This document shows positions 1 through 64,000 of a stretch of DNA of 64,000 nucleotides, piece by piece. A program made the translations under genes and the position numbers. Source of the DNA: Macrostomum lignano (Eukaryota); NCBI GenBank assembly GCA_002269645.1, contig NIVC01000647.1, positions 428,979 through 492,978 of the forward strand, given 5' to 3'. The notes beneath the pieces are model-generated. The model was not told the DNA's origin. It did not search any database and saw only the letters and a list, made by a program, of their open reading frames with translations. Positions within the stretch are counted from its first letter, which is position 1; every line of letters begins with the position of its first letter.

Positions 1-996
1 TTGGGGGGTCCCTTGTTGGGGAAGCTCCGGGGTCTGTCTCTCTTAGTGGATCCTGGCCTCGCGCGGCGCCCGGAGGAGGGGAGTGACGGGCCACACCGTT
101 CGCAGACTCCGCTGACGGCCCAGCGCGACTTGGTGACCGAAGAGTCAACGGGTGTCGATCCTGAGCCAGTACGACCAGCCGACACGGTCCAGGAGGTCTG
201 TCCCCGGGACGACCCGAATCAGCGCAAGGTGAGCTCGGCTAAGCGGCTCGTCGATGCAAAGGCATACCTAACGAGGCTGGGCCGGTCAATTCAGCCCGAG
301 GACCTTCGTGGCGTGCGTCGATGTGTAGCGGCTGTAAACTCGCCGTACTGTCTGCGTCTAGAATGTCCCGTTGTCCGACCACTGCTGCAAGACCGACGGA
401 TCGTGTTCGCCCTGGGCCTGAAGGCCAGTGCTGCACCGTGGTGGCCATCGCTGCGAGACGATGTACGACGATTTCTAGCGGGTAGCTGGCCGCGTGTCGT
501 GGCGGTCGGCGAAGTCGAGCTCAATTGGGACGCTGAGAGGTCGCAGCGCCAGGACCAGTTAACGGCGGCGATGGAGCAGTTCTTGCTTGCCAAGGAGTTT
601 AGCCTGCCGGTTTTGTTCCGAGTTGAAGGCGGCGAACCTGCCTGGGCGGTCGCCCTAGGATTCCTCCGGCAGCCGGAGTTTCAAGCGATGAGCGTCATGC
701 TGGCCGAGGACCTGGACTTGCCGGAGACCGTCGAGGCCGCGCTGGTGAACGAGTGCCACGGGGTCTTCTTCGAGGTGTCCGCTCGGTGCCGAGGATCCCC
801 GCGAGCGGTCCAACGGGCTAAGCGTCTCCCGCGGCAGCGCCTGCTGGTGACATCGGCCGCACCGTTTGGTGGAGACCCCAAGGACCCGACAGCCATCAAG
901 TTCGTGCCGGAAGCCCTAGCGGACAGTGAGTGTGATCACGGCTACTGGACTCGACTGTTTGCGACCAACTGTAGTAGATTTTTTGGCCGATTGTAG
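1..996 (+). CDS. TatD-like (amidohydrolase TIM-barrel) domain protein, 5'-truncated by the window edge, predicted catalytically inactive
   Basis: TatD motifs occur in the expected order: LVDAKAYL (cf. LVDSHCHL), VAVGEVELNW (cf. VAIGEIGLDY), QFLLAKEFSLPVLFR (cf. QLxLAKELxLPVxIH), RLLVTSAAPF (cf. RLLLETDAPY), NCSRFF (cf. NAxRLF). No intron is visible; stop at 994-996. Confidence 0.65.
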   Translation: MGGPLLGKLRGLSLLVDPGLARRPEEGSDGPHRSQTPLTAQRDLVTEESTGVDPEPVRPADTVQEVCPRDDPNQRKVSSAKRLVDAKAYLTRLGRSIQPEDLRGVRRCVAAVNSPYCLRLECPVVRPLLQDRRIVFALGLKASAAPWWPSLRDDVRRFLAGSWPRVVAVGEVELNWDAERSQRQDQLTAAMEQFLLAKEFSLPVLFRVEGGEPAWAVALGFLRQPEFQAMSVMLAEDLDLPETVEAALVNECHGVFFEVSARCRGSPRAVQRAKRLPRQRLLVTSAAPFGGDPKDPTAIKFVPEALADSECDHGYWTRLFATNCSRFFGRL

Positions 997-2070
997 AGTA
1001 GAATTGCGTTCTTAAGCCCGTTTTCAATTTTTGCGTACGCAATAGTTTGTGTCCCGTTTTCATTTTGTCGTTTTTGTTTTTTGTAATGCCGGCGGTATCC
1101 ACGCGTCGCGTCAAAGTTTTTCTGTTATTTTTCGGCCGTCGTTTTTTGAATTAACTTTTTTTTAGACTTGCTTGTTCATGCGTTGCTTTTTGCTTGACAT
1201 CCCCTTTCTCCTCTTCTTTTTCTTGGAGGGGGAGGATGTTGGGCTGCGCCCTTCCAGTGCTTGTGTACTCGTACTTTACCTTGTTTCCAGTTTTTCATGC
1301 CACCCCGCCCCGTCCCCCGTCTCGCGCCCGGGCCAGGGTTTGTGAGAGGTGTAAGCCTTAACCCTGGCCTAACCCTTTCTGCACCCAGCCCCCGGCCCAA
1401 CTTCTGTCCAATCTGGGTGCTGACCCTACCCCCCTCCCTCTTTGCCCGCCTCACCCTGGGGCTGCTCGTATTGGCTGGCTGGCTGATAAGCTGGCTGGGC
1501 CCCAGGGTTTGGCTCGCCGTCTCCATTCTGCCCCACCCCTTCCCCCTTTTTTGTGTATTATTTAAAGGCTAGCCCTGAGCGGGCTGCGCTCCACGCGCTT
1601 CGTTCTTACTGTTTTTTTCGTTCTTCGGCGTACCTCTGCCCTTTGCGTGCCAATAACTGCTTCGTGCCAATAAACGCTTCGTCAATTCTAACGCTTCGTT
1701 AATAACTCGATACATCAAGAAGAGGTGAGCGCGTGCTTTCTTCTTTCGGGTTGCCGCGTGGGGCCGGATTTGTAGGGACCTGAGACCGGTGAACACTCGC
1801 TGATCCCAGGGTGGTCGGTCAGGCGAACTCTCGCCGAACCGAGAGAGGCAGGGTAGGAATAGCCGGGGTGAGGGCTGGGACAAGACCTACCAGACCACCC
1901 CGAGACAGCCGTCAATGCTACACACACGAGCCCCAAAAAGGAATGTGGTCGCGCACGAAGTTGAAGCAGGGGTCGTGTGGCGCTCAAACGCATTCACCGC
2001 TGAGCTGCTTCGCATCAAAGCTTCTGCAGTGCTTCTTGGTTTGAAGTTTTGGAGTTAAAAATTCCTAACC

Positions 2071-2365
2071 AATAGCAATAACACGTGACCAGCCCCCGCA
2101 CCCACCTGTACAATAGCAATTACACGTGACCAGCCCCCGCACCCACCTGTACAATAGCAATAACACGTGACCAGCCCCCGCACCCACCTGTACAATAGCA
2201 ATAACACGTGACCAGCCCCCGCACCCACCTGTACAATAGCAATAACACGTGACCAGCCCCCGCACCCACCTGTACAATAGCAATAACACGTGACCAGCCC
2301 CCGCACCCACCTGTACAATAGCAATAACACGTGACCAGCCCCCGCACCCACCTGTACAATAGCAA
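2071..2365. repeat. 41-bp tandem repeat (about 7.2 copies) that contains the 3' end of ITPR exon 2 and its splice donor
   Basis: Unit aatagcaataacacgtgaccagcccccgcacccacctgtac starts at 2071, 2112, 2153, 2194, 2235, 2276 and 2317, with a partial copy at 2358. Confidence 0.95.
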
Positions 2366-3071
2366 ATGCTTCGTTGTCCTCGCGCAGACTGGCGCAGCCA
2401 ACTTTATTCATCACAGGCAAATCTTCGCCCTTGTCAATAGGAATACCGGTAGCGTGCACCCAGGTACCTGTGCACAGGTGTTTTAACCGGACAAAACTTG
2501 ATCTAGGCACCAGATTATCCGGCCTGGTAACTGACGTCGGGTCCAATTCGAATATTGAGCAGATATCGTGTCCATGCGGCACAAAGACCAGCTGGCAGAC
2601 ACTTCTTGACGGGTCGCCTCTCAGCTTAGTCCGCATAGGGTCTGGCGTGTCATCTTCATCTAGCTCAGCTGCCAGGTAGTTGCCTGTAGCCAGGTGCTTG
2701 AACCGGAACAGGCTCTTCCACAGGCCCGGGCCGCCGCGGCAGGCGTCGTTCTGAATGACTTCAACTTCCCACAGCGCCTTGGAGCTCGTGGCCGCGGTGG
2801 CGCTAGTGCGCAGAGTCTTGCGCAGGAATACAACCGACTTTTTCTGATACTCGTCGCCAGTGAGGAATTTCTCCTGCTCGGCGTGGAACAGTCGGACAAC
2901 GTCGCCACTTTTCAGCACTTCCGGCTTGTTCTCGCGAGACTCCATGAACAGCACCATCTTCCAGCAGGTGTTGCAGTTTACTGAATTCACCTCTTTGCAG
3001 CCCGGATTGTCTACCAGATCGTACGTGCTGGCGTGCAGCGGCTGCCCAGCATTCACCGGGCAGAGAGTCAC
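2352..3071 (-). CDS. ITPR1: Inositol 1,4,5-trisphosphate receptor, coding exon 2 (MIR repeats / IP3-binding core beta domain)
   Basis: [15 protein letters not shown]...[13 protein letters not shown]...[15 protein letters not shown]...[10 protein letters not shown] matches ITPR residues ~183-430. Acceptor ttccag at 3072-3073, donor CAG|gtgggt at 2351; 720 nt, phase 0/0. The remainder of the gene lies beyond the left edge. Confidence 0.95.
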
Positions 3072-3149
3072 CTGGAAATACAGTAGGGACATAATTGGTT
3101 CAATTAATTTATATTGCATAACTGGTTTACTTGGGAATGTGGCGTTTTT

Positions 3150-4248
<1,099 letters not shown>

Positions 4249-4794
4249 CTTATCGCCAACGATGACCTGGTCGCCAGCTGAGCGCAGCTTATAATAGGGC
4301 TGTATATAAAACCAGGAGCCCTCGTTGCCATTAGCGTCAAGCATGACTCGCATAGCATTCTTCTCCACGAGAGCGGGCAGCCGCTTGTTAACGGTGAGGA
4401 ATTTATTGCTCTTCAGGTGCAGCAGTTGCACAACGTTGCCGTATTGAACTACGCTGCCAAGGGCGCTGCTGCTCTCTTTTTCATTTTGCTGCTTCTCCAT
4501 CATAGCGGCTTGTCGCAGCTTCTCCAACAGCACGGCATCCGGAGCGGAGCTGATGGGATTCCGGGCGGCCTTCCAGAACTGCTTCTGGGCGCTGTACCGA
4601 AAGGAGGGACAAATCTGGAACAGGCAGTCGCGAAATTTCTTCGGCGGATTGTACAGGTCGCCTTCGGATGGCTGCACAATGCAGCGGTCGTCAACCAGGC
4701 CCAGAGTGCTGATGAAGCCGGTGGAGCCGCCTCCGCCTTCGGCGTACAACGAGATGATGTCGCCAATGTGCAGAAATCCGATGGCATCGGACAT
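4249..4794 (-). CDS. ITPR1: Inositol 1,4,5-trisphosphate receptor, coding exon 1 (suppressor domain)
   Basis: [20 protein letters not shown]...[13 protein letters not shown]...[10 protein letters not shown]...[11 protein letters not shown]...[27 protein letters not shown] is nearly identical to the ITPR N-terminus. 546 nt, donor GT at 4248-4247. Confidence 0.97.
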
Positions 4795-5005
4795 TATGCA
4801 CTTTTAATTCTAGATCCGGTCAGATCTTTGTTGCTAGCATGAATTTTTTTAAACAAGCATTTATTTTACAACTGACTATTAAATCATAATTATAAACAAT
4901 ATTAATAATTGAAAATTAGTGACAGCAAAGAATTTAAAACAACTATTTTTAAATCGCAATTGCCCAGCCTCATGACAAACGACTAGAAGAGAGAAGAAAC
5001 AAATT

Positions 5006-5627
5006 GAGTCTTCTGCAAGCAGAAATGTGCTCAGAGTCTTCTGCAAGCGGAAATGTGCTCAGAGTCTTCTGCAAGCAGAAATGTGCTCAGAGTCTTCTGC
5101 AAGCAGAAATGTTTTTCAGAGTCTTCTGCAAGCAGAAATGTGCTCAGAGTCTTCCGCAAGCAGAAATGTTTTCAAAGTCTTCTGCAAGGAGAAATGTGCT
5201 CAGAGTCTTCTGCAAGCAGACATGTTTTCAATGTCTTCTGCAAGCAGAATTTTTTTAGAGTCTTCTGCAAGCAGAAATGCTTTTCAGAGTCTTCTGCAAG
5301 CAGAAATATTTTTCAGAGTCTTCTGCAAGCAGAAATGTTTTTCAGAGTCTTTCGCAAGCAGAAATGTTTTCAAAGTCTTCTGCAAGCAGAAATCTTTTTT
5401 CAGAGTCTTCTGCAAGCAGAATTTTTTTAGAGTCTTCTGCAAGCAGAAATGCTTTTCAGAGTCTTCTGCAAGCAGAAATATTTTTCAGAGTCTTCTGCAA
5501 GCAGAAATGTTTTTTCAGAGTCTTCTGCAAGCAGAAATATTTTTCAGTCTTCTGCAAGCAGAAATGTGCTCAGGTTCTTCTGAAAGCAGAAATTTGCTTA
5601 GTCTTCTGCAAGCAGAAATGTTTAGCA
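5006..5627. repeat. About 28-bp minisatellite between whirlin and ITPR
   Basis: Unit gagtcttctgcaagcagaaatgtgctca with T-rich variants, about 21 copies. Confidence 0.92.
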
Positions 5628-6436
5628 AATATACAAGCATCTATTGCAATCGCCTATATGTAATGATTATAACTTTTTAAACGCAATTTTCATAGAATAG
5701 AATTCTTGAGAAATTTATCAATTTTTGTTAGACAAATTTTAATTTGCACTCAGGATTAAGAGTGAGATCAAGGAGAGGCTGAGGAGAAATGAATAACCAT
5801 ATATATATCAAATTGAATCAATCCTATGAACGCCATCACACAGTGCACAGCATAAAACTTAGAATTCAAGCAATGTACAAACAAATTCTGACAATAAGCC
5901 CGCCATCCCAGACGAACACTATAAAATGATGACAGGTACGCAAGCAAAAGCAGCTGCCTCGGGCATGCAATTTAACCGCATTAATAAAACAAAACTACAA
6001 TAGCATTATGCCACTACCGGGTGAAATAAATATAAGACAATAAGCATACGAAAAGTAGCGCAAATTCAAGGAAAGTGAAAAAGAAACAATAGCAATCTGG
6101 ATACACATCACTAAATGTTCTGGCACAATATGCTTCTTTGATACTGGGAATGAAATATAGTAAAGAAGTGACTAGAAAAGCTTGACAAATGATACACAAA
6201 AAATAAATATAACAAATAAAGGAATGCGCTTGAAACCTACTACTAGTAGACTAGATACAATTAAAGCAAAATAATAATATATTCTGCACATACTACTTAA
6301 AAAAAGTTGCACATGGACCCGTTCAACCAAATTGAGCATAAGATACAAATTAAAAAACGCAAACGCTACATAGCAAAAATATTATTCAGCCCTCATCATA
6401 CTACTGACAGAAGTAGCAGAACAATAATCATGAAAT

Positions 6437-6625
6437 TCAGTTTAAAACAGGCGCTGGCCGCAATTCAGCCACGGTGAGTTGCATAACAGGCCGAGAGCTG
6501 CGAAAGGCTTCAGCAATGGCCCTGGCAGCTTGCTTATGCTCCAAGCCTTTCATTGGCAGGCCGTCAACAGCCAAAATCACTTGGCCAACGCGTAGCTCGG
6601 CGCAGTCGTAGGCGCTGCCACCAGG
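6437..6625 (-). CDS. WHRN: Whirlin last exon (C-terminal half of PDZ3)
   Basis: PGGSAYDCAELRVGQVILAVDGLPMKGLEHKQAARAIAEAFRSSRPVMQLTVAELRPAPVLN* resembles whirlin PDZ3 (GGSAHNCGQLKVGHVILEVNG...HREAARIIAEAFK). Acceptor tttcag at 6626-6627, TGA at 6437-6439. Confidence 0.9.
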   Translation of the reverse strand, partial: PGGSAYDCAELRVGQVILAVDGLPMKGLEHKQAARAIAEAFRSSRPVMQLTVAELRPAPVLN

Positions 6626-6684
6626 CTGAAAATGTTTAATTTATAAAACTTAGATTCTCATAGAAAAATAAACCGAGTGTTCAA

Positions 6685-6900
6685 ATTAGCCTACTGATAT
6701 AGGTAGAAAGTACGAAATTTTATCACCAAAAACTTTACTAAACGTTGAAAACATGCACCATTTTGCATATTAATTAGCCTACTGATATAAGTAGAAAGTA
6801 AGAAATTTTATCGTCAAAAAGTTCACTAAACGTTGAAAACATGCACCATTTTACATATTAATTAGCCTACTGATGTAAATAGAAAGTACGAAATTTTATA
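6685..6900. repeat. 88-bp tandem duplication (about 2.5 copies), intronic
   Basis: attagcctactgatat...gcaccatttt(g/a)catatta recurs at 6685, 6773 and 6861. Confidence 0.85.
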
Positions 6901-7160
6901 AACTATATTTATTAATTATTTATACCTATAAAAATCATAAATTTTACTGTGCAATTCTGACGTCATCAAATAAATCACCATAAAAACAAAATGTCATTAA
7001 TCTTTTTAGAATATATAGGATCACCAAACAAAAAAGTTATTAGATCTATTACCTATTAGAGAAAAGAACAAAAACCACCAGACGGATACGAGGCGCTATT
7101 CTCCATTAGCCAATAATAAAATACAATCGTCAATATACTGAAAGTAAACCGCATTCAAAC

Positions 7161-7340
7161 CTCAATAGCCGCCAGCCTTGGGAAATAGCAGCTTGGCGTG
7201 TCAGCGCCGCCCTGAATGGACATGCCAAGCCTATTTGGCCGGGTCTTGGCCAGGGCTATCACTTTGGTAACTGGGGCTGAGATCACCGCTGTGCGAGCGT
7301 CACGCGGGCCCTGCACTATTAAGGAGCCCTGCTCAGGCAG
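7161..7340 (-). CDS. WHRN: Whirlin alternative exon 6B (second version of the N-terminal half of PDZ3)
   Basis: LPEQGSL...VIALAKTRPNRLGMSIQGGADTPSCYFPRLAAIE. Acceptor gctcag at 7341-7342, donor GAG|gtttga; 180 nt, phase 0/0, homologous to exon 6A. Confidence 0.75.
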
Positions 7341-7546
7341 CTGAGCGAGGCCAAAGCGAAGCATTGCGTTTTTTATTACTAATGTATAACGATGCATTTT
7401 CCAGATTTCAAATAATTTGATTCGTATTAAAAACAGCAAAAAACAGTTAAAGGAAGAATACAATATTTCTGGAAAAAACTATGAATCCGGAGAACCTTAC
7501 TATATGACAGTTCTAAGCTTTCGAATATTTGATGTTCGAATCAAAA

Positions 7547-8255
7547 AGATCCTCAGATTCCAGTCCCTACCCTCCCAGATCCTCAGATTCTAGTCCCTAC
7601 CCTTCCACATCCTCAGATTCTAGTCCCTACCCTCCCAAATCCTCAGATTCCAGTCCCTACCCTCCCAGATCCTCAGATTCTAGTCTCTACCCTTCCAGAT
7701 CCTCAGATTCTAGTCCCTACCCTCCCAGATCCTTAGATTCTAGTCCTTACCCTCCCAGATCCCCAGATTCTAGTCCCTAACCTCCCAGATCCTTAGATTC
7801 TAGTCCCTACCCTCCCAGATCCTTAGATTCTAGTCCTTACCCTCCCAGATCCTCAGATTCTAGTCCCTACCCTAATCTGGATCTGGGAGGCTGGCACAGC
7901 AGCTGAGGATCTGGGAGGCTGGTCCAGCAGCTGAGGATCTGGGAGGCTGGCACAGCAGCTGAGGATCTGGGAGGCTGGCACAGCAGCTGAGGATCTGGGA
8001 GGCTGGCACAGCAACTGAGGATCTGGGAGGCTGGCACAGCAACTGAGGATCTGGGAGGCTGGCCCAGCAACTGAGGATCTGGGAGGCTGGCCCAGCAACT
8101 GAGGATCTGGGAGGCAGACCCATCAACTGAAAATATGGAAGCCTGGCCTGGACTAGTAAGGACTAGAATCTGAGGATCTGGAAGGGTAGGGACTGGAATC
8201 TGAGGGTCTGGGAGGGTAGGGACTGAAATCTGAGGGTCTGGGAGGTTAAGGACTA
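7547..8255. repeat. Foldback-like composite repeat: 30-bp array (7547-7873), 28-bp array (7879-8115), inverted 30-bp array (8159-8255)
   Basis: The left unit agatcctcagattctagtccctaccctccc reappears as its reverse complement (gggagggtagggactggaatctgag) on the right. The middle unit shares gaggatctgggagg. Confidence 0.85.
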
Positions 8256-8603
8256 TGTGGTGACTTGGCTGGGTTGATTTTATTCTTTATTCTTTATTCA
8301 GTGTTTGGGGGTGGTGTTTTTACCTGTTTCACTCTGTGCGCCTTTCTACAATATCTTGATGTACTCTCTTACTTATGTAGGTTCTTCAATCTGTCTACTT
8401 TTGTTCTCCACCCCTAAGCCTTATCCACTAAATGTATCGTGCTCAATAGTTACAATATAAATCGCAGTCGCTTGCCTCGTATCAAGCGTTTATCGTTCTA
8501 CAATCTAAAGTGAAGTCTTTTCAGACTATAATCCAGGGATCCATGAGTTTGGTGACTCAAAATTCAGCACCTGTCAATTGCTCAGAAACAACTCTAAACT
8601 CAC

Positions 8604-8822
8604 CTGCACATTGATAATTCTCGGCAGAGTCTGTCTCGTGTTCGCCCCGCCCTCGATAGCCAAGCCCAGAGTCGGCTGAGTCTTTCGCACGCCAGCACTG
8701 ACCGGCTCCGTGATTGTCGAAGCGTCGATACCGAAATGTCGGGCATCGTTGCCGAAACCGGTGTCCGTGCCAGAATCGTGCTGAAATGTTGACAGCAACA
8801 ATTTGCGTTTGGCCATCTTCAT
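8604..8822 (-). CDS. WHRN: Whirlin exon 6A (canonical N-terminal half of PDZ3)
   Basis: ...VRKTQPTLGLAIEGGANTRQTLPRIINVQ resembles whirlin VKKSAATLGIAIEGGANTRQPLPRIVTIQ. Acceptor gcgcag at 8823-8824, donor CAG|gtgagt; 219 nt, phase 0/0. Confidence 0.92.
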
Positions 8823-9315
8823 CTGCGCAGGCTTATTTGAGTGCTAATATAAAACTAATGGGCCACGCCCTGTTTTATCGCGATGAAAATCCTTACCTCT
8901 GTCTACACAGGGGTGGACTGTGACTTAGTCTCCCTACCTCGCCCCCGCCTCCCATCTGTTCCCCTTCATCCCCGCTGCTACCCTGCTCCCTTCTCCACTC
9001 GCAGGTGGGGTGAGGCCTGGCTCTAAAAGGGCAAGAGAGAACTGACTGAGGAGATCCCTAAGCCAGTATAGCCAGTCGGTTGAAGCGGACAAAATATGTT
9101 GATTAGAGGGGACGTACGATCAGCAACTGAGGATGCAAGCAGATTAACGATAATTCATGGCTGGTGCGGCAAAAACAGAGATAGGTGGGAAACAAAATAA
9201 TTGAGCAGGTGTCACCAGACAATACAGCGCTAGCCTTTACTTAAAACAAGTGACATTCCATCTGCACTTAAACTGAATTCCAATAAATGCCACGACTTCG
9301 ATTCAATATACTATA

Positions 9316-11595
9316 ATCCCAGATCCCAGATCCTAGATCCCAGATCCCAGATCCCAGATCCTAGATCCCAGATCCTAGATCCCAGATCCCAGATCCTAGA
9401 TCCCAGATCCTAGATCCTAGATCCCAGATCCTAGATCCTAGATCCCAGATCCTAGATCCCAGATCCTAGATCCCAGATCCTAGATCCTAGATCCTAGATC
9501 CCAGATCCTAGATCCCAGATCCTAGATCCCAGATCCTAGATCCTAGATCCTAGATCCTAGATCCTAGATCCTAGATCCTAGATCCCAGATCCCAGATCCC
9601 AGATCCTAGATCCCAGATCCTAGATCCCAGATCCTAGATCCTAGATCCTAGATCCCAGATCCCAGATCCTAGATCCCAGATCCTAGATCCTAGATCCCAG
9701 ATCCTAGATCCCAGATCCTAGATCCCAGATCCTAGATCCCAGATCCTAGATCTTAGATCCTAGATCCCAGATCCTAGATCCCAGATCCTAGATCCCAGAT
9801 CCTAGATCCCAGATCCTAGATCCCAGATCCTAGATCCCAGATCCTAGATCCCAGATCCTAGATCCCAGATCCTAGATCCCAGATCCTAGATCCCAGATCC
9901 TAGATCCCAGATCCCAGATCCCAGATCCCAGATCCTAGATCCCAGATCCTAGATCCCAGATCCTAGATCCCAGATCCTAGATCCCAGATCCTAGATCCCA
10001 GATCCTAGATCCCAGATCCTAGATCCCAGATCCTAGATCCCAGATCCTAGATCCTAGATCCCAGATCCTAGATCCCAGATCCTAGATCCCAGATCCTAGA
10101 TCCCAGATCCCAGATCCTAGATCCTAGATCCCAGATCCTAGATCCCAGATCCTAGATCCCAGATCCTAGATCCCAGATCCTAGATCCCAGATCCTAGATC
10201 CCAGATCCTAGATCCCAGATCCTAGATCCCAGATCCTAGATCCCAGATCCTAGATCCCAGATCCTAGATCCCAGATCCTAGATCCCAGATCCTAGATCCC
10301 AGATCCTAGATCCCAGATCCTAGATCCCAGATCCTAGATCCCAGATCCTAGATCCCAGATCCTAGATCCCAGATCCTAGATCCCAGATCTTAGATCCCAG
10401 ATCCTAGATCCCAGATCCTAGATCCCAGATCCTAGATCCCAGATCCTAGATCCCAGATCCTAGATCCCAGATCCTAGATCCCAGATCCTAGATCCCAGAT
10501 CCTAGATCCCAGATCCTAGATCCCAGATCCTAGATCCCAGATCCTAGATCCCAGATCCTAGATCCCAGATCCTAGATCCCAGATCCTAGATCCCAGATCC
10601 TAGATCCCAGATCCTAGATCCCAGATCCTAGATCCCAGATCCTAGATCCCAGATCCTAGATCCCAGATCCTAGATCCCAGATCCTAGATCCCAGATCCTA
10701 GATCCCAGATCCTAGATCCCAGATCCTAGATCCCAGATCCTAGATCCCAGATCCTAGATCCCAGATCCTAGATCCCAGATCCTAGATCCCAGATCCTAGA
10801 TCCCAGATCCCAGATCCTAGATCCCAGATCCTAGATCCCAGATCCTAGATCCCAGATCCTAGATCCCAGATCCTAGATCCCAGATCCTAGATCCCAGATC
10901 CTAGATCCCAGATCCTAGATCCCAGATCCTAGATCCCAGATCCTAGATCCCAGATCCTAGATCCCAGATCCTAGATCCCAGATCCTAGATCCCAGATCCT
11001 AGATCCCAGATCCTAGATCCCAGATCCTAGATCCCAGATCCTAGATCCCAGATCCTAGATCCCAGATCCTAGATCCCAGATCCTAGATCCCAGATCCTAG
11101 ATCCCAGATCCTAGATCCCAGATCCTAGATCCCAGATCCTAGATCCCAGATCCTAGATCCCAGATCCTAGATCCCAGATCCTAGATCCCAGATCCTAGAT
11201 CCCAGATCCTAGATCCCAGATCCTAGATCCCAGATCCTAGATCCCAGATCCTAGATCCCAGATCCTAGATCCCAGATCCTAGATCCCAGATCCTAGATCC
11301 CAGATCCTAGATCCCAGATCCTAGATCCCAGATCCTAGATCCCAGATCCTAGATCCCAGATCCTAGATCCCAGATCCTAGATCCCAGATCCTAGATCCCA
11401 GATCCTAGATCCCAGATCCTAGATCTCAGATCCTTGATCCCAGATCCTAGATCCCAGATCCTAGATCCCAGATCCTAGATCCCAGATCCTAGATCCTAGA
11501 TCCCAGATCCTAGATCCTAGATCCCAGATTCCAGATCCCAGATCCTAGATCCTAGATCCCAGATTCCAGATCCCAGATCCTAGATCCTTGATCCC
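9316..11595. repeat. Heptamer satellite (ATCCTAG/ATCCCAG)n, mostly a 14-bp dimer, about 2.3 kb, in whirlin intron 5
   Basis: Directly visible, with a homogeneous core and more variable edges. Confidence 0.98.
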
Positions 11596-11614
11596 ATACA
11601 CGCCAGCAGCTCAC

Positions 11615-11714
11615 CATGGTCCTAGCCTGCTGTTTAACTGGCGTCGTGTCCGTATCGTCGTAGCGTCGACCAGACGGCAGAATGGATCCGCTGCGCGACG
11701 CCAGATTTCTGCGA
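11615..11714 (-). CDS. WHRN: Whirlin exon 5 (linker)
   Basis: tttcag|T CGC AGA...ACC ATG|gtgagc; 100 nt. It bridges the phase-2 end of exon 4 to the phase-0 start of exon 6. Confidence 0.75.
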
Positions 11715-11985
11715 CTGAAATTCAATGCGAATAATATTCGATTTAGCTGGTTATTGCACAATATTTTGCATAATAATTGGCTTGCAGTGCTACTTGTAAG
11801 TAGGCAAAAAAATACCAAATACGAGCGTATGTACGAGCTATTTCATACGTTTTATACCTTTATTGGCTTTAAATACAAAAGTGAAAAATAGAGAAGAAAA
11901 TCAGAAGAGATTGAACTGTTTTGCGGTTGTGCATTTAAACTGGGAAGGTTTTTTATGCAGGAAATGGAACACAAGCGGGGGGACA

Positions 11986-12316
11986 GAAGCGGGAGGGAGA
12001 GAAGCGGGCGGGAGAGAAGCGAGAGGGAGAGAAGCGGGAGGGAGAGAAGCGAGAGGGAGAGAAGCGGGAGAGAAGCGGGAGGGAGAGAAGCGGGACTGAC
12101 AGAAGCGGGAGGGAGATAAGCGGGCGGGAGAGAAGCGGGAGGGAGAGAAGCGGGAGGGAGAGAAGCGGGACTGAGAGAAGCGGGAGGGAGAGAAGCGGGA
12201 GGGGGAGAAGCGGGAGAGAAGCGGGAGGGAGAGAAGCAGAAGGAGAGAAGCGGAGGGAGAGAAGCGGAAGGAGAGAAGCGGGAGGGAGAGAAGCGGAAGG
12301 AGAGAAGCGGGAGGGA
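11986..12316. repeat. About 15-bp purine-rich minisatellite (gaagcgggagggaga)
   Basis: Directly visible in whirlin intron 4; it is the source of the spurious SLPPA/RFSPS ORF tails. Confidence 0.9.
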
Positions 12317-12359
12317 GTGCCGGAAGGGATCGGGAAAACGCAAGCAAAAAGATTCAAAC

Positions 12360-13306
12360 CTTCTCAGCTCCGGTCTGTCAACTTCGTCGTCCTCCGAGGC
12401 GACCAACACGACGCCTTCGTTGTCACCGCCGGCGCCGCCATCAACTCCGTCGAAGTCTTCCTCCGGCTCAACCGGGATGGTGTTAATGAGCAGCTCCACT
12501 CCGCTATCGTCGCTGCCAGGCTGCGGCAGAGTCCTACCGCCATCTTTGCCATCTCTATTACGATCGTTAGACATGATTAGACTATCGTTAAGCTGCCGTA
12601 TAGCCTCCTCAATGCCGTGGTTGTTGCCAGGGCCAGCCTGAGGACTATTGCTGAGGACAGCGCGACGCTTCTTAGCAAATCGACCAGCTCGAGAACCGCG
12701 GCCGCCGCCGTCATTGTCAGTATCGGAGGATTCCTCCGGCGGGAAATAAGTCAAATATTGATTATCAGTGTCCGCATCGGCTTCGTAAGTTTGAAAGAGC
12801 CTGTCGTAGGTAGGTCGGTCTGCCGGCCTGAGCAGCGGTCTGAGATGGGGATGAGCTCTAGGCGGATCCAACAGCAGGTGGCGCAGAGCCAATACTAAGC
12901 CTCTGACATCGACTTCACCGCGTTTGTACTCTTCTAGATAGTACACCAGACTGCCGGCCTGCTCGGGTGACAAAATCTCGTTAGTCAGCTCGGCAACTAA
13001 ACCGGCAATATGCGGCTCCTGCTGCTGCTGCTCCATCATGCTAGCCAGACTCTGGTCTTGCAGCAGCAGACTCGGCTCCGAACGCCAGCGCCCATTGTTA
13101 GACCCGGAACCGCCGCCGGCTGTGGCCTGGGAGAATAGAGAATTAGCAAAAGTAGACTTGGCGTAGGGCAGCTTGCCTACACGTCGAATGGTTAGCGATA
13201 GGCGAGGCGGCGAACATTTCAGACGGGCAACCGCCTCGGAGTGGCTTTTGTCCAGTAGGGATTCGCCGTTCACTGTCAGGATCTCGTCGCCAACGCGTAG
13301 GCCAGC
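12360..13306 (-). CDS. WHRN: Whirlin exon 4 (C-terminal half of PDZ2, second harmonin-homology domain, linker)
   Basis: AGLRVGDEILTVNGESLLDKSHSEAVARLK...LTIRRVGKLPYAK resembles whirlin PDZ2; ILSPEQAGSLVYYLEEYKRGEVDVRGLVLALRHLL...LRPLLRPADRPTYD is the HHD. Acceptor ttcgcag at 13307-13308, donor AG|gtttga; 947 nt. Confidence 0.92.
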
Positions 13307-13569
13307 CTGCGAAATGAAATGGAAAGTACGTGCAATGCCGATATGTAGTGAAAACAGCTTTACACATAGCCCGTCGAACTTTTCACCCGGAATTTCGCCC
13401 GGAATTTTTTGCGTTCACCCGGACTTTTTTTCTTATTCCAGTAATGCAATCAGATCCGGGTGGAATTTCCGGATCTGTAACGAAAGTTTACAGAATCCGG
13501 GCGAATTTTCCGGATCAAAAAGAAAAATTCCGGAAAATTGACCCGGATCAATAAAAAAATTCCGGTGAC

Positions 13570-14400
13570 AATTCCGGGTGAATTCCGGGCGAGTGAACCG
13601 GATCAGCACACAATTCCGGGTGAGTGAACCGGATCAGCACACAATTCCGGGCGAGTGAACCGGATCAGCACACGAATCCGGGCTAAATTCCGGGCGAGTG
13701 AACCGGATCAGCACACAATTCCGGGTGAGTGAACCGGATCAGCACACAATTCTGGGCGAATTCCGGGTGAGTGAACCGGATCAGCACACAATTCCGGGTG
13801 AGTGAACCGGATCAGCACACAATTCCGGGCGAGTGAACCGGATCTGCACACGAATCCGGGCGAATTCCGGGCGAGTGAACCGGATCAGCACACAATTCCG
13901 GGTGAGTGAACCGGATCAGCACACAATTCTGGGCGAATTCCGGGTGAGTGAACCGGATCAGCACACAATTCCGGGTGAGTGAACCGGATCAGCACACAAT
14001 TCCGGGCGAGTGAACCGGATCTGCACACGAATCCGGGCGAATTCCGGGCGAGTGAACCGGATCAGCACACAATTCCGGGCGAGTGAACCGGATCTGCACA
14101 CGAATCCGGGTGAGTGAACCGGATCAGCACACAATTCTGGGCGAATTCCGGGTGAGTGAACCGGATCAGCACACAATTCCGGGTGAGTGAACCGGATCAG
14201 CACACAATTCCGGGCGAGTGAACCGGATCTGCACGCGAATCCGGGCGTATTCCGGGCGAGTGAACCGGATCTGCACGCGAATCCGGGCGTATTCCGGGCG
14301 AGTGAACCGGATCAGCACACAATTCCGGGCGAGTGAACCGGATCAGCACACAATTCCGGGTGAGTGAACCGGATCAGCACACGAATCCAGGTGAATTCTG
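13570..14400. repeat. About 31-bp subterminal tandem array of the transposon
   Basis: Unit ccgggcgagtgaaccggatcagcacacaatt with variants. Confidence 0.92.
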
Positions 14401-14965
14401 GATGATTGAACCGGATTTGCAGCCAAATCTTGGGCTTATCACAATAGCGGAAAATTAAAAAAAGAACGGGTCATTGTTATATACATTTTCCACGACTACG
14501 AATTGAATCGAATTCGATTTAGCCGTCCTCGAACAGAAATACTGAATCCAGTTGTACACAACTGTAAATCGTATATTTCTATGCACTTCTACGTACTTTC
14601 CGAAACAAAAAAATGCTGACCTTCTGAATGTCACTCGGATGGGCAGCTGGACTTCGATGCTACCATTAACTTTTTTTAAAGCCGTATACGGCTTTATATA
14701 CCTTATCGCGACATTCGATACTCTTCAGGGATCCCCATCGCCTACCTCTGATTGCATTCGTCAGGTGGGTCACTCGCTATACAGCTAATTAGCTAGTTAA
14801 CTCAAGTCAGCTGACTTGTCTATTAAACGTAGACAGCCAATGTCTCGAAGAGCGTTTCTAATGAAATCAAATCCAGCGAATTTGGCCTTAACAAAAACCT
14901 AGAAATTAATTGCAAATAAATGCGGTGGTGGTGTTATGCACTCGATCTTGGACATCGCCAGCATT

Positions 14966-15608
14966 TCACTCCTCGAGTAGCTCGACGTCTGGAGATAGCT
15001 CGATGTTTCCGGAAGTCGGCCCCTCATTTTCGGCAGCACTGGCGATTCGTCGCGCCTTCACCTGGTCCGCCTTCTTTTGCCGCTCTGCGGCTGGCCGAGA
15101 TTGAAAGAGCACTGCCTGGCTTCTCGCCCCGGTCGTGTCGGATTCCGACGAGCTCGTAGCGGAGATAGCTTCCAATCGAAGAACTTCAGCTTTCAGCTGA
15201 CGATTTTCGGCTTGAGCCTCCGACAGCTTTTCACGAACTCCGCTCAATTGATGGCCTATTAAGTACACAAAAATGAGGAGAGTGGCGAGGCAGATTCAAA
15301 CTTAAGAATCGACAACACATATATATATGAGGCTGCTAACGTCTTCTAGTATATGCATAAAAAACTTACACAGTTCGTCCTCGGCTTCGCCTTGGGCCCG
15401 AATCTGATCCATCATGGTAGTGCATGACGGGCATCGTGACGGCTGCGGTTGCTGCGACGGCACACGCGCCAAAGCAGTCGCTTCAATCGCTTGGGCCTTT
15501 CTATCCAAAGGCCCCTTCCAGAGAGTGGCGGAATACCCGGGATCCGGTACTCTTGTTAGCAGCTGTGACAACGTGATCTGCTCACGGCTGGTGCAACTGC
15601 AAACGCCT
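14966..15608 (-). pseudogene. Spliced ORF remnants inside the transposon (Cys-containing segment plus coiled coil), product unknown
   Basis: Segments SQLLTRVPD...EAEDEL and HQLSGVREKLSEAQAENRQLKAEVLRLEA can be joined in frame by ctgt|gtaagt ... ttaatag|gc. No recognisable family. Confidence 0.35.
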
Positions 15609-15972
15609 TAGACAAACCACTGGAGCATGTACCGGAATAATTCGGATTAGCGTCTATCTTAAGAGGAAAGCTGCTTTGCATACTGGGCCAGGTAGAGCTA
15701 TTTGGAACTATGCCACAGTCTCCGTCTAGACACCCAGCTGTGCCAAACAATATGGTTGGCTGATTATGCTTCTAAGCGTCAAATATGACGATAGAATCAT
15801 TCAGCCCGTTGACACATTAAGCAGCTGTAACAGACTACATGCCAGTGGAAGTCAAACCTCTCGCACACAAACAAACAATTTTTCAATTGTAACCTGTACG
15901 GAGGATGGGCTCAGCCTCACATTACGGACGCTACAGTGCCGCCATAAAGCAGATCAGTTGTCTCATCAAAGC

Positions 15973-16253
15973 GAGGCTTGATTACCCCTCGCAGGTCAGC
16001 TTAGCAGCTGCCTTGAGTCCCAACAGAAGCGAGGATTGATTATCCATCGCAGGTCAGCTTATCAGCTGCCTTGAGCCACAACAGAAGCGAGGATTGATTA
16101 TCCATCGCAGGTCAGCTTATCAGCTGCCTTGAGCCACAACAGAAGCGAGGATTGATTATCCATCGCAGGTCAGCTTATCAGCTGCCTTGAGCCACAACAG
16201 AAGCGAGGATTGATTATCCATCGCAGGTCAGCTTATCAGCTGCCTTGAGCCAC
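15973..16253. repeat. 58-bp tandem repeat (about 4.5 copies) between two ~400-bp direct repeats inside the transposon
   Basis: caacagaagcgaggattgattatccatcgcaggtcagcttatcagctgccttgagcca at 16021, 16079, 16137 and onward. Flanked by the duplicated segments ~15573-15990 and ~16300-16695. Confidence 0.88.
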
Positions 16254-17479
16254 ACGATATGGTTACCGACCATAGTAGTCCGTATAGACTACTCTAGACG
16301 TGATCTGCTCACGGCTGGTGCAACTGCAAACGCCTTAGACAAACCACTGGAAGCATGTACCGACAAGAATCGGATTAGCGTCTATCTTAATAGGAAAGCT
16401 GCTTTGCATACTGGGCCGTCTCCGTCTAGACACCCAGCTGTGCCAAACAATATGGTTGGCTGATTTTATGCTTCTAAGCGTCAAATATGACGATAGAATC
16501 ATTCAGCCCTTTGACACACTAAGCAGCTGTGATAGACTACATGCCAGTGGAAGTCAAACCTCTCGCACACAAACAGGGCACAATTTTTCAATTGTCACCT
16601 GTACGGAGGATGGGCACAGCCGCACATTACGGACGCTACAGAGCCGCCGAAAAGCAGATCAATTCACATTGCAATTTCGAGGCTTTATTACCCCTCGCTT
16701 TCCAAGAGGAATTAGCGCCGTTGACCAAATGGATGCCAGGGATTGCCTGATGGGATAGCCATTTGTGGGGTCTGTATTCAGCGGTTTTCCATCGGAGGCT
16801 TCCTCTTAAAATCCCCATGGTACTTGTATAATGGATGCCGGATTGATTCCGACTGAAGTGCCGAAATTTTCCCGGATCAGCTTCGCCCGGAATTTGGCTG
16901 AAATTTGGGTCAAGGGAGCTGATCTGGGTGAATTTTCCGGATCATTTGGTCCGGATCACTGGAGAATTCCGACTCAAGTTCCGAAATTTTCCCGGATCAG
17001 CTTCGCCCGGAATTTGGCTGAAATTCGGGTCAAGGGAGCTGATCCGGGTGAATTTTCCGGATCATTTGGTCAAGATCACTGGAGAATTCCGACTGAAATC
17101 CCGAAATCTCACCCGGAACATTTTCACCCGGAACACTATTGAAATTCGGGTCTACACCCAGAATTCCGTAGTGTTCCGGGTGAAAAATTCCGGAAAATCC
17201 AACCGGAACAGCTTTCCTTTTCCCGAAATTTTACCGGATCATATTTCCGGATCTTTTTCCGGAAAAAGGGGCTGTTCCGGGCCAAAAAAGCTGATCCGGG
17301 CGTTCACCCGGAAATCAATTAAAAATCGGGCCTGGATCACGAAATTCCGGGAAAAATTCCGGGTGAAAAGTTCGACGGGAGGTTAATAGGTTAAAAAAGC
17401 TGAAAGGGAACAAAAGTGGCGAAGAAGGTAGAAGAGAGGTGGAAATGGAGAAAGGGGAATGGATAGGAGTTAACAGGAG

Positions 17480-17982
17480 GCGAAGAGGGGATAACAGAGG
17501 GCGGAGGGGGGTGGAGAGGGGAGAACAGGGGGCGGAGAGGGAATAACAGGGGGCGGAGAGGGGAGAACAGGGGGCGGAGAGGAATTACCAGGGGGCGGAG
17601 AGGGAATACCAGGGGGCGGAGGGGATAACAGGGGCAGAGAGGGGATAACAGGGGGCTGAGAGGGGATAACAGGGGGCTGAGAGGGGATAACAGGGGGCTG
17701 AGAGGGGATAACAGGGGGCGGAGAAGGGATAAGAGGGGGCGGAGAAATGGATAACAGGGATCAGAGAGAGAGGATAACAGAGGGCTGAGAGAGGATAACA
17801 GGGGCTTAGAGGGGATAACAGGGGCTTAGAGGGGATAACAGGGGGCTGAGAGGGGATAACAGGGGGCTGAGAGGGGATAACAGGGGGCTGAGAGGGGATA
17901 ACAGGGGGCTGAGAGGGGATAACAGAGGGCTGAGAGGGGATAACAGGGGGCTGAGAGGGGATAACAGAGGGCTGAGAGGGGG
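17480..17982. repeat. 21-bp purine-rich minisatellite (gagaggggataacagggggct)
   Basis: Directly visible; degenerate toward the left end. Confidence 0.9.
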
Positions 17983-18036
17983 TATGTAAAAGCATACTAA
18001 GAAGGGAAAAAGCACAACAAGTTCCTTATCCCAAAC

Positions 18037-18339
18037 CTGTTCAGCCGCAGAGAAGGGATCCACAGCGCTAACAAAAATTCCTAAACCATAATCCGCTCCG
18101 CCGCGGACAGACACGCCCAGAGGTTGGCCTTGAACCAGAAGCTGCTTAACCGGCGGTCCAGCAGCATCGGCATGCAGAGGCGGCGGCGCGGGCGGGCTGA
18201 CGGGCCGGCCCTGGGCGTCAACCCAAGAGAACTGGCGCAGGGCGGACGAGTCGCCGGGCAGGTACGGCCTGCTAGGTGAGGCCGGCGATCGGAGCGCCAA
18301 ACGAAGAGGTCGACCGGACTTTTGAGCAGATTTAATTAG
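18037..18339 (-). CDS. WHRN: Whirlin exon 3 (end of PDZ1, linker, start of PDZ2)
   Basis: LIKSAQKSGRPLRLALR...FSWVDAQGRPVSPP (whirlin YTWVDPQGRSISPP)...LGVSVRGGADYGLGIFVSAVDPFSAAEQ. Acceptor ttttag at 18340-18341, donor CAG|gtttgg; 303 nt. Confidence 0.9.
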
Positions 18340-18739
18340 CTAAAACAAATTGTTATGGCTTCGCTGTTGTGTGTACGCAATTAATGAGTAGTTTTTATTT
18401 AAATAAAATTAGTTTCACACGCTAATTAAATATGCAGATTTAGCTAGAGGCAAGCAAACGCCTTCTATATCTACTGAGAACACAGTAATTCTTATCTGAA
18501 ATTAAACATTTGCCAGGAAGATTTTTGGTTTTTTGGCGACCGACTATTTTTCAGCTGGCTTATCAGTTTGTAGAGTCGCATTGTAAAATACAACTGCTGC
18601 CTCCGCTGAACATAGTAGAAATTATATATCTCGTATCGTTATTGGGAGTGCTAATATTGGCACTTTATGAGGAAGTAAAACCGATATCGGTAGACAGTTA
18701 TTAATGGAAGCAATTATTGCATATCGAAATACACGGGGA

Positions 18740-19040
18740 AGATGATAGAGGGGAAGAAAAGAAAGGGGAAAGGGGAAGAGGGGAAGAGGGAGGGGAAGAG
18801 GGGAAGAGGGGAAGAGAAAAGAGGAAGAGGGAAAGAGAAGAGTGAGGGGAAGAGAGAAGAGAGAGGGGAAGAGGGGAAGAGGCGAAGAGGAGAGAAGGGA
18901 AGAAGGAGAGAAGGGAAGAAGGAGAGGGAAAGAGGGGAAGATGGGAAGAGGGAGGGGAAGAGGGGAGAGAGAGGTGAAGAGGGGAAGAGAGAGGAGAGGG
19001 AAAAGAGAGGGAGAAGAGGAGAGGGAGCAGAGGAGAGGGA
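18740..19040. repeat. GA-rich low-complexity tract
   Basis: Degenerate gaggggaa repeats in whirlin intron 2. Confidence 0.85.
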
Positions 19041-19126
19041 GATAACAAGGACAAGCACTAAGAACCGAATCCCAGCATTCCCCAAGACTAAGGCATCCCC
19101 AACAAAACAAATCCCCATTCACTTAC

Positions 19127-19380
19127 AGCCACGGCTTCCCCATGCGCGAGTCCCGCAGCCGAAGTGTCGCCAACGCCGACCAGCTCGTCGCCGACCCGCA
19201 GCCCGCGCCTGTCGGCCTCGGAGTCCTCAACAACGGCAGACACATAGAGGCCGACTCCGAGCTCGGCGCCGCCGCGCAACGAGAAGCCGAAGCCTTGGCG
19301 CTCGTTCGGCGCCAGCTCGACGCCGCGGATTGGGCGCGACTGGGCTGCGGAGCCGTTGCTGGCGGGTCCCGGGGCGCTGG
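19127..19380 (-). CDS. WHRN: Whirlin exon 2 (PDZ1)
   Basis: ...GFGFSLRGGAELGVGLYVSAVVEDSEADRRGLRVGDELVGVGDTSAAGLAHGEAVA. Acceptor ttacag at 19381-19382, donor GCT|gtaagt; 254 nt, phase 1/0. Confidence 0.92.
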
Positions 19381-19430
19381 CTGTAAGAGGTTGACATTGT
19401 GGCAGCTTAGTGATTAGATACTGTAGATAC

Positions 19431-20170
19431 GATAGCTATTCTGTAGATGTGATAGCTATTCTGTAGATGTGATAGCTATTCTGTAGATGTGATAGCTATT
19501 CTGTAGATGTGATAGCTATTCTGTAGATGTGATAGCTATTCTGTAGATGTGATAGCTATTCTGTAGATGTGATAGCTATTCTGTAGATGTGATAGCTATT
19601 CTGTAGATGTGATAGCTATTCTGTAGATGTGATAGCTATTCTGTAGATGTGATAGCTATTCTGTAGATGTGATAGCTATTCTGTAGATGTGGTAGCTATT
19701 CTGTAGATGTGATAGCTATTCTGTAGATGTGATAGCTATTCTGTAGATGTGGTAGCTATTCTGTAGATGTGATAGCTATTCTGTAGATGTGATAGCTATT
19801 CTGTAGATGTGATAGCTATTCTGTAGATGTGATAGCTATTCTGTAGATGTGATAGCTATTCTGTAGATGTGATAGCTATTCTGTAGATGTGATAGCTATT
19901 CTGTAGATGTGATAGCTATTCTGTAGATGTGATAGCTATTCTGTAGATGTGATAGCTATTCTGTAGATGTGATAGCTATTCTGTAGATGTGATAGCTATT
20001 CTGTAGATGTGATAGCTATTCTGTAGATGTGATAGCTATTCTGTAGATGTGATAGCTACTCTGTAGATGTGATAGCTATTCTGTAGATGTGATAGCTACT
20101 CTGTAGATGTGATAGCTATTCTGTAGATGTGATAGCTATTCTGTAGATGTGATAGCTACTCTGTAGACGT
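19431..20170. repeat. Near-perfect 20-bp minisatellite (gatagctattctgtagatgt), about 37 copies, in whirlin intron 1
   Basis: Directly visible, with only a few substitutions. Confidence 0.98.
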
Positions 20171-20222
20171 GATTGAATTATAAAGCAACGTAAACTTCAT
20201 GATATAAGAAAGCAGGTCTCAC

Positions 20223-20667
20223 CCCTGCCACCCAGGCTGCTGCCGCTGCTAGCACGATTCTTCTTTTGCTGCTTTTTATGTCCATCCTCCTGCTGCGAAG
20301 CCGGCCTCATCAAAGGTAGAAAGTCCTGATTCTCGCACAGGTGCCTGAATCGTTTCTGATCGCCACGAGGCAGAGCTGTGGTTAGCAGAGGCACCAGCTC
20401 TGGCCGCTCGCTTATGTAAGGACCCAGCCGATGGACCAGGGTTGGCACATCCCGATCGCGCTGGTACTGACTCAGAATGCTGGTGATGAGCACCCTGTCA
20501 GCCTGGGAGAATCCGCTCTCCAAGTAGCTCTGAATATCTTGCACCAAAGGATTGTTGGACGATACAGAGGGCGAAGGCTGGCTGTGGCCGCCGCCAGCTC
20601 TCAGTCCCATAGTTGAAGTTGAAGCAGCCAGCTTTGACTTTCTTTTAGCTGAAGAGATAATATTCAT
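20223..20667 (-). CDS. WHRN: Whirlin coding exon 1 (N-terminal harmonin-homology domain)
   Basis: LESGFSQADRVLITSILSQYQRDRDVPTLVHRLGPYISERPELVPLLTTALPRGDQKRF is HHD-like. Donor AGG G|gtgaga, phase 1, matches exon 2. The start ATG is inferred. Confidence 0.8.
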
Positions 20668-23354
20668 AGTCGCTTTGATTCTTGCAATCTGTTAACAGTG
20701 CCCAGCAATCTTTGAAGCTATGCCTAGAAATTGAGACTCAAACTTTAGAGAAAGAATATAAACCTGAAGCCTAATTAATTATTTATTAGATGGCAATCAC
20801 GTGATTACCCCACTCTCCCATTTCTACTGTCTCTATCCCTTGAGCCTTGCTCACTGACAAGCTACAAGATATGCATTAATAATTGATTAAGGCATACGCC
20901 TAGGCCATGAAATTCTACAACTGCGACCTGCAATACCCAAATCTAACCCCTAAACCTTCCTTTTCGGACCAGTTGAGGCTGATAGGTCAGTTCCTGTGTC
21001 TTTGATTTAGCTGAAATGAACTAATTTTCATTTAGTTGACAAAAAATTAAGAATCTATTTCATCTTGCAAACAATCAATTTAATGATGACTATCAGGGGA
21101 TGATAGAATTACAAAACAGAGGTCACATGATGACAATTAAAGAATCTGTACACATGGAGTCTGCAAACTTTTGAAACTTCTGTGGGTCAAAAAAGGTTTT
21201 TATATAAAGTGCAAACTAAAATTTTTATATAATTATCCAGTTTTATTGTCAAAACTAGCTCTCTGTAGAAAGGTTGATTTCCATTGATTTTCAATTGATA
21301 TAGAAGGCTGATTTATTGTTCAGGCTTTTTAGTCTATTCAGCTAATAAAATGACCAACAAATATTTCCAAGGTTCAACAATATGAATGGACTGCAGTCAT
21401 CCTTAATTGGTCTGAAAATGAGTGCTGAAAGCTATAGATTTGACATACCCTGATTTCTAGTTTAAAAAAACTCTTTGGAAAAAAACCATTTCCTACTTTT
21501 TCTTATACCAACTAGATTGCCTGTAATGAACTCAAAAATGCATTTTACTTATAGAATTGAACCTACAATGTGGCACTTAACATTAGAATTACACTGACCA
21601 ATAGAAACAATTATTAAAAAATTCTTCAGATAATACTCTGTTGTCCACAATAAAGATTTAAAAATAAATTATAGTTAATAAATAAATAAAAATGAATTAT
21701 ACTACTATATAATCTTGCTTTGCTCTAAGAATTTTGAGCATGTTGAGCACAGGATGTTAAGCATAGAGCATAGCTTTTTCTGGCATATAAAGTGGATTTG
21801 GGTTAGGGCTATAGTGTAAAGATGGCTATATATAAAGGTAAGAACTCTAGTAAGCCTCTAGTGAGTCTGAAAGAGCAATAAAAATACTTACTATAGCATT
21901 ATTTTTTCAACAGAAAAAATCATAGTAAAATTAATTTTGTAATATTCAAAATACTTTTTCTATCAATTGCACTGATATTTTGCATTGCTAGCATCAATCC
22001 TTTACTACAAAAAAACTATCATGGAATCTGTTGCAAACAGTAGGTTTTTTTAATTTTGCCTCTACTTTTACCCACATAGTAATTTAAACATGGCCCTTTC
22101 CAATAACATGTGTTAACATAGGTATTTTACCAAGATAGGACAAAAACTTTTGCCTTAAAATGACAAAAAAAGAATATAAAAAGCAAATAGAATACCATTG
22201 AAAAACACAAGGCCATAGGTTGAATAGGATCTTAGATTTCTATAGAAGGTACCATATGCCAATAGACTGCAACAGAAAACAAAAGACAACTAGAAGGCAG
22301 CAAGCAATAAACAAAGCAAAAGAAGTAGCAAATAACTATTGAAGCCAAAATAGATCAATAGATGGCACCATGTAAGAAGCAGATAGTAGCTATCAGTAGG
22401 GCCTAGTACGCTCATAGATAGCATTAGGTTGTAATTGATAGTATCAGGCTTTAATAGATCATATTAGGCTATTTGCCTATAGCATATAATATCAATCTGT
22501 TATACCCAATAGAACCTTTTATTGACTCATTGCTCACTTTTTATTGCTGATTGCTACTACTATCTTGTTGAGATATAATTTCCCACAAATATAGCTGCTG
22601 AGTATGCATTTTTGCACCTGGACTCTTTCTGACAAATATATATACACAATTTGGTAATAATACCACATTTTCTAATATATTGTAAAATAAATATTGTTAA
22701 AGTTTTCTATTCATAATATTATTATTATTGCAATTCAAACTTGCAATGCCATTTAAAATAAAGCTTTCTACCATTTTTACTTATTTTTGCTTTTTTGGGA
22801 TCCTCAGGGAATGACAATAAATTCCCTAGGGTCCTTGCTAAGAAAATTCCCCAGAGAATTAACATCTCTAATATTGGCAGCTTCTAGTCAATTTGGCAAC
22901 AAGACAATCTGACAACAGACAATCTGGCAATAAATTTTTGTATATTTAATGTACTTAGGACTATATCTAATGTTTTATACATGTATATAGTGCTCTAGCT
23001 TTAATCTAAGATGCATCATGCAATCCTAATGTTGGTTACTATAGTAATTAAATTTTATCTTCCAAGTTAAATGTAAAGCTGCTTATTATGCAATACAATC
23101 CTATATAAATTGGACCTCAATATTTATATTAATTTATGCATATATTTGTTATTATATATGAACTATAAAAATATATAAGAGCTTTTAAGCAATCAATCAT
23201 TAAGATTCTTTTTCCTATTAAGAATATATACTAGCAATCTTTGCCCCCCCAATGGGGGACATCTAGATAGAATCTGTTCTCTATCTACAAGTAACAAAGA
23301 TAGCAAAATAAAGCCTTCACAAAGACAATAGACATTCCCTCTAAAAAGAAAACA

Positions 23355-23545
23355 TCCCAAGACAGCAAGCATCCCCCAGATAGCAAGCATCCCCCAGATA
23401 GCAAGCATCCCCCAGATAGCAACCATTCCCCAGATAGCAATCATTTCCTAGATAACAAGCATCCCCTAGATAGCAAGTATCCTCTAGATAGCAAGCATCC
23501 CCCAAATAGCAAGCATCCCCCAGATAGCAAGCATACCCCAGATAG
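23355..23545. repeat. 18-bp degenerate minisatellite (agcaagcatcccccagat)
   Basis: About 10 copies, directly visible. Confidence 0.85.
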
Positions 23546-23859
23546 CTGACATGTTGACATATGCTTGAGGCAATGGCTAGAGTTCTGGCACCAGAACCCT
23601 TTTTCTAAGGGCTATGTATCCGGCAGTCTTCAGTAGGCAGTTATCTACTAATAAAGTCTTTGAACATTAGAATCTTGTTTTGAATCTCATCATTTTGTTT
23701 TGATCTTATCTTGAACAAAATCTCAATATCAACCAGCCATTAAAAAATAAAATGTTGCTGCCATATTATACCCAAAAATTGCACTATTGGAATACCACTG
23801 CCAGATCCATAGTCCTTAGAAAATGGGTTCCAGTGCCAGAACTCAAGCCATTGCCTATG

Positions 23860-24595
23860 TTTGACATGGTGGCTCTATAATGTTTGACATGGTGGCTCTT
23901 TAATGTTTGACATGGTGGCTCTCTTATGTTTCACATAGAGTCACTTTTATGTTTTACATAGTGGCTCTTTTATGTTTGGCATAGTGGCTCTTTTATGTTT
24001 GACATGGCGGCTCTTTCATGTTTTACATGGTGGCTCTTTAATGTTTGATATTGTGGCTCTTTTATGTTTGGCATGGTAGCTCTTTTATGTTTGACATGGT
24101 GGATCTTTTATGTTTGACATGGTGGCTTATACATTGTGGCTTTTGTATGTCTGACATGGTGGCTCTTTAATGTTTGACATTGTGGCTCTTTTATGTTTGG
24201 CATGGTAGCTCTTTTATGTTTGAAGTGGTGGCTCTTTTTATGTTTGACATGGTAGCTCATTTTATGTTTGACATGGTGGATCTTTTATGTTTGACATGGT
24301 GGCTTTCGTATGTCTAACATGGTGGCTCTTTAATGTTTGACATTGTGGCTCTTTAATGTTTGACATGGTAGCTCTTTTATGTTTGACATTGTGGCTTTTT
24401 AATGTCTGACATAGTGGCTCTTTTATGCTTGACATGGTGGCTCTTTAATGTTTGACATGGTAGCTCTTTTATGTTTGGCATTGTGGCTTTTTAATGTCTG
24501 ACATAGTGGCTCTTTTATGTTTGACATGGTGGCTCTTTAATGTTTGATATCGTGGATCTTTCATGTTTGACATGGTGGCTCTTTAATATTTGACT
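23860..24595. repeat. About 24-25-bp degenerate minisatellite (atgtttgacatggtggctctttt)
   Basis: About 30 diverged copies. Confidence 0.9.
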
Positions 24596-26180
24596 GTAAT
24601 GTTTGCTTTTAAGGTGTTTTAATAAAAAATTATTTTGCATTACTAAGATTCAAACATAGGTTGCTATATTAGCAGTCCAGTCTGTCTGTATCTAGGCTTA
24701 GGCTATCTCTTTTCAATTGGAGAACATAAATTGTGGCCCTTTATAATTCAATACTTATAGCAGATTGGTTAGAGTAAAAAGTTATGACATAATCAATTTG
24801 TTAGTCAACCAGTATCAGTCTAAATTTAAGTTAGCAATATGGTTACACAATGATAGTCAAGTCTTATATGCTTTTCTTTGACACTGTTTTCAACTTGTTG
24901 TGATGTAATCTTTATCAGAATCAGAATTCAGCCAGTCAGTTTTTTTCTAGAATTCTTAAAATGCATTTTGAGTCAAAAAATATTGCTTGAGCTCTGCAAA
25001 AAAGCATGTTTTTCGAATATTTAATCCTTTAATATTGAGGAATTTCTTAGCCAAGATATATGTACTGTTGTAGGAAATTTTCTAATCAAATGGTGCAAGT
25101 TTGGAGAAGAAAATTGGTTGAGCCATTTTTCTCTAATCAATTGCATACCCAAATATATACAGACAACTCATTTTTAGTATATAGGAAGGAAAGAATTGAA
25201 GAACCAAAAATTTGCTAGTTGCATAACCACTTCCATGCATGTATATAGTCTGCAAAATATAGAATGCAACATATGGTTGTAACTATTCTATTTAGTTTAA
25301 CAAATTGTATATAGATAAACATTTGCAAAATTAATTAATATTAAAAATAACAATAGTAAATAGTATATAGCTTTAATTATTAATTTGTGTAAATGCTAAT
25401 GTAAAAGCTGATTAAATAGCTTTTACTCATATTACACTTATACTCATTGCCAGATTGACTGTCACTAAATTGATTGTCACCAGATTGTCTATTGCTAGAT
25501 TGACTAGATATCCTATTGGCTATGCAATGCCAATGGCAATGGGGATGCCTATTTATAGAATAGGCCTACCTTTTATAATTGTATAACTAGGCCCTATTTC
25601 AAAACTAAAGTCATATAGTACTCTAAACAAAAAAGGTTTTAGTTAAAGCAAGGCAAGCTAGCTACTTATTTCAAATTACTTGGCCTCTGGGTTTATTTTT
25701 TGTGTGCAGAGTGTGCGTATGCACCCTAAATTTTAAAATTGCACTCTGAAATTGAAAAGTGAATACAGTTTAGTTTAGATGCAGTCTTATAATCTATTTC
25801 TCAATTGAAGCTACAGTCATTCACACTGCCTTAATATAAGAAAAAAGAGAAATTTCACTTTGAGCCTTAAAATAGCACCATGAAAGAGAGCATAATGTGT
25901 GATTTTGCACCTTGTCTCTGACGAAAAAGAAAACCCTGCTTAGCCTTGTATCAGTGAGTGCTTAAATTAAATGTAAAGGTGTAAATATTAAAATTTGAAA
26001 GCGAATATCTTTTTTCTGAAAATATAACCACATTTGAATACATGTTTGTTCCTGACTTTATTAAAATTGAGCTAATGCCTAGATTAGACTTAGGCCTACA
26101 ATAAGTGTTAAAAACCTTACAACCAAGTTCCAACCAGTCTAGAAATATATAGAAAGGCTAAAAAGCATCCAACTTGCAAG

Positions 26181-26393
26181 CAGGTGCAGGATCCAGAATT
26201 TTTTTGATGGGGGGAGGGGAGGCAAGCTATACTAAGCAATGAGCACTACAACCCAATATTGGAAAACAGACTTGGCATAGTTGCAGGCAGCCAGGCAGGC
26301 CCAAAAAGTGTGGCCCAATTTTTTTGGCCACAGCTAAGGGCGAGCCGGCGAGGGGGGGCATGGTCCCCATGGCCACCCCCTGATCCGCACCTG
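26181..26393. mobile_element. Small MITE, hAT-like termini
   Basis: Imperfect TIR caggtgcaggatc / gatccgcacctg. Flanking 8-mers cttgcaag and aatccaag match at 5 of 8 positions. Confidence 0.45.
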
Positions 26394-27150
26394 AATCCAA
26401 GGACCAAGAGCAGCACCCTCTGATGTCATTGTAAGCCCTAGTTGTCGACAATATATAAATTATGCTTTTAGTTGACTGGTGGTCGTCGCACCACGCCCAA
26501 TAAAGAAAACTGTTCGAGTTCTTAGAAGCATTTCATAGAAAAAAATATTTTTTAAAAATCCATAGGCCTTTTATCACTACAAAAACTACCATTTGTACCG
26601 TATTTCTTTTATTCTTTACCAGTTTCTGGTAGATTTTAGGTAAAATGGCTTGTACTTATCTTTCAGCCTGTTATAATGCCATTAAGTACCGGACTGAATG
26701 ATACGCATTGGTACACATGAAAACAAAGTAAATGAAACAACAGCGCATTTCCTCCTGATCCCTGGGTTAACTGTATTCTTCATGTGCGTTCAGCTGTCCC
26801 TGACCCGTAATTGAGGCTGATGAATAGCAGGTGATTGTTTTTTGGGTGACACATGAGTGACTAAAAATGACGACTTGACATGCAAGTGATTAAAAATGAC
26901 GAGTTACAGGCAAGTGCTTAAAATTCAATGACTAATCAAGTAAAAGGATGGAAAACCTCGTTTCTTGAAAAATTTTAGGGGTAGGTTGTTCCGAAAAGAT
27001 ACACTTTTTCATCCCAAAGACCCACTGTTCATCGTTTGATACTCGTATGTTTTGCCTTAATTTCTTATAGCGATCTATATTGATATTCATGGAGCTTTTC
27101 GTTCCAAAAAATAGTCAGTCAGTCTGTCTGTCTGTCAGTCAGTCCGTCAG

Positions 27151-27448
27151 TCAGTCACTGTCAGCACTCATGGCACTGACAGCATACACAGCTTCGCACT
27201 GTTCGGCATCCGACGCTGCGTGTGTCGCCACCTCGCCGTCTTCACCATCACGCTCGACTCTTGAGCTGCCCACGGACGCCTCCTCTGGTCCGCTCATCGA
27301 ACTCTCGCCGATATTCGCGTACAACGCGTCGTCATCAGAGACCGCCTGAGTCGTAACTGAGGAAGTCGTTGATCCGCGTCTGAGCTTGCTGCCACTGCCG
27401 CATGTCCTCGGCGAGGGCGGCGCTGGAGATTCTGGCGGCGGCTGGGGA
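27151..27448 (-). pseudogene. Frameshifted paralog of the ITIM-bearing terminal exon at 32932-33290
   Basis: ALAEDMRQWQQAQTRINDFL in one frame and DDDALYANIGE...EAVYAVS in another; cccgcag acceptor; runs into a (TGAC)n tract. Confidence 0.5.
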
Positions 27449-27499
27449 CTGCGGGATGGGACGGGCGGCTCAATGACACTGTGATGGACAGCTCAAAGT

Positions 27500-27712
27500 T
27501 TTGGGATGGGCAACTCAAGGATGCTGGGATGCGCAGCTCAAGGATGCTGGGATGCGCAGCTCAAGGATGCTGGGATGCGCAGCTCAAGGATGCCGGGATG
27601 CTCAGCTCAAGGATGCTGGGATGCGCAGCTCACGGATGCCGGGATGCTCAGCTCAAGGATGCTGGATGCGCAGCTCAAGGATGCTGGGATGCGCAGCTCA
27701 AGGATGCTGGGT
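27500..27712. repeat. 23-bp minisatellite (gatgctgggatgcgcagctcaag)
   Basis: About 9 copies. Confidence 0.9.
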
Positions 27713-28259
27713 TTCAGTTATAGATACAATTATCTCAGCTCTCACCATTTTGTCTCCATGGCTTTCGACGCTACTTGGAGTTTTGGACTGAAAGCAGCAA
27801 AACATGTTGCAGAAATTGCTTGAGGCAAACACTGGCTGTCATGTCAAACTGGGTACTTTCACGCCCAGTATATCGCAGGTCTGCACCTTTTTAGCTTTTT
27901 TAGCTTTACAGATAAAAATCTGAAGCATGGTGTTGCGCCTGAACGAGCAGAAGAGGCTCTGCTTGAGTGCAACATGCACAAGTTAATCAGCCATGACAAA
28001 CCAGTTTCAAATATTTGAAATGCACTTTCTAGCAGATGTGAATGTGCGGCCTGTGACCAGCCTCAGAGCTCAGGGTTTCACCTGCAGGTACCTTATCCAA
28101 AAGCAAAAGAATTTAATAAAGTGAACCAATTTAATGATTAGGTTCCGTAAAAATAAATACCGTCTCATACATATAATTTGCCTAAAATATGTCTACAATA
28201 GCAATTTAGCTGCAACTTGTCGCAGAAATCTGGTGAGTAAAGCTTGAAGTAAAATGCAC

Positions 28260-28879
28260 AAATATTTGATGGAGCTGCAGCGGCTGGGACGTCAACGCCA
28301 CCGCTGGGGAACTGCCGGGCTGCCGAGCGCCTCATCCAAGCAGCTGCTGACATCGGCTCCAGCCCGCCGTACATGGCGATTCAGCGAGACCATCTCCAGC
28401 TGGCGGACCTGCTGGCTGAAGACGACCAGACGGCCATTCAGATGGCCATCCGAGCTGGCTTTGACGACCTGCTGCGGCTGCTTCTGGCGGCCGGTGATGA
28501 CGCGAACTGGCCGACCGCGGTGAGCCGCCGCTGCTCACCGCCATCTGTCTGGGATGGGCTGAGGCCGCGAGGCTGCTGTTCTCGGCCGGTGCCGACGCGA
28601 GTGTCCGAGGCGCTTCAGGCAGGAGAGGCGGAGCAGCTGAAGGAGAGTTCACCGATGCCTGCGATTCTCGCTGCAGCGAGCCTGGGACAGCGGGAGATTC
28701 TGGTCCACCTGCTGGCATCCGGAGCTGACTGCGACACGAGAGACAGGAAGGGGCAACCGTTTTTCACCATTTCGGCACGCAAAGACGGGACGATATTAAA
28801 GATCGTTCTGAACAAACTACTCATATCGGAAGGGGACAGTTTCAGAAAAAAGCTATCACATGGAAACCAACCAACCTGA
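28260..28879 (+). pseudogene. Ankyrin-repeat pseudogene (or exon with sequencing errors), several frameshifts
   Basis: TAIQMAIRAGFDDLLRLLLAAGDDAN, then in a shifted frame DRGEPPLLTAICLGWAEAARLLFSAGADASVRG, then PAILAAASLGQREILVHLLASGADCDTRDRKGQ. Confidence 0.7.
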
Positions 28880-29759
28880 CAAAGTGCATGTTCTCTTTGA
28901 TGAATTTCCACGCCAATTTTGCTTCAGACGTGCCAACGATAGTCAAAACGTTTCCATCCTATGCTGTTGTTGCAATCAGAACGAAGAATCGGCGGATATC
29001 CGTCTGAGACATGTTGGCGTTGGCAAAGTCGTGGGCCTTCAAGCTGCCATTGAACAGCACGTTCCCTTGGATTCTTAAGCCAAAGTACAAGCAAGCGACA
29101 GGCATTGGTGTCACTGGCCGGACAGGTGCGCAAGTCGAGAGTTTTTCTTTGTGATAGAACGCATGGCATGTCAGTTCCCGTGAATTCACATGTAGCGAAA
29201 CATACTCCTGAGCTGGTCCCCCAACATGTGAATTCCGCGGCCTGCATGTTGCTGAAGTCTCGAACTGCCTCTTGATCCTCACCAGCCAGGTGAGTCCGAT
29301 GAAGAATCTGATGCTGGACTTGTTAGCCATGGCGAAAGCTACTGAGCGATCGCACCTGCTCGGCTCTACCGAATGCTTACCGGGTACAGGCCACTACTCA
29401 GGAGAGGAAATGAAGCACTGAAGCAACACGTGCAAAATTTGGAAATTTCCTCCTAAAGGCCGATCAAAGACGCAAGTAAAAGTTCAAAAACGATGTCTAT
29501 GGCCGAGACTGCCAAGCAAGAATGAGTTTCTTCTGTGCAATTTCTGTGAGCTTGAGCTCATACGCTTGTAGATCGATTGCAAGTTCATGAACTTAATTAT
29601 TTTGTTTTCATTTACTGACTGTTAAAAAGTTAATTGACAGCAGCTCAGTCGGATATTGAAGGCATCAGGTCCGGGAGACAGTCGGCTGTCGGCTCTTTGA
29701 TAGCTTCGTAACCTGATAAGGGAATTCTGCAGGGAGCTCTGTAGATTCAGCAGGACTCA

Positions 29760-31530
29760 ATGACCAGCAGCAGCGGCTCCAGCAGCCCGGCAGTTCAGCA
29801 GCCCAGCAGCGGGCAGCTCAGCTCGCTGTCTCCCGAGCCTCAGCTCTCATCGGCCAGCGGCGGCTGCAACTTCAGAGACAGCTGTGACGGCGGCGGCGGT
29901 GGCGGCAGGGGCGGCGGAGGCTCTTACGGAGTCTCCCGAAGTGACGATGCCGCCCGTCAGCTGATCGCGTCAATCAGCGGCTCGGTGGAGGCGGGCCGCT
30001 CCGTGCTGGAGGAGGTCCGCAGTCGTCTCCGCCCAGTGGCCGGCGCTCGCACAGCAACCGCGGCAGCCTCATCGGCCTTCGATGGCGCCGCGGCATCGTC
30101 TTCGTCCGGCTTCGGCCTGGCGGACAACTTTGAGGTGGTCATCCGCCTGACGAGGCAACGACTGCGGCCCGCAGCGGAGGGCCGCCGACCATCCGAGGCT
30201 GATGCGGCGGCAGCGGCTACGGCGGCTGCGGCGGCCGCAGATCCCGAAGACGAGGCGGCGCTGTGGGGCTCGCCGGACTTCGCCGACCTGCTGCGGCACC
30301 GGCGGAGAAGTCTCCGACCAGCTCAGGAAGCGCCGTCTTGGATAGCTGCGGCCGTGACGTCTCAAACATCACACCAGAAACCGCACCAGCCACCGCACCA
30401 GCCACCGCACCAGCCACCGTACCAGCCACCGCACCAGCCACCGCACCAGCCACCGCACCAGCCACCGTACCAGCCACCGCACCAGCCACCGCACCAGCCA
30501 CCGCACCAGCCACCGCACCAGCCACCGCACCAGCCACCGCACCAGCCACCGCACCAGCCAACGCACCAGCCGCCGCAGCTCGGTGACACGGACACGGACT
30601 CGCAGGCCGACTCGGAGATTCTCGACAGCGTCAGCGCCGTTGGTACTCCTGCGACGACCACAGAGGAGCCGCTGCAGCTCTGCGAAGCTGCCGAGGTCGG
30701 AGACGCCGCCTCCAGCGCCGGTCCTGGCTGTCGGAGCGAAGTCGGAGACTCGGATACGGCGCTGCAAAGATCGGCGGCGGCCGCCGCTCTCGCCGTGTCG
30801 ACCAGCGCATTGAATTCGCTGGTGGTTTTCGACACGGGCAGCCTGCAGGGCGAGGCGGCGAGGCGGTGAGGATGGGGCGGACTTAGGATGGGGCGGACTG
30901 AGGATGGGGCGGACTGAGGATGGGGCGGACTGAGGATGGGGCGGACTGAGGATGGGGCGGACTGAGGATGGGGCGGACTGAGGATGGGGCGGACTGAGGA
31001 TGGGGCGGACTGAGGATGGGGCGGACTGAGGATGGGGCGGACTGAGGATGGGGCGGACTGAGGATGGGGCGGACTGAGGATGGGGCGGACTGATGTTTCA
31101 GATGTTCACCCCGTTTGCCAACCCCTCATGAAACAGGATGTCTCCGCTGGCAGATTTGACATCAGACTTACCGCCAGAAGGCCAGCCCGAATGCCAGCCC
31201 GAATGCCAGCCCGAATTCCAGCCTGAATGCCAGCCCGAATGCCAGCCTGAATACCAGCCCGAATGCCAGCCCGAATGCCAGCCCGAATGCCAGCCCTCCC
31301 TGCAGGAGCTTCAGCACCTTCAAGAGCGCGCGGCGGCAGCGGTAGCGGCCCACTTCGAGCTGCTGGGACTTGGGGATGCGTCGTTGCGGCTGCAGCGGCG
31401 GCGGCGGAGGCGGCGGCAACGACTGGAGAGGCTGCAGCATTCGGGAGGTGGCGCTGATGAAGCGCAGAGGCTGAGCAGCTCGTCTCTTGATGAGCAGCAG
31501 CAGCAGGAGGAGGCGGTCAATACTGACTGA
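29760..31530 (+). CDS. Two-exon low-complexity/disordered protein of unknown function (exons 29760-30866 and 31137-31530)
   Basis: A 369-codon GC-rich ORF and a 130-codon ORF join in frame through CG|gtgagg ... aaacag|G (phase 2) across a repeat-filled intron. Contains PHQP and PECQ repeats. No family recognised; upstream exons are possible. Confidence 0.5.
30380..30572 (+). repeat. 12-bp coding repeat (PHQP)n
   Basis: ccaccgcaccag, about 16 copies, within the ORF. Confidence 0.9.
30870..31093. repeat. 16-bp intronic minisatellite (gatggggcggactgag)
   Basis: About 14 near-perfect copies. Confidence 0.95.
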
Positions 31531-32118
31531 CAGGCTCGGGTGACAGCAGCGCGGGAATCCGGCAGAGCAGGGGGGGCTGAGGACAGTCAGGTTTCTGATG
31601 AGGGAGCTCTGATTGAAGCACCGGGGCACCAGCTGTAGCGGCATTTTCATGCATTTCATTTTCGGTAACATTTTAGTGCTTCTGTTAACTGCTGTAAATA
31701 CAAAAGTGCGCTAAGAGGCAGCAGTGGAGGAGGCGGGACATTCAGAAAAGTGAAATTGTAGTGTAAGTGAAATTCAATTAGCAATGAACATGGTATAGAA
31801 GTCGATGGAGTCTGAATGCTTCATCAAAGATAATTCTTCACCAATTGAGTCGTTTGACAGCGCCTGGTGCTTAAATGATGAATTGACCTCAATTAGAATG
31901 ATGCATTTTGGTTATGATTTATTTCACAATTTTCTAAGCCTCATTTTGTCAGTTTCCGTGTTTCCATTTAATAAGGACTGCCATTTAATAGCATCTGCTT
32001 TGCTCAAAACTCCAAAATTACTAGGTGCCTACTCTTTAGTAGCACTGTTTGAGGCTGAATTCATTGCTTTTTCGGTGGGACGAATTTTATTTGTTGTCAC
32101 GTGACTGGCTGCGTACCA

Positions 32119-32475
32119 GTCCCAGAATCTCCGGTGGGAGCTGCATCAAAGATCAGGAAGATCCAGCAATTTAGAGTCCCAGAATCACCGGTGGGAGCTG
32201 CATCAAAGATCAGGAAGATCCAGCAATTTAGAGTCCCAGAATCTCCGGTGGGAGCTGCATCAAAGATCAGGAAGATCCAGCAATTTAGAGTCCCAGAATC
32301 ACCGGTGGGAGCTGCATTAAAGATCAGAAAGATCCAGCAATTAGAGTCCCAGAATCACCGGTGGGAGCTGCATCAAAGACCAGTAAGATCCAGCAATCTA
32401 GAGTCCCAGAATCTCCGGTGGGAGCTGCATCAAAGACCAGTAAGATTCAGCAATTTAAAGTCCCAGAATCACTGG
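32119..32475. repeat. 57-bp minisatellite, about 6 copies
   Basis: gtcccagaatctccggtgggagctgcatcaaagatcaggaagatccagcaatttaga at 32119, 32176 and onward. Confidence 0.92.
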
Positions 32476-32774
32476 TGGTTTTGTTAAGTTGCTTTTCAAG
32501 AGGTACGAGCGTACTTATAGAATTTCACTGCTTTCTGTACGTTTTCTTTAGTTTAACCCCAAAGATTACGAGAGATTAATATTCTCACTTGAATGCTTAC
32601 ACAACTTCAATGATGCATGCATTTATACATGTACGCTCATAGATGGCTTAAAATTTAAGGTATTGCAATAGTTGAATAAATTAAAATTGCACTGACAACT
32701 TATAGTACAATGTGCTGTATAGTACAATGTGCTGTACATCCTACTGACAGCGGCCACACTGTCAGTGTAAAAAA

Positions 32775-32936
32775 GTCAGTCAGTCAGTCAGTCAGTCAGT
32801 CAGTCAGTCAGTCAGTCAGTCAGTCAGTCAGTCAGTCAGTCAGTCAGTCAGTCAGTCAGTCAGTCAGTCAGTCAGTCAGTCAGTCAGTCAGTCAGTCAGT
32901 CAGTCAGTCAGTCAGTCAGTCAGTCAGTCAGTCAGT
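32775..32936. repeat. (GTCA)n microsatellite
   Basis: About 40 perfect copies. Confidence 0.97.
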
Positions 32937-33290
32937 TTCTGACAACGCCAACAATGTCAGCATACACGACATCGCCTCCAGATTTTCGGTCTCCGCGCAC
33001 CGCCAGAGTCGCAGTCTCGCCTGGGTCGCCAGCGGCCTCAGCTGATGCACAGCGTCGGCCCGTAGATGCGGTGCCCGGCTCGTCCAGCGCCTTCTTGTCG
33101 ATGTCAGCGTAGACGGTTGCCCTCAGATTTCGTCGAGCTTCGCCTTCGCCATCGTCAGCGGCCTCAGACTGAGAAGCCGCCGAGGTTGCGGAGCGTCGCC
33201 GGCGGAGGAAGTCGTTAAGTCGCGTCTGAGCTGCCTCCCACTGCCGCATGTCTTCGGCGAGGGCCTCGCTGACTGCTGAGCTTCTAGGAA
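32932..33290 (-). CDS. Putative terminal exon encoding a receptor cytoplasmic tail with ITSM/ITIM motifs; upstream exons not found
   Basis: tctcccgcag acceptor at 33291-33292; open frame ALAEDMRQWEAAQTRLNDFL...TVYADI...VVYADI; a diverged paralog lies at 27151-27448. Confidence 0.45.
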
Positions 33291-33459
33291 CTGCGGGAGA
33301 CTGTGGGATGCACTGCATTGTATAGTTTAGTATACATAGTATTGCCTAATCTCATTGGGAGTTTTGTACTCACCGGTTTCTCTTCACTGCTGTCTCGAGT
33401 TCTGGGTCGAAGACAGCAGAGCATGACGTTGTTTCTGTGTTCTTGTGTCCGTTATTGTT

Positions 33460-33635
33460 GTTTCTGTTGTTGTTTCTGTTGTTTTTGCTGTTGTTGCTGT
33501 TGTTAGTTGTTGTTTATGTTGTTGTTGCTGTGTTTTTTGCTATTGTTTCTGTTGTTGTTGCTGTTGTTGCTGTTGTTGCTGTTGTTGTTGCTGTTTTTGA
33601 TGTTGTTGCTGTTGCTGTTGCTGCTGCTGATGTTA
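33460..33635. repeat. (GTT/GCT)n trinucleotide tract
   Basis: Directly visible. Confidence 0.9.
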
Positions 33636-34106
33636 AAAAATCATGAAGTCTGAAACGGACTGACTACTGAAACGTCAGTTATCGAACCGAAATTCCTCTA
33701 CAGCTTTCGAAATCAACGTGTCCTGTTAAGAGGTAACCAAACCAAATAAGTGTATTTGCGCACTAGAAAACTGTTTTGTATCTTACACTGGCAGATACAC
33801 TGCGCACTGCATTTATATCCAAGTATCGAATGGCTAATTAAATCTGCATGCAGTCTTGAGGTCTCGCAAATGGACACAAAAAGCGAGGAGAGGAAATTAA
33901 ATATATTTGCACAGAGCTTCCACACCTGCCTGCCCTTGGGAGGGGGGGGGGGTGGGGGCGGAGCTCATTCGAGCTTCGGGCATGAAGTCTTGCAAAGACA
34001 GTTCTAAACGCAGCATGCCTGTCTGTGAGAACAGAACGAAACAGTTCTGTGCATATCTGTTTGTTGTGCTCAAAGTCTGTCCGTGTTTTTCTAACTTTAA
34101 ATATCT

Positions 34107-35290
34107 TTGGGTTGGGGTTTGGGTTTGGGTTGGGGTTGGGTTGGGGTTGGGTTGGGGTTGGGTTGGGGTTGGGGTTGAGTTGGGGTTTGGGTTGGTGTTG
34201 GGGTTGGGGTTGAGTTGGGGTTGGGGTTGGGTTGGGGTTGGGGTTGAGTTGGGGTTTGGGTTTGGGTTTGGGTTGGGGTTTGGGTTTGGGTTGGGGTTGG
34301 GTTTGGGTTTGGGTTGGGGTTTGGGTTTGGGTTGGGGTTTGGGTTTGGATTGGGGTTTGGGTTTGGGTTGGGGTTGGGGTTGGGGTTTGGGTTTGGGTTG
34401 GGGTTGGGGTTGGGGTTGGGGTTGGGGTTGGGGCAGGGACTACTTAAACTTGGGACGGGAAAGTGGCCAAATCATGCAGAAAATAGTTGGAGGCTGGTTT
34501 TTTTTAGTGCTCCCTAGAATTTATTATTGAACGTAAAAAGCTGAGTTTTTCGCCATCCTGTACAGAATTTATCCCTCTACAAGATGCAAAACTCGATTTT
34601 TGTCAACCTTCATTCTGATAGGAGCAGTGAGCTTTTTTACAGGACCCCCTTTTTTCGGGAGTTTAACATAGCAAACGCCTTATTGAAATGTCTAGGGTTT
34701 CTGCACAAGCATCATCGCTAATAACATAAGCTTTAACATAAACATAATTAGTTTAAGTAGTCCCTGGGTTGGGGTTGAGCTTGGGGCTTGGGGCTTGGGT
34801 TTGGGTTGGGGTTGGGGTTGAGCTTGGGGCTTGGGGCTTGGGTTTGGGTTTGGGTTTAGATTTGAGTTGGGGTTTGGATTCGGGTTTAGGTTTGGGTTTG
34901 GGTTTGGGTTAGGGTTTGGGTTTGGGTTTGGGTTAGGGTTTGGGTTTGGGTTTAGATTTGAGTTGGGGTTTGGATTCGGGTTTAGGTTTTGGTTTGGGTT
35001 TGGGTTAGGGTTTGGGTTTGGGTTTGGGTTTGGGTTTGGGTTTAGATTTGAGTTGGGGTTTGGATTCGGGTTTGGGTTTGGGTTGGGGTTGGGGTTTGGG
35101 TTGGGGTTGGGGTTGGGGTTGGGGTTGGGGTTGGGGTTGGGTTGGGGTTGGGGTTGGGGTTGGGGTTGGGTTTGGGTTGGGGTTGGGGTTGGGGTGGTGG
35201 TTTGGATTGGGGCTGGGCCAATGGTTTGGGTTTGTTTTTGGGTTTGGGTTTCAGTTTTTAATTTGGGTTCTGGTTTTGGGTTAGCATTAG
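34107..35290 (+). repeat. Degenerate interstitial telomere-like G-rich array (TTGGGG/TTTGGG, occasional TTAGGG), split by a MITE
   Basis: G-rich hexamers on the + strand at 34107-34433 and 34768-35290. Confidence 0.85.
34434..34767. mobile_element. 334-bp hAT-type MITE
   Basis: Perfect 17-bp TIR cagggactacttaaact (34434-34450) / agtttaagtagtccctg (34751-34767). The 8-bp flanks are identical (ggttgggg), though both lie in repeat sequence. Confidence 0.8.
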
Positions 35291-35689
35291 GGTCGCTAGT
35301 CAAGTGTCGTGTATCTCCTACTTGAAGTAGGAGCTAAGAAAAAGCCTTCGAGTTAAGAGTTTCCATTGGGATGACGCTGGTGTTTTTAATTCATTTTCAG
35401 TTTAATCAGTAATATTTTAAAACGTATTTAAGGATTTAGACAAGTCCTCGGCAAGGTTTTAATTTGTATCAGACTGCGTTGTGATCTTGCAATGGAATTG
35501 AAGAATATTGCTCTTATCAATGCCATAGCAGCTATTGCATATGTGAAATGTGAAATGTGAAATGCACCGTACTATAGCGAACACGGATCCGCTGTTGGAA
35601 AAAAATTACAAAATAATAATCTGTCAGCTCCACAAGCTAAAAGTGAAAAGTGGTCGTTAATATCTACCGTATTGACTGTGTGACTCTGT

Positions 35690-36442
35690 TTCTTGCTGTG
35701 CGACTCTCTTACTGGCTGTGTGACTCTCTTACTGGCTGTGTGACTCACTTACTGGCTGTGTGACTCTCTTACTGGCTGTGTGACTCTCTTACTGGCTGTG
35801 TGACTCTCTTACTGGCTGTGTGACTCTGTTACTGGCTGTGTGACTCTCTTACTGGCTGTGTGACTCACTTACTGGCTGTGTGACTCTCTTACTGGCTGTG
35901 TGACTCTCTTACTGGCTGTGTGACTCTCTTACTGGCTGTGTGACTCTCTTACTGGCTGTGTGACTCTGTTACTGGCTGTGTGACTCTCTTACTGGCTGTG
36001 TGACTCTCTTACTGGCTGTGTGACTCTCTTACTGGCTGTGTGACTCTCTTACTGGCTGTGTGACTCTCTTACTGGCTGTGTGACTCTCTTACTGGCTGTG
36101 TGACTCTCTTACTGGCTGTGTGACTCTCTTACTGTTATTGGCTGTGTGGCTCTCTTACTGGCTGTGTGACTCTCTTACTGGCTGTGTGGCTCTCTTACTG
36201 GCTGTTTGACTCTCTTACTGGCTGTGTGACTCTCTTACTGGCTGTGTGACTCTCTTACTGGCTGTGTGACTCTTATACTGGCTGTGTGGCTCTCTTACTG
36301 GCTGTTTGACTCTCTTACTGGCTGTGTGACTCTCTTACTGGCTGTGTGACTCTCTTACTGGCTGTTTGACTCTCTTACTGGCTGTGTGACTCTCTTACTG
36401 GCTGTGTGACTCTCTTACTGGCTGTGTGACTCTCTTACTGTG
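35690..36442. repeat. 20-bp minisatellite (gtgactctcttactggctgt)
   Basis: About 37 copies. Confidence 0.96.
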
Positions 36443-37112
36443 TGAGAGCTGTGTGATTGTTGAATTTTATTTGCATGGACAAACACTTTTTTGGTCAGTT
36501 GGGCTGCAAGAAAATTTTGGCATCCCCGATAGTCCAATGGCACGTTCTAGCGAGCAATGGTATTGAATCAGACTTTGACCCTCAGGGGTGATATTGCTGT
36601 CTCATGGACCAGCCCTTATTAGGGCGCGAAATGCACAGAAGGGCCTGTCATGCCGCTGCCTCAAGCTGCTGCAATACGTGCTTCAGCTAAGGCTCTAGCC
36701 ACTCTCATCAAGATCTTATTAGGAAGTCCCGCGAGCCGCAACTCGAACTCTTTGCCTGCGTCGCGTGATCTCATGCATTTTGTTCTGTCTCTGTTCGATT
36801 CTGTTATATCGTGAATACTCTATCATATGATGAGGAATTGACTCAAAGTTGGCGGTGAAAAGCTAGCAAGTGTTGAGCATTGCTCTCTCCCCGCTACAGA
36901 GTCAGCTCTCATTTTTCGATTGAATTTGGAAAGTTAAACGCTTTAAAAACTTTTTGTGCTATTTTTGGCATGGCCCCTTTTCAGCCTGAAGTGTATTTTC
37001 AATTTGAGACGCGTGTGTTCAATAGGTGACTAACTGTATGTACTTTTTGAAGTGTCTTTTCAAGCTTCTGCAGTGGTGTTTTCCTGGACAACTAATAACA
37101 TACTGAATCTAA

Positions 37113-40100
37113 CGATGAGATTTTAGATTCCAAATCATCTAAGGGTGAGATTCTAGACTCCCAGTCTAAGGTTGAGATTCTAGACTCCCAGTCTAAGGTT
37201 GAGATTCTAGACTCCCAGTCTAAGGGTGAGATTCTTGACTCCCAGTCTAAGGTTGAGATTCTAGACTCCCAGTCTTCTAAAGGTGAAATTCTAGGTTCCC
37301 AGTCTAAGGGTAAGATTCTAGACCCCCAGTCTAAGGGTGAGATTCTAGACCCATAGTCTAAGGGTGAGATTCTAGACTACGAGTCTAAGGGTGAGATTCT
37401 AGACCCATAGTCTAAGGGTGAGATTCTAGACTACGAGTCTAAGGGTGAGATTCTAGACCCATAGTCTAAGGGTGAGATTCTAGACCCATAGTCTAAGGGT
37501 GAGATTCTAGACCCATAGTCTAAGGGTGAGATTCTAGACCCATAGTCTAAGGATGAGATTCTAGACCCATAGTCTAAGGATGAGATTCTAGACTCCCAGT
37601 CTAATTGTGAGATTCTAGACTCCCAGTCTAAGGGTGAGATTCTAGACACCCAGTCTAGGGATGAGATTCTAGACTCCCAGTCTAGGGATGAGATTCTAGA
37701 CTCCCAGTCTAAGGTTGAGATTCTAGACCCATAGTCTAAGGGTGAGATTCTAGACTACGAGTCTAAGGGTGAGATTCTAGACCCATAGTCTAAGGGTGAG
37801 ATTCTAGACTACGAGTCTAAGGGTGAGATTCTAGACCCATAGTCTAAGGGTGAGATTCTAGACCCATAGTCTAAGGGTGAGATTCTAGACCCATAGTCTA
37901 AGGATGAGATTCTAGACTCCCAGTCTAATTGTGAGATTCTAGACTCCCAGTCTAAGGGTGAGATTCTAGACTCCCAGTCTAGGGATGAGATTCTAGACTC
38001 CCAGTCTAGGGATGAGATTCTAGACTCCCAGTCTAGGGTGAGATTCTAGACTCCCAGTCTAGGGATGAGATTCTAGACTCCCAGTCTAAGGGTGAGATTC
38101 TAGACTCCCAGTCTAGGGATGAGATTCTAGACTCCCAGTCTAGGGATGAGATTCTAGACTCCCAGTCTAAGGGTGAGATTTTAGACCCATAGCCTAAGGG
38201 TGAGATTCTAGACCCATAGTTTAAGGATGAGATTCTAGACTCCCAGTCTAATTGTGAGATTCTAGACTCCCAGTCTAAGGGTGAGATTCTAGACCCATAG
38301 TCTAAGGGTGAGATTCTAGACCCATAGTCTAAGGGTGAGATTCTAGACCCATAGTCTAAGGATGAGATTCTAGACTCCCAGTCTAATTGTGAGATTCTAG
38401 ACTCCCAGTCTAAGGGTGAGATTCTAAACCATAGTCTAAGGGTGAGATTCTAGACCCATAGTCTAAGGGTGAGATTCTAGACCCATAGTCTAAGGATGAG
38501 ATTCTAGACTCCCAGTCTAATTGTGAGATTCTAGACTCCCAGTCTAAGGTTGAGATTCTAGACTCCCAGTCTAAGGTTGAGATTCTAGACTCCCAGTCTA
38601 AGGGTGAGATTCTTGACTCCCAGTCTAAGGTTGAGATTCTAGACTCCCAGTCTTCTAAAGGTGAAATTCTAGGTTCCCAGTCTAAGGGTAAGATTCTAGA
38701 CCCCAGTCTAAGGGTGAGATTCTAGACCCATAGTCTAAGGGTGAGATTCTAGACTACGAGTCTAAGGGTGAGATTCTAGACCCATAGTCTAAGGGTGAGA
38801 TTCTAGACTACGAGTCTAAGGGTGAGATTCTAGACCCATAGTCTAAGGGTGAGATTCTAGACCCATAGTCTAAGGGTGAGATTCTAGACCCATAGTCTAA
38901 GGGTGAGATTCTAGACCCATAGTCTAAGGATGAGATTCTAGACCCATAGTCTAAGGATGAGATTCTAGACTCCCAGTCTAATTGTGAGATTCTAGACTCC
39001 CAGTCTAAGGGTGAGATTCTAGACACCCAGTCTAGGGATGAGATTCTAGACTCCCAGTCTAGGGATGAGATTCTAGACTCCCAGTCTAAGGTTGAGATTC
39101 TAGACCCATAGTCTAAGGGTGAGATTCTAGACTACGAGTCTAAGGGTGAGATTCTAGACCCATAGTCTAAGGGTGAGATTCTAGACTACGAGTCTAAGGG
39201 TGAGATTCTAGACCCATAGTCTAAGGGTGAGATTCTAGACCCATAGTCTAAGGGTGAGATTCTAGACCCATAGTCTAAGGGTGAGATTCTAGACCCATAG
39301 TCTAAGGATGAGATTCTAGACTCCCAGTCTAATTGTGAGATTCTAGACTCCCAGTCTAAGGGTGAGATTCTAGACTCCCAGTCTAGGGATGAGATTCTAG
39401 ACTCCCAGTCTAGGGATGAGATTCTAGACTCCCAGTCTAGGGGTGAGATTCTAGACTCCCAGTCTAGGGATGAGATTCTAGACTCCCAGTCTAAGGGTGA
39501 GATTCTAGACTCCCAGTCTAGGGATGAGATTCTAGACTCCCAGTCTAGGGATGAGATTCTAGACTCCCAGTCTAAGGGTGAGATTTTAGACCCATAGCCT
39601 AAGGGTGAGATTCTAGACCCATAGTTTAAGGATGAGATTCTAGACTCCCAGTCTAATTGTGAGATTCTAGACTCCCAGTCTAAGGGTGAGATTCTAGACC
39701 CATAGTCTAAGGGTGAGATTCTAGACCCATAGTCTAAGGGTGAGATTCTAGACCCATAGTCTAAGGGTGAGATTCTAGACCCATAGTCTAAGGATGAGAT
39801 TCTAGACTCCCAGTCTAATTGTGAGATTCTAGACTCCCAGTCTAAGGGTGAGATTCTAAACCCATAGTCTAAGGGTGAGATTCTAGACCCATAGTCTAAG
39901 GGTGAGATTCTAGACCCATAGTCTAAGGATGAGATTCTAGACTCCCAGTCTAATTGTGAGATTCTAGACTCCCAGTCTAAGGGTGAGATTTTAGACCCAT
40001 AGCCTAAGGGTGAGATTCTAGACCCATAGTTTAAGGATGAGATTCTAGACTCCCAGTCTAATTGTGAGATTCTAGACTCCCAGTCTAAGGGTGAGATTCT

Positions 40101-42183
40101 AGACCCATAGTCTAAGGGTGAGATTCTAGACCCATAGTCTAAGGGTGAGATTCTAGACCCATAGTCTAAGGATGAGATTCTAGACTCCCAGTCTAATTGT
40201 GAGATTCTAGACTCCCAGTCTAAGGGTGAGATTCTAAACCCATAGTCTAAGGGTGAGATTCTAGACCCATAGTCTAAGGGTGAGATTCTAGACCCATAGT
40301 CTAAGGATGAGATTCTAGACTCCCAGTCTAATTGTGAGATTCTAGACTCCCAGTCTAAGGTTGAGATTCTAGACTCCCAGTCTAAGGTTGAGATTCTAGA
40401 CTCCCAGTCTAAGGGTGAGATTCTTGACTCCCAGTCTAAGGTTGAGATTCTAGACTCCCAGTCTTCTAAAGGTGAAATTCTAGGTTCCCAGTCTAAGGGT
40501 AAGATTCTAGACCCCCAGTCTAAGGGTGAGATTCTAGACCCATAGTCTAAGGGTGAGATTCTAGACTACGAGTCTAAGGGTGAGATTCTAGACCCATAGT
40601 CTAAGGGTGAGATTCTAGACTACGAGTCTAAGGGTGAGATTCTAGACCCATAGTCTAAGGGTGAGATTCTAGACCCATAGTCTAAGGGTGAGATTCTAGA
40701 CCCATAGTCTAAGGGTGAGATTCTAGACCCATAGTCTAAGGATGAGATTCTAGACCCATAGTCTAAGGATGAGATTCTAGACTCCCAGTCTAATTGTGAG
40801 ATTCTAGACTCCCAGTCTAAGGGTGAGATTCTAGACACCCAGTCTAGGGATGAGATTCTAGACTCCCAGTCTAAGGGTGAGATTCTAGACTCCCAGTCTA
40901 AGGTTGAGATTCTAGACCCATAGTCTAAGGGTGAGATTCTAGACTACGAGTCTAAGGGTGAGATTCTAGACCCATAGTCTAAGGGTGAGATTCTAGACTA
41001 CGAGTCTAAGGGTGAGATTCTAGACCCATAGTCTAAGGGTGAGATTCTAGACCCATAGTCTAAGGGTGAGATTCTAGACCCATAGTCTAAGGGTGAGATT
41101 CTAGACCCATAGTCTAAGGATGAGATTCTAGACTCCCAGTCTAATTGTGAGATTCTAGACTCCCAGTCTAAGGGTGAGATTCTAGACTCCCAGTCTAGGG
41201 ATGAGATTCTAGACTCCCAGTCTAGGGATGAGATTCTAGACTCCCAGTCTAGGGTGAGATTCTAGACTCCCAGTCTAGGGATGAGATTCTAGACTCCCAG
41301 TCTAAGGGTGAGATTCTAGACTCCCAGTCTAGGGATGAGATTCTAGACTCCCAGTCTAGGGATGAGATTCTAGACTCCCAGTCTAAGGGTGAGATTTTAG
41401 ACCCATAGCCTAAGGGTGAGATTCTAGACCCATAGTTTAAGGATGAGATTCTAGACTCCCAGTCTAATTGTGAGATTCTAGACTCCCAGTCTAAGGGTGA
41501 GATTCTAGACCCATAGTCTAAGGGTGAGATTCTAGACCCATAGTCTAAGGGTGAGATTCTAGACCCATAGTCTAAGGATGAGATTCTAGACTCCCAGTCT
41601 AATTGTGAGATTCTAGACTCCCAGTCTAAGGGTGAGATTCTAAACCCATAGTCTAAGGGTGAGATTCTAGACCCATAGTCTAAGGGTGAGATTCTAGACC
41701 CATAGTCTAAGGATGAGATTCTAGACTCCCAGTCTAATTGTGAGATTCTAGACTCCCAGTCTAAGGGTGAGATTCTAGACCCATAGTCTAAGGGTGAGAT
41801 TCTAGACCCATAGTCTAAGGGTGAGATTCTAGACCCATAGTCTAAGGGTGAGATTCTAGACCCATAGTCTAAGGGTGAGATTCTAGACCCATAATCTAAG
41901 GGTGAGATTCTAGACCCATAGTCTAAGGGTGAGATTCTAGACCCATAATCTAAGGGTGAGATTCTAGACCCATAGTCTAAGGATGAGATTCTAGACTCCC
42001 AGTCTAATTGTGAGATTCTAGACTCCCAGTCTAGGGATGAGATTCTAGACTCCCAGTCTAGGGGTGAGATTCTGGACTCCCAGTCTGGGGATGAGATTCT
42101 AGACTCCCAGTCTAGGGGTGAGATTCTGGACTCCCAGTCTAGGGATGAGATTCTAGACTCCCAGTCTAGGGGTGAGATTCTAC
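37113..42183. repeat. 27-bp satellite, about 5 kb, with higher-order structure
   Basis: Unit gagattctagactcccagtctaagggt with cccat/tacg variants. The rare variant gtcttctaaaggtgaaattctaggttcc recurs at about 37272, 38650 and 40461. Confidence 0.97.
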
Positions 42184-43247
42184 ACATGGAACTTTGGACA
42201 GAAAAATATTCAGTCAGAAACTTTCAAAAAAGCAGATTGCTCTGAACTGGATTGAGCGGCGACGAAGGGGGAGAGAGGGAAGGAGAGGAGAGAAAGAGAG
42301 ACTACGAGGAGAATTCTGAGAAGGATTTTTCAGTTCTCGGCAGAAAACTCAATCAAACTCCTAGAGGCAATTTCTGCCGGTGGTAGATAAGTAAGACCCG
42401 TAGGAACTCTGTAAACAAGTTTTGTAAGGGAAACCTTCTTCATAAGATTTAATCGGGTGTTAGGTACATGTAGAGTCCTCATGAATAACTAATGAACCTT
42501 CATTCACCTGAGACTGGGGGGGGGGGGCGCCTGACGCATCTTAGTGCACCTGCCTAACAAATTCACGCCATGAATGCTTTCTCAACTGAAACGGCAACTT
42601 GAGCTGCTCGCTCACGAGACCCCACTGTACGCATCATTAGAGCTTGCAAAATACTCCCCACACACAGGCCTCATCTAGTCCTTATCCCCTGATGTAGCCC
42701 CCGGTCTCGCCAGCTTCCCTCATCATTCTAGCCTCAGCCTGCCAAAAGCTGTGGCAACAATGCTTCTCTCTCATTCACTCTCACTTTCGCCACTCTCTCT
42801 CACGCACACAGACTGCCACAGCTGCTTGAAGAAGTAAGTGGCTGGCTGTGGACATTGAAACGCCCCCCCCCCCCAATTATAAAGGTGTGAAAATCGCCAA
42901 GAGGATATTATATTGGCTCAATAAGGGAGTCACAGCCACCTTAGCCTGTGAGATTCTGTATGGGCAGAGCTACCCCCATCTCCCTCCATTCTTATCCCTA
43001 TGAGGGATAACTGGGAAGGCTGTAAGCGAGCCTCATCAATACCTGTATACGCATGCATATAATTCCGCCTATGGAGTCTAGTTTAAACAAAATCTTAAAT
43101 TTTCAAGTTTTTTAAGCCTTCGATTTTATACGGCTCGTATAGCTTACTTAGCCGCCCAGAGTTAATGAGACACTTTTTCAAGGTTTTTATATCCCCCAAA
43201 AGATCCCTGAAATTTCACTCAACAGTTTAACTGAGGTTCTTTGAGTC

Positions 43248-45600
43248 TAGATTAAGAAACTCATTGAGATTCTTGGCATCTAGATTGACAATCTCTTGAG
43301 ATTCGTCTCATCTAGATTGACAATCTCATTGAGATTCATCTCACATATAATTGGCAATCTCATTGAGATTCATCTCACCTATAATTGACAATCTCAAAGA
43401 TATTCCAGGCATCAAGTTTGAGAATCAAATTGAAGTTCTTTTCATCTAGATTGACAATCTCATTGAGATTCCTAGCATCTAGATTGAGATTCTCATTGAG
43501 ATTCCTAGCATCTAGATTGAGATTCTCATTGAGATTCCTGGCATCCAGATTAAGATTCTCATTGAGATTCCTGGCATCTAGATTGACAATCTCATTGATA
43601 TTCCTGGCATCTAGATTGAGAATCTAATTGAGATTAATCTCATCTAGATTGAGAATCTCATTAAGATTCCTGGCATCTAGATTAACAATCTCATTGAGAT
43701 TCATCTCACCTATAATTGACAATCTCATTGAGAATCATCTCACCTATAATTGACAATCTCATTGAGATTCATCTCACCTATAATTGACTATCTCATTGAG
43801 ATTCATCTCACCTATAATTGACAATCTCATTGAGATTCATCTCACCTATAATTGACAATCTCAAAGATATTCCAGGCATCCAGTTTGAGAATCAAATTGA
43901 AGTTCGTCTCATCTAGATTGAGATTCTCATTGAGATTCTTAGCATCTAGATTGAGATTCTCATTGAGATTCCAGGCATCTAGTATGATAATCAAATTAAT
44001 TTTCGTCTCATCTAGATTGAAAATCTAATTGATATTCCTGACATCTAGATTGACAATCTCATTGAGATTCATCTCACATATAATTGACAATCTCATTGAG
44101 ATTCATCTCACCTATAATTGACAATCTCAAAAATATTCCAGGCATCCAGCTTGAGAATCAAATTGAAGTTCATTTCATCTAGATTGACAATCTCATTGGG
44201 ATTCCTGGCATCCAGATTGAGATTCTTATTGAGATTCCTGGAATCTAGATTGACAATCTCATTGAGATTCATCTCATCTAGATTGAGAATCTAATTGAGA
44301 TTAATCTCATCTAGATTGAGAATCTCATTGAGATTCCTGGCATCTAGATTGACAATCTCATTGAGATTCATCTCACCTATAATTGACAATCTCATTGAGA
44401 TTCATCTCACCTATAATTGACAATCTCATTGAGATTCATCTCACCTATAATTGACAATCTCAAAAATATTCCAGGCATCCAGCTTGAGAATCAAATTGAA
44501 GTTCATTTCATCTAGATTGACAATCTCATTGAGATTCCTGGCATCTAGATTGACAATCTCATTGAGATTCATCTCATCTAGATTGGGAATCTAATTGAGA
44601 TTAATCTCATCTAGATTGAGAATCTCATTAAGGTTCCTGGCATCTAGATTAACAATCTCATTGAGATTCGTCTCATCTAGATTGACAATCTCATTGAGAT
44701 TCATCTCATCTAGATTGAGAATCTAATTGAGATTAATCTCATCTAGATTGAGAATCTCATTGAGATTCCTGGCATCTAGATTGACAATCTCATTGAGATT
44801 CATCTAACCTATAATTGACAATCTCATTGAGATTCATCTCCCCTATAATTGACAATCTCAAAGATATTCCAGGCATCAAGTTTGAGAATCAAATTGAAGT
44901 TCGTCTCATCTAGATTGAGAATCTCATTGAGATTCCTAGCATCTAGATTGACAATCTCATTGAGATTCCTAGCATCTAGATTGAGATTCTCATTGAGATT
45001 CCAGGCATCTAGTATGATAATTAAATTAATTTTCGTCTCATCTAGATTGAAAATCTAATTGATATTCTTGACATCTAGATTGACAATCTCATTGAGATTC
45101 ATCTCACATATAATTGACAATCTCATTGAGATTCATCTCACCTATAATTGACAATCTCAAAAATATTCCAGGCATCCAGCTTGAGAATCAAATTGAAGTT
45201 CATTTCATCTAGATTGACAATCTCATTGAGATTCCTGGCATCTAGATTGACAATCTCATTGAGATTCATCTCATCTAGATTGAGAATCTAATTGAGATTA
45301 ATCTCATCTAGATTGAGAATCTCATTAAGATTCCTGGCATCTAGATTAACAATCTCATTGAGATTCGTCTCATCTAGATTGACAATCTCATTGAGATTCC
45401 TGGCATCTAGATTAAGATTCTCATTGATATTCCTGGCATCTAGATTGACAATCTCATTGAGATTCATCTTACCTATAATTGACAATCGCAAAGACATTCC
45501 AGGCATCTAGTTTGATAATCAAATTGATTTTCGTCTCATCTAGATTGAGAATCTCATTGAGATTCGTCTCATCTAAATTAAGAATCTCATTGAGATTCCT
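43248..45600. repeat. About 33-bp AT-rich palindromic satellite, about 2.3 kb
   Basis: Unit atctagattgacaatctcattgagattcctggc with variants and recurring blocks. Confidence 0.95.
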
Positions 45601-47475
45601 CATTCATGTCGCACCTCTCGGTTGTCAAGACTACATGTAAATCTTCCCTCTAGATTTCATCGACCGAGCAAAAATGCCAAACTGGTCTTGCAACCTGCCA
45701 ATTAGCGCTAAGAAAAGTTTGCCGAACTGGATGCGTTCATGAACAAACGATGGATCTCAGTTTTTCATCCCGCCAAACGTGACAGTCAGCAGTCGCAATC
45801 AAGGTCGCTCTATAGCGCTGCACAGGTGATGCCCACACGCGCTAAAACCCCAAACTTGGGGCAGGTACTTCACAGCTTGCAGCCTCGTGCCAACCAGTCG
45901 CATATTTCAGCATCAGCCCTACAGCGCAAGGCCAAGTCAGTAGGCTGCGTTTGTCAAATTGTGTGGCTTTCCATTTTTCTTCCCAGTCAATCAGTTCGGA
46001 GGAGCCCGGTAGGCTGCAGGACACGCGAGGTCAGTTTTAAAACGAAAACGTTTAACTGCCAGAGAAAGTCACCGAGGTTCAACAGATTTAGGTCTCTGCC
46101 GCTGGCAATCGAAGTTGAGACTCCGTGTCTCTGACAGCAGCTTAGTTCAGATCGCTTTTCTAAAGTCTCGCACTAAATCGTCTCTAACTAGATCGATGCA
46201 TAACCGGTTGCGGCCTCCCTCTGTTCCTGAGCCCCTTCTTTTACGAGCTAGCTCCGACCAGCCCCAGGGGGTGGCCTGGGAAGTCCGAAGTCTTGACAGC
46301 TGACATTTCCCAAATTCCGCCTCTCTGGTATACAAGGAGAAGCAAAATGAGAAAAGAAAAGTCCTTCCTTTTAGAGCGACTGGCCCCTCCCCTCCTTCTG
46401 GATCAAACGATCTAATAATAGAATCTCGCTTGAGAAAATCCGAGATTTCCCTGCCCAACATATCGATGAGAAGAGTTTTCCAAACCGGTAGATAGGACTA
46501 CCATAAGCGCAAGCAGAACATGTAGAATGGAAGTGGCCGGAGGGGCCATGCGAGTCCCCCCTCCCAGTTCCCAGTTCTCAACCCTCATCATTCCCACATT
46601 TTGCTCCGCTTAAGCAGCAGTGGATCTTCATTCGTTTCGCGGAAAGCTTCTTAGTTGTGCCATCGGACTTCTGCTATTGGTTCCCACGCTGAGGAACGGG
46701 CCGGGCTGGCTGTGCAGTGCCGGAGTCCGCGCCTGCAGCCAACAGACTTCCATTTTCTGAGGCGCGAGAGGTGGTTGGAGCCCGCCGGGCTGGATGCTGA
46801 GGGAGGAGGTTGGCAATGAAGGAAAAGGCAAAATAGCTCCCGTCCTCGTCCTTTCTCAGTTTTTTTGCCACCTGCTTTAGACGATTGAAGTCTCCTCCAT
46901 TCAGACTCCCCTGCCGCCCCTCCTCCCCCCCGTTGCCTAAAGTTCAGCCGTTCCCCAGGCTTTCCGCCAAAAGATTTCTCCCCGCAACTATCCAGCAGCT
47001 TTTCCTACAAAAACATCCCCCACGATAGCTTTGTACCTTCCTTACTCGCAGCCGCCAGAGCTCCGGTTCCGTTGAGGAAACGCGAGAGCCAGGAGGCAGG
47101 GCGGGCAGGTACAGCAGGAGCACGAGAAAAGTCTCTCCTAACCCAGCAACTCAGAATTCAGGTTTCGTTTGCAAAACTCTCAAGCCTCATCACACTTGGG
47201 TTGAGAAAGTCAGCTAGAGCGAGAGACAAAAGACTTCTATTCAGACCGGGAGGGCTCGGGAGAGGCCCGGAGCGCCTCGACTTTAATCCGGCACGGTGGA
47301 GCGAGAGCGAGCTGACTTGAGCGCGCGGCTGGATTAAACCCGGGCCGGAAGCCAGACAAAGAAGCGCATAAGGACAAAAGCCAAAGCTGTGGTGCCCTCA
47401 GCTGCGAGGCCTGCATACAAGTAGCAGGGAGACGCGGTGGTCTGCAACTCAGCGGAGAACCACTGCCACGTTGCC

Positions 47476-48422
47476 ATGCAGCCGCTGAGCCTAGCAACAC
47501 TAGTTGCCGCTTCGGTTCTCCTGATGCTCGGGACCGCATCAGGCCAAGCTGGAATGAAGCCGAACTACACCAACATTGTGGACCGAATCGTAGGGCACAT
47601 CTTCACCAACTACAACAAGCACCAGAGACCCGTGCCGGCCAGCAGGCAGAACAAGGACGGCAAACTGGAGGAAGACCCGACACTCGTGTTAGTGAACATG
47701 AAAATTCTCAGCATCAACAAGGTCGACGTCATCAATATGGAGTTCACGCTGGACATGTACCTGAGGCAGTTCTGGCGCGATCACCGGCTCAGCTGGGAGA
47801 ATATCCCGCAGTTCAAGTTCTACAATGACTCCATCGCTATACCGGCCAAGAAGGAGCAACTGTGGCTGCCAGATCTTTTCTTTCGCAATGGAAAGCAAGG
47901 CTACCTGCACGAGATGACGCAGCCAAATTATCTAATCCGAGTTGAGCCGAACGGGCACATCCTGTACTCGCAGAAGGTTACAATGCGGTACGCTTGCCAG
48001 ATGCAGCTGCAGACGTTCCCGATGGACACGCAGACCTGCACTGTGAATATTGGCAGCTACGGATACACAACTCGAAACCTGCTGTTTCGATGGAAACGAG
48101 ACGAGAATAAAGCCTCAGTGGAGCTGGACAAAATGCAAATCTCGGAGTTCAACACGCCGAGCAGCGCCGAGACCATCGACTGCACGAAGGGCAGCGCCAC
48201 CAGCACCGGCGCCTACGCCTGCCTGTTGGTTGTCTTCAACCTCGAGAGGCAGCTCGGCAGTTACCTGTCCAGCACCTACATTCCCGCGATTCTCATCGTG
48301 ACAGTCAGCTGGCTGAACTTCTGGATCAGCGTTGAGGCCATACCGGCTCGCGTGTCCCTCGGCGTGCTCACTCTGCTCGGCATCCTAACCCAGGGCATGT
48401 CCGTCATCAACAACTTGCCCAG
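47476..48422 (+). CDS. Anion-selective Cys-loop receptor (GluCl/GlyR-like, flatworm type), variable exon V1: signal peptide + extracellular domain + M1 + M2
   Basis: Signal peptide MQPLSLATLVAASVLLMLGTASG; LWLPDLFF; Cys-loop CQMQLQTFPMDTQTC; loop-C Cys pair DCTKGSATSTGAYAC; M1; PARVSLG M2. Ends CCC AG|gtaaga (phase 2); 947 nt. Confidence 0.95.
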
Positions 48423-51076
48423 GTAAGAGTCAGCCTCGCTGAGTCATGCGCCCTCAGTCGACACCTCGGTGCTATTTTTAATTTGCTTGAATAAGTAATA
48501 CACAACGGAAGGCTCACATGGCGGCAATCTGATCGCAATTAGAGAAGGCCTTCTTGACCTGTTCAGGCCTGCCCCTCAGGTCTCTCTCCCGATCTTCGTT
48601 ACCTTTTTTCTTCCCGCACTCTCGACTCAAATCCCCAAACTTCAAGTCTTCCTCTCCGGAGAGAAACTTTGAGGAAATCTTCGGCGACATCTTTTGCTTT
48701 TCTTTCTCTTGCTATATAGCGAGCTCCTCTTTCTCTCCTCAACTTTCGCTTTCGTTTCGCGTGCCCCTTGTTGGTGCGTCACGTCTCTCTCGGCTCTGGG
48801 CACGCACGCACACACAGACGCCAGACGTGCACAGTTCATCGTGCTCTGCTCCAAGCAGCTGGTCACTCAGAGACTCACAGAGAAAAGTCCGAAAGTTGCA
48901 ACGGGCCTGCTCACACTAATTGCCAGGCCTGGGGAGAAGGGATTAGAGAGAGAGGGGGGAGGTTGGCGCTGTTTTCAACGCATCGCCACACTCTCCAGGC
49001 AGTCAGAGCATTCCTCGTTGCCTCTTAACGTTTTTTGCGACTAAACTTTGACTAAAGAGAAGACGAAAGCTGCGCGCTCACCATAGCAGCAGAGGCTGGG
49101 CTAGCAGCAGGGGGGCTGTCTCACTTCCTTTGCGGCGTGACTCTCTGAACTTTTTTTCTACTCAAAGTCTCATTCCGAGACTAACGAGGCACTCGTAAGA
49201 GTAAAGAATTGCGATGGTAGCTAATAGGGAGTGCATGAGCTACCTTCAACTTCTGCTGTCTTATATTAGGTTTTAAAACTCACATATGCCCCCCCCCGAT
49301 CCAGCTGTTTGCACTAACCTAACCCCGCTGTGTCAACATTGACAACTGCATTACTGCATGACGATATTCGCTACCAAATGGAATGAAACTCGGCGGTCTC
49401 TGCTGACTTGGGGTGCACATTAAATGTATTGACAGAGATGGGACAGGTGCGTGTATTAGTGATCAGACATCGTGCGACTTTCTGCCTTACAATCGAACCC
49501 TAAGAACGAAATGTTCTCTGTAAACCTGCAGTAGAAACAGCTGTCATTGATGGACACGCAGCCCATTGATGAAAGGATAGGGAGATAGTGGGATTCGGGG
49601 ATCTTAGATTGCAGCCTCTGTAGCTTAACAAGCCATAATACCGTTATTATACTCTACAATATGGGAACATGAAATCATATCATGCTAGTATAGTACTAAC
49701 AGCGAAAATCGCTTGGCCAATACCTGTACCGTACTACGTGAGCGAGCCGCGCATTCAGCCGCGAGCTGCTCACTGACGATGAGATCGGTGGCTCGGCCTA
49801 TAATCAAAGGCTAATTCTTTTCCACTCCAATGGGCCATCATGCCCTCCCCTCATACCTCCTCAGAAGATCTTTCTGCTATAATGCATCTAAGCTCAAGCG
49901 CAGGAGCAGACGGTTGCAAAAGATCGTAAAATCAATCGAAACCGTCTCTGGCTGGCAGAAAAGCAGAAAGAGGCGCGTTCTATCAATTGAGTGGATAGAT
50001 TCCCTGTCTTAGTTGCTTAGTTGCTAAGTCTTACCGAATAGACTCGCTTAATTACAGTATTTTTGAATCGATCCTCTCTATAGCAGCCCCTTAGTTAGTG
50101 ATAACTATTGCTTGTCTTGACAGGAACACAGCTAGGTCCCTGCTGTTGTATAAAAAAGGTTCCTCTTATGCCTTGAGCAACGCACAGCTCAAGTCGCCGT
50201 GCATACGGTGTCAATTTACCAATTCTAGCCATGCAGTCCATGGAAATTAGTCTCGAGTTACAGTTGATTTTCGATTTGCTAAAGGGGCTACTGGGGGCAG
50301 AGTTTGGCTCAGAATGGCATGCATTTTTGATTAGTAAGTCCAGCCCCACGGATTTGGTAAAAATGTAGTCAAACTTACAGTAAATGAGTAGAACTTGTTC
50401 AATCAGGCCATAACCGGATCTGAACCCCAGACACGGAGGCCTGGCATTCTTCTTTTCTAATTAGCTGCCCGGATGAAGAAGTCGATGAGCCATGGTTGTT
50501 CACTCGCGTCCTGTCGATTCTGTCGCAGATTCGGATTGCTCAACCCAGCAGACGAAAAGCAGAAAAGTTTCCCAAGCGTCTTTAAATTGAATTTACTCAG
50601 TCGAGCAACTGAGCTGCAGCCGGCTCCCAGAAAGGACAATATGGTAGGAAAAATTCGCAGGCAAAAATTGTTTATTAGAAGCTTCATTAGTTAACTTACA
50701 AGTCCTTCTTTCGTGGAACTGCGCAGTATTCTGATGAGGAAAATTCTAGACATGGCTACAAAAATAAGCCAATGTTTGCTAGTCAGCTGTCGGCCTGTCC
50801 ACTGAAGTTTGAAGAAGTTTGTACTTGAACCCAATTCAACAAATTAAATCCGTGTGCTTGTCAGTCTGCGCAGCTGACTAACAGAATTTACACCTTTTTT
50901 ATCTGTCCGATGTAGCAATATTCTTGCCGTGACGGATCAACGAACAACTTGAGCTGACACAGAAACAAGACAGACTTGTTTTGAATGAATGAACGATAAC
51001 TAATATAGTTTCGTAGTCACCAGTACAACACCTTCCGGAGTCTTTCCTGGGAATGGATTCACTACCTGAAATGTCA

Positions 51077-51731
51077 CAGGGGCGCCGCCATGGGTTTTAT
51101 GGTGGGTGTATTCTACATGAACATGTACATGAATAAATTCCTACATGTACATTATTTTCAGAATCGGTGTCGTCAGCGCTCATTTTTTCAACGCAGGCAC
51201 TCATTTTAGCGCCGCAGGCACTCATTTTAGCGCCGCAGGCACTCATTTTAGCGCCGCAGGCACTCATTTTAGCGCCGCAGGCACTCATTTTAGCGCCGCA
51301 GGCACTTATCTAAGCGCCGCAGACACTCATATTAGCGCCGCAGGCACTCATTTTGGCGCCACAGGCACTCATTTTGGCGCCACAGGCACTCATTTTGGCG
51401 CCACAGGCACTCATTTTGGCGCCACAGGCACTCATTTTGGCGCCACAGGCACTCATTTTAGCGCCGCAGGCACTTATCTAAGCGCCGCAGACACTCATTT
51501 TAGCGCCGCAGGCACTCATTTTGGCGCCGCAGGCACTCATTTTAGCGCCGCAGGCACTCATTTTGGCGCCGCAGGCACTCATTTTGGCGCAGTAGGCGCT
51601 ATGTTTTGTCGCTCTGAAGCAAAATTATTGATTTCAACCACGAGTCACAAGGTGGGGTAGCATGTCCCCCCATAGCTTTTACTGGAGGGGGGCATGTCCT
51701 CATGTCCCCCCGTCCGGTGGCGACGCCCCTG
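51077..51731. mobile_element. MITE-like element with an internal 21-bp tandem array
   Basis: TIR caggggcgccgcca / tggcgacgcccctg (1 mismatch in 14). Internal repeat gcaggcactcattttagcgcc at about 51170-51595. No clear TSD. Confidence 0.6.
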
Positions 51732-51976
51732 TGCAATGAGACTGAGTCAGATTTGTCAGTCAGCATCCTCTCACCTCTTAAGGCTCCATCACATAACTCA
51801 ATGATTGCTCGAAGATATAAAGAGAAGACAGTGTGACCAAAGCAACCAGCTTATTCTTTTAGGGACACGGCATTAGCTAGCATTTCGCTTGCAAGTGCCA
51901 AATTTGCTGCAATTATCATCCATAAAAATTGTTTTGAAATCTCTGAACGAAAGTGGGGACAAAATTTTTTTCCTGA

Positions 51977-52716
51977 TTGTTACCGGGACCAATTTTCGAC
52001 AGGAAGTTTGATTACTACAAAGAACAGGTGCCAATGTATCAAGATGGACCTGTCAAAGTGAATTTGACCATCAAGATTTTGAGAATCAGCAACATTGACC
52101 CAGTCAGCATGGAGTTCAGTGTCGAAATGTTCCTGAGAATGTTCTGGCAAGACCGTCGACTGGATTGGGAGAGTTTTCGGCAGTACCAATCTTATTTTGA
52201 TTCCATCGACTTTTCGAATGCGAAGGACACGCTGTGGCTGCCTGATGTGTATTTTTGGAACGGCAACGAAGGCTACCAGCACAAGATGGCTCAGCCGAAC
52301 CATCTCATCAAGGTTCAGCGCAACGGGAACATCCTCTACTCGCAGAAGACCACAGTGAAGTTCTCCTGCCACATGCAGCTGCAGACATTTCCATTTGATA
52401 CGCAGAATTGTAGAATTCACATCGGAAGCTATCGCCACACAACGAATCGTCAGTTACTGCGGTGGCACAACACAGAATACAGAAAAGCTATTGAGTTAGA
52501 CTCCGCGATGCAGATTAGCGAGTTTCAAGCGCCTGCTGAGCTGGAACTCATCGACTGTTCAAGAGGCAGCGCTACCTCCTCCGGTTTCTATCCTTGCTTG
52601 AAAGTGGAATTCAAACTGAAGCGCCACATTGTCCCTTACCTGTTGGCTCTGCTGCTATTACTAACGCTGCTGTGCATTTTGGCTCACATTTGTACTTTTG
52701 CTAACTGGCTGCCCAG
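51977..52716 (+). CDS. Cys-loop receptor variable exon V2 (divergent; lacks most of M1 and the PAR motif; 5' end/signal peptide not found, possibly a pseudo-exon)
   Basis: LWLPDVYF, Cys-loop CHMQLQTFPFDTQNC, loop C DCSRGSATSSGFYPC, then one hydrophobic helix. Ends CCC AG|gtaaga (phase 2). An in-frame TGA sits at 51974-51976. Confidence 0.8.
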
Positions 52717-54665
52717 GTAAGAATAGGCGTAGCTATGCAAACTATCCCTAAACAGCTCAGACGCTTGTAACTTGGACCAACAAGTAGCTATCCGTGTCCC
52801 ATTCGAATTGCCACGGACAACTGAGCCACAGATCTTCGAATTCTTTGACTCTCTTGAGCTACCCAAGCAATCCGCGAGCTGGAAAAACCTCTCGACTTAA
52901 ATTCCGGATCGGCCTTATTGATATCAAATTTAGTAGGGGCTACTGATACTGCATATGCTACTCACAAGTAGTGATTTAGCACGTCAGTTTGTAAAATATA
53001 AAAATAGGCTTCATTGAACTTGTAAATTTTTGCTCTCTAAGCTTCGGGAGTTGATTAAGCTCTAAAGAGAAGAGTCTCCGAGCCAGTTTCGGCAGAATTT
53101 TGGGAACATACAGTATTTTTGGGTTTTGCATTTAAAAGTTTTTTAACTATACGCTCGTATTACGAGCCCCTATTGACATGTTTTAAATGTTTATTTGGTG
53201 GACATTCGATTGAGCTTGAAACCATTACGCCTGAAAATGGATCCAGAATTTAAAAAACTGTTCTGCGTCCCAAGTCTCAGGTCTCCTTGGTCCAAAGGCT
53301 CCGTCGAGCACACTTTTGCCTGAGCCCACCCCTTCCTAGGCAGGGTTCGGCGGAAGTCCATGCTTAGCATAAACACGCACATTGGCTCCCGGTTCGCCAG
53401 ACTCGTGTATCAAATTATTCATACTAAATTGCAACTCCCTTGACCAAGTGAAACGCGCATTTAATGGCAATGGATTCTATATTCATAGCCATCGCGCTGC
53501 CTTCTGTCTGTGCACTGTAATAATTTTTTACATGTCAGGAGGGAGTTTCGGGAACTTTTAGGAGAGAAGACTTCAGCTTCCCTCGCGGTCCCAACATTGA
53601 CGCAGCTGCATCAACTCAACCGGAATTCTATACACCGCGCCGTGTCTCTCAACCCGACCCTGCCTCTCTCCCTTGTTCCACGCCTGTCCCTCCAGCCAAG
53701 CCATCTCTTCATACTCGCCTCTGTTCCTCCCTTGGACCGGAAAGGTGATTTCAGCCTGAGTGGCTTGACTTTACGCCTGTCATCAGCTGTGTGACTGACA
53801 CCAGCTGCTGCTGCTGTGAGAAGACCACACAGCATTTTTGTAACACCCTGTGCTGCACACACACACACGCACATGCGCACCTGGGCTTCTTCTCCTCGCG
53901 TTAATTCACGCGCGCACACAATGTCCCATTGCCTGAATATTAGTTAATTTCCTCTAACCTGTCATTCAGGCCTCTTTATTTTGCGCGAACTCTCGCTTAA
54001 TCTCAACTAATCTAAGCTGCGGAGCCGCGGGTGGCTTAGAAGCATATGCGACACTTCGGTGTTGCTTGATGGACATAAAACTGTATACAGTGTTATTGTA
54101 ACAGTTCGTGCAGATAGAGACAGCACCGCATCAGTTCGTTTCTACAGCGATGGCAGCAACGCGGTTTTTGTCGTGCTGATGCAAGATGCTGAAGTTAGTG
54201 CGGGAATAAAACAGGCAGTTGATAAAATCTCTAATAGGTGCGTGGACACATTGAAGCCTGAAGAAGGGTTCAGGGATTCATTAAAAATAACAAAATTGTA
54301 GCCACGGGGAATAATAGATCAGCGAGTGTAAAATACTCCTCTTTTTCATCCAGTATTCTGAGGGAAGGAGAGAGGTCGCCCCGTCATTGGCCGAGCGTAC
54401 TCGGGGCAGAGTGGGGGCAGGCAGTCACCGTGCCAATCCGGTACCCGTCTGAACTCAACTTACCCTGACCTCTAAAAAACGCCTAAAGCTGGCAGGCCTC
54501 GCGACTGCGCATCCGTCTTCTTCCAAGCACCATCACCTCGTCGTCATAATCCCGATCAAATGTTCTGGGATCAACCAGGGCTATTCAGGTAGTCTTCGGG
54601 TCCGATAATCAAGCAGCAACGCAGCCTCAATCAGAAGTGGACAACCGCGAGAGGAGAGTGTCGGC

Positions 54666-55681
54666 ATGGCGACGGCGGCGGCGCCAGACTGCAACCGGCG
54701 GTGCACGAAGCTTTCGCTGTCGCTGCTGCTGCCGCTGCTGCCGCTGCTGTTGCTGAAGCCCTTGCCGGCCTCGGCGGGCACCACGGCCTCAAACTACACC
54801 AACATAGTAGACCGCATTGTTGAGAAAATCTTCACCAACTACAACAAGCACCAGCGGCCAGTGGAAGTTTTTGATACGATGGGAGGCAAGCCGCAGCCGC
54901 CGCTGGTTGAAGGTGGAAAACCGTTTGAGCCGCCGACTAAAGTCGACGTGAACATGAAAATTCTCAGCATCAACAAGGTCGATGTCATAAATATGGAGTT
55001 CAGCTTGGACATGTACCTGAGGCAGTTCTGGCGCGATCACCGGCTCAGCTGGGAGAATATCCCGCAGTTCAAGTTCTACAATGACTCCATCGCTATACCG
55101 GCCAAGAAGGAGCAGCTGTGGCTGCCAGATCTTTTCTTTCGCAACGGAAAAGAGGGTTACCTGCACAAGATGACGCAGCCAAATTATCTAATCCGAGTGG
55201 GTCCGAACGGTGACATCCTGTACTCGCAGAAGATCACCATGAAGTTCTCCTGCCAGATGCAGCTGCAGACATTCCCCATGGACATACAGAACTGCTTCGT
55301 CAACATCGGCAGTTACGGTTACACAACCAAGAATCTGCTGTTCAAGTGGAAGCAGGACAAGGACAAACAGCCGGTGGAGCTGGACACTTCAATGCAGATT
55401 GCCGAGTTCAACACGCCCGGCAAAGCAAAGACCATCGACTGCACCAAAGGCAGCGCCACCAGCACTGGCGCCTACGCCTGCCTCAAGGCGGAGTTCAAAC
55501 TGGAGAGGCAGCTGAGCAGCTACCTTGCTGGGACCTACATCCCTTCTATCCTCATCGTGACAGTCAGCTGGCTGAACTTCTGGGTCAACATTGAGGCCGT
55601 GCCCGCCAGGGTGACTCTGGGACTGCTCACTCTGCTGGGCATTCTCACTCAGGCTTCGACCGTGATGGGAAATTTGCCCAG
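54666..55681 (+). CDS. Anion-selective Cys-loop receptor, variable exon V3: signal peptide + extracellular domain + M1 + M2
   Basis: Leu-rich signal peptide; Cys-loop CQMQLQTFPMDIQNC; loop C; M1; PARVTLGLLTLL M2. Ends CCC AG|gtgaga (phase 2); 1016 nt. Confidence 0.96.
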
Positions 55682-58600
55682 GTGAGACTAGTCAGGAGAC
55701 GAGGGTCCATCCCTCTAGGGAAAATTGAGCCCGTGGGATCGTATCCCGATGCTCATTTCCATATCCTTGACGTATTGTCGCTGCCTCTCTGCTCAATCAT
55801 CTGGCCACGTCTCGGCCGTAAATCTCGCAAACCAGCCGCCTACTTTGCATAACCAAGAACTGGAAAAAAGGGATTCAGCTGAGAAATGATGATGCGGTTG
55901 ACTGAGTCTTAGACTCTAGGAGGGGCTTTAGACGATAAAAAATATCAAGTTTGGAGAGAAATTACCAAGAAGATCGAAACTTTGCTATCACAGTCTGAGC
56001 AGTGACTTCGGGTATTGAGCTGCATGCGGAAAGTTAAATATGTGATGGTGGATGCTGCTCAAAAAATTCTTTCTTCATTTTCTATGCAAGGCATCACGTA
56101 CCCGAAAATACTAAATGATTTGTTGATTCACCAAAGTCCCAAAAATACGTGCCAAGGAGGCTGGCATGAAAAAGCAAAAGAAAAGACAGAGACAGAAAGA
56201 AGTAAAAGATGAAGAACAACCGTCTTTTTGAGTTTGCTATCCGGGAGTTTGTGCAAACACAGCGAGCTAGGAAAGAGAGCGACGCAAGTTCCAACCAGAG
56301 CCGAATTCTGAAGTTATTTGTCGAATTTCGGACCAATCGACAAATTTCCCCTCTGATTTTCCACTGCATCAACTAACTTCCCCCCCCCCCCCAGTACACA
56401 CACAACCACAATGTGGACTCAGCACTCCCGTCCACTCTTGTTCACATTCAGGGTCCAGCTTTCAGCCTGATTGACCCCAGGCTGGCAGTGCTTTCCCTCC
56501 CAGTTTCTCTGACTGCCCGCTTAGCCTAAGGAGATGCGTGTTTAACCGGCCTTAGAGAGAGAGAGAGAGAGAGAGAAAAGTTGCTTCTCTGGGAATGCTC
56601 ATTCTCGAGCTGACGCAGCAGCGGAATTGGATTGAAGTGGAAGAGAACCCCCCGCGCTCTCGAGTCCCCACTCGGCCGACTCGCCCAAGTCAGCTTAGTA
56701 ACTGCATGCCAGTTTCTATGAAAATAGGAAAAAGACCGTTTTAAAGTGTTTTCGCTTTATAAAAGAAAATCTCTTTTCTTGGCTGGGGGAAGGGCTGAAA
56801 GGTTTTGAGCTCAGTGGTCAGCTCGGACCAGAGCAAGAGCTCCCTTACTCCCCCTGAGGCAATCAGTTGAGGCAGCGGCAGCTGTTCCAGTTCCGAAAAC
56901 TGAAACAGTGCGCCTACACTTTCTCTCCATTCCAAGGTCCCTGTCTGTATATTTTTCCGCGTCTGTATTCCTCTTTTTTAAATTCTCTCTCGCTGCCCCT
57001 GCATGTCTCGGCAAAGCAAAGCAGCTTCCCTTTTTTCACAGAATCGCACTCCTGATGGACCGGACGACCAACTAGGGGAACCCCGGGGGCTCTGTTTATA
57101 CAGGCCTTTCAACTGCAGCGGCTCTGTATCTCCCCGGGGCTCAATCAGCCACGCCCTCTCCCCCTGCCTCTTTTCACTGTCCCCTTATACCGTTCTCCAA
57201 GCAAGAAGGCGCATTGCGAGAGTTGCGGCAAGGAACAGTTCTGCCAGTCTTCTAGGTGTTGCTGTTGGTTCTGCTTCTTCTGCTTTTGCTGTTGTTGTAG
57301 CTGTTTCTGACGCCCCGGCTGATCTCCCTGTTGTCAAGCGGATGTGACATGCAGCGGCTCGTCAGCTCGTCAGCCTTCCCCCGGCCCGTGGCTTCACCTC
57401 CTTCGCCCCCCAACCTCCTGACCATGCAGCCCTGGCTGGCCGAATCTTGCCAAGAAAACTGCCTTGTTTCTTCTCGTTTACAGGAGTGGAAAATTTTCGC
57501 CAAAAAATAATCGGATCCAACGAATCTGCGGATGTATATGCACAACAAATAAAGTACATTTCATCAGCCTTGTAAACATTCCAGCAAGTCAGGAGTAGAC
57601 TCGGCTACTTTCTGAGCCTCCTGTCGTGTTTGACTGATTTCGGCCTTCATTATTAGGGCCTAAAATTGCTAATAGCGCCGTGGGATGCATCGTTGCTTTG
57701 AAAATTACTGGATGCTGCTTTGTAGTTTTCTTTTCTCTCTCTCGCTCCCATCTTTCTCTCCTCCAGCTCCGCCTACTCACTCCCTCAGTGTCTTCTCCCT
57801 CACTGCCTGAGCTGACGACAGCTCACAGCAGATCGATAACTCACTTGCTGATGCCGATGCATCGTTTCTGCCCTGCCCATAGCTCTGCCAAAGTCCCTTC
57901 ACCAGTGTTTAACATTTTAGCTATAGCAGCTGCATCGTGTCCAATGGCAACAACAAGAGAAGCCTTGACGTCTTGAGCTAAAAAACGGGATGTTGTCAGA
58001 TTTTGAGCTTTTATATTTGTTGATTCTACAAGAATTGGCATTCCGAAGAGGCGTTATCATGGCTGGAGAGTGGCAGTTGAGGCCGGAAATTTTCAGTTTG
58101 AATTGAGGTACGGTTCGATCTCACGTTGAGCCTCTCCTGACCAAAACAAAATCCTCGACTACTCACTCTTGTCATCCTGTCAGCGGCTCTCCAGAGACTC
58201 TGCCTGCGACTCCCGCTGTCTCAAATCTTCCCCCTTTCCACCCTCGACCGAAGTCCCTCCACCTCGTTTCTTGGACTGTGTGAGGGGAGTTTGAACTCAA
58301 CGCAGGTTTGAGGAACAGCGGAGGGAGAGAATCTGAAAGGGGGAGTTTTAGACATAGCGAGGAGTGGAGTTAGCAGTGGCCTGCACGGCTGCGGGAGGGA
58401 GTAGAGAAAATGAGTCGAAGGTAGTTCAGCTCTCTCAGAAAGCGACATTTCGACTGAAGTCTATGCTGGCCTGCGATTCTAACTCAGCCCCACCGGCACC
58501 CCAGAGCCCGAATTCCGATTCCGAAATGCCCGAGGAGAGAGGAGAGAGAGACAGAGAGAAACGAAGGACTTCTAGGGGCGGCTATCCAAGTTTCTGTGCC

Positions 58601-59101
58601 TGCCTGGAAGCAGGAAACCCGCGGAGAGACCAACTGGCAGGGACTGCAAAATCTTGGCTTGAGGAATCCAAGAGGAGTAGGGGAGAGAGGAGGGAACGGT
58701 GCAGTCCCGACGCAGCCACTCACTCGAATACTTGATGGGGAATTCTGCATGAGGGCACTCGTCGGCTCGGTCTAGGGGAATTCAGTTCAGCTCTTCTTTC
58801 GGGGGCCCTGGATTCACAACAATCTGCAAGGAAATCGGCTATGAGCTGATGACGGAGTCTGAAAATTGAACTAAGATATTAAAATCTTTTTCAGCACTAA
58901 TTTGCATAAATTTGGAGATGGAATGTTAATACTATTAATTGATTATAGTTGAGACATTATAATACATCGCATAAATTCATCTACATGCTCTGAGAGGCTA
59001 ATAAAATAGGCTATTCATCTCATTTGGAAGACTTCGACCCATCATTCGAATCGCAATGCAAACACACAGATGCTAAGAGCTCCCAATACCTCCTCCACCA
59101 G

Positions 59102-59588
59102 AGTGGCGTACATCAAGGCCATAGACATCTGGATCATCGCCAGCATCATGTTCGTCATCGGCGCCCTGATCGAATTCGCCGTCGCTTCATTCCGCGCCCG
59201 TCGAACCAAAATGGAGAACTGGCAGCAGGAGATTCGCTGCGTGGTTCGCTCGGAACTCCAGCGACTCGCCGTCATCCGGGGTCCGCCACCGGGCCTGCCG
59301 ACTCCCGGCTCAGCCGCCGTAGCCTCCGCCGGCAACGCGCATGGCTATCCGGGTTTCCCAGAGGAGCTCGAAGACCTTCTGGTGGTCAGCGTAGAGGAGG
59401 GCGGCAAAGGCGCCAGCGGAGGCGGTGCCGCTCAGACGGCCTCGCCGGTGCCCTCGCCGGACTCTGACATCGACGCCTACAGCCGGTTCCTGTTCCCGGC
59501 CTGCTTCCTGCTGTACAACTGTTTCTATTGGCTCTACTATCTTGTGCTGGTTGTCAAGATCGACACGGGGGAGGCGGACAAGGCGTGA
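59102..59588 (+). CDS. Cys-loop receptor constant exon C: M3, intracellular loop, M4
   Basis: ctccaccag|A GTG GCG TAC (phase 2) gives R-VAYIKAIDIWIIASIMFVIGALIEFAVASF...IDAYSRFLFPACFLLYNCFYWLYYL. TGA at 59586-59588; AATAAA at 59759-59764. Confidence 0.95.
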
Positions 59589-60654
59589 GAGAGACTGACG
59601 GATCAGCTGGTGACCCGAAGTTGCATGGGCACTGAACACAAAGGGACCGTGTTTTGGGTGATCTTTGAGCACTGTTGTCTCAGCGGATGCCAGGTCTCAG
59701 GTCCATTCGCTCTGACTTTTCTTAAGAACTTCTTAAGTAGATCGTAAAGTGGAGTGGTAATAAATCATACATTTTTCCTACCAAAACGCGCGATTATCGC
59801 ATGGCACTCGAATGTTCTAAATCTTTACGCAAAAATCGAAAGTTACTATTAATTTTTGAAGATTAAGTCTGACTAAAGAACCTACTATTGAAAAAGGGGC
59901 ATCTTTCGTATTGGACTGAATACATTTTGCAAAGCTAAGGATTGTCTCTGCAAATACATAACCAACGCCTTCGGAAGTCCTTCTGTTCGACATGCGTAAG
60001 ACCACAAAGAAGTTTAAAAGCCCCATCGGGTTTCGGGATCATTGATGCATTTCTGATGCTTGACAACGGTTCACTTGGAGCCATTAGCAGCGACTTCATG
60101 CCCTCTATTACTGTTGGTTCGTCTGTAGCAGTTTGGAAATCCGCAGTGACTGGCTCAAGTAGAAAAAAGCATTGAACAGCACTTTGTACTTTACCGACTG
60201 TCTGATTGTGTTTAACACAGACACAAGAAATTCAACTTGTCTGCAGTCTTGTGATTTACCAAATTATTCTATTGTTATTGCAAATTTTATTTATATTTCA
60301 AATCCGTTAACTAGCGCCGATAATCCTATATTGTAATTACAATTTGTCAAAATTTTAACTGTTTTTAATTTGTATTCATTTAACTACAGCTCAGCAAGTC
60401 AGTTCATATTTGTTTTTTTGATAAACTGTTCACATCTGCATTAAAACTACCTTGCGATTCATAACAATGTACATAAATTATGAGCAGTTCAATTTTAATC
60501 TCAAAGTTTGCCGCTAACATTGATATTTCTGCAAGTCTAATTTTTTCAATAGCTATTTGCTACTTGTGGCGTTTTCTTTAAAGTCTGGAATTATTCTATT
60601 TTTAACCTATACACTAAATCTGTATCTGCTACACTCTGCTCACTTTCAATGCAT

Positions 60655-61010
60655 CTCCATCCATTCATCTCTCTTTCTTTTTCTCCCTCCCTTCATCTCC
60701 TTCCCATTCATCTCCCTCTCTTCATCTCCGTCCCTCCGTCTTCTTCCAATAATCTCCCTCCCTTCATCCTTTTTTATCTCCCTCCTTTCATCTCCCTCCT
60801 TTCATCTCCCTCCCTTCATCTTTCTCCCTCAGCTCCCAGCTCCCATGATCTCCCTCCCTTCATCTTCCTCCCTTCATCTCACTCCCTTCACCTCCCTCCC
60901 TTCATCTCCCTTCCTTCATCTCCCTCCCTTCATCTCCCTCCCTTCATCTCCCTCCCTTCATCTCCTCCCTTCATCTCCCTCCCTTCATCTCCCTACCCGC
61001 TTCATCCTCA
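60655..61010. repeat. CT-rich degenerate minisatellite (ccttcatctccct)
   Basis: Directly visible. Confidence 0.88.
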
Positions 61011-61921
61011 TTCTTTCTTCTCTTTTATTTATTCCCCTCTAGAGATAGATAGATTCTATTTAATCTATCTCCTTTCCACCATCTCGTTTCCTTGCTTTTT
61101 ACCTCTAATAATTTGATAACGAATCAGTCTGTCTAGCTCCCTCACAAACTTTCCTAATCTGTCCAATTCCTTTTACTTGTTAATTGTTAAGTCCTTGAGC
61201 TGACTTCTATTTCTATTTACCTGTATTTACAGAATTAAAATTTCTCTCAACTTTCTAATTGATTTTTCTGCTATAGGGGGCGTTTTAAATTTACAATTTT
61301 GGACTTTATTGAATAGCTATTGTTATGTTTAAAATGTACTTTTGCAACATTAAAATCAGTACGTGAAAATGGTTATGTAATAAGTCCCATACTCTGTGAA
61401 TTTTTTAATTATTTTATGTTAGCTGTGATCAATTTAAATTTGCTTTTGTTAAAATTTTTGCATGCTCCAGTAAAGTCAAGTTCACTTGAATATAACTTAT
61501 TTTGTGCTTAATTCAATCGAACTATTGAATATTAATTAATTGACACAATATGCTAATACGGATGCAAATATATTCGGTATATTATTAAATGCAATATTTT
61601 TATTGGATTTCTTATTTTAATAATATCAAGAAAATAGCAGCCTTGGTGTCGTCCGAGCCAGGCACCAGGACGAACAGCAACAAAAGATAGGAAGAGTAAG
61701 CAAAAAAATCGGCAAAGGGCCACTGAGCTGAGAGAAGAATTATATATCTAAGATTTTTTCATTAACGCCTATTGCAATGGTAAATGTTTCTTCAAAACGA
61801 ATAAAAAATTTAGGTTCGTCCGAAGCAAATGTAAACAACTTAAATAAATAAAATCGGCATATTATGCAATAAACGCGTTTAATACAGGATTATAAACAAA
61901 TAGCTTCATATTTAACCCTAT

Positions 61922-62278
61922 TTTTTATTAGAGGCAGGGGGTTGTGTGCACCCTGGCGCACTTTAAGCGACATAGGCACACAACCGGCGAGAGGCATTAC
62001 TGCCCATTCCGCCGACTCCCCTGAGCAGGCATACAAGCGCGCGGATACGTACGCAGGCACACACTCACACAGGAGTGTACAGCGGCCCTAACTTTATTTT
62101 ATCGTTAGGCATGTACACTTCACTGCGCCTTGGGGGGTTGGCTCTCAAGGCCGTTAATTGCACGAGCAGAGCCAAGCCGAGATTCCAATTCAGCCCCAAA
62201 TTAATGTGACTGCACTTGGAATCGAGCCTGGGTCGCTGGCACACCAGAGCAGCTGCGCTACGCTGGGCTACGGCCCCC
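61922..62278 (-). mobile_element. tRNA-derived SINE, about 357 bp, with a 13-bp target-site duplication
   Basis: The minus-strand 5' end reads GGGGGCCGTAGCCCAGCGTAG (A-box-like)...GGCTCGATTCC (B-box). Short A tail. TSD tatttaaccctat at 61909-61921 and 62279-62291. Confidence 0.85.
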
Positions 62279-63289
62279 TATTTAACCCTATGGTGTGTTT
62301 ATTTGTCTTTCAGAGCCTACAGTGATAAAACACTGAGTTTTATTTTTTTTTACTTTCCAGGAAGTTTTAATTAACATTTTCGTAAATAAATAGCCTTTTA
62401 TTTCCTAACTCCATGCTATACTGACTAATGTCCATTGATGTACATAAATTTTCATAAGAAATACTGCTAAAAATGTAAGAAGTAAATAAATTAGTTAATT
62501 ACACCAACTTTTTTAGCTTGCAAGATTTTTTTCTAGCTAGCTGAAAACAATTAGAACTCAAAATTAAGAAGCTTAGGTTCAGCATTCCGGCCAAGTCAAG
62601 CCAAGCCAACGGAAATTACAAACTGTGTCGCAAAGTTGGTTTTTCCTCGCAAATCCTCGAGCAAAGACTCAAAGAGACGGCGGAACAGGCTGGAGAAACA
62701 GTAGCTAAAAATCCAGCAAATTACTCTTGACATTATTGGGCCAGAAATAAATTAGAGGTGCTAGCGAGGAAACGGCACTTGGGAGTCTTTCTGCTTTCTC
62801 TTCTCTACCTCTCTCTCTCTCTCTGCTTCTGCCTCAGCAGAATGCGGATCAGCCTGAAATGCCAATAGGGAATAGAGACAGAGCCTTAGACTTGCGTGTG
62901 CTGAGTAGAACATTGTCTGAAGCTCAAGTCTCCCAAGCTAAAAACCGTCAGCACTAGCTATGGAATTATGAAAGTTGTTAGAAATGATATGAATATTCAT
63001 GAACAATAGCTGGCTAGCTGGCTACTCAAAACTGTCCAGTTGAGACCCCTGTTTATCTGTAATCAATTCTGCATCGACTGACTGAACAGCTCAAAACAAT
63101 GCATCGAAATCGTAATTAGGTAAATTGAGACTAAGTTGATTTCGCTAGCTAAAAACAGACCCCTTCCATTCTTTCCTCAGATTACTTTATCAAACGTGGA
63201 ATTTAAAAGTGCAGGTAGCTGCTCATTTCACACGAAAATCGACATTCGTGTCTAAAACCAAAAGTCTTAAAACTGCTGTAATATGAAGT

Positions 63290-63619
<330 letters not shown>

Positions 63620-63640
63620 TACATCTAAAGCATTAATTCA

Positions 63641-63955
63641 GGGGGCAGAGCAGCTCAAACCTGTCTGACTCTCGCACCAGGGCCCCTGGTTCGATTCCCT
63701 GCGCGGCCACACTCATTTGGGGCTTGTGTGCACGAAAATTGGCCTTGGGGTTGTTTTGCGATTCGCAGCCATGAGTGCCAACCCCCAAGGCACAGAGAGT
63801 GTACATGCGTGATGATTAGAAAGTGAGGGCCGCTGTGCACCCTGTGTGAGCGTACAGTATTGGCGCTCCTGCATGTGCTCAGGAGGAGTCAGCGAATGGG
63901 CAGAATAATGTTGCCGAAGATGTTGCACCAGGGCGCCCCACATCCGTCCTTCGAA
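63641..63955 (+). mobile_element. Probable second tRNA-derived SINE (head degenerate, extent uncertain)
   Basis: B-box GGTTCGATTCC at 63688-63698 in a tRNA-like context (ctgactctcgcaccaggg...). No intact cloverleaf and no TSD found. Confidence 0.4.
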
Positions 63956-64000
63956 TATTTATATTAAGGTACTTCACTAAAGACACAAAAGCCCCACCAG

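What the first reader, a model, noticed from the sequence alone, without database searches (positions are those of the whole stretch)
6437..8822. Whirlin PDZ3 has two interchangeable exons for its ligand-binding half
Seen: exon 6A (8604-8822, ...RKTQPTLGLAIEGGANTRQTLPRIINVQ) and exon 6B (7161-7340, ...AKTRPNRLGMSIQGGADTPSCYFPRLAAIE) are homologous, both phase 0/0 with valid splice sites, and both end at the same PDZ position before the single C-half exon (6437-6625). Established: the carboxylate-binding loop and strand beta-B, which set PDZ peptide specificity, lie in this half; vertebrate whirlin PDZ3 binds partners such as myosin XVa. Inference: mutually exclusive splicing switches PDZ3 specificity (818-aa vs 805-aa isoforms). 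I do not know this for whirlin orthologs.
Basis: partly seen in the sequence, partly recalled or inferred. Interest (0 to 1): 0.7.

Follow-up and report, generated by a model that had tools for sequence, protein, structure and literature searches.

The report
Duplicated half-PDZ exon in flatworm whirlin
The whirlin gene of the flatworm Macrostomum lignano carries a second, diverged but intact copy of the exon for the first half of its third PDZ domain; it is probably an alternative exon, but no transcript containing it could be found.

Summary
The window is Macrostomum lignano scaffold NIVC01000647.1, and the gene (minus strand, 20667-6437) is a whirlin orthologue. Exons 6A and 6B and the shared last exon exist as described. 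6A and 6B are homologous, both are phase 0/0, and both end at the same PDZ3 position. One correction: both RNA-based GenBank models start 6A at 8780, not 8822. That makes 6A 177 nt against 180 nt for 6B, and the isoforms 804 and 805 aa, not 818 and 805.

Evidence that 6B is a maintained coding exon:
- It is a 61% GC island in 27-32% GC intron.
- It adds about 13 bits to the PDZ profile, as 6A does.
- It keeps 9 of 11 family-invariant residues.
- It aligns to 6A with only in-frame gaps despite about 0.74 substitutions per site.
- It is intact, splice sites included, in the second genomic copy (dN/dS 0.24).
- 6B+7 models as a whirlin-type PDZ.

Both deposited transcripts join 6A directly to exon 7, and no database protein contains 6B. 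Sixteen other whirlin loci have a single N-half exon. The alpha-B helix is in the shared exon, so a swap would tune specificity more than switch its class.

Verdict: a credible, lineage-specific candidate for mutually exclusive splicing, with 6B expression unproven.

The parts
6437..20667 (-). Whirlin orthologue of Macrostomum lignano (Mlig026596.g1, PAA79224.1): E1 20667-20223, E2 19380-19127, E3 18339-18037, E4 13306-12360, E5 11714-11615, 6A, 6B, E7
   Evidence: Exon model built. It matches deposited protein P0038 exactly, except for the 6A acceptor. Three PDZ stretches by Pfam. PDZ2 and PDZ3 hit whirlin structures first. HHD2 aligns to herring whirlin at E 2e-6.
11615..11714 (-). Constitutive exon 5, ending in phase 0 (ACCATG|gtgagc); the upstream partner of either alternative exon
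   Evidence: The junction ...KQQARTM|HDSG appears in P0038 and P0001.
8604..8780 (-). Exon 6A, the canonical PDZ3 N-half (beta-A to beta-C, TLGLAIEGGANTRQTLPRIINVQ); 177 nt, 59 aa, phase 0/0; RNA-supported
   Evidence: Present in both deposited transcript-derived proteins. 6A+7 hits mouse whirlin PDZ3 6Y9N at E 7e-28. 100% identical in the second gene copy.
8781..8822 (-).
   Evidence: The upstream acceptor has a weak pyrimidine tract. Identical in L001.
7161..7340 (-). Exon 6B, a diverged paralogue of the PDZ3 N-half (RLGMSIQGGADTPSCYFPRLAAIE); 180 nt, 60 aa, phase 0/0; candidate alternative exon with no transcript evidence
   Evidence: adds 12.7 bits to PDZ; GC 0.61 against 0.27-0.32 in the flanks; intact in L001, 3 synonymous and 2 nonsynonymous changes, no indels.
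6437..6625 (-). Shared last exon: PDZ3 C-half (alpha-A, beta-D, beta-E, alpha-B with the alpha-B1 His, beta-F) and the stop codon
   Evidence: (22.9 bits to PDZ on its own).
7547..8255 (.). Inverted tandem-repeat arrays in the 6A-6B intron. They fold into a hairpin of about 700 nt in the pre-mRNA. Any role in exon choice is unknown.
   Evidence: MFE -469.9 kcal/mol, z = -26. Also present in L001.

Best explanation
An old tandem duplication of the exon encoding beta-A to beta-C of whirlin PDZ3 left two versions between exon 5 and the last exon. 6A is the canonical version and is used in the known transcripts. 6B is a diverged version that has been kept as a coding exon. Most likely it is spliced in place of 6A in a minor or cell-type-restricted isoform, giving an 805 aa protein against 804 aa.

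The two proteins would share the alpha-B helix, so both should still read class-I motifs. They would differ in:
- the carboxylate-loop pocket residue (L-G-L in 6A, L-G-M in 6B);
- two beta-B residues (Ala to Ser, and Glu to Gln at a family-invariant position);
- a beta-B/beta-C loop one residue longer in 6B;
- beta-C.
This would tune which partners PDZ3 binds.

Shown: the existence, homology, phase and splice signals of both exons; the coding-like composition of 6B; the conservation of 6B in the second gene copy; the fold compatibility of 6B+7.
Inferred: that 6B is spliced at all, that its use excludes 6A, and that ligand preference changes.
For: - Similar length (177 and 180 nt), the same phase, canonical AG/GT sites. 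The 6B donor hexamer gtttga is identical to the RNA-supported donor of exon 4.
- Significant homology between the two exons.
- The best full-length matches to 6B, in a panel built from the hits (whirlin, PATJ/INADL and MAGI multi-PDZ proteins), are whirlin PDZ3 N-halves.
- 6B is a GC island (GC 0.61, GC3 0.65) whose edges coincide with the splice sites, inside 0.27-0.32 GC intron. This matches the constitutive exons.
- 6B raises the PDZ profile score of exon 7 from 22.9 to 35.6 bits, as 6A does (35.2).
- 6B keeps 9 of 11 near-invariant N-half residues of 82 whirlin PDZ3 homologues.
- 6A and 6B differ by about 0.74 substitutions per site but align with only 3 in-frame gaps. About 16-32 indels would be expected for neutral DNA at the local indel-to-substitution ratio.
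- 6B and its splice sites are intact in the second gene copy, with 3 synonymous and 2 conservative changes and no indels. dN/dS is 0.24 against 0.27 for the constitutive exons.
- AlphaFold models 6B+7 as well as 6A+7, and its top 10 structural matches are whirlin PDZ3.
- A 6B-like longer loop (GGSDTPMASFPR) is the only PDZ3 loop of another animal's whirlin.
Against: - Both deposited, RNA-seq-derived gene models skip 6B, although alternative CDS forms were retained in that annotation.
- The 90% cluster holds only the two 6A-type proteins.
- No protein containing 6B turned up in 5.8 billion clusters or 1.84 billion representatives. No Macrostomum fragment of either isoform from transcriptome assemblies was present either, so this absence has little weight.
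- The comparison between the two gene copies has low power (P = 0.12 for the synonymous excess, P = 0.17 for zero indels).
- Nothing in the sequence enforces exclusivity. Both exons are multiples of 3, the intron between them is 1263 nt, and all sites are U2-type.
- No tandem N-half exon exists in the barnacle or in 15 metagenomic whirlin loci.
- In humans only about 13-21% of homology-predicted MXE candidates were validated (PMC5740500).
- The AlphaFold alignment is dominated by 6A-type sequences, so the model is not an independent test.
Confidence: 0.5

Rival explanations
1. 6B is a silent relic. It was once a functional duplicated exon, or part of a once-used alternative, but it is no longer spliced. 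It merely has not yet decayed in the two recently diverged gene copies.
For: - It is absent from both RNA-based deposited models and from all protein collections.
- Conservation between the copies is not significantly better than in the flanking intron (2.8% against 3.3-4.2% mismatches; P = 0.12 and 0.17).
- The invariant beta-B Glu is replaced by Gln.
- Most homology-predicted MXE candidates fail validation in humans.
Against: - The sharp GC island with exon-like GC3 has not relaxed towards the AT-rich intron composition.
- The open frame, both splice sites and 9 of 11 invariant residues are kept after about 0.74 substitutions per site of divergence from 6A, with only in-frame gaps.
- The substitution pattern between the copies looks like that of the constitutive exons.
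- Any death of the exon would have to be very recent.
Confidence: 0.27
2. 6B is expressed but not in a mutually exclusive way. Either it is a cassette exon included after 6A (a 864 aa in-frame product, in which the 6B copy next to exon 7 forms the PDZ and the 6A half is left orphaned), or it belongs to a differently started transcript.
For: - Double inclusion stays in frame.
- Pfam places the PDZ on 6B+7 when both halves are present (35.0 bits, residues 88-169).
- The 6A-6B intron is long enough to be spliced, and its roughly 700-nt hairpin would bring the 6A donor near the 6B acceptor.
- Trans-splicing is common in this species (38.8% of genes, PMC5730564).
Against: - An orphan half-PDZ of 59 residues is likely to misfold.
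- Paired duplicated exons of near-equal length and the same phase are the classic signature of substitution, not addition.
- A trans-spliced 6B-E7 mRNA would have its first in-frame ATG inside beta-B (GMSIQ), which truncates the domain (sequence).
- No such transcript has been deposited.
Confidence: 0.18
3. 6B is a chance open frame in an intron with fortuitous splice-like signals.
For: Short exons with AG and GT borders are common in 5 kb of intron, and 6B alone gives no hit in PDB or Pfam.
Against: - Reciprocal best hit with 6A in 64 kb; no shuffle of 2000 reached the observed score.
- A gain of 12.7 bits to the PDZ profile.
- It ends at exactly the ancient intron position shared with the barnacle and with metagenomic whirlins.
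- It is a GC island.
Confidence: 0.02

Closest known systems
Tandem-exon-duplication-derived mutually exclusive exons, as predicted by WebScipio/Kassiopeia criteria (PMC3228551, PMC3923563, PMC5740500, PMC8373072)
   Same: Neighbouring exons of near-equal length, the same phase, canonical sites and detectable homology. They encode the same structural element, so one replaces the other without breaking the domain.
   Different: No splice-junction evidence for 6B. The exon lengths are multiples of three, so double inclusion would not trigger NMD. In the human/Drosophila orthologue subset with validated MXEs, 71% have incompatible frames. The duplication is lineage-specific, whereas most annotated human events are ancient.
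FGFR2 IIIb/IIIc and Dscam1 exon 4 and exon 6 clusters (from my own knowledge, not tested here)
   Same: Alternative exons encode half of a binding domain (half of an Ig domain). The other half is constant, and the swap changes binding specificity.
   Different: A different fold (Ig, not PDZ). Those cases have proven regulated splicing and known regulators or competing RNA structures. No docking or selector pair was looked for here: with only two copies about 4% diverged, such a scan would have had no power.
Alternative splicing inside PDZ domains, such as the 5-residue beta-B/beta-C loop insertion of PTP-BL/PTPN13 PDZ2 (from my own knowledge)
   Same: Splicing alters the beta-B/beta-C loop of a PDZ and thereby its ligand binding. 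The most obvious structural change in 6B is also a beta-B/beta-C loop one residue longer and of different composition.
   Different: That case is an alternative splice-site insertion, not a swap of the whole beta-A to beta-C half by a paralogous exon.
Vertebrate whirlin isoforms: long, N-terminal and C-terminal short forms (Ebrahim 2016 and Mathur 2015, as cited in PMC10018040)
   Same: The same gene family, in which isoform diversity affects which scaffolding modules are present.
   Different: Vertebrate isoforms arise from alternative promoters and terminations and keep or drop whole domains. My two literature searches found no report of an alternative PDZ3 half.

Membership tests
Whirlin (WHRN/DFNB31) orthologue | Three PDZ domains in the order PDZ1, PDZ2, long linker, C-terminal PDZ3 | tested here: met
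   Pfam finds three PDZ stretches. PDZ2 is closest to human whirlin PDZ2 1UF1 (E 3e-24). PDZ3 lies at the C-terminus.
Whirlin (WHRN/DFNB31) orthologue | PDZ3 with the whirlin-specific motif LG[IV]AIEGGANT[RK]QxLPR[IV] | tested here: met
   6A reads TLGLAIEGGANTRQTLPRIINVQ. 6A+7 matches mouse whirlin PDZ3 6Y9N at E 7e-28. The motif census of 81 homologues is.
Whirlin (WHRN/DFNB31) orthologue | Harmonin-homology domain (HHD2) after PDZ2 | tested here: met
   Pfam did not flag it. The region aligns at the right position to herring whirlin HHD2, including YYLEEY+G...LV+AL..LL, at E 2e-6.
Whirlin (WHRN/DFNB31) orthologue | Best full-length database relatives are annotated whirlins | tested here: met
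   After the Macrostomum copies, the top hits are whirlin or whirlin-like proteins of coral, fishes and a barnacle (E 1e-57 to 1e-60).
Mutually exclusive exon pair from tandem exon duplication | Adjacent exons of similar length, the same phase, with canonical splice sites | tested here: met
   177 and 180 nt, both phase 0/0, with cag| acceptors and |gtgagt or |gtttga donors. Nothing lies between them but intron.
Mutually exclusive exon pair from tandem exon duplication | Significant sequence homology between the exons | tested here: met
   Score 55 against 22 +/- 4.4 for shuffles, 0 of 2000 reaching it. Reciprocal best tblastn hits in the window. 38% amino-acid identity over 39 aligned codons.
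Mutually exclusive exon pair from tandem exon duplication | Each exon is joined in RNA to both flanking constitutive exons | tested here: inconclusive
   E5-6A and 6A-E7 are supported by two RNA-derived deposited models. No source with E5-6B or 6B-E7 was found. Raw RNA-seq cannot be queried with these tools.
Mutually exclusive exon pair from tandem exon duplication | No transcripts joining the two exons, or joining that leads to a frameshift and NMD | not testable with these tools
   Joint inclusion is in frame, so exclusivity would need another mechanism. No junction data are available.
PDZ domain (Pfam PF00595), for each chimera | Score above the curated gathering threshold over the whole domain | tested here: met
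   6A+7 scores 35.2 bits and 6B+7 scores 35.6 bits against a cut-off of 23.2. Exon 7 alone scores 22.9.

The most novel reading that the evidence does not exclude
Macrostomum whirlin makes two scaffold proteins by swapping the beta-A to beta-C half of PDZ3 through mutually exclusive splicing of a lineage-specific exon pair. As far as my searches show, this would be the first PDZ domain re-tuned by a half-domain exon swap. The roughly 700-nt foldback of inverted satellite arrays that sits exactly between the two exons might take part in the exon choice.
Probability: 0.35. Interest if true: 0.55.

Novelty: new member of a known kind. Interest (0 to 1): 0.4.

Why it matters
If 6B is used, it would be a natural experiment in PDZ specificity. 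The alpha-B helix and domain core stay the same while the carboxylate loop, beta-B, the beta-B/beta-C loop and beta-C are exchanged, within a scaffold protein that organises sensory-cell complexes in vertebrates (Usher syndrome and deafness protein). It would also add a case of half-domain swapping, known from FGFR and Dscam, to a peptide-recognition module. Practically, the deposited annotation of both M. lignano whirlin copies may lack an isoform. The finding does not bear on human whirlin, because the duplication is absent from the fish, barnacle and 15 other animal loci examined.

Tried and rejected
- Searching for 6B-containing proteins. The word-indexed search with 6B+7 gave nothing. An exhaustive HMMER scan of 1.84 billion representatives with 6B alone gave only two unrelated repeat proteins. 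A PDZ3 profile that included 6B gave 274 whirlin-type hits, none above 54% identity among the 120 listed. The word-indexed tool seems to favour candidates of similar length: it missed P0001. The collections also hold no Macrostomum transcript fragments of either isoform. These negatives are therefore weak.
- 6B alone against PDB and Pfam gave no hits because it is too short. I replaced this with a panel comparison.
- Selection test between the two genomic copies. The direction fits constraint, but it is underpowered at 3-4% divergence.
- The coral whirlin locus was not on record.
- Literature. I found no report of whirlin MXEs or of MXEs inside PDZ domains.
- A search for docking and selector RNA pairs was not attempted. 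With only two copies about 4% diverged there is no covariation power, and short complementarities in 3 kb are expected by chance.
Full report
**Identity of the locus.** The window matches Macrostomum lignano assembly Mlig_3_7 (GCA_002269645.1), scaffold NIVC01000647.1, with no mismatch over 30.6 kb. The gene lies on the minus strand from 20667 to 6437. I rebuilt it from open frames and splice signals: E1 20667-20223, E2 19380-19127, E3 18339-18037, E4 13306-12360, E5 11714-11615, then 6A, 6B and the last exon 6625-6437.

The gene is a whirlin orthologue:
- Pfam finds three PDZ stretches.
- PDZ2 and PDZ3 hit human and mouse whirlin structures first (1UF1 at E 3e-24; 6Y9N at E 7e-28).
- The HHD2 region aligns to herring whirlin at the right position (E 2e-6).
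- After the Macrostomum proteins, the best full-length relatives are annotated whirlins of coral, fishes and a barnacle.

**Check of the observation.** 6B (7340-7161) is 180 nt and phase 0/0, with ctcgctcag|CTG and GAG|gtttga. The last exon is 189 nt and ends in TGA. Exon 5 ends in phase 0. 6A ends at 8604 (CAG|gtgagt). The two N-half exons end at the same PDZ position (RIINVQ|PGG and RLAAIE|PGG).

Their similarity is not chance. The local score is 55 against 22 +/- 4.4 for 2000 shuffles, none reaching it. They are each other's best non-self hit in all six frames of the 64 kb window, and there is no third copy.

One boundary needs correcting. The deposited protein of this very gene (PAA79224.1, P0038) is an exact substring of my model once the 14 residues MKMAKRKLLLSTFQ are removed. 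The second gene copy (PAA74142.1, P0001) has the same junction...KQQARTM|HDSGTD. These GenBank models come from a genome-guided RNA-seq assembly (StringTie/TACO plus de novo transcripts; PMC5730564). So the RNA-supported acceptor puts the start of 6A at 8780 (gctgtcaacatttcag|CAC), not at 8822. 6A is then 177 nt (59 aa) against 180 nt (60 aa) for 6B, and the putative isoforms are 804 and 805 aa.

**Is 6B a real coding exon or intronic debris?** Several independent lines point to long-term coding constraint.

1. *Composition.* 6B has GC 0.61 and GC3 0.65, like the constitutive exons (GC 0.54-0.73). The introns on either side are 0.32 and 0.27. The edges of the GC island coincide with the predicted acceptor and donor.
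2. *Profile fit.* Exon 7 alone scores 22.9 bits against Pfam PDZ. Adding 6A gives 35.2 bits and adding 6B gives 35.6 bits.
3. *Family-specific residues.* In an alignment with 82 whirlin PDZ3 homologues, 6B keeps 9 of 11 near-invariant N-half positions. It differs at Ala to Ser and at the invariant beta-B Glu, which becomes Gln. Against a panel built from the hits (whirlin, PATJ/INADL and MAGI multi-PDZ proteins), its best full-length matches are all whirlin PDZ3 N-halves, running to the exon end.
4. *Frame preservation.* The 6A and 6B cores differ at 47% of nucleotides (Jukes-Cantor distance 0.74). At the local intronic indel-to-substitution ratio of 0.24, neutral DNA would have gathered roughly 16-32 indels in 180 nt. 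The alignment needs 3 gaps, all in frame.
5. *The second genomic copy.* L001 (NIVC01000975.1) is probably a homeologous or duplicated-chromosome copy; the assembly is known to be redundant. It has 6B intact with identical splice sites, 5 substitutions (3 synonymous, plus R13H and L30V) and no indels. dN/dS is 0.24 against 0.27 for the constitutive exons. This last test is weak on its own: the introns differ by only 3-4%, P = 0.12 for the synonymous excess and P = 0.17 for zero indels.
6. *Structure models.* AlphaFold2, with an 83-sequence alignment, models 6B+7 as a complete PDZ (pLDDT 88.4, pTM 0.79), as good as 6A+7 (88.8, 0.79). The ten best structural matches are whirlin PDZ3 crystal and NMR structures (rmsd 0.8-2.2 A). 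The alignment is mostly 6A-type, so this shows compatibility only.
7. *A precedent for the loop.* The unusual loop of 6B is not unprecedented. The whirlin gene of an unidentified animal in a metagenome (L004, with PDZ2, HHD2 and PDZ3) has GGSDTPMASFPR as its only PDZ3 loop, also one residue longer.

**Is 6B used, and exclusively?** Here the evidence runs out.
- Both deposited transcript-derived models join 6A directly to exon 7. The 90% cluster holds only those two proteins, although the submitted annotation removed only alternative transcripts with an identical CDS.
- No protein containing 6B exists in the collections. They hold no Macrostomum fragment of the 6A form from transcriptome assemblies either, so they are uninformative for a presumably low-expressed gene.
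- These results do refute 'always included together'.
- Nothing in the sequence forces exclusivity. Both exons are multiples of three, so double inclusion (864 aa) and double skipping (745 aa) stay in frame. The intron between them is 1263 nt, and all sites are U2-type.
- If both were included, Pfam places the domain on 6B+7. A cassette reading therefore remains possible.
- In humans only about 13-21% of homology-predicted MXE candidates were validated (855 to 1,399 of 6,541; PMC5740500). That tempers the prior, although the extra constraint evidence here raises it.

**Phylogenetic reach.** The intron after ...IxxIQ is ancient. It sits at the same position in the barnacle Pollicipes and in many metagenomic whirlin loci. 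None of these 16 loci has a second N-half exon. 6B is no closer to Macrostomum 6A (41%) than to the barnacle (42%) or fish (35-38%) N-halves. It is therefore either an old duplicate kept only in this lineage or a fast-evolving one. No genome of another macrostomid could be reached with these tools.

**Likely mechanism and size of the effect.** In PDZD7 and whirlin PDZ3 complexes the ligand lies between beta-B and alpha-B.
- Main-chain bonds come from the carboxylate loop and beta-B.
- The hydrophobic pocket uses the Leu and Ile residues of that loop and strand.
- A beta-B/beta-C loop residue contacts upstream ligand positions.
- The side chains that set class-I recognition and that separate PDZD7 from whirlin specificity (alpha-B1 His, alpha-B2, alpha-B8/9) are in alpha-B (PMC9317961).

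In Macrostomum alpha-B (EHKQAARAIAEA) is in the shared exon 7. A 6A/6B exchange would change the pocket (L-G-L to L-G-M), beta-B (A-I-E to S-I-Q), the loop (ANTRQT-LPR to ADTPSCYFPR) and beta-C (IINVQ to LAAIE). I therefore expect a shift in preference at positions 0, -1, -3 and upstream, not a switch of class. This part is inference.

**Verdict.** My probabilities are:
- about 0.5 that 6B is used in place of 6A;
- about 0.18 that it is used in some other way;
- about 0.27 that it is a recently silenced relic.

No literature on such an event in whirlin or inside a PDZ domain was found. Interest is moderate. The finding is lineage-specific and lacks expression data. It is also cheap to test with existing RNA-seq, and it offers a neat half-domain swap in a peptide-binding module.

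Noticed in passing
window 7547-8255 (intron between 6A and 6B); also L001:19104-19967: Inverted tandem arrays: a 30-mer x11 facing a 30-mer x3.3, around a 28-mer x9. In the pre-mRNA they fold into a near-perfect hairpin of about 700 nt (MFE -469.9 kcal/mol against -304 +/- 6 for shuffles, z = -26). The hairpin sits exactly between the two alternative exons. It is kept in the second gene copy, where the aligned 30-mer array spans about 600 nt against 327 nt in the window.
   Followed up: partly
window 8781-8822, minus strand: A 42-nt in-frame stretch upstream of the RNA-supported 6A acceptor begins ATGAAGATG (MKMAKRKLLLSTFQ) and is 100% identical in the second copy. It could be an alternative 3' splice site, or the start of a PDZ3-only short isoform from an internal promoter, by analogy with the vertebrate C-terminal short whirlin. 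No evidence either way.
   Followed up: partly
window 6437-6460 and L001:21040-21050: The second gene copy has a 1-nt deletion just before the stop codon. Its protein ends ...RPAPV, while the window copy ends ...RPAPVLN. The two copies therefore differ in their extreme C-terminus, which is a PDZ-binding motif in vertebrate whirlin.
   Followed up: no
window 9316-11596, 11973-12317, 17400-18030, 3100-4250, 37000-42200: An extreme load of tandem repeats inside and next to introns. Examples are a 14-mer x164 in intron 5 and a 15-mer x24 immediately after the exon 4 donor. The repeat-derived 'open frames' that result could mislead ORF-based reading.
   Followed up: partly
L004:5725-6105 (also L005, L006); L010, L011: The whirlin gene of an unidentified animal in a metagenome (GCA_013332595.1, SRR11343834) encodes PDZ3 in a single exon, with a 6B-like loop one residue longer (GGSDTPMASFPRIIAVQ). 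Two other metagenomic loci have GGADVAQQSLPR, also one residue longer. So the length of the beta-B/beta-C loop varies among whirlins.
   Followed up: partly
L003:55769-55896 (barnacle Pollicipes pollicipes whirlin locus): Two partial tandem copies of the start of the PDZ3 C-half exon (LQPYGSAFSAGGLMVGQVL) lie just upstream of the real exon at 55911. Local duplication around this intron also occurs in another phylum, here without an intact exon.
   Followed up: no
window about 2000-4803 (minus strand) and 27150-33350 (minus strand): Neighbouring genes. Downstream lies an inositol-trisphosphate-receptor gene; its N-terminus reads [20 protein letters not shown]... and it is annotated with ITPR Pfam domains in L002. 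Upstream there are open frames carrying VYADI and LYANI tyrosine motifs that resemble ITIM-like tails.
   Followed up: no

What the first reader, a model, noticed from the sequence alone, without database searches (positions are those of the whole stretch)
47476..59588. Protocadherin-like clustered Cys-loop channel locus: three variable ECD-M1-M2 exons, one shared M3-M4 exon
Seen in sequence: three paralogous exons with no internal introns (47476-48422, 51977-52716, 54666-55681) each end at the same codon position, LP-AG|GT (phase 2). The only matching acceptor exon (R-VAYIKAIDIW..., M3, loop, M4) is at 59102, and no M3-M4 sequence lies between the variable exons. V1 and V3 each have their own ATG and signal peptide, giving predicted 477-aa and 500-aa subunits. 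Established: clustered protocadherins and UGT1A use this variable-first-exon/constant-exon design, whereas known pLGIC splicing (Drosophila Rdl, GluCl) swaps only short exons and pLGIC extracellular domains are normally split by many introns. Inference: one locus makes subunits with different agonist sites and pore linings on an identical M3/intracellular loop/M4, allowing combinatorial pentamers with common trafficking. I know of no earlier description for an ion channel.
Basis: partly seen in the sequence, partly recalled or inferred. Interest (0 to 1): 0.92.

Follow-up and report, generated by a model that had tools for sequence, protein, structure and literature searches.

The report
Flatworm chloride-channel gene, alternative first exons
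A free-living flatworm (Macrostomum-type) gene for a glutamate-gated chloride channel has two intact first exons, each encoding the ligand-binding domain plus the first two membrane helices, and one shared last exon, so it probably makes two channel subunits; this layout is unreported for this receptor family but still lacks RNA proof.

Summary
The sequence observation holds. V1 (47476-48422), V2 (51977-52716) and V3 (54666-55681) are paralogous Cys-loop receptor exons. All three end at CCC AG|GT in phase 2. Only one M3-loop-M4 exon is in the window (59102-59588), behind a good acceptor.

The window comes from a Macrostomum-like flatworm, and the proteins belong to the flatworm glutamate-gated chloride channel clade (about 50% identical to SmGluCl-2). 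A Macrostomum lignano contig has the same V1...V3...C layout with the same splice phases. Against that locus V1, V3 and C each give dN/dS of about 0.14 (0.04-0.08 over M1-M2), so the upstream exon V1 is not a decaying partial duplicate.

The most likely reading is one gene with two alternative first exons and a shared terminal exon.
- V2 is defective. It has no start codon or signal peptide, one membrane helix is missing, the glutamate-binding arginine is lost, and it evolves 3-10 times faster than V1 or V3.
- The agonist-binding residues of V1 and V3 are the same, and gene conversion homogenises their central domain. The conserved differences lie in the N-terminal loop and in M1-M2.
- Intron-poor genes are normal in this flatworm family, and nematode unc-49 is a known mirror-image precedent.

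I found no transcript evidence.

The parts
47476..48422 (+). V1: alternative first exon. It holds the ATG, signal peptide, whole extracellular domain, M1, M2 and the start of the M2-M3 linker (316 codons minus one base), with donor CAG|GTAAGA at 48422/48423.
   Evidence: ORF and sequence. Pfam LBD and TM profile from position 1. Counterpart in M. lignano at L001 10001-10944, with dN/dS 0.14 overall and 0.076 over pre-M1 to M2.
51977..52716 (+). V2: defective third copy. It has most of the extracellular domain and one hydrophobic helix only, with no start codon or signal peptide. The donor CAG|GTAAGA is kept. A weak possible acceptor lies at 52001-52002.
   Evidence: Best public relative is only 52% identical. 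Relative-rate test gives 32-42 unique changes in V2 against 4-12 in V1 or V3, p<=3e-4. Of 75 family-invariant positions, 19 are changed.
54666..55681 (+). V3: alternative first exon. It holds the ATG, signal peptide, an extracellular domain with a ~20-residue N-terminal insertion, M1 and M2, with donor CAG|GTGAGA at 55681/55682.
   Evidence: Counterpart in M. lignano at L001 22006-23000, with dN/dS 0.14 overall and 0.039 over pre-M1 to M2.
59102..59588 (+). C: shared terminal exon. It encodes the third base of the Arg codon, M3, the intracellular loop, M4 and the stop codon. It is preceded by a pyrimidine tract and AG at 59100-59101.
   Evidence: It is the only M3-M4 match in the window. Counterpart at L001 24824-25304, dN/dS 0.145.
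59759..59764 (+). AATAAA, a candidate polyadenylation signal about 170 nt after the stop codon of exon C.
   Evidence: Read from the sequence. Not tested further.
47692..47942 (+). Gene-conversion tract in V1, matching 54948-55198 in V3. It covers the beta1-beta2/loop D region through loop A. Positions 47692-47888 show 6 differences in ~197 nt, including 109 identical bases in a row.
   Evidence: Paralogue identity is 0.90-1.00 here, against 0.67-0.92 between the window and M. lignano.
54948..55198 (+). Partner of the gene-conversion tract, in V3.

Best explanation
This is one gene for a flatworm-type glutamate-gated chloride channel (an anionic Cys-loop / pentameric ligand-gated channel) with two functional alternative first exons and one common last exon.

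Proposed mechanism:
- Transcription starting upstream of V1, or upstream of V3, gives a pre-mRNA whose first exon has only a 5' splice site.
- That site is joined to the first good 3' splice site downstream, the one in front of exon C. The introns are 10.7 kb (V1) and 3.4 kb (V3).
- In a V1-initiated transcript, V3 has no evident acceptor and is removed as part of the intron.

The products are two subunits of 477 and 500 aa. They have the same M3, cytoplasmic loop and M4. They differ reproducibly in the N-terminal loop after helix alpha1, in M1, in the M1-M2 loop and in M2 (2' Ser vs Thr; 15'-20' GMSVIN vs ASTVMG). They do not differ in the residues that bind glutamate.

V2 is most probably a decaying or highly derived leftover of a third copy and cannot give a canonical four-helix subunit.

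The V1/V3 duplication is older than the split between this locus and the M. lignano locus. Recurrent gene conversion keeps the middle of the two extracellular domains alike.

Shown: the anatomy, conservation of the layout, purifying selection, the fold of the V1-C product and the gene conversion. Inferred: separate promoters, the V1-C and V3-C splices themselves, and glutamate gating.
For: - Anatomy and frames.
- Domain content.
- Family placement: the best hits are flatworm GluCl-like proteins, M. lignano at 75% and SmGluCl-2 at ~50%. SmGluCl-2 and SmGluCl-3 are proven homomeric GluCls (PMC3757052).
- The loop A Arg (FFRN), the amino-acid-agonist motif and PAR at the M2 start are present in V1 and V3 (motif defined in PMC4338433).
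- The same V1...V3...C layout occurs in M. lignano contig NIVC01001215.1. It has the same AG|GT donors and a CAG|G acceptor, and only one C exon.
- Only the exons are conserved between the two loci, at ~77-80% nt identity.
- dN/dS is V1 0.138, V3 0.140 and C 0.145, and 0.076 and 0.039 over pre-M1 to M2. V1 is therefore a constrained coding exon even though it lacks M3-M4 of its own.
- The V1-C AlphaFold model has pLDDT 84 and pTM 0.72 with helices M1-M4. It matches GlyR, GABA-A beta3 and GluCl structures with target TM-score 0.83-0.91. phmmer against the PDB gives GlyR alpha1 at 1.6e-73, running straight across the exon junction.
- No pyrimidine-rich acceptor lies upstream of either ATG (sequence).
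- The M. lignano gene models derive from RNA-seq (PMC5730564). They include separate models for mV1 (P0004, which uses the LPR donor) and mV3 (P0150). This implies both exons are transcribed and that the V1 donor is used.
Against: - No transcript or protein in the searched collections joins any V exon to C.
- The three public M. lignano models do not make that join. P0004 joins mV1 to an out-of-frame piece of a DIRS-like retroelement. P0044 has an unrelated tail. P0150 is cut short by a spurious 13-nt gap.
- dS between the two loci is about 1, which is near saturation, so the dN/dS values are approximate.
- I could not tell whether the two loci are orthologues in two species or old paralogues.
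- Promoters cannot be assessed.
- Macrostomum uses spliced-leader trans-splicing widely, and this could complicate the simple two-promoter picture.
Confidence: 0.7

Rival explanations
1. Only V3-C is a working channel gene. V1 is transcribed but not joined to C. It would give a truncated ECD-M1-M2 protein (the read-through codon after Arg is TAA) or be spliced to other sequences, perhaps acting as a decoy or dominant-negative partner.
For: The only RNA-derived model that uses the V1-type donor (M. lignano P0004) joins it to a retroelement exon and not to C. No V1-C product is on record.
Against: - The retroelement is absent from the window, so that splice is not conserved.
- M1-M2 of V1 is under very strong constraint (dN/dS 0.076), which makes sense for a pore-forming subunit.
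- The donor and its phase are conserved in both loci and match the single C acceptor.
- The TACO assembly kept only dominant isoforms (--isoform-frac 0.75), so a V1-C isoform could have been discarded.
Confidence: 0.15
2. This is a true three-member, protocadherin/UGT1A-like variable-exon cluster. V2 is also functional, either from an undetected leader exon or as an in-frame internal cassette, and promoter choice produces combinatorial pentamers.
For: - V2 keeps a 247-codon open frame and the consensus donor in the same phase.
- Neutral simulation gives only a 4-14% chance of no stop codon at its level of divergence.
- dN/dS of its ECD against V1 and V3 is ~0.12-0.13.
- A possible acceptor at 52001-52002 would be in frame with the V1 donor, giving a 714-nt symmetric exon.
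Against: - V2 has no ATG, signal peptide or leader exon.
- One membrane helix is missing, so M3-M4 would be inverted in the membrane.
- The loop A Arg is replaced by Trp and 19 of 75 invariant positions are changed. Evolution is 3-10 times faster than in V1 or V3.
- V2 is not present in the M. lignano locus and has no close relative anywhere.
- The putative acceptor has a poor pyrimidine tract, and a matching phase is a 1-in-3 chance.
Confidence: 0.07
3. The layout is an assembly artefact. V1 (and V2) are 5' parts of separate tandem genes whose own M3-M4 exons were collapsed or lost from the assembly.
For: Macrostomum genomes are repeat-rich and partly duplicated. Other M. lignano Cys-loop genes do occur as full tandem duplicates, each with its own M3-M4 exon (P0147/P0189).
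Against: Two independent sequences (the window and L001) show the same V1-V3-C order with a single C. Neither has runs of N. The intervening DNA is unique, non-homologous sequence.
Confidence: 0.05

Closest known systems
Genes with multiple variable first exons and constant downstream exons (UGT1A, clustered protocadherin alpha/gamma, GCNT2; see PMC1885805, PMC3325998)
   Same: Tandem paralogous 5' exons each carry their own start codon and a large functional domain. Each ends in a 5' splice site of the same phase. One shared downstream coding region has a single 3' splice site. Concerted evolution among variable exons is also seen.
   Different: Only two intact variable exons are present, against 9-50+. 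There is a single constant exon. Individual promoters, stochastic choice and the CTCF/enhancer mechanism are untested and need not apply. The variable/constant boundary falls inside the transmembrane domain (between M2 and M3) and not at a domain border.
Nematode unc-49 GABA receptor locus (C. elegans, H. contortus, D. immitis; described in bioRxiv 10.1101/2025.10.30.685166). By my own knowledge, avr-14 (GluCl alpha3A/B) is a similar case.
   Same: One locus of an anionic Cys-loop receptor yields several distinct subunits by joining a shared block to large alternative blocks. The subunits can co-assemble.
   Different: It is the mirror image. In unc-49 the 5' exons (loops D, A, E and part of B) are shared, and the 3' exon sets (the rest of the ECD plus M1-M4) alternate through alternative splicing or 3' end choice. 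Here the 5' two-thirds alternate, presumably by promoter choice, and M3-M4 is shared.
Schistosoma mansoni SmGluCl-2 / SmGluCl-3 and their neodermatan orthologues (PMC3757052, PMC4338433)
   Same: Same clade, at about 50% identity. They share the loop A arginine, the 12-residue loop C disulphide, PAR at the cytoplasmic end of M2 and an intron-poor gene structure. This is the basis for predicting glutamate-gated chloride channels.
   Different: Those genes are single-exon and make one subunit per gene (the SmGluCl-2.1/2.2 variants differ only slightly). The Macrostomum gene has an intron in the M2-M3 linker and two first exons.
Short alternative exons in Cys-loop receptor genes: insect Rdl exons 3 and 6, GluCl exon 3, nAChR D-alpha6, and GABRB3 exon 1/1a (own knowledge). 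Duplicated internal exons are also seen in the Owenia GlyR-like gene L004.
   Same: Diversification of one receptor gene by duplicated exons.
   Different: Those exons swap 20-70 residues (one or two loops, or only the signal peptide). Here about 320 residues are swapped, comprising the whole ECD, M1 and M2.

Membership tests
[quoted passage not shown] | Neur_chan_LBD followed by the Neur_chan_memb domain | tested here: met
   Pfam E-values are 2e-45 / 3e-28 for V1-C and 9e-44 / 2e-28 for V3-C. V2-C matches the TM profile only from position 35.
[quoted passage not shown] | Cys-loop with 13 residues between the cysteines | tested here: met
   CQMQLQTFPMDTQTC in V1, CQMQLQTFPMDIQNC in V3 and CHMQLQTFPFDTQNC in V2.
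[quoted passage not shown] | Four transmembrane helices M1-M4 in the mature product, in the canonical fold | tested here: met
   Met for the inferred V1-C product. The AF2 model has pLDDT 84.3 and helices at 260-283, 289-313, 322-374 and 438-470. Foldseek target TM-score to GlyR, GABA-A and GluCl is 0.83-0.91. V2-C does not meet it, since one helix is missing.
Flatworm ('S-like') glutamate-gated chloride channels | Clusters with SmGluCl-type proteins and not with GABA, Gly or ACh receptors | tested here: met
   The top ~100 hits are platyhelminth GluCl-like proteins at 44-58% identity, including SmGluCl-2 isoform 2 (P0026, 50%). Vertebrate GABA-A and GlyR are at ~30%. I built no formal tree.
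Flatworm ('S-like') glutamate-gated chloride channels | Amino-acid-agonist motif plus the loop A arginine that binds the glutamate alpha-carboxyl (PMC4338433) | tested here: met
   V1 and V3 have LWLPDLFFRN, LRQFW, GSYGYT and TSTGAY. V2 has YFWN (Arg to Trp), GSYRHT and TSSGFY, so it does not meet the feature.
Flatworm ('S-like') glutamate-gated chloride channels | Glutamate-evoked chloride currents | not testable with these tools
   This needs oocyte or cell electrophysiology. The PAR motif at the M2 start predicts anion selectivity.
Variable-first-exon / constant-exon gene (UGT1A / clustered protocadherin design) | Two or more tandem paralogous 5' exons, each with its own initiation codon and no upstream acceptor | tested here: met
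   V1 and V3 meet it. V2 fails, since it has no ATG.
Variable-first-exon / constant-exon gene (UGT1A / clustered protocadherin design) | Every variable exon ends in a 5' splice site of one phase, with a single shared constant region and no private downstream exons | tested here: met
   The same holds in M. lignano L001.
Variable-first-exon / constant-exon gene (UGT1A / clustered protocadherin design) | Mature mRNAs that join each variable exon to the constant exon | not testable with these tools
   No Macrostomum transcript collection was available. Exact and junction-centred protein searches found nothing.
Variable-first-exon / constant-exon gene (UGT1A / clustered protocadherin design) | A separate promoter in front of each variable exon | not testable with these tools
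   There is only an indirect hint: M. lignano RNA-derived models treat mV1 and mV3 as separate transcripts.
Clustered protocadherins specifically | A large array of variable exons with stochastic, CTCF-dependent promoter choice that gives cell identity codes | tested here: not met
   Only two intact exons are present. The choice mechanism is untestable. The label 'protocadherin-like' is not warranted beyond the general exon layout.
unc-49-type multi-subunit locus | Shared 5' exons with alternative 3' exon sets | tested here: not met
   The orientation is the reverse: alternative 5' exons with a shared 3' exon.

The most novel reading that the evidence does not exclude
The locus is a real, regulated variable-exon system. 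V1 and V3 are driven by separate promoters in different cell types, or within one cell, so that pentamers mix two pore/N-terminal variants on one common M3-loop-M4 module. V2 is not dead. It would be used as a third unit, for instance as an in-frame internal cassette (52003-52716, 714 nt, phase 2 at both ends) or from an undetected leader, giving a non-canonical product that carries a receptor extracellular domain.
Probability: 0.08. Interest if true: 0.75.

Novelty: new variant of a known kind. Interest (0 to 1): 0.45.

Why it matters
If V1-C and V3-C mRNAs are confirmed, this would be the first Cys-loop receptor gene known to me in which about two-thirds of the subunit is exchanged by first-exon choice. 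That part comprises the signal peptide, the whole ligand-binding domain, M1 and the pore-lining M2, while M3, the cytoplasmic loop and M4 stay constant.

- It would show that a split between M2 and M3 is tolerated as a natural module boundary.
- It would complement the mirror-image unc-49 design.
- It would give a natural experiment on which subunit properties reside in M1-M2 and which in M3-M4: pore, desensitisation and drug sites at 2' and 15', versus trafficking and clustering through the loop.
- Practically, it shows that current M. lignano gene models for this GluCl are wrong. This matters because flatworm GluCls are considered anthelmintic targets and Macrostomum is used as a model for parasitic flatworms.

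It does not open a long-standing question, and the cluster is small.

Tried and rejected
- Exact look-up of the 477-aa and 500-aa products, and of the two unspliced ORFs, in the 15-billion-protein collection: none on record.
- Profile search centred on the M2/LPR/M3 junction plus exon C, meant to catch V1-C or V3-C fragments from transcriptomes: no Macrostomum protein containing exon C exists in the collection. The absence is therefore uninformative.
- Word-indexed search with V2: no candidates. The full HMMER scan gave a best identity of only 52%.
- Look-up of the second M. lignano V1-like protein, P0044: not on record, so a third locus could not be examined.
- Search for a private leader exon for V2 (ATG, hydrophobic stretch, phase-2 GTRAG donor) between V1 and V2: none found.
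- Search among all retrieved homologues for pairs with identical C-terminal but different N-terminal parts, the signature of the same design in another species. Only P0147/P0189 turned up, and these proved to be a fused model of two complete tandem genes.
- Test of whether the LPR|V intron is ancestral. It is absent in an annelid GlyR-like gene and in the intronless neodermatan orthologues. Its origin is left open.
- Literature searches for a pLGIC with variable first exons, and for the M. lignano gene identifiers: nothing found.
That region is a 33-bp minisatellite (43232-45602) next to a 27-bp one (40004-42182). Neither V1 nor V3 shows a convincing acceptor upstream of its ATG.

Full report
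**1. What is in the sequence**

- V1 (47476-48422) and V3 (54666-55681) each start with an ATG and a hydrophobic leader. Each runs without interruption through the whole extracellular domain, M1 and M2 to ...NLPR.
- V2 (51977-52716) is a shorter open frame of the same family.
- All three end CTGCCCAG|GTAAGA or GTGAGA, that is, after the second base of an Arg codon.
- The only compatible acceptor is ...cctcctccaccAG|A at 59100-59102. It opens an exon that encodes VAYIKAIDIW (M3), a Gly/Pro/Ala-rich loop, M4 and a stop at 59586-59588, followed by AATAAA at 59759.
- V1+C and V3+C read through as 477 and 500 residues. Both carry the two Pfam domains of neurotransmitter-gated channels.
- A deliberately permissive tblastn (word size 2, E<=10) finds no second M3-M4 anywhere in the 64 kb and no further V-like exon.

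**2. V2 is not equivalent to V1 and V3**

- A TGA lies directly in front of its frame, and homology to V1 and V3 begins only in the second half of helix alpha1.
- No ATG-plus-signal-peptide exon with a phase-2 donor exists between V1 and V2.
- Between the end of the extracellular domain and LPR, V2 has about 33 residues where V1 and V3 have 60. One of the two helices M1/M2 is therefore gone. The Pfam transmembrane profile aligns to V2-C only from position 35.
- The loop A arginine, which in lophotrochozoan GluCls binds the alpha-carboxyl of glutamate (PMC4338433), is a tryptophan in V2. V2 has changed 19 of the 75 positions that are invariant in ten relatives.
- Tajima relative-rate tests give 32-42 unique changes in V2 against 4-12 in V1 or V3 (p between 1e-7 and 3e-4).
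- V2's closest relative among 1.8 billion representative proteins is only 52% identical, and it has no counterpart in the M. lignano locus.
- On the other side, its frame is open over 247 codons. Under neutral point mutation to a comparable divergence this happens in 4-14% of simulations. Its donor is also intact.
- I regard V2 as a decaying or strongly derived copy and leave its status open.

**3. Organism and family**

- The best database matches are platyhelminth proteins. The closest are Macrostomum lignano fragments (75% and 73% identity over the V part). Next come full-length GluCl-like proteins of other flatworms at 44-58%, including Schistosoma mansoni SmGluCl-2.
- SmGluCl-2 and SmGluCl-3 form homomeric glutamate-gated chloride channels in oocytes, and their genes are single exons (PMC3757052). 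The Echinococcus granulosus orthologue is likewise a 1437-bp intronless gene.
- An intron-free extracellular domain is therefore normal for this family. What is special in Macrostomum is one intron in the M2-M3 linker.
- V1 and V3 have the complete binding motif of the 'S-like' GluCl clade (LRQ in loop D, FFRN in loop A, GSYGYT in loop B, TSTGAY in loop C) and PAR at the start of M2. Glutamate-gated anion channel subunits are the reasonable prediction.

**4. The layout is conserved**

- M. lignano contig NIVC01001215.1 (locus L001) carries a V1-type exon (10001-10944), a V3-type exon (22006-23000) and a single C exon (24824-25304). The donors are again CAG|GTAGG in phase 2, and the acceptor CAG|G completes the Arg codon.
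- Each V exon again has its own ATG and leader.
- Between the window and L001 only these exons are alignable, at 77-80% nucleotide identity. Introns and flanks are not.
- Nei-Gojobori estimates give dN/dS 0.138 for V1, 0.140 for V3 and 0.145 for C. For the stretch from pre-M1 to the donor they give 0.076 (V1) and 0.039 (V3).
- dS is about 1, so the ratios are approximate, but the direction is unambiguous. The upstream exon V1, which has no M3-M4 of its own in either locus, is kept as coding sequence as strictly as V3 and C.
- I cannot say whether the window and L001 are orthologues in two species or old paralogues. M. lignano has at least one more V1-like exon elsewhere (P0044, 83% identical to both). 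Either way the V1-V3-C arrangement predates their divergence.

**5. How V1 and V3 differ**

- A four-way codon alignment shows a mosaic.
- The loop after helix alpha1 is type-specific. It is short in V1 (PASRQ.KDG..EED) and about 20 residues longer in V3.
- M1, the M1-M2 loop and M2 are also type-specific (V1-type ...FWISVEA.PARVSLG...TQGMSVINNLPR; V3-type ...FWVNIEAVPARVTLG...TQASTVMGNLPR). There each type is closer to its counterpart in the other locus than to its neighbour.
- The central extracellular domain behaves the opposite way. In the window, V1 47692-47888 and V3 differ at 6 of ~197 bases. In M. lignano, mV1 10204-10675 and mV3 differ at 8 of ~472 bases (dS 0.12, against ~1 between loci).
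- This is recurrent gene conversion. It means the agonist-binding loops of the two isoforms are kept alike.
- The stable functional difference is therefore in the N-terminal loop and in the pore and its upper end (2', 15'-20'). By general knowledge of GlyR, GABA-A and GluCl, these positions influence conductance, desensitisation and the ivermectin/anaesthetic site. That last link is inference.

**6. Is the spliced product sensible?**

- An AlphaFold2 model of V1-C, built with 48 homologues, has mean pLDDT 84 and pTM 0.72. It shows the N-terminal helix, the beta-sandwich and four long helices. Low confidence is confined to the signal peptide and the cytoplasmic loop.
- It superposes on GlyR alpha2/alpha3, GABA-A beta3 and C. 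elegans GluCl with target-normalised TM-scores of 0.83-0.91.
- The sequence alignment to GlyR alpha1 runs straight across the exon junction.

**7. Transcript evidence**

- I found none that shows a V-C junction.
- The M. lignano models are derived from RNA-seq (StringTie/TACO/TransDecoder, PMC5730564), so they indicate that both V exons are transcribed and that the V1 donor is used.
- All three models are faulty downstream. P0004 joins mV1 to an out-of-frame segment of the gag-like ORF of a DIRS-like retroelement (reverse transcriptase plus tyrosine recombinase) inserted between mV1 and mV3. P0150 (mV3) is frameshifted by a 13-nt pseudo-intron. P0044 has an unrelated tail.
- Only dominant isoforms were retained in that assembly.
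- This is the main weakness of the case and the reason confidence is 0.7 and not higher.

**8. Comparison with known systems**

- The exon logic is that of genes with multiple variable first exons (UGT1A, clustered protocadherins, GCNT2; PMC1885805). With two intact members and no information on promoter choice, 'alternative first exons' is the accurate term. 'Protocadherin-like cluster' is not.
- Within the receptor family the nearest precedent is the nematode unc-49 locus. There shared 5' exons (loops D, A, E and part of B) are joined to alternative 3' exon sets that encode the rest of the subunit. The present gene is its mirror image.
- Other M. lignano Cys-loop genes exist as complete tandem duplicates, each with its own M3-M4 exon (P0147/P0189). 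This suggests the origin here was either duplication of the first exon alone, or loss of the upstream copy's last exon.
- Literature searches found no description of a Cys-loop receptor with this design.

**9. Verdict**

The feature is real, conserved and probably functional, and it is a new variant of a known gene architecture. It was oversold as a three-member combinatorial cluster with different agonist sites. It is interesting to ion-channel and flatworm specialists, but RNA confirmation is needed.

Noticed in passing
window 2055-4794, minus strand: These are 5' coding exons of an inositol 1,4,5-trisphosphate receptor. Pfam Ins145_P3_rec scores 5e-64 and MIR 1e-55. They are separated by an intron filled with a ~1 kb (GACA/GACAGACG)n-type microsatellite that creates long spurious ORFs on both strands.
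   Followed up: partly
window 1-996 (+) and 28373-28879 (+): An open frame running off the window start has a weak TatD-DNase match (2.6e-5, below the Pfam cut-off). A separate exon-like ORF carries ankyrin repeats.
   Followed up: partly
window 40004-42182, 43232-45602, 51192-51597, 63290-63623: Large minisatellites lie around and inside the locus: 27 bp x 81, 33/66/99 bp x 71, 21 bp x 19 (between V1 and V2) and (GACA)84.
   Followed up: no
L001 (M. lignano NIVC01001215.1) 16061-19961: A DIRS-like retroelement sits between mV1 and mV3, with a gag-like ORF carrying a SAP domain, a reverse transcriptase and a tyrosine recombinase. It is flanked by duplicated copies of a minisatellite (13.1-15.4 kb and 20.4-21.2 kb) and of the ~75 bp just upstream of the mV3 ATG (16061-16135, similar to 21928-22002). 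The annotated protein P0004 takes its C-terminal 66 residues from this element.
   Followed up: partly
L001 22743-22760: The M. lignano gene model P0150 (BOX15_Mlig000841g6) omits 13 nt (CGCCATTGTGGAG) inside the mV3 exon. This shifts the frame and ends the protein at 261 aa. The gap lies exactly where mV1 and mV3 start to differ after the conversion tract, so it is probably an artefact of reads from the paralogue.
   Followed up: partly
P0147 / P0189 (M. lignano, another anionic Cys-loop subfamily): The 1677-aa UniProt model P0147 is a fusion of two complete tandem genes plus about 700 residues of non-receptor sequence. In that subfamily the intron lies a few codons earlier in the M2-M3 linker (...SSSVT|SGMPRVSY).
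   Followed up: partly
L004 (Owenia fusiformis CAIIXF020000001.1) 8945-9031 / 9560-9688 and 11670-11876 / 12923-13123: The annelid GlyR-like gene has two pairs of duplicated internal exons (Cys-loop exon and loop B-C exon). They look like mutually exclusive alternatives of the insect Rdl type. There is no intron at the LPR|VSY position.
   Followed up: no
P0148 (Lingula), P0151 (Glandiceps), P0153 (Mesorhabditis): These predicted proteins have 2-5 consecutive ligand-binding domains. They may be fused models of tandem receptor genes, or of tandem first exons, in other phyla. They are worth screening for the same variable-exon design.
   Followed up: no
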